Origin: Macrostomum lignano
Lineage: Eukaryota
Reading direction: 5' to 3'
Length of the DNA stretch: 64,000 nt
Assembly: GCA_002269645.1 (NCBI GenBank)
Contig: NIVC01000248.1
Span: forward strand, 1-64,000
Part shown: positions 1 through 64,000 of the stretch, piece by piece
Layout of the letters: each line of letters opens with the position of its first letter
Position numbering within the stretch: the stretch's first letter is position 1
The notes under the pieces: generated by a model
Databases searched by the model: none
Told to the model about the DNA's origin: nothing
The model's input: only the letters and a program-made list of their open reading frames with translations
Program-made: the position numbers and the translations under genes

Positions 1-1770
1 TTCCTCTGTTCGGAGCTGTTGAGGCTGCTCAGGCTGCACTGGCTTCTGCTGAGTCGGAGCTTGCTGCTCAAGATCCACAGATGCCTCAGAAGACTCAGAT
101 GAATAAGTTGACGTTGAAGTTGAAGTTGAATCTGAACTTGAATTAGCAGTGGATCTTGACGATCCGGGTCGCTTGGTTGATCCTATAGAACGATGGAATG
201 TTTCACATTGAAGGAATTTTTACGAGTTAAATTTTGAACTAAATTTTGCAATCACATGCACAAATACGTACCTCGTTATTTTTTCGTCTTCTGATACGGC
301 TTTTTCTAAAATGCGTTAAATACATGAAATTTGCTAAGAGACACGATTTTTACCGACCAGAGCGGGAAGACAAGTTAAAATGTATTTAGTAAAACAAAAT
401 GGCGTTAACTTGAAAGAAAAGCTTTGAATTCTGCGGAATCTAAAACTTATGTCTGGACCATTCCAAATTTAAAAGCAGTATAGCTATTGATTAACGCTGA
501 TATACGCACGCGGTGTGCTGTGTCATTCTAGAGCAACCCTGCTGCCTGCAGCCCTTCGACACTATGCAGGGCGTCCCAGTTAAACCGTCTCTCCTCTCTT
601 ATCCATGTGAGTAAACGCGCTCTGCATTTTTCTTTCCCGTTTTCTCGCCCTCCTGTAGGAGGGGACTATTTCCCGTGGTAAAGAGGAGTGGGGTGGGTTG
701 AACTTCTTCGCCGATTGAATGGAGATCGGGAGCACAAACCAACCAATTTTATACCGTTGGCCAAGCCACTGCCTATGTACTCGTAATTAATAATTTCCCG
801 ACTCGATTGTAGCAACATTCTTTGATATCTGTACCTAGCTCGTAATGTCGGGGACAATGCCATAGCTTGGAGAATACAAGCGTATAATGGAATTTAAAGT
901 GAAATTACGCAAATCAAACGCATTCCTAGAAAAGGGTAGACAAAAGTAGACAAGCATACATATAATTATCAGGTACTGTTTAAAGGTACGGCCCAAGTAA
1001 AGTGCATAAGAGACAGAAGAAGCTAGAAGCTTAAAAAATCATCGGCAAGAGCTTCTCACCTGAAGCTTGAATCTGATGAGGGAGTTGAAATCCACCAAGA
1101 TCTGCAATCGTACTCTCGGCGTCTTGTTTGAACACTGCGTCGTTGTCAACCTCATCGTCGGTGGCGGTAGCGTCGGATATCTCGTCCGAGCTCTCCTCCA
1201 GAATCGGATACAGGCAGCGACCGTTGCTGGGCAGGCTTGACGAGAAGTACAATGAGCTGCTGCCGCCCTCCCGCAGAATTTCCTGAATGCTCTTCAGCTC
1301 CTGTTGGTTGCTGTCATTGCCTTGCGGCACAAACAGAAATTCTGAATCCACTTCTTCGCCTTCCTCTTCAGTCGCCGGAGACACTGCATCCTGCATGGAA
1401 GCCGAATCGGCATCCAGGTACCAGGTGCTGTCGGAACTGTCGCCGCTGCTGCCTCGGGACCAGCGCGGAGGAGGCGGTGGCGGCTCATCTAGACTCAATG
1501 CTTCTAGCGACTGCGCCCGCCAATCAAGCTGCTCTTCCTGCCGCTCAGTCTTGGGCTTCATCAGCCAGTGCGGCTGCGGCTGGCTGGCCGCCCGCGGCCA
1601 AGTCAAGTCTGGCCTGCCGTCCTCTCCTTCAGAGGAGTCCAGAGCATCAGCGAAGTTGGTTGGCTGTCTGCGAAGCTGCATCGCAGGCTGCAAACTATCT
1701 GAGTGACGAAACTCTTGACTGTTCACCGTCAAGTCAGTTGAATTGTAGTGCACCCACTTCTGCATGCTCT
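1..1770 (-). CDS. Partial multi-exon gene for an acidic Ser/Glu/Asp-rich, probably disordered protein of unknown family; runs off the window start
   Basis: Exon ~1770-1060 (MQKWVHY...LYPILEESSDEISD...QIQAS) ends at a phase-1 donor CAG|gtgaga (1059). A phase-1 acceptor ttctatag|GA at 182 continues in frame (GSTKRPGSSRSTANSSSDS...EQPQQLRTEE) to base 1. No recognisable domain; the start codon is uncertain. Confidence 0.5.
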
Positions 1771-3247
1771 GTCTGAAGGAGGAGGTCAAAGATTTCGGCT
1801 GCCGGCCACGTTGGGAAATTCTTCAGTTCTTTTTTTAATTTTAACAAAGACGCGACTGGAATAGTCTAAGACTTGCATGCCAAATGTTGAGCATTTCCTC
1901 TCTATTCCTCTATACTTGGGCGCCGCATGACGCAGTGAAAGAAGTTGCCCCAGTCTTGCAAAGAAAAGACTCTCTCGGGCTAAATAAAGAAGTTTGTTTA
2001 AAGCACATTGCCAACACAATTAAGAGGCCACAGGCTCGGCTGCAGACTGGAACGCAAGGGCGTCTTTTTGGGCGGAGCTGGCCAGGCGTGTTCGGGTCTG
2101 TCTGCGTCATGCTCTCCAGTGCGTGAGCGGCTTCTGCATTGCAAGCGATGTACAAGAGTACAGCCGACCTTCCTCAGAGTGTGCAGAGAAATTCTGCATA
2201 AAAAAACTTTATTCTGCCTTGTCGAAGACTGTTTTCGACTAAAAAGTGGCTATGGGTAAGGCATATATATCTTATTGTGAGGGAATGCTGGCCAGAAAAA
2301 TAAGCGAACCTGCATGCTTTGCCTCTCTGATCTGCATGAAAAACTTTTTACGTTACATTTTACAGTACTCCATCAGCTGGAGTCTTGTCTTGTAACAATC
2401 CTTAGCAAAAATTCGCAAATTATAAGCACTACTACATGTACCTGTACATAATGTATCCAGTGTAAAAGAAGCAAACAGCGGCAGCAGCCCTTTTAGCATG
2501 ATTCTTATTGGCCAGTTTGTGCGCATCATTTGTATGAAAGCAGTTTTAAGATGCCAAATGTTAACGGTTCGAGCTAGCTTTCAGTTCAAATTGATCCAAC
2601 ATTGATCTAAAGCGCTATTGTCATGTAGACTCCGGATAGAAGTTGCTTTACCGATACATGCAGTATATGGACGACTAACGTAAAAGTACGCAAGGTCAAG
2701 GATGTCATAGATACGAAGTACGAAGAAACGTACATGCATACGAAGAGATTACAAAGTCCCTTTCTGATTCAACGAGTTGACTACTGAAAATTATAATTTG
2801 TACAACTGATTGAATATACATATGTACATGCACGCACAAGGACCACGTTATATACAGAGGTCCTTCCATACGAATTACATAGTCAAAAGGGGCGTAATTA
2901 TAAATGCATCATTCTGAACTTCAGTTTTAATTCTACATCATCTGCAGCAACAGCACGTCTGTAAATCAAATTGCCTTTTTAGCTGAAAATAATTAAGCAT
3001 TAATGATATCAAAATGGCATGATCAATGGATCTACATGTAACTGTACTGTGCGAGTTCACTTCAAATAAGACGAGAAAAGGACTACTAGACTAGAACAAC
3101 AACATTCCAGTGTTCCTTAGATACAAACCACTTACTTACTTAGCCACTTACTTAGCTACAGGGCGGTCCGAAGTCGCAGCGGGAAGGCGAGCGTCGCCCA
3201 TTCCGCTAATCCCTGAAAGACCCGCATAGGCTAGGGCGCGGGGCCGG

Positions 3248-6200
3248 TCAGGGAGGTCTGCCGGTCCTGTCTGCAGCGTTGTCTTCGGTGGGGAAGACGG
3301 AGGCTCGCTTGGTGGCCCGGAGGAACCGGATGAGCCGTGGGGTGTTCTCGGGCCGGCAAACGTCGTCCAGGGACGGGTAGGGCCCGAGGTGGTTGAGCCG
3401 GTCTCGGTTGAAGGCCGGGCAGTAGCAGACGAAGTGCTTGGCATCTTCGTTCTCGAGGTTGCAGAAAGGGCAGAGTTCGCTCCGGCGGGCACTTCAAAGG
3501 AAACAGTGCCTGGCAAAGCAACCGTGACCTGTGAAGGTCATAGTGAGAGCGCGGATATCTTTTCGATTTTGGTTCAAAAGGATTCTCCGCAGCTTGAGGG
3601 ACGGATTGGGCACTGCCGCACGAGATTGGCGGCAGTTGGAGATACCATCCCATCTGCGCAAGTGCAGGATGTCCGCCCAGTCGTTAATATGACATTAATG
3701 ACCGTGGCGGGGATGGGGGCCAGGGGCACGGGGCCAAGGGGCGAGCCGGAACAGCCTGCCTTAGCGAGGGAGTCGGCGAGCTCGTTACCTTTGAAGCCGG
3801 CGTGTCCTGGGATCCACGTAAGCCGGACGGTGTTCCTCCGAGCCAGCTTGTTGAGCTGCCCGATACAGTCGCGGACTGTTCGGGAGTTCGTAGTGGTGTG
3901 ACACAGGGCCTGCAAAGCGGCCTGGCTGTCAGAGTGGAAGAAAATTCTTCTGTCCTTGAAGTCCCTGCAGTGGAGCTCAGCTGCACAGGAGCTGATGGCA
4001 AGGACTTCGTTCTGGAAGACGCTGGAGAGTCTGCCAGTGTGTTGGGCGTGAGTAGCGATCACGCGGCCGTTGATAAGGATGCAGACTCCAAAGCCGGATA
4101 AACCGTCTTTGGAGGATCCGTCAGTAAAGCAGTGAACCTTCTGAGGGGCCCAGCTGTCGTCGGCGTTCTCCCTAGAGGGATAGTGACCTTGAAGCGTTGG
4201 TAGAGATTGAGGGAGCGCGGCTCAGCGTCCGAAAGGACAGCCGCATTCCCACTCTCCTCCAGAACTTTAAGGCTTTGGTCAGAGTGCGGCAGGAGCTTGC
4301 GCTTCGCCATCGCTCTTTGTGGCTTGAAGCTAACGCCTGCCTCGATGAGCCGGCGGGTGGTTTTAGCAGCCTCGCGACGGACAAAGATGTCCAGAGGCGG
4401 GAGGCAAAGAAAGGCGTTAAGGCCGTCAAAGGGAGCAGAGAGCGGGGCATTCAGGATCATGCGGCACGCACGTCCCTGCACCTTTTTGAGGGCTTCGTGG
4501 CAGGTTTTAATCTGCAAGGCGCTGGTCCAGACCAGGCCGGCGTAAGTAACGGCCGGTCGGACCATTGCGGTATAGATCCACCAGAGCCGTTTCGGGGTGA
4601 GGCCCTAGGTGGTGCCGACGGCTCTGCGCAGCTGCGCAAGAATCGCGAGGGCTTTTTTGGTTTTGGCCTGGACGTGGGTGGACCAGCTCAGCCGGTGGTC
4701 CAGCGTAACGCCGAGACACTTGGTTTGCTTGCAGGATGGGATTTCCACCTCGTAAAGCTTTAGTCGGCGAATACGCCAGTTAACCCTGCTGGTGAACATG
4801 ATCGCAACAGTTTTGGTCTCAGAGAGCCTGAGGCCGCACCTGTCCGCCTATTATTCAGCAGAACGAATAAAGTTTTGCAGAAGGTCCCTAAGGGTTTCAG
4901 GTGACGGACCGGATGCCACGGCTGTGACATCATCGGCGTAACCGACCTTAAGGATGGGGTCAAGATGGCTGTCCTGGAGGAGCTCATCGATGACCATGTT
5001 CCAGAGAACTGGAGAGAGGACACCGTCCTGGAGGCTGCCTTTGCAAATGGTTACCGTCCGTTGGTGGCCCAACAGGTGTGCATGATCCACCGGGTGAGGT
5101 GCGAGTGGGTTCCTCTAGCACGTAGAGCTCTGTCGAAAGCCTTAAAGAGGACATTATCGAAGGCTCCAACAATGTCGAGGAAGACAGCGAGAGCGTAGCC
5201 ATTACCAAGAACGGCTTTCTCCAGCATGTCAACCAAGACATGAAGCGCACTCTCCGTGGACCTGCCTGGCCGAAAGGTGTGCTGGTTCTCACTGAGCGGC
5301 TTGTTCTTCAGTTCCACAGAGAGGAGGCGCCAGAGCACCAGTCTCTCTAACAGCTTCACCAGTGAGGAGGTGAGGCTAATTGGTCTGAAGGATTTAATGG
5401 ACCGGTAGACCGGTCGGCCGGGCTTGGGGATAAAAACCACCTTGGCCTCGGTCCAGGGTTTCGGAACAAAGCCGAGAGCAATGCAAGGTTTTAGAAGCCG
5501 GCAAAGGTTCCGCATGAAACCGGTGCATTTCACCGCCTCTCGCAGGAAGGCTGGCACAACGCCGTCCGGTCCTGGGGATTTGAAGGGTTTGAAGGAGGAG
5601 ACTGCTTTAGTAACGCGGTCCTCCGTGATGATTGAGTCAGCCAGTACGTGACCGCCCATTGAGTGATCAGGGGGGTCGGGCCTGGCTGGCTCGTTCGGGA
5701 AAAACGCTGTTTTTCTTCCAGTGTTTCTCCTGGGTTCTCAGTGAGCGAGCCGTCGGCTCTCTTGACTGAGGAGAGTTTGGACATTTTGTCCAGGGTGAGG
5801 GCTTTAACGATTCTGGAGGTGGGGCGGGAGCTCTCAAGTTCCTCACAGTATTCGCGCCACTTGTTGGTTTTGGCGTTCCTAACCCGCCTCTTGAATTCGT
5901 GGATAGCGTCAGGTAGGCGGTTTGGTCGGCCCGGTTTTGAGTTTTTTGGGCTCTACGGTGAAGCCTTTTGGCTCTGCGACGGAGGTCGCCAAGCTGCGGA
6001 TTCCACCATGGGGCCGACTGTTTGCCTTTATATGCTTTTAGTGGGCATGAGGCTTCGAAGGCAGCAGTGAACGAGTCCGTAAGTGCGGCCGCAAAATCAT
6101 CTGCTTCCTCGCAGGTGTTGATGGAGACTGGAGCGCTAGTGCAGCGATAGGTCTCCTCCAGGGCAAGCCTGAAGGCGGTCCAGTCGGTATTCCTAGCATT

Positions 6201-6934
6201 TCGTTTCCAGTAAAGCTGGCCTGCGTTTCGGGCACTGGCTAGCGTGAAAGAGGTGAACTTGTGATCGGAGAGGGACGCCTCAGGAAGCACCCGCCACTCC
6301 CTAGTGCTCTGGAAGAGCCTGGGCGTGGGGAGGGTGGCATCGAGCACCTTCGATCGGCGTCCGTTATTGAAGGTAGGGGTACTACCCGAGTTACAGAACT
6401 CAAGGGTTGTAGTAGCAATATAAGCCAGGAAGTCTTCACCTCTCTGGTTAATATCAGAACTGCCCCAGTGGGTATGGTGGGCGTTGATATCGCCTGCCAC
6501 AAGCAGCTTTAATTTCTGGTGGAGCAGAGCTCGACCAATGTGACAAGCTCGACCAATGTGACAAGCTCCCCTGGGATCATCTCGCCGTCGCCCGGTAGGT
6601 AAACCGAGGCGATGAGAGTAGTCCTCCCAGGGAGTATGTCTTCAGATTGGATGACGCAGATGTCCCTGGTGGACAGGTCCGATCTGAGCCATGCGTTAAG
6701 AGAACTGGACACCATGATGCAGGATCTTGGTGTCAGGTTTCCCTCCCGGGTGCCAGCGGTTAAACACTGGTAGCCGGTGGGGACATGTTGGGGCCTGCCC
6801 CTTAGTGTCCAAGGTTCCTGGATAAGGATAATCCCTGGCGCGTATTGGTCAGTGTGCTTCAAGAGGTTGACCGAAGCAGCAATGCTGTGCTGCAGGTTGA
6901 CCTGCAAGCAGTGGATGCCCTGGGAGACGGTCAT
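3248..6934 (-). pseudogene. ORF2 pol pseudogene (APE endonuclease, reverse transcriptase, RNase H, zinc knuckle) with several frameshifts and stops
   Basis: APE: LQVNLQHS, LIQEPW, AGDINAHHTHWGS. RT: KSPGPDG, FRPISLTS, NQHTFRPGRST, FLDIVGAFDNV, QDGVLSPVLW, GYADD, KCLGVTLD. RNase H: SVFQNEVLAI, FHSDSQAAL, WIPGHAGFKGNELADSLAK. C-terminus: CPFCNLENEDAKHFVCYC. The motifs are spread over several frames. Confidence 0.92.
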
Positions 6935-6936
6935 GT

Positions 6937-8021
6937 CTACTGTCCAGGGGAGGAGAAAAGCAACTCATTCTCAGCCTCATCGGTGAGAGTTGAGTCGCCA
7001 ATTTCCATTGGCTCAGGCTCAGCCGCCTCCCCAGCCGCCGCAGAGGCGGACACGGCGCCCACGGCAGGTGAGTCACCTAGCCGCGCTACACCGCCCTCCC
7101 CCCAGCGACTGGGGTACGGCTGCTGCCTTCGCCTTGCGCCCGCCGTCGGGAGTCTGAGCTCGGCCGGCAGCGTCCTCCTGGTGGTAATCCCACCAGTTGG
7201 AAGGCTGAGCCATGCCGTCGTCCAGTTCCCTCGGCTGGCTTTCAGTGTTTTTGCGAGCAGCACGAGTCTGCTCGAGGTGAAGTCTCCGAGACTGAGCTTC
7301 GTCAAGTGCGCGCTGGATTAGCCCGGACCGCCGGTTACTGCGGGCGGGTCTACGTCCGCGCGAGGCGGACTCAGCAGCGCAAATAGCCTTGTTAGGCTCG
7401 GGATCGGGTTGCTGCTGCCGCTTGGCCGGCGGAGCCTCCCAGCTCCGGGAGCGGCGCGCTTCCCGTCGTTCTTTGTCTCCACCTTGCCCTCCTCACAGCG
7501 GAGGATGGTCAGTTGATGGGGACCAAGGTGGAGGTTTGTGCCGTGCGGTAGCCGCTTGGCCCATCCCTCCGTCAGGCCGAGGATGACGGTGGCCCCGGTC
7601 GTGCCCTTGCGGACCGTGCTGTGGTACACAAGACCACTGGCGTCGAGATCCGGGTGCCGCTTGAGCAGGAGCTGCCGCAGCTGCTCCCCGGACTTGATCG
7701 CACTGTCGGCCGAGACTCAAATCCGATGGCGGATGGTCTTCGGCCGCTCGCTCTCCAGGGCGAAGGTCAGCTGGCCCAGGTCGCTGTGCCAGTCGAACTT
7801 GGGCAGCTGATCCCACAGGAGCTGGGTGCTTTCCTCGGATTTGCACCACAGTAGGATGCACCGTTCGCCTTGGTGGACTTGAAGATGTCCACGAAGACTC
7901 CCTCCGGGTTAGGTTGAGCGAGCCCTCGTCGATGGTACGCCACGCGACGTCGAGCTGCTCGGGCGTCAGGTCGAAGTCCCCGCCGAGGATAATCACGGCG
8001 GGTTGCAGCGGCTGCTTGACC
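6937..8021 (-). pseudogene. ORF1 remnant of the retrotransposon (5'-truncated, internal stop and frameshift)
   Basis: Reading frames 7996-7493, 7629-7318 and 7305-6937 lie directly upstream of ORF2; the TAG at 6939-6937 is 2 nt before the ORF2 ATG; there is an in-frame TAA at 7320-7318. Confidence 0.65.
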
Positions 8022-8697
8022 TACAAACCGCGCAGGTTTTATTGTATATTATTAAGCATGAGGCAACAAGTTAAGCAATGCACGAGTAATATCAACTTTT
8101 GCCAGCATTATAGACATATCCAGAAGATCTCAAGCAAATACTTTCAGATTCTGGCGAGTTGCTTAGCGTTGGCAGGTGATTAATCTACATTTTTACATTT
8201 ATTGCCGGCCAAATTTATGGATTCGCGATTCGACGGAAAATGAGGCTCTGGTATAGCCAATTGCAATATATAACACTTAGAGATAACAAGGACGACTTAA
8301 GTAGAAGAACGGGAAACCTCGTTTCTTGGAAAATTTTTGAAGGCAGGCTTTTCCGAAAAAAATACACTACGCGGAGATAGTAAGTTTTCATTTTTCAGCA
8401 CAACATTGTTATTGCTTTGATTGGAGGCAGATCCTGCAGTGTTCATCTGCATTGTGCCGTTTTTATTGCTCCATCGATATCCATAAAGCTTTTTGTTCAA
8501 AGAATTAGAATTCTATGTTAATTTTTTATTCTACGTACATTTTATGTACCTTGAATCTATTTTATCATCTCTGTGACAAATATTTGTGTAACACAGTCAG
8601 CTAAGAATGATAAAATAGACTCATAAAACCAAAGAGCTCAGCGTGCCATTTTAATGGTTTTTAGGCACAAGATACGTGTAAATGTGTACCGTAGAAT

Positions 8698-8758
8698 CTA
8701 GCGGAATGGGCGCCCGCGCCTTCCCGCTGTGTCCCCTCCGGGACAGCCCTGCAGCTAA
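8698..8758 (+). mobile_element. 61-bp extreme 3'-end stub of a related LOA-type LINE
   Basis: Flanked by a 12-bp direct repeat GTACCGTAGAAT (8686-8697, 8759-8770). Sequence tagcggaatgggcg..cgccttcccgctg...gccctgcagctaagt matches the 3' UTR of the large element (reverse complement of 3145-3210). Confidence 0.85.
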
Positions 8759-10502
8759 GTACCGTAGAATAAAAAATTAACATAGAATTATAATTCTTCG
8801 AACAAAAAGCTTTATGAATATCGATCGTGAGCAATAAGAAAGGCACAACATATCAAAAGATGAACACTGGATCTGCCTTCAATCAAAAGCAATAACATTT
8901 TTGTGCTGAAAATTAAAACTTCCTATCTCCCGTCGTTGTATTTTTTTCGATAAAGCCTGACTTCAAAAATTTTCCAAGAAGCGAGATTTCCCGTCCTACT
9001 TAAAGTCGTCCTTGAGAAATAATTTAATATTTGATCAATCTTATCTTAAAATTGTGAAATATATCCTCGTATCGCCTTACATCAAATAATAGTATACTTA
9101 TAAATTCATTCATAATCCTAAAATCTCATAAACAAAGACTAGGAAGTTTTAAATCTAGCACCGTAAGGAAAATAGTTATATCAGTTTAAACAATTTTAAT
9201 GTGCTAGTATCTTTTCGTTTTATCCAAACTATGCTTCGTTGCTTTTTTATGTAAATTAAAACACAGCTAAAAAAATAGAACTATTTTTTTCTAAAATAAT
9301 AAGTATGTCTTTTTTGTTCAGAACAATCTAAAACAGTACTTCTGCCAATACTTCATTTGTCATTGTGACGAGTGAAAGAGCTTCCTTGTTCTAAGCAAGA
9401 GTGTTTGCTTACACCTTCTTAGAACTGTATTAGTTTACTGTATTTGCGTTTTAACTCGAGATTTTATGAGCTTTAGACAACACATATAGCATGCACTTCT
9501 TTTTCTTAAATACTTTTTATGACTGCTTCTACTAGGCCTTAACTTAGTCTGGATAGGCCTATTTTTTAGACCAAGAAGTTCAATTAACTTTGGTTGACCC
9601 TATTGTGGAATTGCCCACCATCACCAATATTATTTAATATCATACTTACATTTGATATATATCAAGTTATGTTCCATATTGCCTTTCTTTCTACATTTAA
9701 GTTTAACAATTAACAATATTAATGTTGTAGGGGTTAACTTCTGTCCCTAATATAATCTTTACAAACTGCCACCAATTTGTAACAGGGGTTATTTCTAGGG
9801 CCTATCCTCCTTTTTTGCTAAATTTGTACTAGGCCCTAGGGTTATTTCTTACTACTTGATTTTATTGGTTATTTCCTGTAAGCCTTGTATGTTTACTGGT
9901 AGCATATGTACTTTTAGCCTAAACAGTCTAATGGCACTATATTTCTAATTCTTTAAATCTCCCAGTTTTCTCCTCTAGGAGGGTTTCCCTTCAGGGTTTC
10001 TCTTCAGACTTTATGTCTAGATCTCTCTACCCTGTGGTAAGATTTCTACCTTCTATTATATTGCAAAAGGTTTTCTATGTATGCCGGACACATTTTTATT
10101 GAATTTTCAATTGTATGCCAACAGATTTTAAATGTGTGCCAACTTGAAAGAACAATAAAAAATCAATGAATATTTAAATTTAAAATTGAACTACAAAAAA
10201 TTGATAACAACATGACAATTGTTGTGACAATTCCAGTAATTAAAATGATTAGTAAATGATAAAATAGTAGCAGAAAAAATAGTTTTTGAAATAACTTAAC
10301 ACAGAAAAAGCACAAAAACATTCCTTATATTCATTTCTATGCTAGTCGCCATACACCACACTGAGACTGTACGCCACACTGTACATAGCCAAGAAATATA
10401 CGCTAGTGTGTGCCACAGAAATCAAGTATATGCCGGAATTTTCTGGCATATCCCCACCATCTGCAAAATAGGCCTTCTAAAAGTGATTTCTCAGATTCTA
10501 AT

Positions 10503-12212
10503 CTAGGGGGAAATCCAAAAATCGGGGGCAAGTTTTATGAAAATTCGTTTTTTGGCAATTTGAAAGCAATAAAGCTATAAAATAAATTTATTCATGTTTT
10601 TAAAAAGTAAAAAAGTCTATTAAAGCACAAATTATTTTCGTATAGCTTTATTTTTAATAAAATGATTTGTTAAAACGGTAAGTTTAATTACGACCTAAAA
10701 TGAGTCTAATGAAAATGATTAAAAAGCTATAATAATGTATTTTATTAACTTTAACTATCTTATAATGTTACACTTTATAATTCTACAACATATTTAACAT
10801 TATTTTAAGGTTTTATTTGTTTATCACTTTCGTTACTCTTGACAACGTGTATTTTGTAGAGTTCGTTTGCAATAAATTGTATTCAACGTAAGTTTATTAT
10901 TTAAACATACAAATTCCCGTAAGGATCGGAAAATTGCATTTTACTCAGCTTCTACTAAAGCGATTTGGAAAATTCTTTTTTTCCTGCATACACGCCGCGA
11001 TGATACATGTTTTAGTGTAATTTCATTGTTCTTCGTCGCTTAATAAGCATACAGTAAGCATCTGATTTGGAAGCCGGGTAACACATTGGAATTCCCATAA
11101 GGATTGGAAAATTGCATTTTACTCAGCTTCTACTGAAGTGATTTGGAAAATTCTTTTTTTCCTGCATACACGCCGCGATGATACATGTTTTAGTGTAATT
11201 TCATTGTTCTTCGTCGCTTAATAAGCATACAGTAAGCATCTGATTTGGAAGCCGGGTAACACATTGGAATTCCCATAAGGATTGGAAAATTGCATTTTAC
11301 TCAGCTTCTACTGAAGCGATTTGGAAAATTCTTTTTTTCCTGCATACACGCCGCGATGATACATGTCTTAGTGTAATTTCATTGTTCTTCGTCGCTTAAT
11401 AAGCATACAGTAAGCATCTGATTTGGAAGCCGGGTAACACATTGGAATTCCCATAAGGATTGGAAAATTGCATTTTACTCAGCTTCTACTGAAGCGATTT
11501 GGAAAATTCTTTTTTTCCTGCATACACGCCGCGATGATACATGTTTTAGTGTAATTTCATTGTTCTTCGTTGCTTAATGAGCATACAGTAAGCATCTGAT
11601 TTGGATGCCGGGTTCACATCTTGTGGTACCATTTTTTACCCAAAATTTTTAAGTCTAAATATAGGCATATTACAAATACTATTACAAATAAGTTGATATT
11701 TAAATGAAAGAAAACAACTTAAAGATTATTTTGCAACAAGGAATTATCGATATATTTACTTTTAGAAAAAGATGTTTGCTGGCAAACTTTGCACTTTATA
11801 TTAGTATGAATTTTTGCGAGTTTATATGGTTTTAGAAAAACTTTGAAATCCTTAGAAATACTTCATCTTTTTGAATTGAATAAAAAGTAAAACACAGATT
11901 ACTTTCTGTTTTGTAATTAGTAAAAAAATTAGCCTTCTCTAAGGCCTACAAGTCTTAAAATTAATTGTTTAATAATGAAAAAAAGTGAAACAAAAAATTG
12001 CAAATCGGTCAACTCAGACTTTCAAAATGCTTTTTTGTGGTTTTTTCTTATTTATTCAACAATACAAAGCATGAAAACAATAGTTTTTATCCAGAACTAT
12101 TTTCTAAAGACCTATCTATCTTTCAAAAACCTTTTTTAGATACATTACTTTCCATCGAATGTCCGCAGATTTGTTTTACCGTTTTATCCCACGTTTTTGG
12201 ATTTCGCCCTAG
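10503..12212. mobile_element. Non-autonomous DNA transposon with ~25-bp TIRs and an internal satellite
   Basis: Left end ctagggggaaatccaaaaatcgggg; reverse complement of right end ctagggcgaaatccaaaaacgtggg. TSD is ambiguous (TA or CTAG), so the superfamily is not assigned. AT-rich and non-coding. Confidence 0.65.
10915..11615. repeat. Tandem repeat, ~179-bp unit, ~4 copies
   Basis: Unit ...cccataaggattggaaaattgcattttactcagcttctactgaagcgatttgg...gccgggtaacacattggaatt recurs at a ~179-bp period. Confidence 0.95.
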
Positions 12213-12799
12213 ATATCTTGTTCTTTTGAAAATAGGTTGAACACTCCTAGTCTTGGGGTTATTCCTAAGTCACTATCTACTACTCAATATAAGTAACATA
12301 AGTGATTACAAGCCCAAGGCTGATTGAATTTATTTCTAAATAAGAGAATAGAATAAGAAGCTTATGCAAAATAAGCAGGTAAGCACAATCAAAGCTTGAG
12401 CTTAAAGGTGAGAATTTATTTTGGTCAGGCCCTCAGATAGCTGTTTATAGTATAAAAATTTATTACAGTTTTAAACAAATCATTGTACAAAATATACAAC
12501 ATATTTCTAATATATATTTAATACAAGCTGTTGAAACCCGCAGATTTTGAACCCGGGGAATTCCAATACCCAGAACTACTTTTGCATGTATTCTGATATC
12601 TAAGGCCATATAGAAACAAAAACTTATTAATAGTTAGTAAGATAGAGGTAGACATAAAATGGAGCACATTTGTGTAAAATTAGGGTTTGAGACATTGTTG
12701 GCTGGGGTACTGCGCAGAATGTTAGGCAATGTCTGTCTGACTCTAAAACATATATTGCTAAACTGGTCTCTCACTGACTTTCCCTACGTCCCTTGGATC

Positions 12800-14710
12800 C
12801 TTTGAAATTTCTATTGTCTCTTTGTTTCCTCTTATCTCTCTTGTCCCTTGTCTCTCCTCTCTCCCCTCTTCTTTTGTATCTTCCCTCATCTCTCTTCTCT
12901 TTCATCTCTCTTATCTCATCTCTTGTCTCTTCTTTTCTCTCTCCTCTCCTCTCTACTTATTCATTTTCTCTCTCCTCTCCTCTCTCCTCACTCACTTCTC
13001 TACCTTTGTCTCTCCTCTCTCCTCTTGTCTCTGTAACCTCTCCTCTGTTCTCTTTACTCTCCTATCTGTTCACTCTCGTCTCTGCTCTCTCATCCCTGAG
13101 TAATAGTGATGGATTGAAATTATTTTTCAAATCAAAATCGAAATCAAAATTTTTGGTTCCTTAGAATCAAAATTGAAATTGAAATCAAAATCAAAATTTT
13201 TTTAGCTTAACAAATTTTTACTTTTTTGCTAATCATGCAAAAAGGTTAACACCTTGCCTCTGCATGTATGAGCTTACATGTTTTATAAAAAGTATCTTTG
13301 ATATGTTTAAACCAGAATACTTTAGATTTAACTTACTTAAAAAAAGAAATAGAAAATGCTGGTATTTTACGTATTATACACTCGTACATAGAAATATAGT
13401 AGAAGTTGTATAATACTTCACCGCTGTTGAAGCTGAAGATCTAGATACAAGTAGCCTATATCCATTTCATTAAGGCTTTATAAGTCTTTAGCCAATTAAA
13501 ATCCACGCCGATGAGTTTAGCCAGTGGGCTTGTGGAGGTTGAGGTGGGTGCAGCACAAGGCCTTGAATAGTATGTGCCCTACACAATCTTTTCTTGTAGA
13601 AAAGACGATTCTCACCTCCTCACTGAGTCTTTGAACTGCACTTCCTTTCATTTCCTATAGATTTTCTAACTCGTGTAGCATGATCATCAATGTCTAAATT
13701 GTTAAAATATAACCAAAATTTTGAAACGATTTTCGATGAATGGTGTCGAAATTCAAAATCAAAATTATTTCGATGCAAAATTAGTTTCGAAATTCAGAAT
13801 ATCAAAATCAAAATCGAATTTTGATTCATCACTACTGAGTAACCTCTCTCATCTGTCTTATATGTTCTCTCACCTCTCTCCTCCGTACTCTTTTCTTTCC
13901 CCTCTTTTGACTCTTCACTTTTCTTTCTCCTTTCTTCTTTTCTCTCCTCTTCTATTTTCTATACTCTGTCTTCCTCTCTTCTCTCACTCCACTCTCCTCT
14001 CTCTATTATCTCTCATCTCTCATTTCTCATCTCTCCTTCTACCTTTCTCATCTCTACAACCTTAGAGATGTAGAGATGTATTTTCATCTCTTCTCTCTTC
14101 CCTTTACTCTTTCATCTCTTCTTTCACCTGTTTCCTCTTTGCTCTCCTCTCTGCTGTCTCCTCTCTTCTCTCATCTGCAGCTCTTTGCTCTTATCTCTAC
14201 TCTCTCCTCTTGCTTTTCCTCTCTTTCCTTCTCTCACCTCTCTCCTCCGTACTCTTTTCTTTCCCCTCTTTTGACTCTTCACTTTCCTTTCTCCTTTCTT
14301 CTTTTCTCTTCTCTTTCGTTTTCTATACTCTGTCTCCCTCTCTTCTCTCACTCCACTCTCCTCTCTCCGTTATCTCTCATCTCTCATTTCTCATCTCTCC
14401 TTCCACCTCTCTCATCTCTACAACCTTAGAGATGTAGAGATGTATCTTCATCTCGTCTCTCTTCCCTTAACTCTTTCATCTCTTCTTTCACCTGTTTCCT
14501 CTTTGCTCTCCTCTCTGCTGTCTCCTCTCTTCTCTCTTCTGCAGCTCTCTGCTCTCTCATCTCTACTCTCTCCTCTCGCTTTTCCTCTCTCCCCTCTTCT
14601 CCCCCTCTCTCTCATTGTCCTCACCCCCTCATCTCTCCTATTATATTTTATCTTTCTTTTATTCCCTCTGTTGCCTCTCCTCTCTTCAAATCATTTTTTC
14701 CTTCTTCTTT
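12800..14710. repeat. CT-rich low-complexity region including a ~364-bp internal duplication
   Basis: Polypyrimidine tract; the block tctcacctctctcctccgtactc...ccttagagatgtagagatgtat occurs near 13868 and again near 14232. Confidence 0.85.
13104..13834. mobile_element. Non-autonomous hAT-type element (MITE-like, 731 bp)
   Basis: 8-bp TSD CTGAGTAA (13096-13103, 13835-13842); terminal inverted TAGTGATG/CATCACTA; subterminal (A)AAATC repeats at both ends. An 8-bp TSD with short TIRs is the hAT hallmark. Confidence 0.8.
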
Positions 14711-17233
14711 CCACTTTCATCTGCCCCTCAGCTATGAGCTGGATTCTTTATCTGGCCTTTGAGGTAAAAGTCTGCCCATCCTTGGAAAGCCAGTTTGTAA
14801 GACGTAGTACTCTCATGGTTGTTCTCATGCTTTGATCATGTCATCTTTCTTGCCAATTTGCAGCCCTGAAAGGAATTTGTGTATCTTTAGCTCCACTGCA
14901 GTCTGCATCAGTCTAACAACCAAGGAAATATGCATTTCTTAGGAGGCCATTTAAAATTTACACAGTACCTTTAAAAGAAAACTAAAATTTCCATGGTGTG
15001 CCTAATTTAGTAGGGTTGTATTGCATTGCATCGCATTGCCTTTTCATAAATCTTTCGCTTTTACAAACCATGCTGGATAGTGCATTCCCTCGATTTGCCA
15101 ATTGCCATCCACTGTTAAACTGCTGCAGAGTTTGCCAATACAGAAGGGAGGGTGGGCAGTGGTTAGAATTTCTCACTGAACTGTTATAGCTAAACATAGC
15201 CTTTCCACTCTCAGGGTGCAGAGAAGGCTATAAATAAAGTTATTCCAAAACACTGTACATTTGCTATGTACATTCAGTCCTATCGCCTGACCCTTCATCT
15301 GGCTCTGGGGGAATGAGTGAGTGAGTGGCACAAACAACAGAAAAAGCAGACAAACTTCACATGCTTACAGTTTCTTTTTTGATTGAGTTACAGAGTTGAA
15401 ACTTTACATTTAGATAGAGAATGGGTCAATGAAGAATTGTGTCAGGTTTGAAATCAATCGCTTTACGTGGAGCAAACTTATGGCAGCTGAAAGTTAGTCA
15501 ATTTTGAAACCCTTTTACACATCTGGGCCCAGATTGGGTAAGAGAGGCAGGCGGGCAGAGGTTGGGGTGGTTGCTACGCTTAAAAAAACAATTAACTTTA
15601 AAAGTGCACAGCGCCGCTCAGGATTAACTTTGAAACTCAAAATTTTACAAGATTGTGCCAAAATAGTTTAAGATTAAATATTGAAACGACTGTATTATGG
15701 CTTCTAATTCAATGCCATACCATGTCTGTAAACTCCTAAATGGAAGCATAAAGGAAATAAAAGCTCTTAGCCTTATTAAAATTAATCTTAAGTGCCACAT
15801 GCCCCTTTACCTTTGGTTTACAAACATTTCCACACATGCACTTCATTGAAATGATTGCAAACCAAAGCTGGCTAGCAATACATTTATCTTTACACAAAGT
15901 ACATATGCATTACTTTTACATTATTATCTTTTACCTAGAGCTTCAGTTCATGATTATTTTTATGTGCATTACACATTCAAATGATTGTAAACCAAAGTTG
16001 ATATATAAGCATTGTCCAATAAATTGCTTTGTGGGCTTTCAATTTTGCATATTTTTTGTTATTCAGTTTCAAACATGCCATTTTTGAACACAAATGAGCA
16101 GTGGTTTTCTTTAATGTATTTTTTAGACAAGATCTTTATTGCTTTTTATTTAAGTTTAAAAGTGAAGGCTAGAAGGATTAAGTAGTAACTATAAGTTAGT
16201 CAAAGTTTTTAAGTATTTTGTATAAATTTTAAGCTAATTTTAGCTAATTTAAAGAAAAATGCTATGCAACCCTATATTGGCAATTAAAAATTAATGCAAA
16301 AAATAAGTAAGCTTTTTGTGGTAAGTATTATAAATTCAGATAACCTTTTTTAACTTTAATTAGCATAGTTTTTATTATTATCTAGTGACAAAACAATAAA
16401 GTTTTTGTCCCTAGTTTATATTTGGGTAATACCAAAAAATAGATAATTTCAAATAAATTGATTTTTTTACATTATACTAGAAACTAATAGAGTGGTTTTA
16501 TAAATTATATTTAATAAAAATAAAGTGCCAAAGTTAAAAGCGTGACAAAATAACCTTAATTTGTTAATGCAATGTGTCATAAAAAATGTAAAATAATAAT
16601 AGACATTAAAATAATTTACAAATGTTTACTAGAATTTATACTTACTTCAGAGTGTGCAAGATTGTTTGTTTAGAGTTAGAGTGCTAAGCAAAGTTGTTCC
16701 TCTTTAGCCTTATTGCCTTTTCCCTTTAACCTTTCCTAGAGTTATGCCAATGGAATGGCATATTCCATTTATATTTTTAAACAAATGAAAGAATCTGAAA
16801 GATACTAACAAAAATTTTGTACTTTTATTATAACATTTGGTTTAATAAATTTAAAATGTGTAACAGCTGCAACATAATTGTTATATGTACTACAGTACTC
16901 ATAAATATTTCTTTACAAAATATATAATGTGGATTTATAGTTATGCCAATACCAGCCAACCCTATCTGAGAATTTACATTGGCATTTCTAAACTGAATGT
17001 TGGAAGTTTGAATCTGTGCTAAAATATTTTGCATGAGTAGTATGATCTGGACTATAAGAAGAGGCTGTCATATGCAAAAAAGACCCTTTGGCTGCAATAG
17101 GCTAAGAACTTCAATTGCTGTTGCTATATGCTAACAAAGATAACTCAGAGCTTATTGTCAACTATTTGTTTATTTTCAGTGCGCCACTCACTAACTTGCT
17201 TGCTGGTGCTCCTAGGCTAGAAATACAGTCAGC

Positions 17234-18552
17234 ATGTCCTGGGACAGCATCCTGCACAGTATGTTGCAGTCCGACTGCATCAATCGGGCGGCTCTGGCTG
17301 GCCGCGACGGCCTAATCTGGTCGGCGACGCCCGACTTTCAGCCGACGCAGCAGGAGATTCTCAATTTAGTGAATTACTGCGAAGGCGAATCGGCCTCGCC
17401 GGCCTCCTTCACTCTGGCTGGCAGGCGGTACCTGACGCTGCGCCGTCTGGAAGGCTGCATTGATGGTGAGTGAGTGAGCCGGGTGTGGAAAAGCACAAGT
17501 GCAACTTGCAGAATTGGAAATGACCAAGATTTATGAATTCCAGCTTCTTGAGAAGTGCAACAGAGACAGAGGACAGAGTAGCTCATTGGTTAAGGCGGCT
17601 GGTTTACGCTATTAAGCGCCTGGGTTCGATTCCCTGACGTTGCTTTCTCCAGCACCCGCAGGCCCTGCAAAGTCAAACTATAAGATTAAAAGTGCAATTC
17701 GCAATGGGTTGAGAGTAGTCAAGTATTCAAATGTTTTATGAGTTTCCTTCCTCTCTCTTTGACGATGGTACCAATCGCCTATAGATGCTTCTTAATTAAA
17801 TAAGTCGAAGGTTCGGTAGGTGTCTCTCGATCTCTAACCCTCAACAGAGTCTTTTACAGAGATGTTTATTTCTACGAGCGCAGTTCGTGATTGTTGCAAT
17901 TTCTGATAGGATATTGATCGCGCAAATGTATTAAACAATTCAGTGGAAATGGGAGCCACAGGCTACTTATCGATACTGTTGCATACTTTACGTGTGTCCA
18001 GATTTATCTCTTTGTTAGATCGGGATATTAGAGTCAGCTATTGGAGCAGTTAAAGAGGCGGAGAGCCGAGGGGGCGGCTTCATTCTCACCGAACGCTAGT
18101 GTATATATGATTTCTATAACTCATTTCATTGGTGTTCGCTTCAATAGGATCTTTACTGCCGCACAAGGATGTGCTGTACTCTCCTGATAGAAAAACCTGA
18201 AGTTCGCGTTAGACTAAAAAATAACATTGGGTATAACCTGCTTAAATTAAGATTACTTCAGTATAGCAATTCTAATATCTATACATATCGGTAGTCAACA
18301 GATTCCTTGTCAAATTCCATCTGCTCATACCCAGGTAAGTTTAGCCAGGACGTGGCCTCAGTTGCCCTGACGCTCAACTGTGTTGTTGTGGGAGCTTATG
18401 TTGCCCCAGCTGAAACTCCCCTGACTGCGCCGCCGGCCCAGCACAAGCAGTCGAACAGTCTTCAGCAATGCCAACAGCAGCCCAATCGGAGTGAAAAAGT
18501 GCACCAGACTGTTATGAATGTCAGGCTCTACCTGCGAGAGAATGGCTTCTGA
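17234..18552 (+). CDS. Divergent profilin, 2 coding exons (17234-17465, 18335-18552), ~149 aa
   Basis: MSWDSILHSML..RAALAGRDGLIWSATPDF...FTLAGRRYLTLR..IDG|KFSQDVASVALTLNCVVVGAY...VMNVRLYLRENGF. Profilin N-terminal MSW, C-terminal YLxxxGF; phase-1 intron gtgagt...cccag. Confidence 0.85.
17572..17645 (+). mobile_element. tRNA-derived Pol III head (SINE head or tRNA pseudogene) in the profilin intron
   Basis: A box tagctcattggtt (17579-17591) and B box ggttcgattcc (17623-17633); acceptor and anticodon stems do not pair properly. Confidence 0.5.
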
Positions 18553-18999
18553 AAGAGAATTACGGAGGCGAGAGGGAATAAAACAAGAGATAAGAGCTGA
18601 GAAGAGAATTCTCCTAATCTACTTACCTGATTTCGGCTGTTGTCAATGCAATCTACCACTTTTATTGCTGCTAATTGCGTCATTTGGCGTGTCGCAAAGT
18701 ATTTCGCAACTGGTTCCTTCAATGGCATTCGTTGTTCAGTATTTTTGTGCTGCTTTTTTAATTGTATTTGTTATTTCGCTTTGCTGTTGTAATATCGAAA
18801 TATTTGCTCTACACAATCAGTAATCAATTTTACACAAACTTGCAACATTACTATTACTAACAGCGCTTTTTTGCTTGCGGTTTGTGTTCCAAAGTTACAA
18901 GGACCAGGATTGGTCTGACCAGGTTTATTAGTTGGCTTGTCGTGCACTTTGAATACAGCAGAAGAGGTCTAGGCAATTCGGAGCTGTGAAAGCATAATT

Positions 19000-19585
19000 A
19001 GGGCTGTGTGAATGCTGTCTTTGTCTTAGCAATCGGGGGCTGTGTTAGTAAAATCAGGGGCTGTGTGAATGCTGTGTATTTAAAATCAGGGGCTATGTGA
19101 ATGCTGTGTGAGTAAGATTAGAGGCTGTGAATGTTGTGTAAGTAAAATCAGGGACTTTGTGAATGCTGTTATTAAAACTAGGGGCTGTGTGAATGCTGTC
19201 TTAGCAATTGGGGGCTGTGTGAATGCTGTCTTAGCAATTGGGGGCTGTGTGAATGCTGTCTTAGCAATTGGGGGCTGTGTGAATGCTGTGTATTTAAAAT
19301 CAGGGGGCTAAGTGAATGCTGTGTGAGTAAGATCAAGGGATGTGTGAATGCTGTCTTAGCAATTGGGGGCTGTGTGAATGCTGTCTTAGCAATCGGGGGC
19401 TGTGTGAATGCTGTCTTAGCAATCAGGGGGCTGTGTGAATGCTGTATATATAAAATCAGGACTGTGTTATTAAAACCAGGGGCTGTATGAATGCTGTCTC
19501 AGTAATCGGGGGCTGTGTGAATGCTGTGTATTTAAAATCAGGGGCTAAGTGAATGCTGTGTGAGTAAGATCAGAGGCTGTGTGAT
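19000..19585. repeat. Minisatellite, 30/33-bp unit
   Basis: (gggggctgtgtgaatgctgtcttagcaatt)n with variants. Confidence 0.95.
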
Positions 19586-20638
19586 CAGCTTTGCACAAGG
19601 TGTCACATGTAATTTTCTCCTTTCTGGCGCGCATTTTGCGTGCTGCGAGTGCAGCTGTTTACCAGTTTATTTAAAACTGAAAATCATATTGGAATCTCAA
19701 TGTTTCAATACTAGTGCTTTGTTGTCCCAGTGATTAATTCTATTGCTGCATGATTTTTGAAGCAAAAGTTGTCCCACTGCATCTGCTGTACACAGGCTAG
19801 CTATGTACTGTATGTAGTGTATACACCTGCTGTTCTAACTGCATAATAACACTGCTTATTGGGAGCAGAAAGTATTTAACTGTCCGTTTTAGTCAAATGA
19901 AAATATACACAAACTGGTGCAATGCATACCGCTTTTCAATATATGCTAATTACACACCTGTGCCTGTATAAAGTCTTACTTTCTAACTAGTAATTAGACA
20001 TTTAGGCCTGTCTCTGGCTGGCCCCCCCCCCCGACCTGCGCTGATTAAGTTTCACCTTGCACTTGCACTCGCTCCCTCATTGGTGCAGCTCTAAGCTAGT
20101 AGTCTTGATCTATTTGGCTAATGGCTATCCGATATACCGACTGACGTCTCCTTGTCTTGCATTTGGGCCAGCCCGTTTGAGCATTTGTTCGGGCTCAGTC
20201 AGTCGGTCACTCATTTTTAGAATCTGCGAAGCTGCAGTATAGAGAGCCGTGCGGTCCAGCGCACCGTGACTAGGTCTCTGTCTCACCTGTCTCTAACCTC
20301 CCCAGCCCACCGCCCTGTGTGACTGTTAAGAGTTTTTGTCATCTGCATGCTGCTCTTATAGTCACCGCCGGCGCGGTAAATGTCTCTCCAGGTGCGCGCA
20401 CAGTGCAGTGCCCTAGGAACCCTCACCCCTCCCTCCCTCCTGAAGCCCACGGGGGCTTATCTCTCTCTTATGCTGCCTTTTTATGTGTAGCAGAGCTCGT
20501 TTTATTATTTTATATTACACATATATCTAATAGCACTCAGCTTTTTGCTTGTATTTTTACAGCCAATTTCACCGGATTCCGGCAGCCGTTGAGCTCAGTT
20601 ACTCGTTTAGCAACTCACACCCGAATACACACGCAAGC

Positions 20639-21040
20639 ATGTCCTGGCAGTCCTGGGTTGATAACATGTTGGCCTATCCCGGCGTCAACATTGCCGCCAT
20701 CTACGGCGTGGACGGCAGCGTGTGGGCCAAGTCGCCCTCCTGCAATCCCAACCCCGCAGAGGTCACCGCGCTGATCGCCGGCCTCGGCAAGAGCAGCGCT
20801 GGCGAATTCACCGGCTTCAACTTTCAGGGCCTCCGCTTCATGACCATCCGGCTGATTGACGGCGAGATCGACGGGCGCAGCGGGCAGAGCAGCCTGAGCG
20901 CCATGAAGTCCAGCCAGTGTGTGGTGATCGGCGGCTACATCGACCCGGCGGACGGCTCCGCCCCGGAGACCGCCGGTAGCCAGAAGGTCAACTTCGCCGT
21001 GGCCAAAGTCAAGGAGGCGCTGGCCAATGCCGGCTATTGA
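20639..21040 (+). CDS. Profilin, intronless CDS, 133 aa
   Basis: MSWQSWVDNMLAYPGVNIAAIYGVDGSVWAKSP...FNFQGLRFMTIR...KSSQCVVIGGY...VAKVKEALANAGY; canonical profilin pattern. 5'-UTR acceptor tttttacag near 20562; AATAAA near 21390. Confidence 0.93.
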   Translation: MSWQSWVDNMLAYPGVNIAAIYGVDGSVWAKSPSCNPNPAEVTALIAGLGKSSAGEFTGFNFQGLRFMTIRLIDGEIDGRSGQSSLSAMKSSQCVVIGGYIDPADGSAPETAGSQKVNFAVAKVKEALANAGY

Positions 21041-22389
21041 TGAATTCAGTTTTTAATATATTATAATCTAATTTGAACGCCATAATCGACAAATTCTTAC
21101 CATCATATCGAGTGTTTTATTGAATTTTTAGGTTTGAAATTGGAACTCTGTCGCTTACATACAAACTATATATATTTCTATATATATATATCTTTACATC
21201 TATTTATTTTTATTGTTTTTATTGTTCTTCGGTTAAGCCAGAAACTAAACAGCAAACCAACTGGGAGTTGCCTGTTGCCTGCTTTTTTATTCATCAACCA
21301 ATCTAATAATACTGCTATTATTTATGTGTCCCCCTCCTATCTGCATGCCTTTCCTTAGCGCTGAACTTTGAATTCTAATCAGTGATTTTAATAAACAATA
21401 ATTGTAAGCAAACTGACCAAGCATGCCAGGAACTAACTGTGTCTGTTTTATTAGAACATAATGATTAACTGCATGAGATAGCGATAATAAGCGGTGCCCA
21501 GAACCGGTGCCTGAATAACTTCATTCAGTTCTGTCCTCCGACTTACTAACGTTAGTAGCATAGCTGCTCATTGCTGCTAAACTTTTTAAGTACAAAATAG
21601 TTGTATTAAAATTCAATTATCCCGCTACCAAGCAATAGGTTCGCGAAAATGTTCCAGTTAGTTATTTTTTTCAAAAAATAAAGCCGCTCATTATGACAAC
21701 AAACTCGATTGTGACTTTTTAATCTGCTCCGTTTTTAACCACGTTTTTAATTGCCTGCAAACGGCTTATAAAAGATAAATATTGTCATATGCTTTCAATA
21801 CTACTGTTTAGTATGCCACCATTGTTATTAAGTTATTGGTTTTATTTATTGTTTTGCTGTTATTTCTGGTTGCGACGGCTCAATCGTGGTAGAGTTTGCG
21901 CAGAAAAATTTCTGGTAATGCCTGCAGCGATTAGTGCTGATGCGTGTGGAATTTTCGGTTTCCAAATTCTTTCCAAAATCATTATCGGTTATTCTCTACA
22001 ATATAATCATCACGTGACAAGTTTCCAATATGAAATTTTATTTTAGCTAATAATTGGCTTTTTATTCCAGCTATCCGACCCAAGCTTGTATGTTTCCAGT
22101 AATCCGTCTGAAACTGATGAGTATGCTATGCACACTACTGTTATTGCTAAATATATTACTTATGAAAGTGCTCCAGTTAAAATAGTTTCTACTCTGGTAG
22201 CAATAAACAGGTTCACCAACATCAATCAAGCCGCTTTTTATAGAAAATATTTCGCCTGCGAAAACATTGTCACACGGTGTTGCTTATTTTTATCAGCACT
22301 GCTTTTCCTTAAACCCGCAAGAAATCACCCTTACAGGCACTTCCCGAACCGCTCTTCCCAACATTTAGAATCTCTTTGAGTATCGCTCT

Positions 22390-23340
22390 TCAAGTCATTA
22401 GAGAATCACCCTCCAAATCCTTGAGAATCGCTCTCCAAATGATTCAAGAATCACCCTCCAAATCACTAGAGAATCGCCCTCCAAATCACTAGAGAATCGC
22501 TCTCCAAATCTTTGGAGAATCGCCCTCCAAATCACTAGAGAATCGCCCTCCAAATCACTAGAGAATCGCCCTCCAAATCACTAGAGAATCGCTCTCCAAA
22601 TCCTTAGAGAATCGCCCTCCAAATCACTAGAGAATCGCTCTCCAAATGATTCAAGAATCGCCCTCCAAATCACTAGAGAATCGCCCTCCAAATCACTAGA
22701 GAATCGCTCTCCAAATCCTTAGAGAATCGCCCTCCAAATCACTAGAGAATCGCCCTCCAAATCACTCGAGAATCGCCCTCCAAATCACTAGAGAATCGCT
22801 CTCCAAATGATTCAAGAATCGCCCTCCAAATCACTAGAGAATCGCTCTCCAAATCTTTGGAGAATCGCCCTCCAAATCACTAGAGAATCGCTCTCCAAAT
22901 CTTTGGAGAATCGCCCTCCAAATCACTAGAGAATCGCTCTCCAAATGACTCAAGAATCGCCCTCCAAATCACTAGAGAATCGCTCTCCAAATGACTCAAG
23001 AATCGCCCTCCAAATCACTAGAGAATCGCTCTCCAAATGACTCAAGAATCGCCCTCCAAATCACTAGAAAATCGCCCTCCAAATCACTAGAGAATCGCTC
23101 TCCAAATCTTTGGAGAATCGCCCTCCAAATCACTAGAGAATCGCTCTCCAAATCTTTAGAGAATCGCCCTCCAAATCACTAGAGAATCGCTCTCCAAATC
23201 TTTGGAGAATCGCCCTCCAAATCACTAGAGAATCGCTCTCCAAATCTTTGAAGAATCGCCCTTCAAATCACTAGAGAATCGCCCTTCAAATCACTAGAGA
23301 ATCGCTCTCCAAATTCTTAGAGAAGCGCCCTCCAAATCCT
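22390..23340. repeat. Minisatellite, 23-bp unit, ~40 copies
   Basis: (gagaatcgccctccaaatcacta)n. Confidence 0.97.
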
Positions 23341-24791
23341 TGGAAAGTCGCAAATCTTAATATAGTGCTTTTGATGATAATTGTATTATAAAATTTCTTT
23401 GGAACTACTGTACAGTTTATTTAAGTAGAGCGGCGGGAACAACGCTGTTATTTTTAAATAAAGCACTTTCATTCTTACTTGGTCGTGCATCATCAGACGA
23501 GTTGTTTACGACCAACTCCGCCTCGGCTCTTAGCTGTCAGTACACTGTCTGTACGTGGGCGTTGTGGCAGCGTAAATATTGAGGGAATTTCACATGGGGT
23601 GGATGCCGTGCGTCACAGCCTGAATGACCATTTTTAGGGGATATGCATAAATATGATTTAGCATTACTATTTACGTGTCAGTCTATCAAGAGTCTCGGAT
23701 TAACCCTTAAGCATAGTGTATGCGATTTTCATAATCGCTTAATTTATTTGCATATGATGCTGCAAGCTGCAATGCATATTGCACTGCATTCATACGGTTG
23801 TCAGTGCTAACGAGTGCATTATGTTTATTCACAGAGAGTGATAATATAATTAACTTGGTCATTTCCGTCAGTCAGACTGCGTGACTGTCTAATTATTTAC
23901 AGTGTGCAGCAATAACAACAGGCTGTAATCAGAGCGCAGGAAACACCTTAAATAAACTCGATCACTTCTGACAGGCGTGACAGAGGTGCCCGTACAGCAT
24001 TAATATTTCAATAGTTTTGCAAATCTCTCAGATGCTTATACTGGCTCTGCTGTAACAAAAAACATATAAAGCAGATAATGTTGTCTTGCTTGATAAACAT
24101 TGATTTGTTTTCAATCTTAAACGAAAAAAAATTCAATGCTAGATTGTGCTTTTTGTTTTTACTATAAAGGACAATGAAACCCGTAGGCATAAAGGCAATT
24201 GTAATGAAACAATAAAAAAATCTGCGAAACGAAACCTCTCAATCGCTTCTTTGAGAATCACCTGTCTCATTTTCTGTCTGAGAGTCGCCTTTTGCCACTC
24301 GCAGAGGAAAGGTGAAGTCCGGACAATGCACTCGCCAGACCTCTCAGTCGCAAAATGCCTAATGAGGTGCTTGTAAAGCAACTGGGCAACACGAGTTTGA
24401 CGTCACGATTGGCTTCAACCTTTTAAGCCCAGCTCCATCTGTGTTGCAACGTACAGCTTCTATTCTACTGTAACTGCACTATTGTGCATCTACAAAGTCA
24501 AAAGGGCACGTGCACTTCTGTAACTGAATAACGTCAATACTGTAATGAAAAAGCCGAATCTCATATACTTTCTACTACTGCATCAAGGCCAGTTCCCTGT
24601 GACGAAAGTTGTGCCACATAAGACGCCCGATATGGAGCTGAAAAAGTACCGCTTTTCAAAGAAGGACATGAAAAGCTTGGGGTATTAATAAACTTTGGTC
24701 ATTGGGGAACTTTCTGGACTAACCTTTTCCTGACATCCAGTTTCACTGTACTGCCTTACCCTTCTCTGCCTTGTTTTTCTGCTCTTAGTTC

Positions 24792-24830
24792 TATAAATAG
24801 CCTGATGCGGTCACGGGGATTTCCAGTTTA
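24792..24830 (+). promoter_or_regulatory. Candidate TATA box and initiator upstream of PIM-like kinase A
   Basis: TATAAATA at 24792-24799 with an Inr-like CCAGTT about 30 bp downstream; motif spacing only. Confidence 0.35.
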
Positions 24831-25174
24831 AAAAGCAGTGTTCAGTGAAGTATATAGCAAAGTAGATCTATCAATCAAGCAATTAATCGATAGCTGAAGA
24901 AGACAGGCGATCTTATAAAAAACAGAAGCCAGAATCAGTTTAAATTAAAAATTCATATCAAACAGCTTTTTGAACTGGAAATAAAGAAAATAATTCTCAT
25001 ACAGATTTTCGTGCAAGAATATCGGAAACTAAAATCAGACTATACGGACTATATATACAATGTTCATAAACTGCACTCCATGACTGCAAAACTGGAAAGA
25101 AGATAAACCTGTTTGACACGTGGCCAGCTTTCTAATAATACAGTTTGTCTTATTCCGTAAAGCTGACTTTGACT

Positions 25175-28100
25175 ATGACAATGCGCCGTTTTGCAACATT
25201 CGATACGCTGCAGATTTTCACGGACAACAGGAATTTTTTGCAGACTGCTTCTACTAATCGTATGTTCAAGAGCAGTAAGTCTTGCTGGCATGGACCCGCC
25301 CGTGAAATTCTAAATGTGAAATTTTTATACAACCAATAGCTTGCATAATCTATTTCAGGCGATAACTTCCCGCTGGGCAGCAAGGATGTCCCAATCGAGC
25401 CGCTGGACGCCCTGCACCGTGCATACCAGATTGATCGGCAACTGGGCAGCGGCGGCTTCGGCCGTGTCTTCCTGGCGATCCGGCGGTCGGACGGCACTCG
25501 GGTGGCCATCAAGTTTATTCTCAAAGCGAAGATGTCTGTGCACTCGTGGTATGAGCTGGTGAGTCTCTTCTGTTTGTTTTCAACTTGATTGATTTGATTT
25601 TCAATATTTAATAATTCGTTTTGGTTACATTTAATACCTTTTTCTTTTCCTTCCCAAATGTTAGCCGAACGGTCACAGAATTCCGTTGGAGTTTCTGCTG
25701 CTGCACAAGTGCCGGCACATCAGCGGCATAGTCAGACCCATCAGTTTCCACGAGGGCCCTACCGAATGGGCCATCGTGATGCCTAAAATCGAAAAAGGCA
25801 TGGACCTGTTTGACTTCATCTCGCGCAGGCGATTTCTGCCGGAATTCGAGGCCAGGAATTTCATTAAACAACTCATTGAAACTCTGCTCGCCTGTCACGA
25901 GGCCGGCGTCCTGCACAGGGACATCAAGGACGAGAACCTGCTGGTTGACCTCGCTGACAACAGGCTGCAGCTCATCGACTTCGGCTCCGGCGCCATTCTG
26001 AAGGAGGAGCAGTACACCGATTTTGATGGTGAGGCTCGCTGCGCAATTTGTTTATCAAATTATCATCATTTATATTGTGATCAAGGGCTACTCAAGTAGA
26101 AAGGCAGGAAACTATATACATTTCTTGGAGAAATTGAAGCAAAATTTTCGTGAGAGGCAGGTTTCACCTCGCTCACAATTTTTTGGCGCTGATGATTGAT
26201 TTTTATCGTCTTACTAGTTGATAATAGATAACAGATGATAGATAATAGATAACAGATGATAGATAATAGATAACAGATGATAGATAATAGATAACAGTTG
26301 ATAGATAATAGATAACAGATGATAGATAATAGATAACAGATGATAGATAATAGATAACAGATGATAGATAATAGATAACAGTTGATAGATAATAGATAAC
26401 AGATGATAGATAATAGATAACAGATGATAGATAATAGATAACAGTTGATAGATAATAGATCACAGATGATAGATAATAGATAACAGTTGATAGATAATAG
26501 ATAACAGATGATAGATAATAGATAACAGATGATAGATAATAGATAACAGATGATAGATAATAGATAACAGATGATAGATAATAGATAACAGTTGATAGAT
26601 AATAGATAACAGATGATAGATAATAGAAAACAGATGATAGATAATAGATAACAGATGATAGATAATAGATAACAGATGATAGATAATAGAAAACAGATGA
26701 TAGATAATAGATAACAGATGATATATAATAGATAACAGATGATAGATAATAGATAACAGATGATAGATAATAGATAACAGATGATAGATAATAGATAACA
26801 GATGATAGATAATAGATAACAGATGATAGATAATAGAAAACAGATGATAGATAATAGATAACAGTTGATAGATAATAGATAACAGATGATAGATAATAGA
26901 TAACAGATGATAGATAATAGATAACAGATGATAGATAATAGATAACAGATGATAGATAATAGAAAACAGATGATAGATAATAGATAACAGTTGATAGATA
27001 ATAGATAACAGATGATAGATAATAGATAACAGATGATAGATAATAGATAACAGATGATAGATAATAGATAACAGATGATAGATAATAGATAACAGTTGAT
27101 AGATAATAGATAACAGATGATAGATAATAGATAACAGATGATATATAATAGATAACAGATGATAGATAATAGATAACAGATGATAGATAATAGATAACAG
27201 ATGATAGATAATAGAAAACAGATGATAGATAATAGATAACAGATGATATATAATAGATAACAGATGATAGATAATAGATAACAGATGATAGATAATAGAT
27301 AACAGATGATAGATAATAGATAACAGATGATAGATAATAGATAACAGATGATAGATAATAGAAAACAGATGATAGATAATAGATAACAGTTGATAGATAA
27401 TAGATAACAGATGATAGATAATAGATAACAGATGATAGATAATAGATAACAGATGATAGATAATAGATAACAGATGATAGATAATAGAAAACAGATGATA
27501 GATAATAGATAACAGTTGATAGATAATAGATAACAGATGATAGATAATAGATAACAGATGATAGATAATAGATAACAGATGATAGATAATAGAAAACAGA
27601 TGATAGATAATAGATAACAGTTGATAGATAATAGATAACAGATGATAGATAATAGATAACAGATGATAGATAATAGAAAACAGATGATAGATAATAGATA
27701 ACAGTTGATAGATAATAGATAACAGATGATAGATAATAGATAACAGATGATATATAATAGATAACAGATGATAGATAATAGATAACAGATGATAGATAAT
27801 AGAAAACAGATGATATATAATAGAAAACAGATGATAGATAATAGATAACAGATGATAGATAATAGATAACAGATGATAGATAATAGAAAACAGATGATAG
27901 ATAATAGATAACAGATGATATATAATAGATAACAGATGATAGATAATAGATAACAGATGATAGATAATAGATAACAGATGATAGATAATAGATAACAGAT
28001 GATAGATAATAGAAAACAGATGATAGATGATAGATAACAGATGATATATAATAGATAACAGATGATAGATAATAGATAACAGATGATAGATAATAGATAA

Positions 28101-29380
28101 CAGATGATAGATAATAGATAACAGATGATAGATAATAGAAAACAGATGATATATAATAGATAACAGATGATAGATAATAGATAACAGATGATAGATAACA
28201 GATGATGGATGATAGAAGAAAGAAATGGGTAATGGGTTTATAAGGCTATACGATTTTCGCACAAAAGAAGCCTTTTTTCAACCCCCAAAATATGCTCTGA
28301 TCTATAATTGTGTTATTTTACAACGCAGAGAGGGCGGGCGCAGTTGCAGGTGGGTTGCAGGGGGCAGTAAAGGGCCCAATTAATTCAGATTCATTTGGCC
28401 AATTGGTTTATAAAATGATCAGGTGCGAGAAATTGACCAATTTTCTCTTAGCTAACTACCCGCATTGCGAAATCAGCCTCTGAGGCTGCCCATCCGAAAT
28501 TTTGGTCACATGACTGCCAGGCAGGCAGTTCTTTCGCACCTACCCTGCTTTCTCCTGAATACTAGGGTCATGACCTGAACTGGACAATCCTATCATCTGC
28601 TGGGCGCTTGGGACGATTGTGAGATCCGGTGCTGGGGTCAAGGAGGTCAGCATGTACACACCCTGTGCCTTGGGGGGGGGGGTGGCACTCTAGTTGTGAA
28701 TTGACAGATGAACCACATGATGCGCCTCCTGCTTGCCTCTTCCATTGCTGCCTTTTAACTGGCAACTCACTCGCCTCACTTTGCTCGCAGGCACCCGCGT
28801 GTACAGCCCGCCTGAGTGGATCCGTTGGCGACGCTACCACGGCAAGCCGGCCGAGGTCTGGGCGCTGGGCATCCTGCTATTCGACATGGTCTGCGGCGAC
28901 ATCCCGTTCGAACGCGACGACCAGATCTGTCACAGCGGGCCGCGGTTCAAGCGCCGTCTGAGTCGGCAGTGCCGCCAGCTGATCCTGGCCTGCCTGCAGA
29001 CAGAGCCCAGCAAGCGGCCCAGCCTCCGGGAGATGCTGCGCCATCCCTGGATCGCGGATCCCAGCATCAGTGCCAATGCGGCCACCTCCTGTGCCAGCAG
29101 CTCCAGCGGCTTCGGTGGCGGCCCGACAGACTCGGACAGCCGCGACGAGTCGCTGCCGCGCCGCTCTGCTGCCCAGAAGCGCCCGGCGGCGGCCGACCAG
29201 CCGTCCAGGGCCGCCAAGGACTCACCGTCGCCGCCGCTGGTGCGGTTCACCATCTCCGGTGGCAGCGGCAGCGGCGAGTCCTTGGACTCCAACCTGCTGC
29301 TACACGAGGCCGAAACTGCCGCCGCCATCTGCGGCCAGGCCATCAGCTCGTCCGATTCGGGCTACGCCGCATCGCAGTGA
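25175..29380 (+). CDS. pim: PIM-family Ser/Thr kinase, paralog A; exons ~25175-25274 (start uncertain), 25359-25558, 25665-26028, 28791-29380; ~417 aa
   Basis: [52 protein letters not shown]|[30 protein letters not shown]; the [11 protein letters not shown] and CGDIPFE motifs are PIM-typical. Splice sites are GT/AG and in phase. Confidence 0.93.
26212..28205. repeat. Intronic minisatellite, 21-bp unit (3 x 7-mer), ~95 copies
   Basis: (gatagataatagataacagat)n fills intron 26029-28790 of kinase A; it is the source of the spurious 600-aa ORF. Confidence 0.98.
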
Positions 29381-30649
29381 ATCGCGCGTTAAAACAAATG
29401 CAAGGGGGTCATTTAAGGTCAGCTAGTTGTCGAGTATTTCGGCTAAAACTCTGGCCCGGCATCAACTTGTAAAAAATGATCATTTTTGTCAGCGTTTCTA
29501 CGAATTTCATCAGTAATCATTAGTGACCCAATAACTTGATGAAGGTCCTTTGAGGCCGGGCCAGATTGAGGCCAGAACCCCCACACTGAACCAAAAGCAG
29601 TTAACAAAGTTGCAGATTATTTGCATAATTATTACTTTAGAGCTTGTCAATTGCAGATTTTGATATAGAAATAATCTATATTCCATTTTTTGCAGCTTTT
29701 GTCAATCCATAATTCGATTTTCATTTTTATCATTTGCATTGGAGCTTTTTCCCGCAGACAGCCAATCTTCATTCCAGTCTTTGTTGCTCACTCCATCAAT
29801 CAAACTGTACGCATCAATTATAGATTTGATTAACTTGAAACTCCTCCCGAGCAGCTCACCTGTTTTTGACCAGTCTGCAGATGGCAGAGTTCAGCAATTA
29901 TTTTGTACATAATCCTCTGCGTTTTTGTATTCGAAGAGTTTTAACGATATAACTGCCCGCATCGCACCTGTGCCCCTTAATCACCTCATTTACTGGCTGT
30001 TGTTGGAATTGCTTTTAACCAGAGTTAATCCTCACTGCATGCAACCAGTCTTTGTGACCGCTCCTGCGCTTTCCTGGGCAAACGCCCGCGTGGTCTTTGT
30101 TCTCAAGCTGAGCCATTTTACGTTTTCCTTGCTCCAAGCAGATCCTTGCTGGCGGTTTAAAACTGAAGAGAAAATACCTGCACAGTGACTTTCCTGTCTT
30201 TCCTCTGCTCCGCAACAAGCAGATGGGCTTCGTAAGTCTTCTCCTGTTCTCGTGCGTTTTCAAGCTTTGCAAATTCTGCTTTAACTGTGTTTTGTCTCCC
30301 TATCCCGGTTCTGCCTGCAGGTGTACCGCAGGTGTTCTGATTGTAAAGCAACAACCGTGTTTGGCCCCTTTGGCCGGCTCAGAGCGCGCCATCTTGTCAA
30401 GAAAGCGTTTTAATTTTTTACAGTAATCTTTCATTCTTTCATTCAATTTCAACGCAACTCTAATTTTGTAATAACTTGAGAATTTTATTATATTTGAAAA
30501 ATATACATTGGCCAATCGTGTACCTGAGTTCGTCTTGGTCTCAGTCCTGCGATCGTTGTTGAAAATTCAACATTCATTTTTGTGGTATTATTAATAGTTC
30601 GTTGCTTATATTCATTTCTTCTTCTAGCGCCACCTCTGATGTTAGAGAT

Positions 30650-30875
30650 GCGCCATCTCGGTTGTTAAAAGCGCCATTTCTGGGGTGCTGGAGGCGCCAC
30701 CTCTCGGGTGCTGGAGGCGCCATCTCTAGGGTTGCTGGAGGCGCCACCTCTGGGGTGCTGGAGGCGCCACCTCTGGGGTGCTGGAGGCGCCATCTCTAGG
30801 GTTGCTGGAGGCGCCACCTCTGGGGTGCTGGAGGCGCCACCTCTGGGGTGCTGGAGGCGCCATCTCTAGGGTTCT
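30650..30875. repeat. Minisatellite, 23/24-bp unit
   Basis: (gcgccacctctggggtgctggag)n with a 23/23/24 higher-order pattern. Confidence 0.92.
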
Positions 30876-31727
30876 GTAGGAGTCATCTCAGATTTCTGAC
30901 GCCTACAAAAATGGACTCAAGTGCAGAGCTCTTAACTTAGCGAACATGTAGCTGGCTGGGCATTTCCTGGAATCGCCACCGAAAGCAGAACGCTGCTATG
31001 GAAATTCCAGTTCAAGCGAATAAACAAAATTAAACTGTGTTGCCACCCTGGACAGTTTTGGAACAGGAAATTCCACGCGCATAAGAGGGCCGCACTGTGC
31101 ATGACGTTGGATCGGATTTACGCACTGGATCAGCTGATCGGAGTTGCACCTCGTCAACCCTTTGCGACCTCCGCTCTGACCCTCGGCGGCAAGTACCATA
31201 CAATTCTTATCAATTCCAAAAGTTTTTACCCCCACTGCTATGAAGTCAGCGGCACAATTGAAGATCTGTGCAACTATAGTGAATTCAGATTAGTTTGAAT
31301 CGATGGACGCCTTAAGATTCTAGGAATGCATACAGGACGTCCATCGCCTGACCTTAAATGCATATCGAATTCATCTGAATGTTCCGAACTCACACAGGGG
31401 GTCACTATACATTATAGAAGTTCCTACTCTGCAAGCCCTAAAGTGTGCATTTGCTGCATTGTTAATTTGCCACTGCCCGAGCCAGACTGTCTGACCTCGA
31501 GGCGGTGAGAAGCGAAGCATGTATCAGATTGTCATCAAAGACTGCAGTTCCTTGCCTGCGAAAGTCTGCTGTAAATCATGCATCGTAAACAAAGCACAGA
31601 ACCCGCCCATCGCACTGAAGTGAAGCACGGACAGATCAAATAAAGTGTCTTGAGGCGAATTTGTATCGATTACGAGGCAGCAGTGGCAGACAAGGGTCAA
31701 ATTTCTGTGAGTTTGACTTTCAGAAAT

Positions 31728-32835
<1,108 letters not shown>

Positions 32836-33394
32836 ACAGGAAAGAGGAGCTTGAAGAGGCAGCTGTCACAGTCACAGTCACAAAGGCTATTGTTTGTTAG
32901 AAAGTTATTTTCATAATTTTGGAATTTAGTAGAAAGATTGAGCACGTGATGAAGATTAGATGCCTTGGATTTTTGCTTCTTTTCCTGATCTGCTTTCCGC
33001 ATCATGTGAGGCTTAGCGCAACTCTGACAAAATATCTTTGATTCCTGCTGTAGAGAACGACTTGCACCGAAAGTGGGCTCTGCTGCTTTTATTATGAAAG
33101 AGCTCCACCCAGTTATTGTTCCAGTTTGAGTACAGCTGCATGAATTTTATTGGATGCGTGTGCCTGTGATACTATGATTAATTTCCTGTGTTTACTGCAG
33201 CAGCTCTTTGTGCTCATGACTGATCATAACAACTATCAGGGTTTTTTGCAATCAAATGAATTTCCTAGCAGATCGGTGGCCGTTGTTAACGGTGGCAACA
33301 CGGTTTGACAACCCTTCATATGAGGCCTAAAAGACGCTAAAAACATGTAAAGCTGGAGATGTTAGTTCTAAGCTAAGATTAGAACTAACAGCAG

Positions 33395-34460
33395 AGATCT
33401 AAGCATGAGCAGTGAGATCTAGGCGCATGAGCAGTGAGATCTAAGCATGAGCAGTGAGTTCTAAGCATTAGCAGTGAGATCAAAGCATGAGCAGTGAGTT
33501 CTAAGCATGAGCAGTGAGTTCTAAGCATGAGCAGTGAGATTTAAGCATGAGCAGTGAGATTTAAGCATGAGCAGTGAGATCTAAGCATTAGCAGTGAGAT
33601 CTAAGCATGAGCAGTGAGTTCTAAGCATGAGCAGTGAGTTCTAAGCATGAGCAGTGAGATTTAAGCATGAGCAGTGAGATTTAAGCATGAGCAGTGAGAT
33701 TTAAGCATGAGCAGTGAGATCTAAGCATTAGCAGTGAGATCTAAGCATTAGCAGTGAGTGCTAAGCATGAGCAGTGAGATCTAAGCATGAGCAGTGAGTT
33801 CTAAGCATGAGCAGTGAGTTCTAAGCATGAGCAGTGAGATCTAAGCATGAGCAGTGAGTTCTAAGCATGAGCAGTGAGTTCTAAGCATGAGCAGTGAGTT
33901 CTAAGCATGAGCAGTGAGTTCTAAGCATGAGCAGTGAGTTCTAAGCATGAGCAGTGAGTTCTAAGCATGAGCAGTGAGATTTAAGCATGAGCAGTGAGAT
34001 TTAAGCATGAGCAGTGAGATCTAAGCATTAGCAGTGAGATCTAAGCATGAGCAGTGAGTTCTAAGCATGAGCAGTGAGTTCTAAGCATGAGCAGTGAGTT
34101 CTAAGCATGAGCAGTGAGATCTAAGCATGAGCAGTGAGATCTAAGCATGAGCAGTGAGTTCTAAGCATGAGCAGTGAGTTCTAAGCATGAGCAGTGAGTT
34201 CTAAGCATGAGCAGTGAGTTCTAAGCATGAGCAGTGAGATCTAAGCATGAGCAGTGAGTTCTAAGCATGAGCAGTGAGTTCTAAGCATGAGCAGTGAGTT
34301 CTAAGCATGAGCAGTGAGTTCTAAGCATGAGCAGTGAGTTCTAAGCATGAGCAGTGAGTTCTAAGCATGAGCAGTGAGATCTAAGCATGAGCAGTGAGTT
34401 CTAAGCATGAGCAGTGAGTTCTAAGCATGAGCAGTGAGATCTAAGCATTAGCAGTGAGTT
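33395..34460. repeat. Minisatellite, 20-bp unit, ~52 copies
   Basis: (ctaagcatgagcagtgagwt)n. Confidence 0.98.
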
Positions 34461-35199
34461 CAAGATTTTTCTGTACCTTTTTATTTATCGGTGTTTTTTG
34501 CTAATACTGGGTAACCAATTTGTAACCAATTTCCGTCTTTAGAAGTCAATAGCGCCCATGACCAACGATCGTCAGCAGCTGTACTCATTAACCCCTGTAC
34601 CCATTTGATTCATTATCTACCCGAACAATTAGCCTCAAGCCTAAGCGTTGCAACTCATGAAAAAGTTTTTAACCTCTAATCAAAGTGGGAAAAAACAAGA
34701 AAATAAACAGGCCCTTGAAAACAACTGGTTGAATAGGAAGGAGCCTTGTAATTCACATATGCTTGTTTTTGTTTGTAAGATTCACATTTCAACTCGGCTG
34801 CATGGGCACAGCAGAGGGGAGAGTGGCTATCTCAGCCAGTATCTCTGTCTAAGTGCACGCCTAATTTGCTTTTGCTTGTTTATTGCTTGACCAAACTGTT
34901 TTGTTAGCTTCTGCACCCTGGGCGTGACCCCAGCGTTAGCGGAGCGATATAGAAATTCACAACTAATTGCGAACTACGGACTTTGGACTCAACTATTTGG
35001 AATTCCACTATTTTGAAAATTTTCACACTTTGAATTGAGTTGGTAACAGCTGAGTAAAAAGATCACCCACTGCAACAGATGTCGAGTCGAGTCGCAACTT
35101 AACCATCAGAAATTAGCTGTGAGAACAATACTGCAGCATAGCCATTACTGCAGCATAGCCATTGTACTTGCTCTGAAGGCTTGCGCCTTCACCTAGGGG

Positions 35200-35970
35200 C
35201 CCACACCTGGGAGACAGGGGGGCAACCACACACCTGGGAGACAGGGGCACCCACACACCTGGGAGACAGGGGCAACCACACACCTGGGAGACAGGGGCAA
35301 CCACACACCTGGGAGACAGGGGCACCCACACATCTGGGAGACAGGGGCAACCACACACCTGGGAGACAGGAGCACCCACACACCTGGGAGACAGGGGCAC
35401 CCACACACCTGGGAGACAGGGGCACCCACACACCTGGGAGACAGGGGCACCCACACACCTGGGAGACAGGGGCACCCACACACCTGGGAGACAGGAGGCA
35501 ACCACACACCTGGGAGACAGGGGGCACCAACACCTGGGAGACAGGGGCAACCACACACCTGGGATTGAGGGGCCCACACACCTGGGAGAGAGGGGCCCAC
35601 ACACCTGGGAGACAGGGGGCAACCTCACACCTGGGAGACAGGGGGCACCAACACACCTGGGAGACAGGGGGCAACCACACACCTGGGAGACAGGGGGCAC
35701 CAACACCTGGGAGACAGGGGCACCCACACACCTGTGAGACAGGGGGCACCCACACACCTGTGAGACAGGGGGCACCCACACACCTGTGAGACAGGGGGCA
35801 ACCACACACCTGGGAGACAGGGGCACCCACACACCTGGGAGACAGGGGCACCCACACATCTGGGAGACAGGGGCAACCACACATCTGGGAGACAGGGGCA
35901 ATCACACACCTGGGAGACAAGGGGCAACCACACATCTGGAAGACAGGGGGCTACCACACATCTGGGAGAT
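35200..35970. repeat. Minisatellite, ~25-bp unit
   Basis: (gggagacaggggcacccacacacct)n; source of several spurious ORFs. Confidence 0.96.
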
Positions 35971-36785
35971 GGCGGAGATGGAGCGTAGCCCTAAACGGAG
36001 CCAATATTTTGCCAATTAGTGGGCGATAAACTTAGTGGGCGCCCCTTACTTCTGTGTTTCTTAGGCCGATGGATCCATGTCTCAAGAAGTGGCAAAAGGT
36101 TGAGCTGCAGTCATTCGTCGAGCTGGGTTACCTCTTTCATTTAGTTTTGGGAGCTGCGGCCTCCCTGCCCCCTCCTGCCTCAACACTAGCAGGAGGGGAC
36201 AAAGGCGAGCATGCTGAACGCTGCTGATCTGATGCCCTCGAAGAAAGCTGCTGAGTATTGAGCGTCTATAATAACATCAGTCCCTTTAATTTCGTGAGAA
36301 GATTGTTGAGATAGTTGGACTTCTAGGGCTGGTCCGTGGAGAAAGAGGAGACAGGTGCTCAGTGAAAGAGCCGACACTGTGATTAATAGTGCCTGGTTCA
36401 TTCTAAATCAATGTCAAACGACATCATCTGAAAAGTAAGCAGGCTTAAAATAGCCATATAAATTTCAGTTTCGTTATTCAACTGCTCACTTAACGTTCCC
36501 CTGTTGTAGCAGAAACTTTGACCGAAAAAAGTGACACCGCAATGCGACAGGCAGTTTTTATTGCCGGCAACAGATGTCGACCGTCTCTTTGATTATGAAT
36601 TTTGTTGCCCCGCATTTTGAGCTTGCTAACGCCGAAACAACGATTTTAAGCTGTTCCAGTTTTGCAAGCTGCCAAAAGAGGACAGCTGTCGGTAGGAACA
36701 GAGTATTTCAGTTCAGACATTCCCAAATCTGTATTGAATTTTCCGACACAGTTCCGACTCGCGGCTGACAGCTAAGAAGCACAAC

Positions 36786-39136
36786 ATGCCAGGAGTGGGC
36801 GCACAGATTCTCACAGGTATGCATAATGCTTCCAACTTGTATTGTACTTATGGAAAAAACTTTTTAAATATTGAAAATTGAAAGAACTTTGTTTTACTGA
36901 CTTTCCGTTGTCAAATTTTACTAAATAATTCTCAATGCAGTTTCTTGATCGTTTCAGTTTTGTGCACTTTTGCCGGATTCGAGGCACTGGATTTGGAAGG
37001 TAAGTTGCTTTCTTGCGAATTTCGTCTAGCTTGCTTCTAGACACGGTTGTCCACTTCTAGACACGGTTGTCCACTTCTAGATTCGGTTGTCCACTTCTAG
37101 ATACGGTTGTCCACTTCTAGATACGGTTGTCCACTTCTAGATACGGTTGTCCACTTCTAGATACGGTTGTCCACTTCTAGATACGGTTGTCCACTTCTAG
37201 ACATGGTTGTCCACTTCTAGACATGGTTGTCCACTTCTAGACATGGTTGTCCACTTTGAGACACGCATGTCCACTTCCAGATAAGGGCCTTCCCAATTTA
37301 AGACAGGAAATTCAAACTACATTTCAGCCTCCAACGCGGGAAACAGGTCCATCAGCAACGGCAAAAGCACCAACACAACGCTTAACATTGACAGCTACTG
37401 GTCGAAAACATGCACAACGTTCGACGCAACACCTTGGGGCTGGCCGTGCTTGCTGGCCATACCTTCAAGAAGCAACAGTAGTAGTCCGACTTCTGAAAAC
37501 GGTGCGTGATGTACATGTATCTCGTACACTGTATTTGGCCGTTAATTACTTCGATGCAGAGTGTGTCAATGCCGAAATGCATGTCATGGAGTTCAAGAGA
37601 GGTTCTCTCGATTCACTGTTCAGAGATTCATAGATTCAGACATTCTTGACGACCTTTTATAACTCTGATGCCTATTCTATTCCAGGCGATAACTTCCCGC
37701 TGGGCAGCAAGGATGTCCCAATCGAGCCGCTGGACGCTCTGCACCGTGAATACCAGATTGATCGGCAACTGGGCAGCGGCGGCTTCGGCCGTGTCTTCCT
37801 GGCGACCCGGCGGTCGGACGGCACTCGGGTGGCCATCAAGTTTATTTTAAAGGAGAATCTGCCTGAGGACGCCTGGCACGAGTTGGTGGGTCAACCAACG
37901 CATTTGCATCAATTTTTATCGAGAATTATTTAGCAAAATGTTGCAACTGACTTAGTCAAAAGTTGACATTTTTTGGAGGACAAATACATAGGGGTTCCTT
38001 GTGGTTAGAGCGTCGGACTCACGACTTGAACTAAGCTCTTACGTAAGTTAGTGAGTGTGCAAGCGGGTGACATAATGATGCAGCTGTTTGAAGACTCTCT
38101 GTCAGTAAAAAAAATCAAGTTGGAGTACCAGCTTTATGTAATGCGAATGTATTTCTACTTTTTTGTTAAAATTTCCAGCCAGACGGTCACCGAATTCCAC
38201 TGGAGTTTCTGCTGCTGCACAAATGTCGACACATCAGTGGCGTTTTGCAGCCCATCAGCTTCCACGAAGGCCTCACTAGGTGGGCCATCGTGATGCCGAA
38301 ACTGGAAAAGGGCGTGGAACTGTTTAAATTGGTTTCGTACAGGGGATTTCTGTTGGAGTTCGAGGCCCGGAGCTTCATGAAACAGCTGATTGAGACGCTA
38401 ATCGCCTGTCACAAGGTTGGGGTCCTGCACAGGGACGTCAAAGAAGAAAACTTGCTGATCGATTTCCGGAATAAAAGTTTGAAGCTCATTGACTTCGGTT
38501 CCGGCGCCATTCTGAAGGAGGGGCCGTACACCGACTTTGATGGTGAGCATTAGCGGGTCGGAATATTACACTTAACCCTAACTTGAATTGGCAATTCCTC
38601 AGTAAGAACTAACGCTACACTACATTTGTCCTAGAAATGAATAGGAGGCCCCCAGTACAGGAACGCATACTTGTCATATCTAGAGCATTTAGCTTCGTAG
38701 TATGCTCTCAAGAACTTTTCAAACCGAAAATGTCTATGTGGCCTTCACCATCATGACCCACCTGTATGGTCGAACTCCGCCAACAACCCGCGCAGGCACC
38801 CGGGTGTACAGCCCGCCAGAGTGGATCCGTTGGCGACGCTACCGCGGCAAGCCGGCCGAGGTCTGGTCGCTGGGCATCCTGCTATTCAGCATGGTCTGCG
38901 GCGACGTGCCGTTCAAGCGGGAAAGCCAGATCGGCGTCACAGGTCCGCGGTTCGATCGCCAGTTGAGCCGGCAGTGCCGCCAGCTGATTCTGGCCTGCCT
39001 GCAAATCGAGCCCAACAGGCGGCCCAGCCTTCAGGAAATGCTGCGCCATCCCTGGATCGCTGATCCCAGCATCAGTGCCAATGCACCGTCCGCCGTGGCT
39101 GACAGGGAAGAGGACGACTGTGAAGACAATGGATGA
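36786..39136 (+). CDS. pim: PIM-family Ser/Thr kinase, paralog B; exons 36786-36816, 37328-37501 (both tentative), 37686-37885, 38179-38542, 38796-39136; ~369 aa
   Basis: Same kinase exon sizes (200 and 364 nt) and phases as paralog A; [41 protein letters not shown]. The two upstream exons join in frame through phase-1 GT/AG sites (MPGVGAQILT|ASNAGN...TSENG|DNFPLG). Confidence 0.9.
37030..37280. repeat. Intronic minisatellite, 20-bp unit
   Basis: (atacggttgtccacttctag)n. Confidence 0.95.
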
Positions 39137-42100
39137 TATGATTATAGTCATCTCGGGCGTCAGAGAATCGGTTGAGAGAGCGACTTGACTACGATCCATT
39201 GTTTAAATCTCATTCACACCGCAATCAGATGAGCTATCGAACTGTACAAGCAAGGATGTATAGCTGCTGGATATTTTATTGTCCAAAGGTGCTTTTCATG
39301 GGGTGCGGCATTTCGTTCGAGTAGCAGGGGCAAAGGCCGAGGGGCACTAGACCAGTTGGCGCCAGTCTGAAGGCAGATCAGCAGCCTGAGGGTGTCACAA
39401 TGTTGTGCATGATCACGCAAATTTTGTCCTCTTTTATTACGGTGTGATCAAGCGACATATTATTGTCTTGTCACGTAAAAATTTCGACAAACCAAACTGC
39501 ATGGGTTTTGTCTAAGCTGGGATGCATTTACATGTACATATGTTCATGTTAGCTATTATCATTTGAATTGGCTCTGACGTCATGACATTGAAGTATTTGT
39601 AACTTGATTTATCTGTCTATCCGCCTCTTCGTCCCGCGTCAATCATTTAGCCTCCCCCTTGAAACTATTTGTGTACAGTTCTGAAAGCTTTTCGAGTGAA
39701 TGCTTTTAGGACTTTACAGTACATTGGCATCGTACATTTACGCTTTAGTTTTCTGCGAAAGGTTTGAAATGCTCTGTTTCGTAAATAATGTAGGCCCTGC
39801 CCTAGCACCAACTAACGAAGGTGAAGACTTGATTTTAAGTCTCGGTGTTCGCGTCATCTCGATGTTCGCGTTCGCGTTATCAACTGTGTATTCGGCATTG
39901 ATCTATTTCCTGAAAATTTATCGAAAAAGGACAAAATAAATAGAATAGAATTGTTAACTACATGGAGAAATTAATACTTAAATTCGGCAATCAAACAACG
40001 ATTTTGCTGCCTCTGAACGTCCAGGATTGCTGAAAACATATTATGCCGTAGGGGTTTTTTGTTAAAACACATTTTGTACAAATATGCCATCAGGCATCAG
40101 TCACCCGTGTTGACAAGGGGGTATCTATAAAGGCAGTTCGAACTTACATAAAATCGGCCTAAATTTTTACTGCGAACATGTTCAAAGATCTTAGATCATG
40201 TTCAGAAAGCCTAATAAAGCGAACTAATATATTTACTATTTGTATTATACGGCATCAGTTCCAATCAGTACATTTACGTTTTATAACGATTTGTAATATA
40301 TCGCGATAATTTAACACACATTTGAACTTTCCAAGAAATCGTAAAAAGCCCCAGCTGACCATGCAGCCATTAATCTCAAATCTGCATGCAAAAATTAAGA
40401 TCGCGATTGCATATGCTCGATATTTTTTCTTTGTAGAAGAGAAGACTAATATTTAATATATTACAAATTATTACAAATTATATTACTAATATAATAATAT
40501 AATATATATACTAATTTAATTGCATATTAGTATAATAACTTAGATAAACCAATAGAAGAGAGTTCACTTCACTTCACTACACTATCACTACCAATGCTGA
40601 TGTCATCATGTCATGGATGCCATTGAAGTCTGTGCCAAAAATGAGTTTAGTCTGTGATGCCACAGAAATGTTGCTATCAAGTTGCTATAGCTGACATTTA
40701 CACAAATAGCCCTAACAATTGTAATTGTTATGTTGTTATACAACTATTCCTTTATCTTTTTATTAATATATTTACTATGTATAGAGCTTGAAGTAAAATT
40801 ATTTTAAAACTCAAACTCAGTGCATTTTCTAAAATGAGCTAGATGCCTAAACTTGAAACTTAATAGAAACCTTATTTATTTAATATTAAATTCAATTCAA
40901 GAACCTAGCTTTTCTAATAGATTAGTTTTTTTTAATCAACCAAAATACCTTTGATAAACAAACCAATAAATTAAAGACCAATATCCATTTGTTTAAACAT
41001 GCCAGTCATTTATTTATTAAGCATACCCAAACATTGTTATCAAATAAATTAGTTTCTAAATAGACCTATATCTAAATTCTATACTATAGGATTATATTAC
41101 GCCAAAATAAATTTTTGCTAAACCTATTAAAATTAAAAAGAAAATATACATTAAACCAATGATATCTTTTGTCTTGGATTTGTAGAAAAAATTCTTTATT
41201 TAACATCAATTTTTATAAATTTTAAATTAAACCAATGGAACTTAATTATACAATGAATATAGATTGAAATGTACTTATGTAGTTTTATTTATTATTAAAA
41301 ATTTTTTGAAAAATAATAATATATGTTAGCATACAGGAATATAATAGTGCATTGAAAACTTTTTTAAGTAAGTCTATTAGGTCTACTACCTCCTGTTGCT
41401 TTTGTTACTGTTGCTTTTTGGTAGTTAGACAGGGACAGGGCTTAATACTATAGGATTGCCCTCAAAGAACAAAAAAGTAGTCCATGCAAGCCCATGGCAA
41501 GCCCATGGCAATACCATAGATCCTCATGGACATCAGGAGCCAGACCACCAAAATAGACAAACTGCTAACATGGAAAGTTCTTTTGCATGTCCATCTACTA
41601 TATTTGGCTCAGAATGTTAACCTCAATGCTGTCTAGCATATAGAGCACAATAGTATTCTGCATGTTGGTCATTAGGACAACACTTGCTGGAACAGCTACT
41701 AGCTTGTTTCATTGTTGCTAGGCTGTGCTGCCTCTCTAGTTGACATCCCATGCATTGCCTTAGCAAAAAGCCATTATCATTGGAAGAGCAGTCCACAGCA
41801 CCCAGTCAAGCACCAGAGCAAGCAGAAACACATTTCCCTGAAGCACCACAGAGGATTTCTTGAGGAAGTCCAACAGGCCGTCCCATAATGGCATAGCAGC
41901 TTTTGTTGGCATTATATATGTAGAGCACTATGGGGAGAATGGCCCTGATAACTCAGTCAAATGACTCAGAATTAGCAAAAGTACCAATAATCTAAATAGT
42001 AGTTCATTGGCTATTGAATATCGAATTAGTGTACAGGTGTCAATAAATAACTCGAAAGATTCAAATTTCTATACTATCAATATTTTTATTTTTACTCGTA

Positions 42101-42160
42101 ATCTTTTAATCCTCATATCAATCGCCCTTGCTTAATATGATCTATTTTTTCAGCAGTTGG

Positions 42161-45100
42161 ATGTGGCAAGTTTCCAACTTGGCCGGTTCCTTGTTGCTGC
42201 TATGGACACTGATGCAGCTTCAGACTGTCAAGCCAGCTTCTGCCACACGGCTCATCATGGAGGGTGGACTCTGCACTGACCGGATGCCCTGCCAGATTTC
42301 TCTGTGCCCCGGCAAGAACCAGGCGATAATGTGCCCCATCTACAACGAGAAGCTGGTCATTAAGTCCATTAGTTACCGTCCAGTGAAGTATGGAGCTTGC
42401 AGTCTGGGGGATGCTAGCCTAGGCGATTCAAATGATTGCGTCATCCTTGGCTCCGAGCTGATTGCTTCTCTGCAGAAAAAGTGAGTCTTGTGGTTTAGCG
42501 CTGAGCTGCTGCCCTCTGGAACCGTTGGAACGACAAAATGAACTCTTATTCATGACCATAATCAGTCATACATGTAGACATTTCTTAGTTGAAGAATAAA
42601 GTATAAGGATTGCAATCCACAGATTTCAGTCTAAAGACTACATGTGACTACATGTGCAGTCTAGAGACTACATTTGACTACATGTGCAGTCTACAGACTA
42701 CATGTGACTACATGTGCAGTCTACAGACTTCATGTGCAGTCTACAAACTACATGTGCAGTCTACAAACTACACGTGCAGCCTACAAACTACATGTGCAGC
42801 CTACAAACTACATGCGCAGTCTACAAACTACATGTGCAGTCTACAAACTACATGTGCAGTCTACAGACTACATGTGCAGTCTACAAACTACATGTGCAGT
42901 CTACAAACTACATGTGCAGTCTACAAACTACATGTGCAGTCTACAGACTATATGTACAGGCTACAGACTACTACAGTCTACAGATTACAGTATAGATTTT
43001 TCAGCTGGCTCACAGATCTATTATTAAGCTTCCAAGCTCAGCGACAAAGTACCCCAAACAATCCTTTCAAAAAACTGTTCGGGTCTCCCGCGTTCCAGAG
43101 AGCTGACCGAGTGCTATGACTCCATGGTAAAGACAATCCTGGATGAGATTAAGCTAGTGAAAGGCAATCCAGTTTGTACAATTCGTCTGGAGCAGTCTGT
43201 GGTAGAGCAGTGTTACAATAGGTCTTTAGCGGAATTTGGAGAAAGAAATTCTACCAGCACCGGATGCGCCGGCTTGAGTAGCAGATCGTATCGGCTTAAA
43301 ATCGAGTTGCAGAGTAAGAAAGTCACTTGTTGGACTGCTCATTGTGCTCGAGACTGTGTTGTCACGCAGCTTACCTTACTTTTTAGTTAGCATAGACAGA
43401 TCTGTTGTCTATGGCTCTAACCTGCCTGCCTTGGTTACTAGGAAATTAATAGCATGCTTTCGTGGTTTCCTATCTGTCACCTTGAATGCTTTGGTAGCCG
43501 TCTATTGATTTGATTTAATCTATTTTTCAACTGCCATATTAATTAGATTTTGTAAAACTGCACGGTAGTATTTCATCACTTTGCTCTTATTGTGTCTAGT
43601 TCTAATGGTGTTTTTAACCTTGTAGTGTCTTGCTGTCACCAGCTAACTCTTAATTTAGAGCCCACCCCCCATCCTCAGTGGCCACCACCAACCCCCATTC
43701 CTAAGTGGCTGACACCATCCCCATCCTCAGTGGCCGCCACCCCACCCCCATTCCTCAGTGGCTGACACCATCCCCATCCTCAGTGGCCGCCACCCCACCC
43801 CCATTCCTCAGTGGCTGACACCATCCCCATCCTCAGTGGCCGCCACCCCACCCCCATTCCTCAATAGCCGCCACCACCTCCATTCCTCAGTGGCTGCCAC
43901 CACCCCCATTTCTCAATGGCCGCGACCACCCCCATCCTCAGTGGCCGCCACCCACTATTCCTCAGTGGCTGCTACCCCCATTCCTCAGTGGCAGCCACTC
44001 CCATTCCTCAGTGGCAGCCACTCCCATTCCTCAGTGGCAGCCACTCCCATTCCTCAGTGGCAGCCACTCCCATTCCTCAGTGGCTGCCACCCCCATTCCT
44101 CATGGCCCACACCACTCCATTCCTCAGTGGTCGCCACCAACCCCCTCATTCCTCAGTGACCGCCACCACCCCCATTCCTCAGTGACCGCCACCACCCCTA
44201 TTCCTCAGTGACCGCCACCACCCCCATTCCTCAGTGACCGCCACCACCCCTCATTGTTTAGAGCTCCGCATCGCATGAATTAAAAAACAATTGATGAAAT
44301 GCAATAAAATGAAGCAATTTGTCACGATGGCAAAGTTTTGTTGCATTGGCTGTACTTTCCTTGCTCAATATAAAATTTCTATTTATAGAATTTGATGCAC
44401 AGTTACACGTGACACTAACTCTTATCAAGATGTAGTTACTGGCATGCGCCATATTATAAACAGTTGTCTACGCACCTGTTTAATAAGTGTCACTCAAAAA
44501 GGCCTTTTTATAGTGCTGACTGCTTGCGTATTCTTTCGTGTACTGTTATTGCATATTGTCACCTACTATTGTCGCCGCAGGACTAGCTGCTTTAACTCTA
44601 GGCCAGTTAACTGCAGCATTCACAATCCGGAGTCCCTGTCATCTGTGTTCGATCAGTGCCCTAAGCGGCGTAAAAAGCTGTCCATTTCCTTCTACTGTAG
44701 TAAGTATGTCCGCCTGTGTAAGCAATTCACCGGCGCCTAGGTGCGACCTTGCCGAAGTTCTCTGTACGTCATCTTTTTAGAGAAGCGGGCTCGATTTTTT
44801 TAATGAAACACAAATACATAAAATCAAATCATTGAGACTTTATCTAACTCATGTTCCCTGTCTAACTCATGTTTCACCATTGAGATCCTGTCTAACTCAT
44901 ATGTCATCAATGAGACCCTGTCTAACTCATGTTCCACCATTGAAACCCTGTCTAACTCATGTTTCACCATTGAGATCCTGTCTAACTCATATGTCATCAA
45001 TGAGACCCTGTCTAACTCATGTTCCACCATTGAGACCCTGTCTAAATCATGTTTTACCATTGAGATCCTGTTTAACTCATATGTCATCAATGAGACCCTG

Positions 45101-46456
45101 TCTAACTCATGTTTCATCATTGAGACCCTGTCTAACTCATGTTTCATCATTGAGACCCTGTCTAACTCATATGCCATCATTGAGACCCTGTCTAACTCAT
45201 GTTCCATCATTGAGACCCTGTCTAACTCATGATCCATCATTGAGACCCTGTCTAACTCATGATCCATCATTGAGACCCTGTCTAACTCATGATCCATCAT
45301 TGAGACCCTGTCTAACTCATGTTTCATCATTGAGACCCTGTCTAACTCATGTTCCATAACTGCGGAGTACACTGCAATGCCACAGTGGCACAAGAAACTG
45401 CTCTAAAACAGCTGTCTGCTCAGTACTTCATTAGCTAAGAATTTTCAGCAATGCAGCTTAATAATATATGTATAAGCATTGCATAGCACAAAAATATCTT
45501 TTAGATAGTTTTAACCGGAATCGCTATTTCTATTGTTAATTTTTTGTTGAATAATTTCTCAGTCAATCAACTTGATTTCGCAAATTCGCTTTAAAAATGC
45601 TTTTAAATTTCAAGACAATGATTGTTTTTTTATAATTTGTAAATAATTTCTGCTTCCATTGATTGCTGACAAATATTTGTGCGGATCTGCCAACAAAAAT
45701 TTTTGTGATTAAAAAGTTTTCTTTTTAAAAAATGAATCAAATTTTTAGAATTGGCCATTCCAAGTGATGACGTCACTAAGGTTCCTCGCCGTGATGAGTC
45801 ATCTACTGAGGCTACCGCTGCCACTCAGACAAGTAATTATTAAACTGATTAAATACTGCTAATTCATTAGTATAACTGCTATAGCAACCAGTAGTCATAG
45901 AAACCTTAAATAAAGGAAAGCGTTAATTAGTTGCCATAGCAGCTGGTAGTTGATTGTTGATAGTTTATATGGCAACTGTAAGCTAAAAGTTCACTCATAA
46001 TATATAATTGTTTGTCCTTTGCTTTCCATTACCATAGCAACCCAGGCAGCAGCAACTGCGAGACCACGCACAGAACAGGTCACTAAGCCAGCTGAGGTGA
46101 AAAGCACCACAATAAAATTGCTGGCATCAACCATGACTACTAGCTCTGTTGCCATGACAACAAAACCATCTAGTGGGTAAAATTTCACGGCTTCTGGTTT
46201 CCCCCGTTTGTTTTCAGTTCAGAGAAGCCGTGCTTCAGGCTTTGTGATTTTGTTAAGTATTCAGATTTTGCTTACGTCATATCAGCTTTTTTGTTTGCTT
46301 TGATGTAGCCCCTGCTTTTGTTGCTGGGTGGCCCAGTCTGTGAGACTGTCTGTCTGTCTGTCTGTGTCTTTCCGTCTGTCTGCCTGTCTGTCTGTCTGTC
46401 TGTCTGTCTGCCTGCCTGTCTGCCTGCCTGTCTGCCTGTCTGCCTGCCTGTCTGGC

Positions 46457-46489
<33 letters not shown>

Positions 46490-46532
46490 GCCTGCCTGCC
46501 TGTCTGCCTGCCTGTCTGCCTGCCTGTCTGCC

Positions 46533-46565
<33 letters not shown>

Positions 46566-46624
46566 TTCTGTCTGTCTGTCTGCCTGCCTGCCTGCCTGTC
46601 TGTCTGCCTGCCTGTCTGTCTGAC

Positions 46625-46661
<37 letters not shown>

Positions 46662-47527
46662 GTCTATCTGTCCGTTAGCATATTTCAGCACTGTCTGGAC
46701 TTGCAGTTGCCACCCAGCCAAGAAGCAGCCAGAACTGGAAAGTCTTCAGTCTGGTTGGCTGCCAATTAAGAGCCCAGTTGGGCAGGCAGTCTGCAGTCGG
46801 AAGTGCAGCTTTGAACACCCGCTAATAAATCATGGCACTGGCCTTTGCTTCTCCCTCTCCCAAATTCCGGTCTCCCCACTCCCTTCTGTCTTCGTCGTCT
46901 TTCCGAACCCCCCCCCCAGCCCGGAGCTCCCCTGCCCGGCGTTAGAAAATCCTAAATGAAAATTTCTATGAAGGCCGGGGGCGGGGCGCTCGCATTCACC
47001 CCCCCCCCCTAGGCTGCTGGGTTGCTGGAGAGACTGGAGCTGCGGTGAATGGACTGACTGATACGGAGCAATCTGCATTGTGGCAGATGCTGGCTGGGCT
47101 ATTATGGCATGTGTGCGGAGTGCTTCATCTGGCCCTACCTATGACCGCTACGGAATGCGAGTAAAGGTGCGAGGGCAAGCAGTCGATGCCGATTTCACTG
47201 ACCCCTGAGCACACACTCACACAGGGTATACACTACAATGGCCCAGTCTTCTCATTGTCGGGCATGAGCACTCTGTGCTTTGGGGCTTGGCGGTTGGCTG
47301 CGCACGGAATCGAACCCGGGTACCTTGGTGGGATAGTCAGACCGCTGAGCTGCTCTGCTCTTGTGCTAGTCTGTCTGTGTCTGTGTCTGTCTGTCTGTCT
47401 GTGTCTGTGTCTGTCTGTGTCTGTGTCTGTCTGTCTGTGTCTGTCTGTCTGTGTCTGTCTGTGTCTGTCTGTCTGTCTGTGTCTGTGTCTGTCTGTCTGT
47501 CTGTGTCTGTCTGTCTGTCTGTGTCTG

Positions 47528-47558
<31 letters not shown>

Positions 47559-47651
47559 GTCTGTGTCTGTCTGTGTCTGTCTGTCTGTCTGTGTCTGTCT
47601 GTCTTTCTGTCTGTCTGTCTGTCTGTCTGTCTGTGTCTGTCTGTCTGTCTC

Positions 47652-47714
<63 letters not shown>

Positions 47715-50700
47715 GTCTGTTTCTGTCTGTTTCTGTCTGTCTGCCTGTGTCTGTTTCTGTCTGTCTGCCTGTGTCTGTTTCCGTCTGTCTGCCTGTGTCT
47801 GTTTCTGTCTGTCTGCCTGTGTCTGTTTCTGCAGTCTGTTTGTGTCTGCCTGTCTTGTCTTGTCTTGTCTTTCTGTCTGTTTCTTCCCGTCTGTCTTTCT
47901 ATCTTTTTTAGTGCGTACCATTACAGACGGAACACCCAAAGGTCTGTAGCAGTCCCCCATGCAGTTTCGAGTTGTTTGGCGATCCCAGCCAGCATGCAAT
48001 ACCGTGTATCAGTTGCGCGCATTCATTACTGCCCGCTTTATCAATCCGCCCCCCCCCCCTCACCAGGCAGGATTGGCGCAGCTGGTGGTCCCTGAAATGC
48101 GATTGCAGCCATTCTATAGTGAATTTTTCGAACACTCGATTTGCTTTTCCGCTACAATATTGCCGGCCTTTTTCTGCGCATCTTCTACATTTTTTAATAA
48201 GAAGAAAGTTGCACTGTTTGCTTTCCGCAATTTTTAAATTCCGTCTCGCCTGCCCCGCGAACTGCGTCGCTTGAACGGCGCTGGCGGTGGTTTTCGCGAA
48301 TCGCTATTAGCCGTCGCCTTCTCGCCCACCCCAGGCTCGCCTCCGCTGCCCGTCTGCTCGCCGCCGCGCACCGTGCTGAACCCGTTGACGGGCTTCTGCG
48401 AGACCCTCGCCGACTTCACCGGGCAGGAGTGCAGGCAGCTCGCCGAGCACCTGGCGTCAGTGTACCAGCGGGCTGATGGCACCTGTGCCCTACTGCCCAA
48501 CTCCACTAGCGGCATGCGAGTGGAGGTGAGCCCGTGTGGATTGCTAATCTAGCCCGTGTGGATTGCTAATCTAGCCCATGTGGATTGCTAATCTAGTGCA
48601 TGTGGATTGCTAATCTAGTGCATGTGGATTGCTAATCTAGCCCTTGTGGATTGCTAATCTAGTGCATGTGGATTGCTAATCTAGCCCGTGTGGATTGCTA
48701 ATCTAGCCCATGTGGATTGCTAATCTAGTGCATGTGGATTGCTAATCTAGTGCATGTGGATTGCTAATCTAGCCCTTGTGGATTGCTAATCTAGTGCATG
48801 TGGATTGCTAATCTAGCCCGTGTGGATTGCTAATCTAGCCCATGTGGATTGCTAATCTAGCCCGTGTGGATTGCTAATCTAGCCCATGTGGATTGCTAAT
48901 CTAGTGCATGTGGATTGATAATCTAGCCCGTGTGGATTGCTAATCTAGTGCATGCGGATTGCTAATCTAGCCCGTGTGGATTGCTAATCTAGCCCATGTG
49001 GATTGCTAATCTAGTGCATGTGGATTGATAATCTAGCCCGTGTGGATTGCTAATCTAGTGCATGCGGATTGCTAATCTAGCCCGTGTGGATTGCTAATCT
49101 AGTGCATGTGGATTGCTAATCTAGCCCGTGTGGATTGCTAATCTAGTGCATGTGGATTGCTAATCTAGCCCTTGTGGATTGCTAATCCAGCCCATGTGGA
49201 TTGATAATCTAGCCCTTGTGGATTGCTAATCTAGCCCATGTGGATTGCTAATCTAGCCCGTGCGGATTGCTAATCTAGCCCATGCGGATTGCTAATCTAG
49301 CCCATGCGGATTGCTAATCTAGCCCATGTGGATTGCTAATCTAGTGCATGTGGATTGCTAATCTAGCCCATGTGGATTGCTAATCTAGTGCATGTGGATT
49401 GCTAATTTAGTGTGGATTGCTAATCTAACGAATTTGGGCCCTTCTCTATCTGAAGAAAGATGAAAATAATCTTCAATGTATTAATGATATGAATAATTAC
49501 TTTTGTGTTGCACTGAGCATTGAGCATGGGTTATCCATTAGTTACAGACAGACACGCATGTTACGAGTACATTAGGAAAGCAAAACAGATGCATCTATAA
49601 GTTCTACCCGATAATCAACTTTGTCCAGTGTAATAAGTTGCAGTTAGACATGATGCATGTACCGTTTTGCAGAGTTTATGATATCATATATAATTCTGTT
49701 TAGTTTACCTCCGATGGCCTCAAAGTTTTATTGACTCAAGCCCCCCCCCCCAACTGGCCTGTCCTGAGCGATAAGCTACGAGTCTGATAAAAATTCTGTC
49801 GGGTCACGCTGGGAACCTCGGTGAGACTTCCGATTGGCAAGCATGGCGTGGCCTCTGCCAGGCTTCTCTGTTTGCTTAGCGGTTTTTTACACCCTTTCTT
49901 TATCGATAAGGCAGCTAGTGGTGCTTTTCATATTTCACATTTTATCTGAGATATTGTAATATTAGCAAGTTCTACAAAAAGCTTATTCAATAATAAAACT
50001 TTGGGATGTACGCCAATGTACTTGGTATGTGCATCAATTTAAATTTGGGATGAAAACCATGTAACTTTAGGATGCACATCATGTAACTTTAGGATACACA
50101 TTATGTAAATTATTATTATTAAATTTAGGATGAAAACCATGTAACTTTAGAATTTACAATACGTTACTTTAATCTACATCATGTAACTTTAGGATGTACA
50201 TCATGCAACTTTAGTATGTACATCATGTAACTTTAGAAGGTACCTCTAGTAAAAAATTTTCGATGTACACATCGGCAAGTTTTTATGTAAATCTGTAGAT
50301 TTACTCCAGATGTGGGTTTCTACACCTGCAGTTCTATAAGCCATGCGTCTCAAAAGCTGTCAATGGCCCATCTCAGTCCAACCGTATCGCCCTCGCCCTC
50401 GCCGTCGCCCAGATCTCGCGCGTCTCCCAGCCGGCCGTCCGGGCCCGCATGCTGTCCGGCTTTGCCAAATCGCAGCCGTTCCGCGACCTCGGCCAGGTGC
50501 GCCAGTTCGCCAGCCTGCTGGCCGCCCAACTGCCGGCCGGCGCCAACGGCTCCGAGCTCGGCGCCGGACAGCTTAGCCGGACAGTCGGCCACCTGCTGGA
50601 CACTGTGGCCGAGTTTGCCGGCAAAGGCCTGCTGGCCGGGTCGGACGCGCCTGAGTCGGAGGCCGAGTCCCGCAGCCTCGCCGCGGCGGCGAGCTCCGTG

Positions 50701-53700
50701 CTGGCCGGCCTGGACGACATCGGGCGGGGCCTGCAGTTCGCCCGACCGGGCTTCGGCGCCGCCGCGTCCGGAATCGGTGAGGCTGGGGAGGCTGAGGCTG
50801 TGATGATGAATTTCCCGATCTGGAAACTGCAGCTAGCGGGTCAGGGACATGCTTTACCTTGAATCTCTTCCAATGATTTTGAAAACTAATAAATCCCTGG
50901 ATTTAAGACTTCTCAGATCCATCCTCTTCACAGATCCCAGATGCTCACCGATCCAAGATGCTCACAGATCCCAGATGCTCACAGATCCCAGATGCTCACA
51001 GATCCCAGATGCTCACAGATCCCAGATGTTCACAGATCTCAGATGCCCACAGATCCCAGATGCTCACCGATCCAAGATTCTCACAGATCCCAGATGCTCA
51101 CAGATCCCAGATGCTCACAGATCCCAGATGCTCACAGATCCCAAATGCTCACAGATCCCAGATGCTCACAGATCCCAGATGCTCACAGATCCAAGATGCT
51201 CACCGATCCAAGATGCTCACAGATCCCAGATGCTCAAAGATCCCAGATGCTCACAGATCCCAGATGCTCACAGATCCCAGATGCTCACCGATCCCAGATG
51301 CTCACAGATCCCAGATTCTCACAGATCCCAAATGCTCACAGATCCCGAATACACCCAGATCCCTTAACTTAAGTGCTATAATATTTCAAATACTGTCAGA
51401 TCTCAATTAAACCGAAATTAAAATCCTCCCAAATCTTAGATCCTCACACAGATTCCCTACATCCAAATTTTCTAGCCTTTAAAATCACCTAAACGATCCC
51501 AAGGCACTTAAGCGCTCCATGCAAATCTAAAGTACATTACTGATGCATCGCATATGCGAATCTCCCACAGCCGTGTCAGTGCAGCGGCTGCGTCCAGACG
51601 GCACCCAGCTGGTGCAGTCAGCTGATCGCAGTTCAACTGTAAAGCTTCGTCTGCTCCCCGATTCGGCCCAGGGCACCGCCGTTTCCATGGTAACCACCGT
51701 GCTAAATCTGCCGCATCTGACCCGGAGACTGGGCACGGCCAAGCAGCCTGTGGTATCCAATGTGATTCAGGCTACCCTGTACTCTGGCGGTGAGAGGCTC
51801 GGTGAGTGACTGCACCTGGGATCTGGGATCTGGGATCTGTGATCTAGGATCTGGTATCTGGGATCTAGGATCTGGGATCTGGGATCTAGGATCTGGTATC
51901 TGGGATCTAGGATCTTGTATCTAGGATCTAGGATCTGGTATCTGGGATCTAGGATCTGGGATCTGGTATCTGGGATCTGGGATTTAGGATCTGGTATCTG
52001 GGATCTAGGATCTGGGATCTGGGATCTGGTATCTGGGATCTGGGATCTAGGATCTAGGATCTGGGATCTGGGATCTGGTATCTGGGATCTAGGATCTTGT
52101 ATCTAGGATCTATGATCTGGTATCTGGTATCTGGGATCTGGTATCTGGGATCTGGGATTTAGGATCTGGTATCTGGGATCTAGGATCTGGGATCTGGGAT
52201 CTGGGATCTGGGATCTAGGATCTAGGATCTGGGATCTGGGATCTGGGATCTGGGATCTGGGATCTGAGATCTGGGATCTGAGATCTGGGATCTGAGATCT
52301 GGGATCTGGGATCTGAGATCTGGGATCTGAGATCTGGGATCTGAGATCTGGGATCTGAGATCTGGGATCTGAGATCTGGGATCTGAGATCTGAGATCTGG
52401 GATCTGAGATCTGGGATCTGAGATCTGGGATCTGAGATCTGGGATCTGAGATCTGGGATCTGAGATCTGGGATCTGAGATCTGGGATCTGAGATCTTGGA
52501 TCTGAGATCTGGGATCTGAGATCTGGGATCTGAGATCTGGGATCTGAGATCTGGGATCTGAGATCTGGGATCTGAGATCTGGGATCTGAGATCTGGGATC
52601 TGAGATCTGAGATCTGGGATCTAGAATCTTGGATCTAGGATTTGGGATCTGGGATCTGAAATCTAAGTCAGTGATCAATCAGCGCCCTAACCTGCCCTTG
52701 ACAATGACCCTTGCAGACGCCGCCTCATCGGGCCAGCCGGCAGCCGAGGTGCTGCTGCTGATCCCGCACAGCCGCATCTCCGGGCAGCTCCGCCAGTGCG
52801 TGCACCTCCTGCCGCCGCCTTCGCAAGCCGCAGCCGCCGCCTCCTCGCCCCCCGAGTTCCTGTCTCCAAGCGGCTGCCGGGTGGCCGTGGAGCTCTCGAG
52901 CCCGACTGTCACCGCCTGCCTCTGCCGCCACCTGAGCAGCTTTGCCGTCACGGTGCTGCCCGGCACCGCCTGGCTCGGCGTAGAGACTCACCGCCTGTGG
53001 CGGCTGCACTCGGAGCCACTGAGAATTCTCACCTGGATCTGCCTGACCGTCTCCATTGTCTGCCTGCTGCTCACCTCCATCACCTATATTGTGGTTCGGA
53101 TGCAGACTCCCATGGCTGACAAGTCCATCGCCACTCTGCATCGGGTGCACCGGAGTCTTTGTCTGGCCCTCATGCTGGGCCAGGCGCTGTTTTTGGCCGC
53201 GTTCCAGCCGCTTGATGGTGCGTATCCTGCTCTGGGGAGTCTGCGACCTCTGTGGGTTAGATAGTAATCGGGGAATGGCACTAAGATTGAAAGTATTGGC
53301 TGAGGTGGATAGAGAAGAGAGGGAGACAGCGAGGTAGAGAGGAGAGGGAGACAGCGAGGTAGAGAGTAGAGGGAGACAGCGAGGTAGAGAGGAGAGGGAG
53401 ACAGCGAGGTAGAGAGGAGAGGGAGACAGCGAGGTGAGGTAGAGAGGAGAGGGAGACAGCGAGCTAGAGAGGAGAGAGAGACAGTGAGGTAGAGAGGAGA
53501 GGGAGACAGTGAGGTAGAGAGGAGAGGGAGACAGTGGGGTAGAGTAGAGGGAGACAGCGAGGTAGAGAGGAGAGGGAGACAGCGAGGTAGAGAGGAGAGG
53601 GAGACAGCGAGGTAGAGAGGAGAGGGAGACAGCGAGGTAGAGAGGAGAGGGAGACAGCGAGGTGAGATAGAGAGGAGAGGGAGACAGCGAGCTAGAGAGG

Positions 53701-56700
53701 AGAGAGAGACAGCGAGCTAGAGAGGAGAGAGAGACAGTGAGGTAGAGAGGAGAGGGAGACAGTGGGGTAGAGTAGAGGGAGACAGCGAGGTAGAGAGGAG
53801 AGAGAGACAGTGAGGTAGAGAGGAGAGGGAGACAGTGAGGTAGAGAGGAGGGGGAGACAGGGAGGTAGAGAGGAGAGGGAGACAGCGAGGTAGAGAGGAG
53901 AGGGAGACAGCGAGGTAGAGAGGAGAGGGAGACAGCGAGGTGAGGTAGAGAGGAGAGGGAGACAGCGAGCTAGAGAGGAGAGAGAGACAGTGAGGTAGAG
54001 AGGAGAGGGAGACAGTGGGGTAGAGTAGAGGGAGACAGCGAGGTAGAGAGGAGAGAGAGACAGTGAGGTAGAGAGGAGAGGGAGACAGTGAGGTAGAGAG
54101 GAGAGGGAGACAGCGAGGTGAGGTAGAGAGGAGAGGGAGACAGCGAGCTAGAGAGGAGAGAGAGACAGTGAGGTAGAGAGGAGAGGGAGACAGTGGGGTA
54201 GAGTAGAGGGAGACAGCGAGGTAGAGAGGAGAGGGAGACAGCGAGGTAGAGAGGAGAGGGAGACAGCGAGGTGAGGTAGAGAGGAGAGGGAGACAGCGAG
54301 CTAGAGAGGAGAGAGAGACAGTGAGGTAGAGAGGAGAGGGAGACAGTGGGGTAGAGTAGAGGGAGACAGCGAGGTAGAGAGGAGAGAGAGACAGTGAGGT
54401 AGAGAGGAGAGGGAGACAGTGGGGTAGAGTAGAGGGAGACAGCGAGGTAGAGAGGAGAGGGAGACAGCGAGGTAGAGAGGAGAGGGAGACAGCGAGGTGA
54501 GGTAGAGAGGAGAGGGAGACAGCGAGCTAGAGAGGAGAGAGAGACAGTGAGGTAGAGAGGAGAGGGAGACAGTGGGGTAGAGTAGAGGGAGACAGCGAGG
54601 TAGAGAGGAGAGAGAGACAGTGAGGTAGAGAGGAGAGGGAGACAGTGAGGTAGAGAGGAGAGGGAGACAGCGAGGTGAGGTAGAGAGGAGAGGGAGACAG
54701 CGAGCTAGAGAGGAGAGAGAGACAGTGAGGTAGAGAGGAGAGGGAGACAGTGGGGTAGAGTAGAGGGAGACAGCGAGGTAGAGAGGAGAGGGAGACAGCG
54801 AGGTAGAGAGGAGAGGGAGACAGCGAGGTGAGGTAGAGAGGAGAGGGAGACAGCGAGCTAGAGAGGAGAGAGAGACAGTGAGGTAGAGAGGAGAGGGAGA
54901 CAGTGGGGTAGAGTAGAGGGAGACAGCGAGGTAGAGAGGAGAGAGAGACAGTGAGGTAGAGAGGAGAGGGAGACAGTGGGGTAGAGTAGAGGGAGACAGC
55001 GAGGTAGAGAGGAGAGGGAGACAGCGAGGTAGAGAGGAGAGGGAGACAGCGAGGTAGAGAGGAGAGGGAGACAGCAAGGTGAGATAGAGAGGAGAGGGAG
55101 CACAGAACCTAGGTACAACTGCCAGTGTCCCTATATGCAAGGCTCCATCCGCTCCCCTCCGCCGCCAGCCACCCCCATCGCCGCCTGCAAGCTGCTGTCC
55201 GTGCTGACTCTGTACGCCCTGCTGTGCGCCTTCTGCTGGCTGCTGTGCGAGGGCCTGATGTACACCCACAGTCTGGTGATTGTGCTGCCCAGGGTGGACT
55301 CTGCCTTTGCCAAGGTGAGGAAATTGAGTTGAATCAATTCTGATGACCGCTGAGCATACACACGTACATACCTGCAAGCGACCTCCCACCGACCCACCAA
55401 CCTCAAACCGACGTCAAACCGACCTCTCACTGACCTCAAACCGACCACCCACCTACCTCAAACCGACCTCAAACCTACCTCAAACCGAACTTTTAACAAC
55501 CTCAAACCGATTTCCCACCGACCTTAAACCGACCTTCCGACCTCAAACCGACCTCCCACCGACCTCAAACCGAACTCCCAACGACATCAAACCGACCTCC
55601 CACCGACCTCAAACCGAACTCCCAACAACCTCAAACCGACCTCTGATCGATCTTTTCAACGACCTCCCGCTGACGTCATACCGAACTCGAACCATCGACC
55701 TCACCTGACCCCTGCATGCTCTCTGCCGGTCACAGGTGAAATTCTGGCACTACTGCCTGGCCAGCGGCGTCGCTCCGCTGCTCATCGTGCTGCCCACGGC
55801 GGCGCTCAGGCCGGAGCAGCTCATCCAGACCGAGGCCGACGCGTCCGCGGACTCCGGCGGCCTCTTGCGGCCCTCTGTCTGCTGGCTGAGCGGCGACCAC
55901 GGCGTCAGCTTCGCCTTCATCGGGCCGGCCATGGCCGTCTGTCTCGTTAACCTCTGCCTGTTCGCCGTCATCATGCGCCGACTCGCCGGCACCCGCAGCG
56001 ACGCCGCCGATGCTGTCGGAGGATCGGCGGCCACCTCCGCCAGCCTCCGCCTGTCCTACCTGAGCCGCCAGATGAAGGTCACGGCCACCCTGGCCTGCCT
56101 GCTGGGCCTCACCTGGCTGCTCGGCCTGATGTTTCTATTCGCTGAGACGCACCTGTTCATAGTGGCGCAGTACCTGTTCACCCTGCTCAACGGCCTGCAG
56201 GGCTGCTTCATCTTCGCTACTCAGGTGTGCGCGCATAAGCGAGTCCGCGAGGACTGGGAGAAATTCCTCATTGACGGCAGGCGGACGCCCGGCTCTCTGC
56301 GGCGCCTGCTGGAGCAGCGGAGGAACGCCAGGCTGAGCGCCCCCGGCTCCGGGTCCACGCCAGCCAACAAGGCGCAGCAGGGCCGGCTTCGGCAGCCGCT
56401 GCTTCCGCCGCAGGGGCAGCAGCAGCAGCAGCTGTATTTGCCCTATGAAGGCGATGCCAGATATCTGGTTGACAAGGTTGGCGCACCCGGTTTTCATGCT
56501 GTTTGGGATTCGTGAATGTTGAGATTTGTGAATATTGGGATTTGTGAATGTTGGGATTCGTGAATGTTGGAATTTGTGAATATTGGGATTTGTGAATTTT
56601 GGGATTCGTGAATGTTGGAATTTGTGAATGTTGAGATTCGTGAATGTTGAGATTCGTGAATGTTGAGATTCGTGAATGTTGAGATTCGTGAAATTTGTAG

Positions 56701-57516
56701 GATCTGAAAATATGAGAGCTACTTAATTTTTCCATTCGTGACTTTGCATTTCTAAATGCTAGGATTTGTGAATTTTTGAATCCGTGAACATTCGCGCCCC
56801 CCCCCCAGTCCTCCCAGTCTGACAGCGGGCTCCCCAGCCAGCTGTCGCGGCTGCTCAGCGTCTTCCGTCGAAAGCAGCAGCCGCAGCGGCAGCACCGGCG
56901 TGACTGCCAGCAACAGCTGCGGCTTCATCAGCAGCAGCCGCCGCAGCAGCCCTCGGACACGGTCACCGACCTGTCCAACCTGTCCCCGCCCCGCCTGACC
57001 GGCGACTGCGGCTGCCCCGTCGTCGTCAATGTCAACAACAACAACAGAGGGAGCAGCAGCACCAGCGGCGTCGGCAGCGGCAGCAGCGCCTGGGCGTCAC
57101 GGGGCTCGCGCGGCACCGAGGCGCCGTCGCAGGCGCCGTTGGTCACGGAGGAGAACTTCACCTCCTGCTGCGACCCGACCGCCGCCGCCGCCATCGACAG
57201 GCCCGACTGCCGCGGCCAGGATCGGCGACAGCAATCCAGCCGGCGGCCGCAGCAGTTGGAGTCCGGCTTCTTCGACAGTCGGGCATTTGGCGACACCCGA
57301 CTCGACGACCAGTCTCTGTTCGACATCACGCACAGCCAGGCGGAACCGGCGCTGCGCAGCCCGAAGTCGCCGCTGCCGGAGCCGCCGCCGATCGACACCT
57401 TGCCGGCGAGGTGCCCCGGCAGCCGGGAGCTGCTGTACAATGTCACGGATACGCAGGCCAGCAGCGAGTACCTCGTGCCCGATTGTAAGCCGACCGAGCA
57501 GCTGACCAAAGTTTGA
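42161..57516 (+). CDS. Adhesion GPCR, latrophilin/CIRL-like (signal peptide, SUEL/Gal-lectin-like domain, Thr-rich stalk, GAIN/GPS, secretin-family 7TM, long C-tail); ~1206-1238 aa
   Basis: Exons 42161-42480, [43099-43313 or 44581-44699], 45749-45832, 46038-46172, 48335-48525, 50377-50776, 51571-51801, 52672-53217, 55169-55314, 55736-56476, 56809-57516 splice in frame. GPS GCRV...[11 protein letters not shown]; 7TM motifs [40 protein letters not shown]; ends LTKV. Extra exons at 46.7 and 48.07 kb are possible. Confidence 0.9.
42620..42990. repeat. Intronic minisatellite, 20-bp unit
   Basis: (ctacaaactacatgtgcagt)n. Confidence 0.95.
43099..43313 (+). CDS. Adhesion GPCR candidate alternative exon 2a (lectin C-terminal half, long form)
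   Basis: ttccag|A GAG...; [11 protein letters not shown]...[10 protein letters not shown]...QCYNR...[17 protein letters not shown]; donor A|gtaaga; phase 2 to 1, 215 nt. Confidence 0.6.
43660..44250. repeat. Intronic minisatellite, 23-31-bp variants
   Basis: (cagccactcccattcctcagtgg)n and longer variants. Confidence 0.93.
44581..44699 (+). CDS. Adhesion GPCR candidate alternative exon 2b (lectin C-terminal half, canonical Cys spacing)
   Basis: cgccgcag|G ACT...; [39 protein letters not shown]; donor A|gtaagt; phase 2 to 1, 119 nt. Confidence 0.7.
44832..45355. repeat. Intronic minisatellite, 30-bp unit
   Basis: (ttgagaccctgtctaactcatgtttcatca)n. Confidence 0.96.
46340..46672. repeat. (TCTG/CCTG)n microsatellite
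   Basis: Direct reading. Confidence 0.97.
47045..47362 (-). mobile_element. Putative tRNA-derived SINE in an adhesion GPCR intron
   Basis: Minus-strand A-box-like agcagctcagcggt (47354-47341) and B box ggttcgattcc (47316-47306), then ~250 bp of unique body ending in tcagtcagtc; no TSD identified. Confidence 0.4.
47370..47905. repeat. (TCTG/TGTCTG)n microsatellite
   Basis: Direct reading. Confidence 0.97.
48528..49430. repeat. Intronic minisatellite, 22-bp unit, ~41 copies
   Basis: (gtggattgctaatctagcccat)n, starting at the splice donor. Confidence 0.97.
50930..51362. repeat. Intronic minisatellite, 17-bp unit
   Basis: (gatgctcacagatccca)n. Confidence 0.96.
51816..52660. repeat. Intronic 7/14-bp repeat
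   Basis: (ggatctg)n with gatctag, gtatctg and gatctga variants. Confidence 0.97.
53310..55100. repeat. Intronic purine-rich minisatellite, ~25-bp unit
   Basis: (gagacagcgaggtagagaggagagg)n. Confidence 0.97.
55375..55705. repeat. Degenerate intronic repeat (ccgacctc core)
   Basis: Recurrent aaaccgacctc / ccaccgacctc. Confidence 0.85.
56505..56790. repeat. Intronic minisatellite, 16-bp unit
   Basis: (tgaatgttgagattcg)n. Confidence 0.93.
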
Positions 57517-57609
57517 ACCTGACTGACTTCGGGCGATTTTATTGAACAACTGCAGTGTAAATAGAATTTATACAAATGAATGAATATAGGTGAGCAAAGA
57601 TCAGCAAAT

Positions 57610-57960
57610 ATAGAATCTGTGAATCTGGGATCTGTGAATTTGGGATCTGTGAATCTCGGATCTGTGAATCTGGGATCTGTGAATTTGGGATCTGTGAATC
57701 TCGGATCTGTGAATTTGGGATCTGTGAATTTGGGATCTGTAAATCTAGGATCTGTGAATCTGGGATCTGTGAATTTGGGATCTGTGAATTTGGGATCTGT
57801 GAATCTGGGATCTGTGAATTTGGGATCTGGGGTCTGTGAATCTGGAATCTGTGAATCGATGATCTGTGAACTTAAAATCTGTGAATTGAGAATCTTTGAA
57901 TTTAGAATCTGTGAATCGAGGATCTGTGAATCGATTATCTGTGAATCAATGGTCTGTGAA
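57610..57960. repeat. Minisatellite, 15-bp unit, just 3' of the GPCR stop
   Basis: (gatctgtgaatctgg)n. Confidence 0.93.
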
Positions 57961-58269
57961 CAGCGTCAATTTTGAAGCGCTCTTTAATAACGCAAGTCAG
58001 TTGGGAAACGTAAAGAATATTTAAAACCAACAGAAATAAGAGATGCGCAGTCTGACTTAATTAGTCCGCTCGGCGGTGACGAAGCAATTATTGCTTTTTA
58101 TTATTTACTTTATAATTTTCTTCACCGTGTTGCGCTACTGCCAGTAGCACTGCAAGAATTTCTCGCTTCTCTGTAACAGCGAATTAGTTAATTAGGTAAA
58201 TTTTGCTGGCCTTTTTAATGCGATTTCGATTGTAGCTCATATTTTGAATACAACGTATTGACATGCAGA

Positions 58270-58608
<339 letters not shown>

Positions 58609-59199
58609 ACATGACAGGTGGTTTTTTCTTTTATTTTTGTGCCTTCTCGCTAAGCACTGCAAGCCTTTGTATATTCTCTATTACAAATTTTAAAGCAAAA
58701 TTGTCACAACGAAGCTTGGAAAACAGACTTTTTTAGTTTTGCAGTTGCAATTTATTGATAGCCACATCACCTTGCATTGTTCACTTTTGCACTCGCTGTT
58801 GCGATATTAATTTCGCATTTTTGCATAAATTACAAATCTATTAAACATTGTGTCTTTATTTTGTGCCTGTAAATCTATTTCTAAGATCCAGATCGCATGT
58901 TGCCGGATAAGAATGTTGCCAGCCCCAATCAAAATGTTATCAGCCCAAGAACGTTGCTTTTTGAAAAAGATTCATTCTGCTTTTTTGCCGCGCCAACCTG
59001 CTTAAAAACGAGTTCGCGAAATTGTGCTTGAGAGTTCGCGCCCACCGCAAATATAATGCAAATTTGTTCAGCTGTCAGCTGACCTACTGATTGAATGCTT
59101 ACTGGAGCTTTCACCGCTTACATGCGAGCGTAATATGTCATGATAGTTGCCTTTGCTGTTTGTTTATCAGTGAAGCTGGCGTTCTTAACGTCATCTTAG

Positions 59200-59680
59200 T
59201 GAATACTCTGGTGATATGCCACACCTTAATGAGTCCTCTGGTGATATGCCACACCTTAATGAGTCCTCTGGTGATATGCCACACCTTCTTAATGAGTCCT
59301 CTGGTGATATGCCACACCTTCTTAATGAGTCCTCTGGTGATATGCCACACCTTCTTAATGAGTCCTCTGGTGATATGCCACACCTTCTTAATGAGTCCTC
59401 TGGTGATATGCCACACCTTCTTAATGAGTCCTCTGGTGATATGCCACACCTTCTTAATGAGTCCTCTGGTGATATGCCACACCTTCTTAATGAGTCCTCT
59501 GGTGATATGAGACACCTTAATGAGTCCTCTGGTGATTTGAGACACCTTAATGAGTCCTCTGGTGATTTGAGACACCTTAATGAGTCCTCTGGTGATATGA
59601 GACACCTTAATGAGTCCTCTGGTGATATGACACACATTTATGAGTCCTCGGGTAATATGACGCACCTTAATGGGTCTCTC
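59200..59680. repeat. Minisatellite, 30/33-bp unit
   Basis: (gatatgccacaccttcttaatgagtcctctggt)n. Confidence 0.96.
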
Positions 59681-61149
59681 TGGTGCTATGAAACACAAGC
59701 GCATGTCGAAATTGGGTCGCATGCAATGACGTCACTCGGTAAGTGCAATTCTCTGCTATGGGTAATGTATCTCTGAAGGCAGCCAAACGGCTTATGGTGC
59801 TGCTCACCAGCTTGAACTGGTAAATTGGTCATTAAAAATCTGTAAATCAAGGACCTGTGAATCTATTATCTGAAAGCCATAAAGATTATTGAAGATTGTG
59901 TTTGTATCCGTGAATCTAGGGTTTGTGACTTACTAGTGTCACTGACAGCGTGTGTGAAATTGTGTAAGAGTGACAGTGTGACAGTGTCAGAGTGAAATTG
60001 TAAGAGTGTAACTGGTATGGAAGATGCATGATAATTTTACTAGGGCTATTGCCCATTGAAATTTAAGGTTATTGCTCTACTCCAAAGACAGCGCACCTTA
60101 AGGATGAGGCCACCCAGCAGCCAGTGCGGGAACTAACATGCATGGCCCCGTTCTATAAAAGCCATCGTAAGACAAGATCGTTCTTAGCTCCAATATCCGC
60201 AGTGTAAAAGTTCCAACGTACGATCAAACTTACGCTACGACAGCTTTATAGTACGACCCCACGATGCCTAGCATATCACAGAATGGAGGGAGAGAGAATA
60301 GACACGCTCCACCCCAGCTAGCTGCACATCCAAGTTGCGTTCTGCATTCTGATAAACGAAGCTTCAATGGGGTGGAGTCTATAATTCTCTCCCCCCTCCG
60401 TTCCTGTACTTAGGCTAGTTGTGAAATTTTACCAGACTGTTTCGACTGTACATGCAGTTTGGTCATTCTTAAATACTGGTGTGTTCAATTGAATTGAATC
60501 ATGGGCTCGTCTGGTTGACCAAACGCGTTGGCTTGACTACAAAGAAAAAACATGATTATATGTTTCTCTTGGCTGCTGTCAGCAATTTACAGGTCAAGTA
60601 GGTGCGACTGAAGCACATGACAGACAGACAGACAGACAAACAGACAGCTGCGTGGCTTCAAGATTAAGTGCAAGCAGGGACAGATTATTTTTAACTTTGA
60701 ATCCTTTTGGTTGATCAGATTTTATCAACTAACGACTGCCAATCCACGCCTTTTGCTGCAGTTTGTTTGGTTAGTTTGGCCAACATTGACAGACTGCAGA
60801 GCGATAACACAGAACCCTTAAAGACCAATTAAGCTGCTTTTCACACGGAGCTCGTGAAAGAGCCTTCGTGACCGAATAGTTAAACCTGTTGTAGGCCAGC
60901 TCGCATCTGTCGAGTGAATAATTGAATTTGAAGTTAACTGAAATCTTGAGAGACCCGACTGACTGCAAGAATTATAAGGAAAACATTGGACTCTGTGAGT
61001 AGCTCGTACAAGCGTTAAAAAAGCATGCAAAATGGAAACATTGAATTGAATGACAAGTTTTGGGTCATTCAAAAATTTTGCTGCAAAAATTTGTGATTCC
61101 CTGGTCCAGGTTTATTTTAAGTTCAAATCAGACAATTTGCTGTATAGAA

Positions 61150-62166
61150 TTCAAGTAAATTTATGCTGAAAACATTCTCTACGAGTATAGTTGACACGCA
61201 TCTTGAAAGGAGCACTGTAGCTCAATCTGAATTTTCTTTCAAATTCAAATCGATTTCCACGTAGTTGACTCTTCACCCAAGTTGAAGAGAAAGAAGTTGC
61301 AGGATGTCAGGTTGGGGGGAACATGCAGGATGCGTCACAAGCTGGACTCCATTAGAATATGCAGGATGCGTCACCAGCTGGACTCCATTGGAGTATGCAG
61401 GATGCGTCACCAGCTGGACTCCATTGGAATATGCAGGATGCGTCACCAGCTGGACTCCATTGGAGTATGCAGGATGCGTCACAAGCTGGACTCCATTAGA
61501 ATATGCAGGATGCGTCACCAGCTGGACTCCATTGGAGTATGCAGGATGCGTCACCAGCTGGACTCCATTGGAATATGCAGGATGCGTCACCAGCTGGACT
61601 CCATTGGAATATGCAGGATGCGTCACCAGCTGGACTCCATTGGACCATGCAGGATGCGTCACCAGCTGGACTCCATTGGACCATGCAGGATGCGTCACCA
61701 GCTGGACTCCATTGGAGTATGCATGATGCGTCACTAGGTCGTACTGGTAGACTCAGGTCTCATCAGCTGTGATGCTCTCCCAGGATCGCTTTGAGGTGCC
61801 ATAGTCGAATATTTCGAGTATGAACCCTCATCAACGCACCCCTACGTCTTCTGGTCTTCGTTCAGGTTGTGGTTGTAAACCGCTTCCGATCCAATGCCGA
61901 GAGCCTCTCTGATCTCGGCACAGGTTACTCACCGGTCCTCATTCTTCAGACAGCAGCGATGTTTTCGTCGGTGATAGCAGAAGCTGGGTGTCCCGTTCAA
62001 GGCTGCTGCGTCCCCGCTTTCATTCATCGTAACACCAAAAAAATGTGGTACATGAAGGGGCTTGGTCTCCGAAAGGAGGACACGTCAATGCACTCTCCTG
62101 CGTGGAGATCTGTCGCTGGTCGTAAGCGACCATCATGGCACGAAAGTCGCGGTTTGTCAATTCCAT
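61150..62166 (-). pseudogene. Decayed mariner (Tc1/mariner, DD34D-type) transposase with an internal deletion and a tandem expansion
   Basis: Across frameshifts: MELTNRDFRAMM, FGDQAPSCTT, KRGRSSLE, ITDENIAAV, EDR*VTCAEIREALGIGS, HNLNEDQK, ITADET*VYQYD (first catalytic D), then VTHPA(Y/C)SP-NLTSCNFFLF (YSPDL motif) and WVKSQLRGNRFE. The HDNA region is deleted; TIRs are only weakly discernible (~62295-62328, ~61060). Confidence 0.85.
61323..61734. repeat. 36-bp minisatellite, ~11.5 copies, derived from the mariner transposase
   Basis: Unit atgcaggatgcgtcaccagctggactccattggaat; the minus strand encodes NGVQLVTHPAYS. Confidence 0.95.
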
Positions 62167-62391
62167 TGGAGCGAGTACAGTTTGGCAGGGGTGTTGACTT
62201 TAAAGAGTGATTGTGAAAAAAATTGATAAGAGCACAGAGGCTGAAAATTTATTATCAAGCATCTGAAGGGTGGTAGTATATGTGCATAAAAAGGCGCGCA
62301 GTTGTGACATATCTCAAAACTTTAGTGCACTCCTCCAATCATCGTCTTTCAACACTGCTCTTAGGAAATTGAAAACTTTCTGGCTGTCGGC

Positions 62392-64000
62392 ATGGCTCAG
62401 TCGTACGCGACCGTTCTCAACCTGATTTCGGCTGGATGTGTTGGCCTGATTGCCACTGCAGTTGCAGCGCTGCTCTCCAGTCAGTGCTCCCTGTACGGTC
62501 TCGGCTTTCTGGGTAAGCTGTGACTGAAGCTTGCTTGAACTTGGAAACGCGTTAAAACAAACATTTTGTTTTGTTTCAGGAATTATCTGCAGTGCCGCCA
62601 CTTCGATCGCACTGACTTGTCAGTATCTGCGTCAAATGAGGCCGTGCAACACTCTGAGCTGGAATGGGTTCATCCAGATGGCTAAGACACGGCTGCTCAC
62701 CGCTACTCTAGGCAGGTACTCGGTGTGGAACCTGAAGCGGGCGTACAGGTCTGGCAGCAGGATGCTAGAGATGCAGCACATCACTCTCATGAAGCACGTG
62801 GCACGAAGCAGGAACACCGTTTTCGGCCGCGATCACGGGTTCGCTGAGATCCGTGGAATCGATGATTTCCGAGCTCGAGTGCCGGTTCGCGACTATGCCG
62901 AGCTGGACAAGTACAACCAGCTGGCCTACCGAGGCGAGCCAAACGTGTTCTTCCCGGGTGGAGTCGAATTTCTCTTTAAAACCAGCGGCACCACTGGCAA
63001 AAATAAAACTTTTCCCGGAGCCAGACGCTTCTTGAAGGACTTCGCAACGGCTTTCCTGGCGACAAAGTTCTGTTTTGAAGAGTTCACTCGGAAGTCTGGG
63101 CGCAGGTGCAGCATGGCTCGCCAACTGATGACGTCGGTGCATTCAGCAGACAAAAGAAACGAATTCGGCGTGCCGACCGGACCGCTTTCAAAGTTCGTTG
63201 TGTCCCGAGGTTTGTTTTCCGAGCTATTTGCTGTACCAATAGGCTTTCTGCCTTATTCAGAGTTATGATACTCCAGGCTATTCCATTGTATTTCTACCGT
63301 ATACTACCACAAATGGCATCTTTGTGTCTAGCATTGCTGTTTATTGGATAAACCAAAACACTGCAGGTGACATACTCACAACTCCGGTAGAACCGTTTCA
63401 AAGAGTTCACGACGCCAAGGCTGCATTCTACATTCATGCTGTATTCGCCCTGTGGCACGACAGAATCGGAGATGTCAGCGCCTTCTACCCGACCACTCTT
63501 AGCACCTTCATTCGGTGCGTGATTGACAACTGGGACTCGGTGCTCAGCGACATCGAGAGAGGCCGTTTAAGCGCGGACAAAGTCGGGATCGAGCCCGAGC
63601 TGCTCGCAGCTCTGAACAGCCACCTCAGCCCCAAACCAGCGCGAGCTGCACAGCTTCGAGCTTTGTTCGGAGACGGACAAGACCTGAGCGGCTTCTTTGA
63701 GAAGGCATGGCCGGACATTCCGTGCGTGATGCTGGCTCGCTCCGGCTCGTTCCAGTCTTCCTACCGGTACCTGCGAAAGTACCTGGGCAATCTTCCCACA
63801 TTCGGGTCTGTGCTGAGTGGAAGCGAGGGCTTTGTTGGCATAAACATCAACGTGAAGGAAGTTGATTGCAATGTGCCAGAGCGCTACAATCCCATGCTCT
63901 CGCCCTCCTTCGTGGAGTTCGTCCCCGTTGACGCGGGAGGCTCTGACGTTGGTGAAGCAAAACTGGCTCATGAGCTCGAGGTCGGAGGCCTCTACGAGAC
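62392..64000 (+). CDS. GH3-family acyl-acid amido synthetase-like / GH3 domain-containing protein, 5' part; exons 62392-62512, 62580-63209, 63367 to window end
   Basis: N-terminal hydrophobic pair. GH3 motifs: TVFGRDHGF, FRARVPVRDY, KTSGTTGKNKTFP (motif I), HLSPKPARAAQLR, AWPDIPCV, LSGSEGFVGIN (motif II), FVEFVP, ELEVGGLYE. Phase-1 GT/AG introns keep the frame. Confidence 0.9.

What the first reader, a model, noticed from the sequence alone, without database searches (positions are those of the whole stretch)
42161..45832. Adhesion GPCR with two apparently mutually exclusive exons encoding alternative halves of its lectin domain
Seen: exon 1 encodes the signal peptide and the first four SUEL-type cysteines and ends in phase 2. 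Two downstream open exons, 43099-43313 (215 nt) and 44581-44699 (119 nt), both start in phase 2, end in phase 1 and have good AG/GT sites. They look homologous (C[YF][DN]S...PV(N)C[TS]I...C...L.I) and each supplies four Cys. Including both, or neither, shifts the frame, and I found no phase 1-to-2 exon between them that could start a second lectin domain. Known: SUEL domains have eight Cys, and latrophilin ligand choice is tuned by splicing near the lectin domain. Inference: the gene can swap half of its ligand-binding fold, giving two chimeric lectin domains. I do not know of this arrangement in latrophilins. The sugar-binding YGR and DPC motifs are altered (YRP, DQC), which points to protein rather than rhamnose ligands.
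Basis: partly seen in the sequence, partly recalled or inferred. Interest (0 to 1): 0.78.

Follow-up and report, generated by a model that had tools for sequence, protein, structure and literature searches.

The report
Possible alternative lectin-half exons, flatworm latrophilin
A flatworm latrophilin-like receptor gene builds its outer lectin-like domain from a fixed first exon plus a second-half exon that may come in two mutually exclusive versions, an arrangement I also found in a crinoid, amphioxus, a nemertean and a scallop; the second flatworm version is very divergent and has no transcript evidence.

Summary
The window is Macrostomum lignano scaffold NIVC01000248.1. Every coordinate, phase and splice site in the finding checks out. 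Including both exons or neither gives a premature stop.

Exon 1 plus exon 2B is a real but very divergent SUEL/rhamnose-binding lectin (RBL) domain. Pfam misses it. A profile of 31 verified RBL domains matches it end to end (18.4 bits, E 1e-7).

Exon 2A is the only other open segment in that intron with strong, in-phase splice sites. It resembles 2B around the first three cysteines (p about 4e-4 to 1e-2). The RBL profile does not recognise it. It lacks the terminal cysteine, is 96 nt longer than 2B, and has non-coding-like codon usage. No transcript or orthologue data could be reached.

The arrangement itself has precedent. Crinoid and amphioxus latrophilins have annotated isoforms that swap this half. 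Nemertean and scallop genes carry a second intact copy. In the three loci read as DNA the copies share the phases (2 to 1, length 2 mod 3). I found no paper describing it.

Verdict: partly supported. I put true mutually exclusive use in the flatworm at about 0.5.

The parts
42140..42153 (+). Pyrimidine run plus AG, 8 nt upstream of the ATG; possible (trans-)splice acceptor for the first coding exon
   Evidence: Read from the sequence. Its function is inference only.
42161..42480 (+). Exon 1: start codon, signal-peptide-like N-terminus, two extra Cys, then RBL first half (C1-C4, YRP in place of YGR); ends in phase 2 at GTGAGT
   Evidence: RBL profile positions 3-51; second-best of 1360 ORFs in the window. 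Not in the NCBI gene models P0128 or P0001.
42627..42971 (.). 20/30-nt satellite array in the intron between exon 1 and 2A
   Evidence: Source of many spurious open AG..GT segments.
43099..43313 (+). Exon 2A (candidate): 215 nt, phase 2 to 1, CAG acceptor, GTAAGA donor, 71 codons, four Cys, two N-x-S/T sites; no Cys at the C8 position
   Evidence: only strict in-phase candidate besides 2B. Cys-anchored similarity to 2B p=4e-4, and closer to 2B than to 33 other RBL halves. Against: RBL profile 4.1 bits, ORF rank 18, codon score -0.29.
43662..44255 (.). 26-nt satellite array in the intron between 2A and 2B
44581..44699 (+). Exon 2B: 119 nt, phase 2 to 1, canonical RBL second half (C5-C8, DQC in place of [12 protein letters not shown] in place of KYLEVxYxC)
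   Evidence: 13.1 bits alone, above 841 natural ORFs and 1000 shuffles. Best ORF of 1360 in the window, profile positions 52-92. Codon score +0.26.
44856..45357 (.). 30-nt satellite array in the intron between 2B and exon 3
45749..45832 (+). Exon 3: 84 nt, phase 1 to 1, acidic and Thr-rich linker
   Evidence: Joins in frame to 48311.
46038..46172 (+). Candidate Thr/Ser-rich stalk exon (135 nt, phase 1 to 1, with the weak donor GTGGGT; the stronger GTAAAA donor 4 nt further on would break the frame)
   Evidence: Unverified.
48311..48525 (+). Exon linking the N-terminal exons to the GAIN region (alternative acceptor at 48335, same phase). The annotated model starts at an internal ATG at 48514.
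   Evidence: Homology to paralogue P0002 extends to about 48311. Exact mapping of P0128.
50413..50776 (+). GAIN-region exon (helical part)
   Evidence: Exact mapping of P0128. Homology to P0002.
51571..51801 (+). GAIN-region exon
52717..53217 (+). GPS motif (CLCRHL|SSFAV) plus TM1-TM2
   Evidence: Pfam GPS 26.2 bits and 7tm_2
55169..55314 (+). TM3 exon
55736..56476 (+). TM4-TM7 exon and start of the C-terminal tail
   Evidence: 7tm_2 67 bits
56809..57516 (+). Last coding exon (C-terminal tail, stop codon)

Best explanation
The gene is a divergent latrophilin/CIRL-type adhesion GPCR of Macrostomum lignano. Its N-terminal rhamnose-binding-lectin (RBL) domain is split by an old phase-2 intron just before the fifth cysteine.

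The exon for the second half (C5-C8) was duplicated in tandem, as in latrophilin genes of other phyla. The spliceosome joins exon 1 to either 2A or 2B. Both exons are 2 mod 3 in length, so mRNAs with both or neither are frameshifted and presumably removed by nonsense-mediated decay.

Exon 2B yields a canonical eight-cysteine RBL fold. Exon 2A yields a chimeric domain with the same first half, a longer C5-C6 segment, an extra glycosylated loop and a displaced last cysteine. That would change the surface, and probably the C2-C8 disulfide, of the ligand-binding module.

Shown: the exon architecture, the RBL identity of exon 1+2B, and the tandem copies and phases in crinoid, nemertean and scallop DNA. 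Annotated isoform swaps are shown for the crinoid and amphioxus.

Inferred: that 2A descends from 2B's ancestor, that 2A is spliced, that decay removes the double and null forms, and that the swap tunes protein-ligand choice.
For: 1. Phases, splice sites and frame logic.
2. 2A is the only other strict-site, in-phase open segment in the intron. Such segments are absent from the gene's other 11.6 kb of intron.
3. Flanks of the four ordered Cys of 2A match those of 2B: score 15 against a null of -17 +/- 9, p=4e-4, and 0 of 73 natural Cys-rich ORFs reach it. 2A is closer to 2B than to any of 33 other RBL halves (maximum 6). Shared lineage-specific residues: aromatic-[ND]-S after C5, PV before C6, Q before C7.
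4. Soft-gap alignment places 2A in the top 0.4-1.7% of natural ORFs.
5. Precedent. Antedon isoform X2 versus X1 and X3-X6, and Branchiostoma X5 versus X6, differ only in the RBL second half. Antedon has two tandem exons of 116 and 122 nt, phase 2 to 1. Tubulanus and Mizuhopecten each have two intact copies with the same phases.
6. The same phase-2 intron occurs in a vertebrate ADGRL1 exon.
7. Exon 1+2B is an RBL domain, and the 7TM is closest to ADGRL3.
Against: - 2A is not recognised by the RBL profile: 4.1 bits (11% of its own shuffles reach this), glocal z -0.55, ORF rank 18 of the 1144 ORFs that received a score.
- With standard gap costs, 2A versus 2B is not significant (p 0.15).
- 2A has no Cys at the C8 position, so the canonical C2-C8 bond (PMC3269628) cannot form as usual.
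- 2A is 215 nt against 119 nt for 2B. The real pairs in other species are 107-122 nt.
- Codon usage of 2A (-0.29 per codon) equals the GC-matched non-coding null. Exon 1, 2B and exon 3 are positive.
- No protein in 5.8 billion matches exon 1 or 2A. NCBI models omit the whole 5' region. No docking/selector RNA pairing stands out.
- The Cys-anchored test was devised after I had seen the motifs.
Confidence: 0.5

Rival explanations
1. 2B is the constitutive second half of the lectin domain and 2A is not a productive alternative exon. 2A is either a decaying relic of an old exon duplication or a chance open frame in a repeat-rich intron. If it is ever spliced in, the product is misfolded or the event is noise.
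For: - No RBL profile signal in 2A beyond composition.
- Missing C8 and the 96-nt length excess.
- Non-coding-like codon usage.
- Standard alignment to 2B not significant.
- No annotation or protein evidence.
- Decayed copies of this exon exist elsewhere: a partial third copy sits downstream of the Antedon pair.
- The blind scan that finds both copies at 29-47 bits in three other species finds only 2B here.
Against: - A relic or a chance ORF is not expected to keep 71 open codons, a CAG acceptor with a pyrimidine tract, a GTAAGA donor and both correct phases. Strict pseudo-exons are about 1 locus per 27 kb in this gene's non-coding sequence.
- The Cys-anchored similarity is specific to 2B.
- An even number of Cys is kept.
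Confidence: 0.4
2. Exons 1-3 (plus the Thr-rich exon at 46038) are not the 5' end of the GPCR gene. They form a separate small gene for a secreted lectin that stops at the TAA at 46178. The GPCR's true first exons lie elsewhere.
For: - NCBI models P0128 and P0001 do not include these exons.
- The exon at 46038 reads into a stop when its strongest donor is ignored.
- The 46.2-48.3 kb stretch is full of microsatellites and has no clear exon.
Against: - P0128 starts at an internal Met with no signal peptide, and paralogue P0002 continues upstream of that point.
- Exon 3 joins 48311 or 48335 in frame.
- 21 of 149 nearest 7TM relatives carry an N-terminal RBL and are named latrophilin/Cirl-like.
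- No other signal-peptide exon was seen between 46.2 and 48.3 kb.
Confidence: 0.1
3. Both 2A and 2B are included in one mRNA together with an unseen frame-restoring exon, giving two partial or tandem lectin modules.
For: Some relatives have two tandem RBL domains (P0150, P0204, P0185). HMMER's best, non-significant placement of 2A is on the C4-helix-C6 part of the domain.
Against: The intron holds only three GTRAG donors, all belonging to 2A or 2B. No first-half-like ORF lies between them in the blind scan. The interval is mostly a 26-nt satellite.
Confidence: 0.03

Closest known systems
Antedon mediterranea (crinoid) ADGRL2-like gene, OZ206125.1, isoform X2 versus X1 and X3-X6
   Same: The RBL domain is split by a phase-2 intron in the codon before C5. 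Two tandem second-half exons sit at L004 5583-5698 and 10075-10196. Both run phase 2 to 1 and are 2 mod 3 in length. Annotated isoforms contain one or the other.
   Different: The two copies are 116 and 122 nt, 56% identical, and both are fully canonical (38-41 bits, all four Cys, DPC and KYLEV). The flatworm 2A is 215 nt, non-canonical and unannotated.
Branchiostoma lanceolatum ADGRL2-like isoforms X5 and X6 (XP_066298603 and XP_066298604)
   Same: Two 1184-aa isoforms are identical except for residues 103-136, the RBL second half from C5 to just past C8.
   Different: Seen at protein level only, because the locus could not be fetched. The halves are of equal length, 65% identical and canonical. 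The gene also has an HRM region.
Unannotated second copies in Tubulanus polymorphus (nemertean) and Mizuhopecten yessoensis (scallop) latrophilin genes
   Same: A proximal, intact, in-phase copy of the RBL second-half exon lies in the intron before the annotated copy: L005 3526-3638 and L006 24835-24941. As in the flatworm, the proximal copy is the unannotated one. In the scallop it is also the more divergent copy (29 versus 47 bits).
   Different: Both copies keep the four Cys positions and the core motifs. Their use in mRNA is also unverified.
Vertebrate latrophilins ADGRL1-3 (lectin domain, splice site A)
   Same: N-terminal RBL domain, GPS and 7TM (ADGRL3 is the closest solved structure). 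The same phase-2 intron lies before C5. Alternative splicing next to the lectin domain tunes teneurin binding (Boucard 2014, as cited in PMC6422961).
   Different: The known vertebrate splice site lies between the lectin and olfactomedin domains, not inside the lectin fold. Reviews searched do not mention a duplicated second-half exon. Vertebrates also have OLF and HRM domains, which are absent here.
Classical mutually exclusive exon clusters from tandem exon duplication
   Same: Adjacent homologous exons of equal phase that each replace part of one fold. Frame incompatibility as an exclusivity mechanism is general knowledge, and related papers were listed.
   Different: Such exon pairs usually have near-equal lengths and clear sequence similarity. 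Neither holds here.

Membership tests
SUEL / rhamnose-binding lectin (RBL) domain, Pfam PF02140 | Eight cysteines in conserved order and spacing (C1-C8) | tested here: met
   Exon 1+2B: all eight Cys align to a profile of 31 verified RBL domains, positions 3-92. For exon 1+2A the C8 position has no Cys.
SUEL / rhamnose-binding lectin (RBL) domain, Pfam PF02140 | Match to the curated Pfam model above its cut-off | tested here: not met
   No Pfam hit for either isoform even at E<=10, or for the 865-aa protein at E<=1. No phmmer hit in PDB.
SUEL / rhamnose-binding lectin (RBL) domain, Pfam PF02140 | Significant match to a family profile built from solved and Pfam-positive RBL domains | tested here: met
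   Exon 1+2B: 18.4 bits, E 1.3e-7 (one target), 0 of 2000 shuffles. 2B alone: 13.1 bits. The exon 1 and 2B ORFs rank 2nd and 1st of 1360. 2A alone: 4.1 bits, inconclusive.
SUEL / rhamnose-binding lectin (RBL) domain, Pfam PF02140 | YGR and DPC-x-x-x-KYL motifs (sugar-binding signature, PMC3269628) | tested here: not met
   YRP, DQC and KKL in exon 1+2B; VEQC and no KYL-type strand before a Cys in 2A.
SUEL / rhamnose-binding lectin (RBL) domain, Pfam PF02140 | Alpha/beta RBL fold with disulfides C1-C3, C2-C8, C4-C7, C5-C6 | not testable with these tools
   Structure prediction refuses spliced sequences.
Latrophilin / CIRL-type adhesion GPCR (ADGRL) | Secretin-like 7TM preceded by a GPS motif | tested here: met
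   7tm_2 113 bits; GPS 24-26 bits, above the cut-off; CLCRHL|SSFAV.
Latrophilin / CIRL-type adhesion GPCR (ADGRL) | 7TM closest to ADGRL among adhesion GPCR subfamilies | tested here: met
   Best solved match is ADGRL3 (99.7 bits), then ADGRE5, ADGRL2 and ADGRD1. RBL-bearing relatives are named latrophilin/Cirl-like. No phylogeny was made.
Latrophilin / CIRL-type adhesion GPCR (ADGRL) | N-terminal RBL domain on the same polypeptide | tested here: inconclusive
   The RBL exons lie 6 kb upstream on the same strand and join in frame. No transcript links them, and annotation omits them.
Latrophilin / CIRL-type adhesion GPCR (ADGRL) | Hormone-receptor (HRM) domain and, in chordates, an olfactomedin domain | tested here: not met
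   No HRM or OLF hit. HRM is also absent in Drosophila Cirl, and OLF is chordate-only (PMC6422961).
Mutually exclusive exon pair from tandem exon duplication | Adjacent exons with identical entry and exit phase and usable splice sites | tested here: met
Mutually exclusive exon pair from tandem exon duplication | A mechanism that forbids double inclusion or skipping | tested here: met
   Both exons are 2 mod 3: a stop at codon 269 (both) or 113 (neither). That decay removes these mRNAs is inferred. No competing RNA structure was evident.
Mutually exclusive exon pair from tandem exon duplication | Sequence homology between the two exons | tested here: inconclusive
   p=0.15 (standard gaps), 0.004-0.017 (soft gaps), 4e-4 (Cys-anchored, post hoc). 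tblastn E=26. One 17-nt stretch is 14/17 identical.
Mutually exclusive exon pair from tandem exon duplication | Similar exon length | tested here: not met
   215 versus 119 nt. Pairs in other species are 116/122, 113/107 and 107/110 nt.
Mutually exclusive exon pair from tandem exon duplication | Transcripts contain one exon or the other, never both | not testable with these tools
   No transcript data reachable. No protein containing exon 1 or 2A exists in the searched collections.

The most novel reading that the evidence does not exclude
A tandem pair of mutually exclusive exons for the C-terminal half of the RBL domain is an old, widely retained module of bilaterian latrophilin-type receptors (crinoid, amphioxus, nemertean, scallop, flatworm). 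It lets one receptor present two chimeric lectin domains with a constant and a variable half. In the flatworm, one half has been remodelled so far (lost C8 position, two insertions, new glycosylation sites) that it probably rewires a disulfide and creates a new protein-binding surface.
Probability: 0.4. Interest if true: 0.75.

Novelty: new variant of a known kind. Interest (0 to 1): 0.55.

Why it matters
The RBL domain is the part of latrophilins that contacts partners: teneurins in vertebrates (PMC6422961), and in C. elegans a Toll-like receptor (listed) and a Notch ligand (PMC12255766).

If half of this small disulfide-locked fold can be exchanged by splicing, one gene could switch ligand specificity without changing the rest of the receptor. 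In my text searches the latrophilin and adhesion-GPCR reviews did not mention such a switch.

The cross-phylum pairs found here make the idea directly testable. Candidate systems are the crinoid, amphioxus, the scallop, the nemertean and the experimentally tractable flatworm M. lignano.

The work also shows that the public M. lignano gene models for this receptor lack their signal peptide and lectin domain.

Tried and rejected
- Pfam and PDB sequence searches of both isoforms gave no hit.
- A search of 5.8 billion proteins with exon 1+2A+3 gave no hit.
- Structure prediction and the exhaustive protein search refuse spliced sequences, so neither isoform could be modelled.
- The sister scaffold locus L001 starts 143 nt after 2A and is 100% identical around 2B, so it carries no evolutionary signal.
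- Paralogue P0002 and the two amphioxus isoforms are not on record as genes.
- The profile search with latrophilin RBLs returned only vertebrates.
- Open frame plus AG/GT as evidence was rejected: 136 such segments exist in the intron.
- The glocal profile test of 2A under four gap regimes showed no signal.
- The codon-usage score is dominated by GC content and gives only weak evidence.
- The search for docking/selector complementarity found only short matches of the kind expected by chance. One is a 12-nt match between 42511-42522 and the 2A acceptor.
- 2A as a repeat or transposon fragment was rejected: it is unique in the window.
- Literature searches for mutually exclusive exons inside the RBL domain found nothing relevant.
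Full report
**Source and gene.** The window is identical to bases 38514-64000 of Macrostomum lignano scaffold NIVC01000248.1 (GCA_002269645.1) wherever the two could be compared, so window and record coordinates coincide. A near-identical second copy lies on scaffold NIVC01000572.1. The NCBI model P0128 (900 aa) maps exactly onto window exons 48514-48525, 50413-50776, 51571-51801, 52717-53217, 55169-55314, 55736-56476 and 56809-57516. It starts at an internal Met without a signal peptide, whereas the 49%-identical paralogue P0002 continues further upstream. Pfam finds GPS (24-26 bits) and 7tm_2 (113 bits) but no HRM, GAIN or lectin model. The closest solved GPS+7TM structure is ADGRL3. Of the 149 nearest relatives of the TM4-7 exon, 21 carry a strong N-terminal RBL domain. 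The named ones are called latrophilin Cirl-like or ADGRL-like.

**Observation.** Exon 3 leaves phase 1 and joins the acceptor at 48311 (or 48335) in frame. This gives full-length proteins of 1142 aa with 2B and 1174 aa with 2A. Including both exons gives a stop at codon 269, and including neither gives a stop at codon 113. Openness plus AG/GT alone is not rare, because the intron has 136 such in-phase segments, many inside satellites. With a YAG acceptor, at least 65% pyrimidines and a GTRAG donor, only 2A and 2B survive. The same filter finds nothing in the gene's other 11.6 kb of intron and one locus in 15.4 kb of antisense.

**Is it a lectin domain?** Pfam, PDB and the large protein collection give no hit for either isoform. 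I therefore built profiles from RBL domains whose sequences I had verified.
- The first profile used ten domains from solved structures.
- The second added 21 domains from the receptor's own 7TM relatives, giving 31 in all.
- Exon 1+2B matches the 31-domain profile from position 3 to 92 with all eight Cys aligned: 18.4 bits, E 1.3e-7 for one target, 0 of 2000 shuffles as good.
- Exon 1 alone gives 9.1 bits.
- 2B alone gives 13.1 bits, above all 841 natural ORF windows and all 1000 shuffles.
- In a blind scan of all 1360 ORFs of the window, the 2B ORF (profile 52-92) and the exon 1 ORF (profile 3-51) rank first and second.

The intron position is old. A vertebrate ADGRL1 exon ends ...SQ(AG|gt), phase 2, one residue before C5. 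Exon 1 here ends in phase 2, two residues before C5. YGR is replaced by YRP and DPC by DQC. Several relatives also depart from these motifs, and the motifs themselves are described in PMC3269628.

**Exon 2A on its own merits.**
- Against:
  - The profile gives it 4.1 bits. That is the top 1% of natural ORFs, but 11% of its own shuffles reach it.
  - A glocal second-half alignment gives z=-0.55 and stays null under four gap regimes.
  - Its ORF ranks 18th among the 1144 ORFs that received a score in the blind scan.
  - Standard-gap alignment to 2B is not significant (p 0.15), and tblastn gives E=26.
  - Its fourth Cys lies 15 residues before the exon end, and no Cys follows the last strand-like LKIEL. 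The canonical C2-C8 bond (PMC3269628) therefore cannot form in the usual way.
  - It is 96 nt longer than 2B.
  - Its codon score (-0.29 per codon) equals the GC-matched non-coding null (-0.33), while exon 1, 2B and exon 3 are positive.
- For:
  - Soft-gap alignment puts it in the top 0.4-1.7% of natural ORFs.
  - A Cys-anchored comparison of the +/-3 flanks of the four ordered Cys scores 15 against -17 +/- 9 (p=4e-4; p=0.014 and 0.002 for +/-2 and +/-4). None of 73 natural Cys-rich ORFs reaches it.
  - 2A resembles 2B more than any of 33 other RBL halves (maximum 6, median -16), as a local duplication predicts.
  - The shared residues are lineage-specific: aromatic-[ND]-S after C5, PV before C6 and Q before C7.

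I devised the anchored test after seeing the motifs, so I discount it.

**Precedent found on the way.**
- Branchiostoma lanceolatum ADGRL2-like isoforms X5 and X6 are both 1184 aa and differ only in residues 103-136, the RBL second half.
- Antedon mediterranea isoform X2 differs from X1 and X3-X6 in the same way. Its locus has the first-half exon ending CG|gtaaga (phase 2) and two tandem exons of 116 and 122 nt. Both run phase 2 to 1, both are 2 mod 3, and they lie 4.4 kb apart. A partial third, decayed copy lies just downstream.
- Tubulanus polymorphus and Mizuhopecten yessoensis each hold a second intact, in-phase copy (113 and 107 nt) in the intron before the annotated copy. It is absent from all the isoforms I could list.
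- Distal copies of the nemertean and the scallop are more alike (55%) than distal and proximal copies across the two species (33-45%). This hints that the pair predates their split.
- Text searches of latrophilin and adhesion-GPCR reviews did not turn up this arrangement.

**Weighing.** The precedent raises the prior that this particular exon is duplicated in a spiralian latrophilin-like gene. 2A keeps a 71-codon frame, both phases and strong sites where such pseudo-exons are rare, and it resembles its neighbour specifically. On the other side, 2A has lost the features that every verified copy keeps, and nothing shows that it is spliced. I put true mutually exclusive use at about 0.5, a non-productive relic or chance ORF at about 0.4, and other readings at about 0.1.

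**What could not be done.** No transcript data were reachable. The sister scaffold copy of 2A and other Macrostomum genomes could not be read.

Noticed in passing
window 42161-48513: The public NCBI models of this receptor (P0128 on this scaffold, P0001 on NIVC01000572.1) start at internal methionines. They lack the signal peptide, lectin domain and stalk, so the whole 5' part of the gene is unannotated.
   Followed up: partly
L001 (NIVC01000572.1 387801-410217, reversed), matching window 43456-63341: A second copy of the locus exists in the same assembly. It is 100% identical around 2B and exon 3 and differs mainly in satellite arrays. It could be a haplotig or a recent duplicate. It starts just after 2A, so 2A could not be compared.
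   Followed up: partly
L005 3526-3638 (Tubulanus polymorphus OZ123227.1 9838467-9838579); L006 24835-24941 (Mizuhopecten yessoensis NEDP02005572.1 74906-75012): Intact, in-phase, unannotated second copies of the RBL second-half exon in nemertean and scallop latrophilin genes (46 and 29 bits). They suggest an old, conserved mutually exclusive pair.
   Followed up: partly
L004 about 10380-10445 (Antedon mediterranea): A partial third copy of the RBL second-half exon (YNIFTEKCNGNFKYLPNHFFCC, 10.7 bits) lies about 180 nt downstream of the distal alternative exon. It looks like a decayed relic.
   Followed up: no
window 42511-42522 and 43092-43103: A 12-nt stretch 30 nt downstream of the exon 1 donor is 92% complementary to the 2A acceptor site (GCCCTCTGGAAC / GTTCCAGAGAGC). 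It could mask or present that acceptor, but matches of this size are expected by chance.
   Followed up: no
window 43111-43210: HMMER's best, non-significant placement of 2A on the RBL profile is not C5-C8 but C4-helix-C6: [28 protein letters not shown] against profile positions 44-75. The C-to-C spacings resemble those of latrophilin-1 (20 versus 18 and 11 versus 12 residues).
   Followed up: partly
window 42627-42971, 43662-44255, 44856-45357: Each of the three introns around the alternative exons carries its own satellite array, with units of 20/30, 26 and 30 nt. (CTGT)n-type microsatellites fill 46346-46672 and 47369-47880; the ORFs at 58184-58660 read as the same kind of repeat (not run through the tandem-repeat finder).
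   Followed up: no
window 25686-29380 and 37646-39136 (+ strand): Two tandem protein-kinase gene copies upstream of the receptor. I judged them kinases, PIM-like, from ORF translations only. The nearer one is not annotated in the NCBI record.
   Followed up: no
window about 62392 to the end (L002 23879-27871): A GH3-domain gene (643 aa; Pfam GH3, GH3_M, GH3_C) lies downstream of the receptor and runs off the window.
   Followed up: no
window 46038-46176: A Thr/Ser-rich open exon follows exon 3. It keeps the frame only with the weak donor at 46172 (GTGGGT). The stronger GTAAAA donor 4 nt later would shift the frame, or the exon could end a short secreted isoform at the TAA at 46178.
   Followed up: partly
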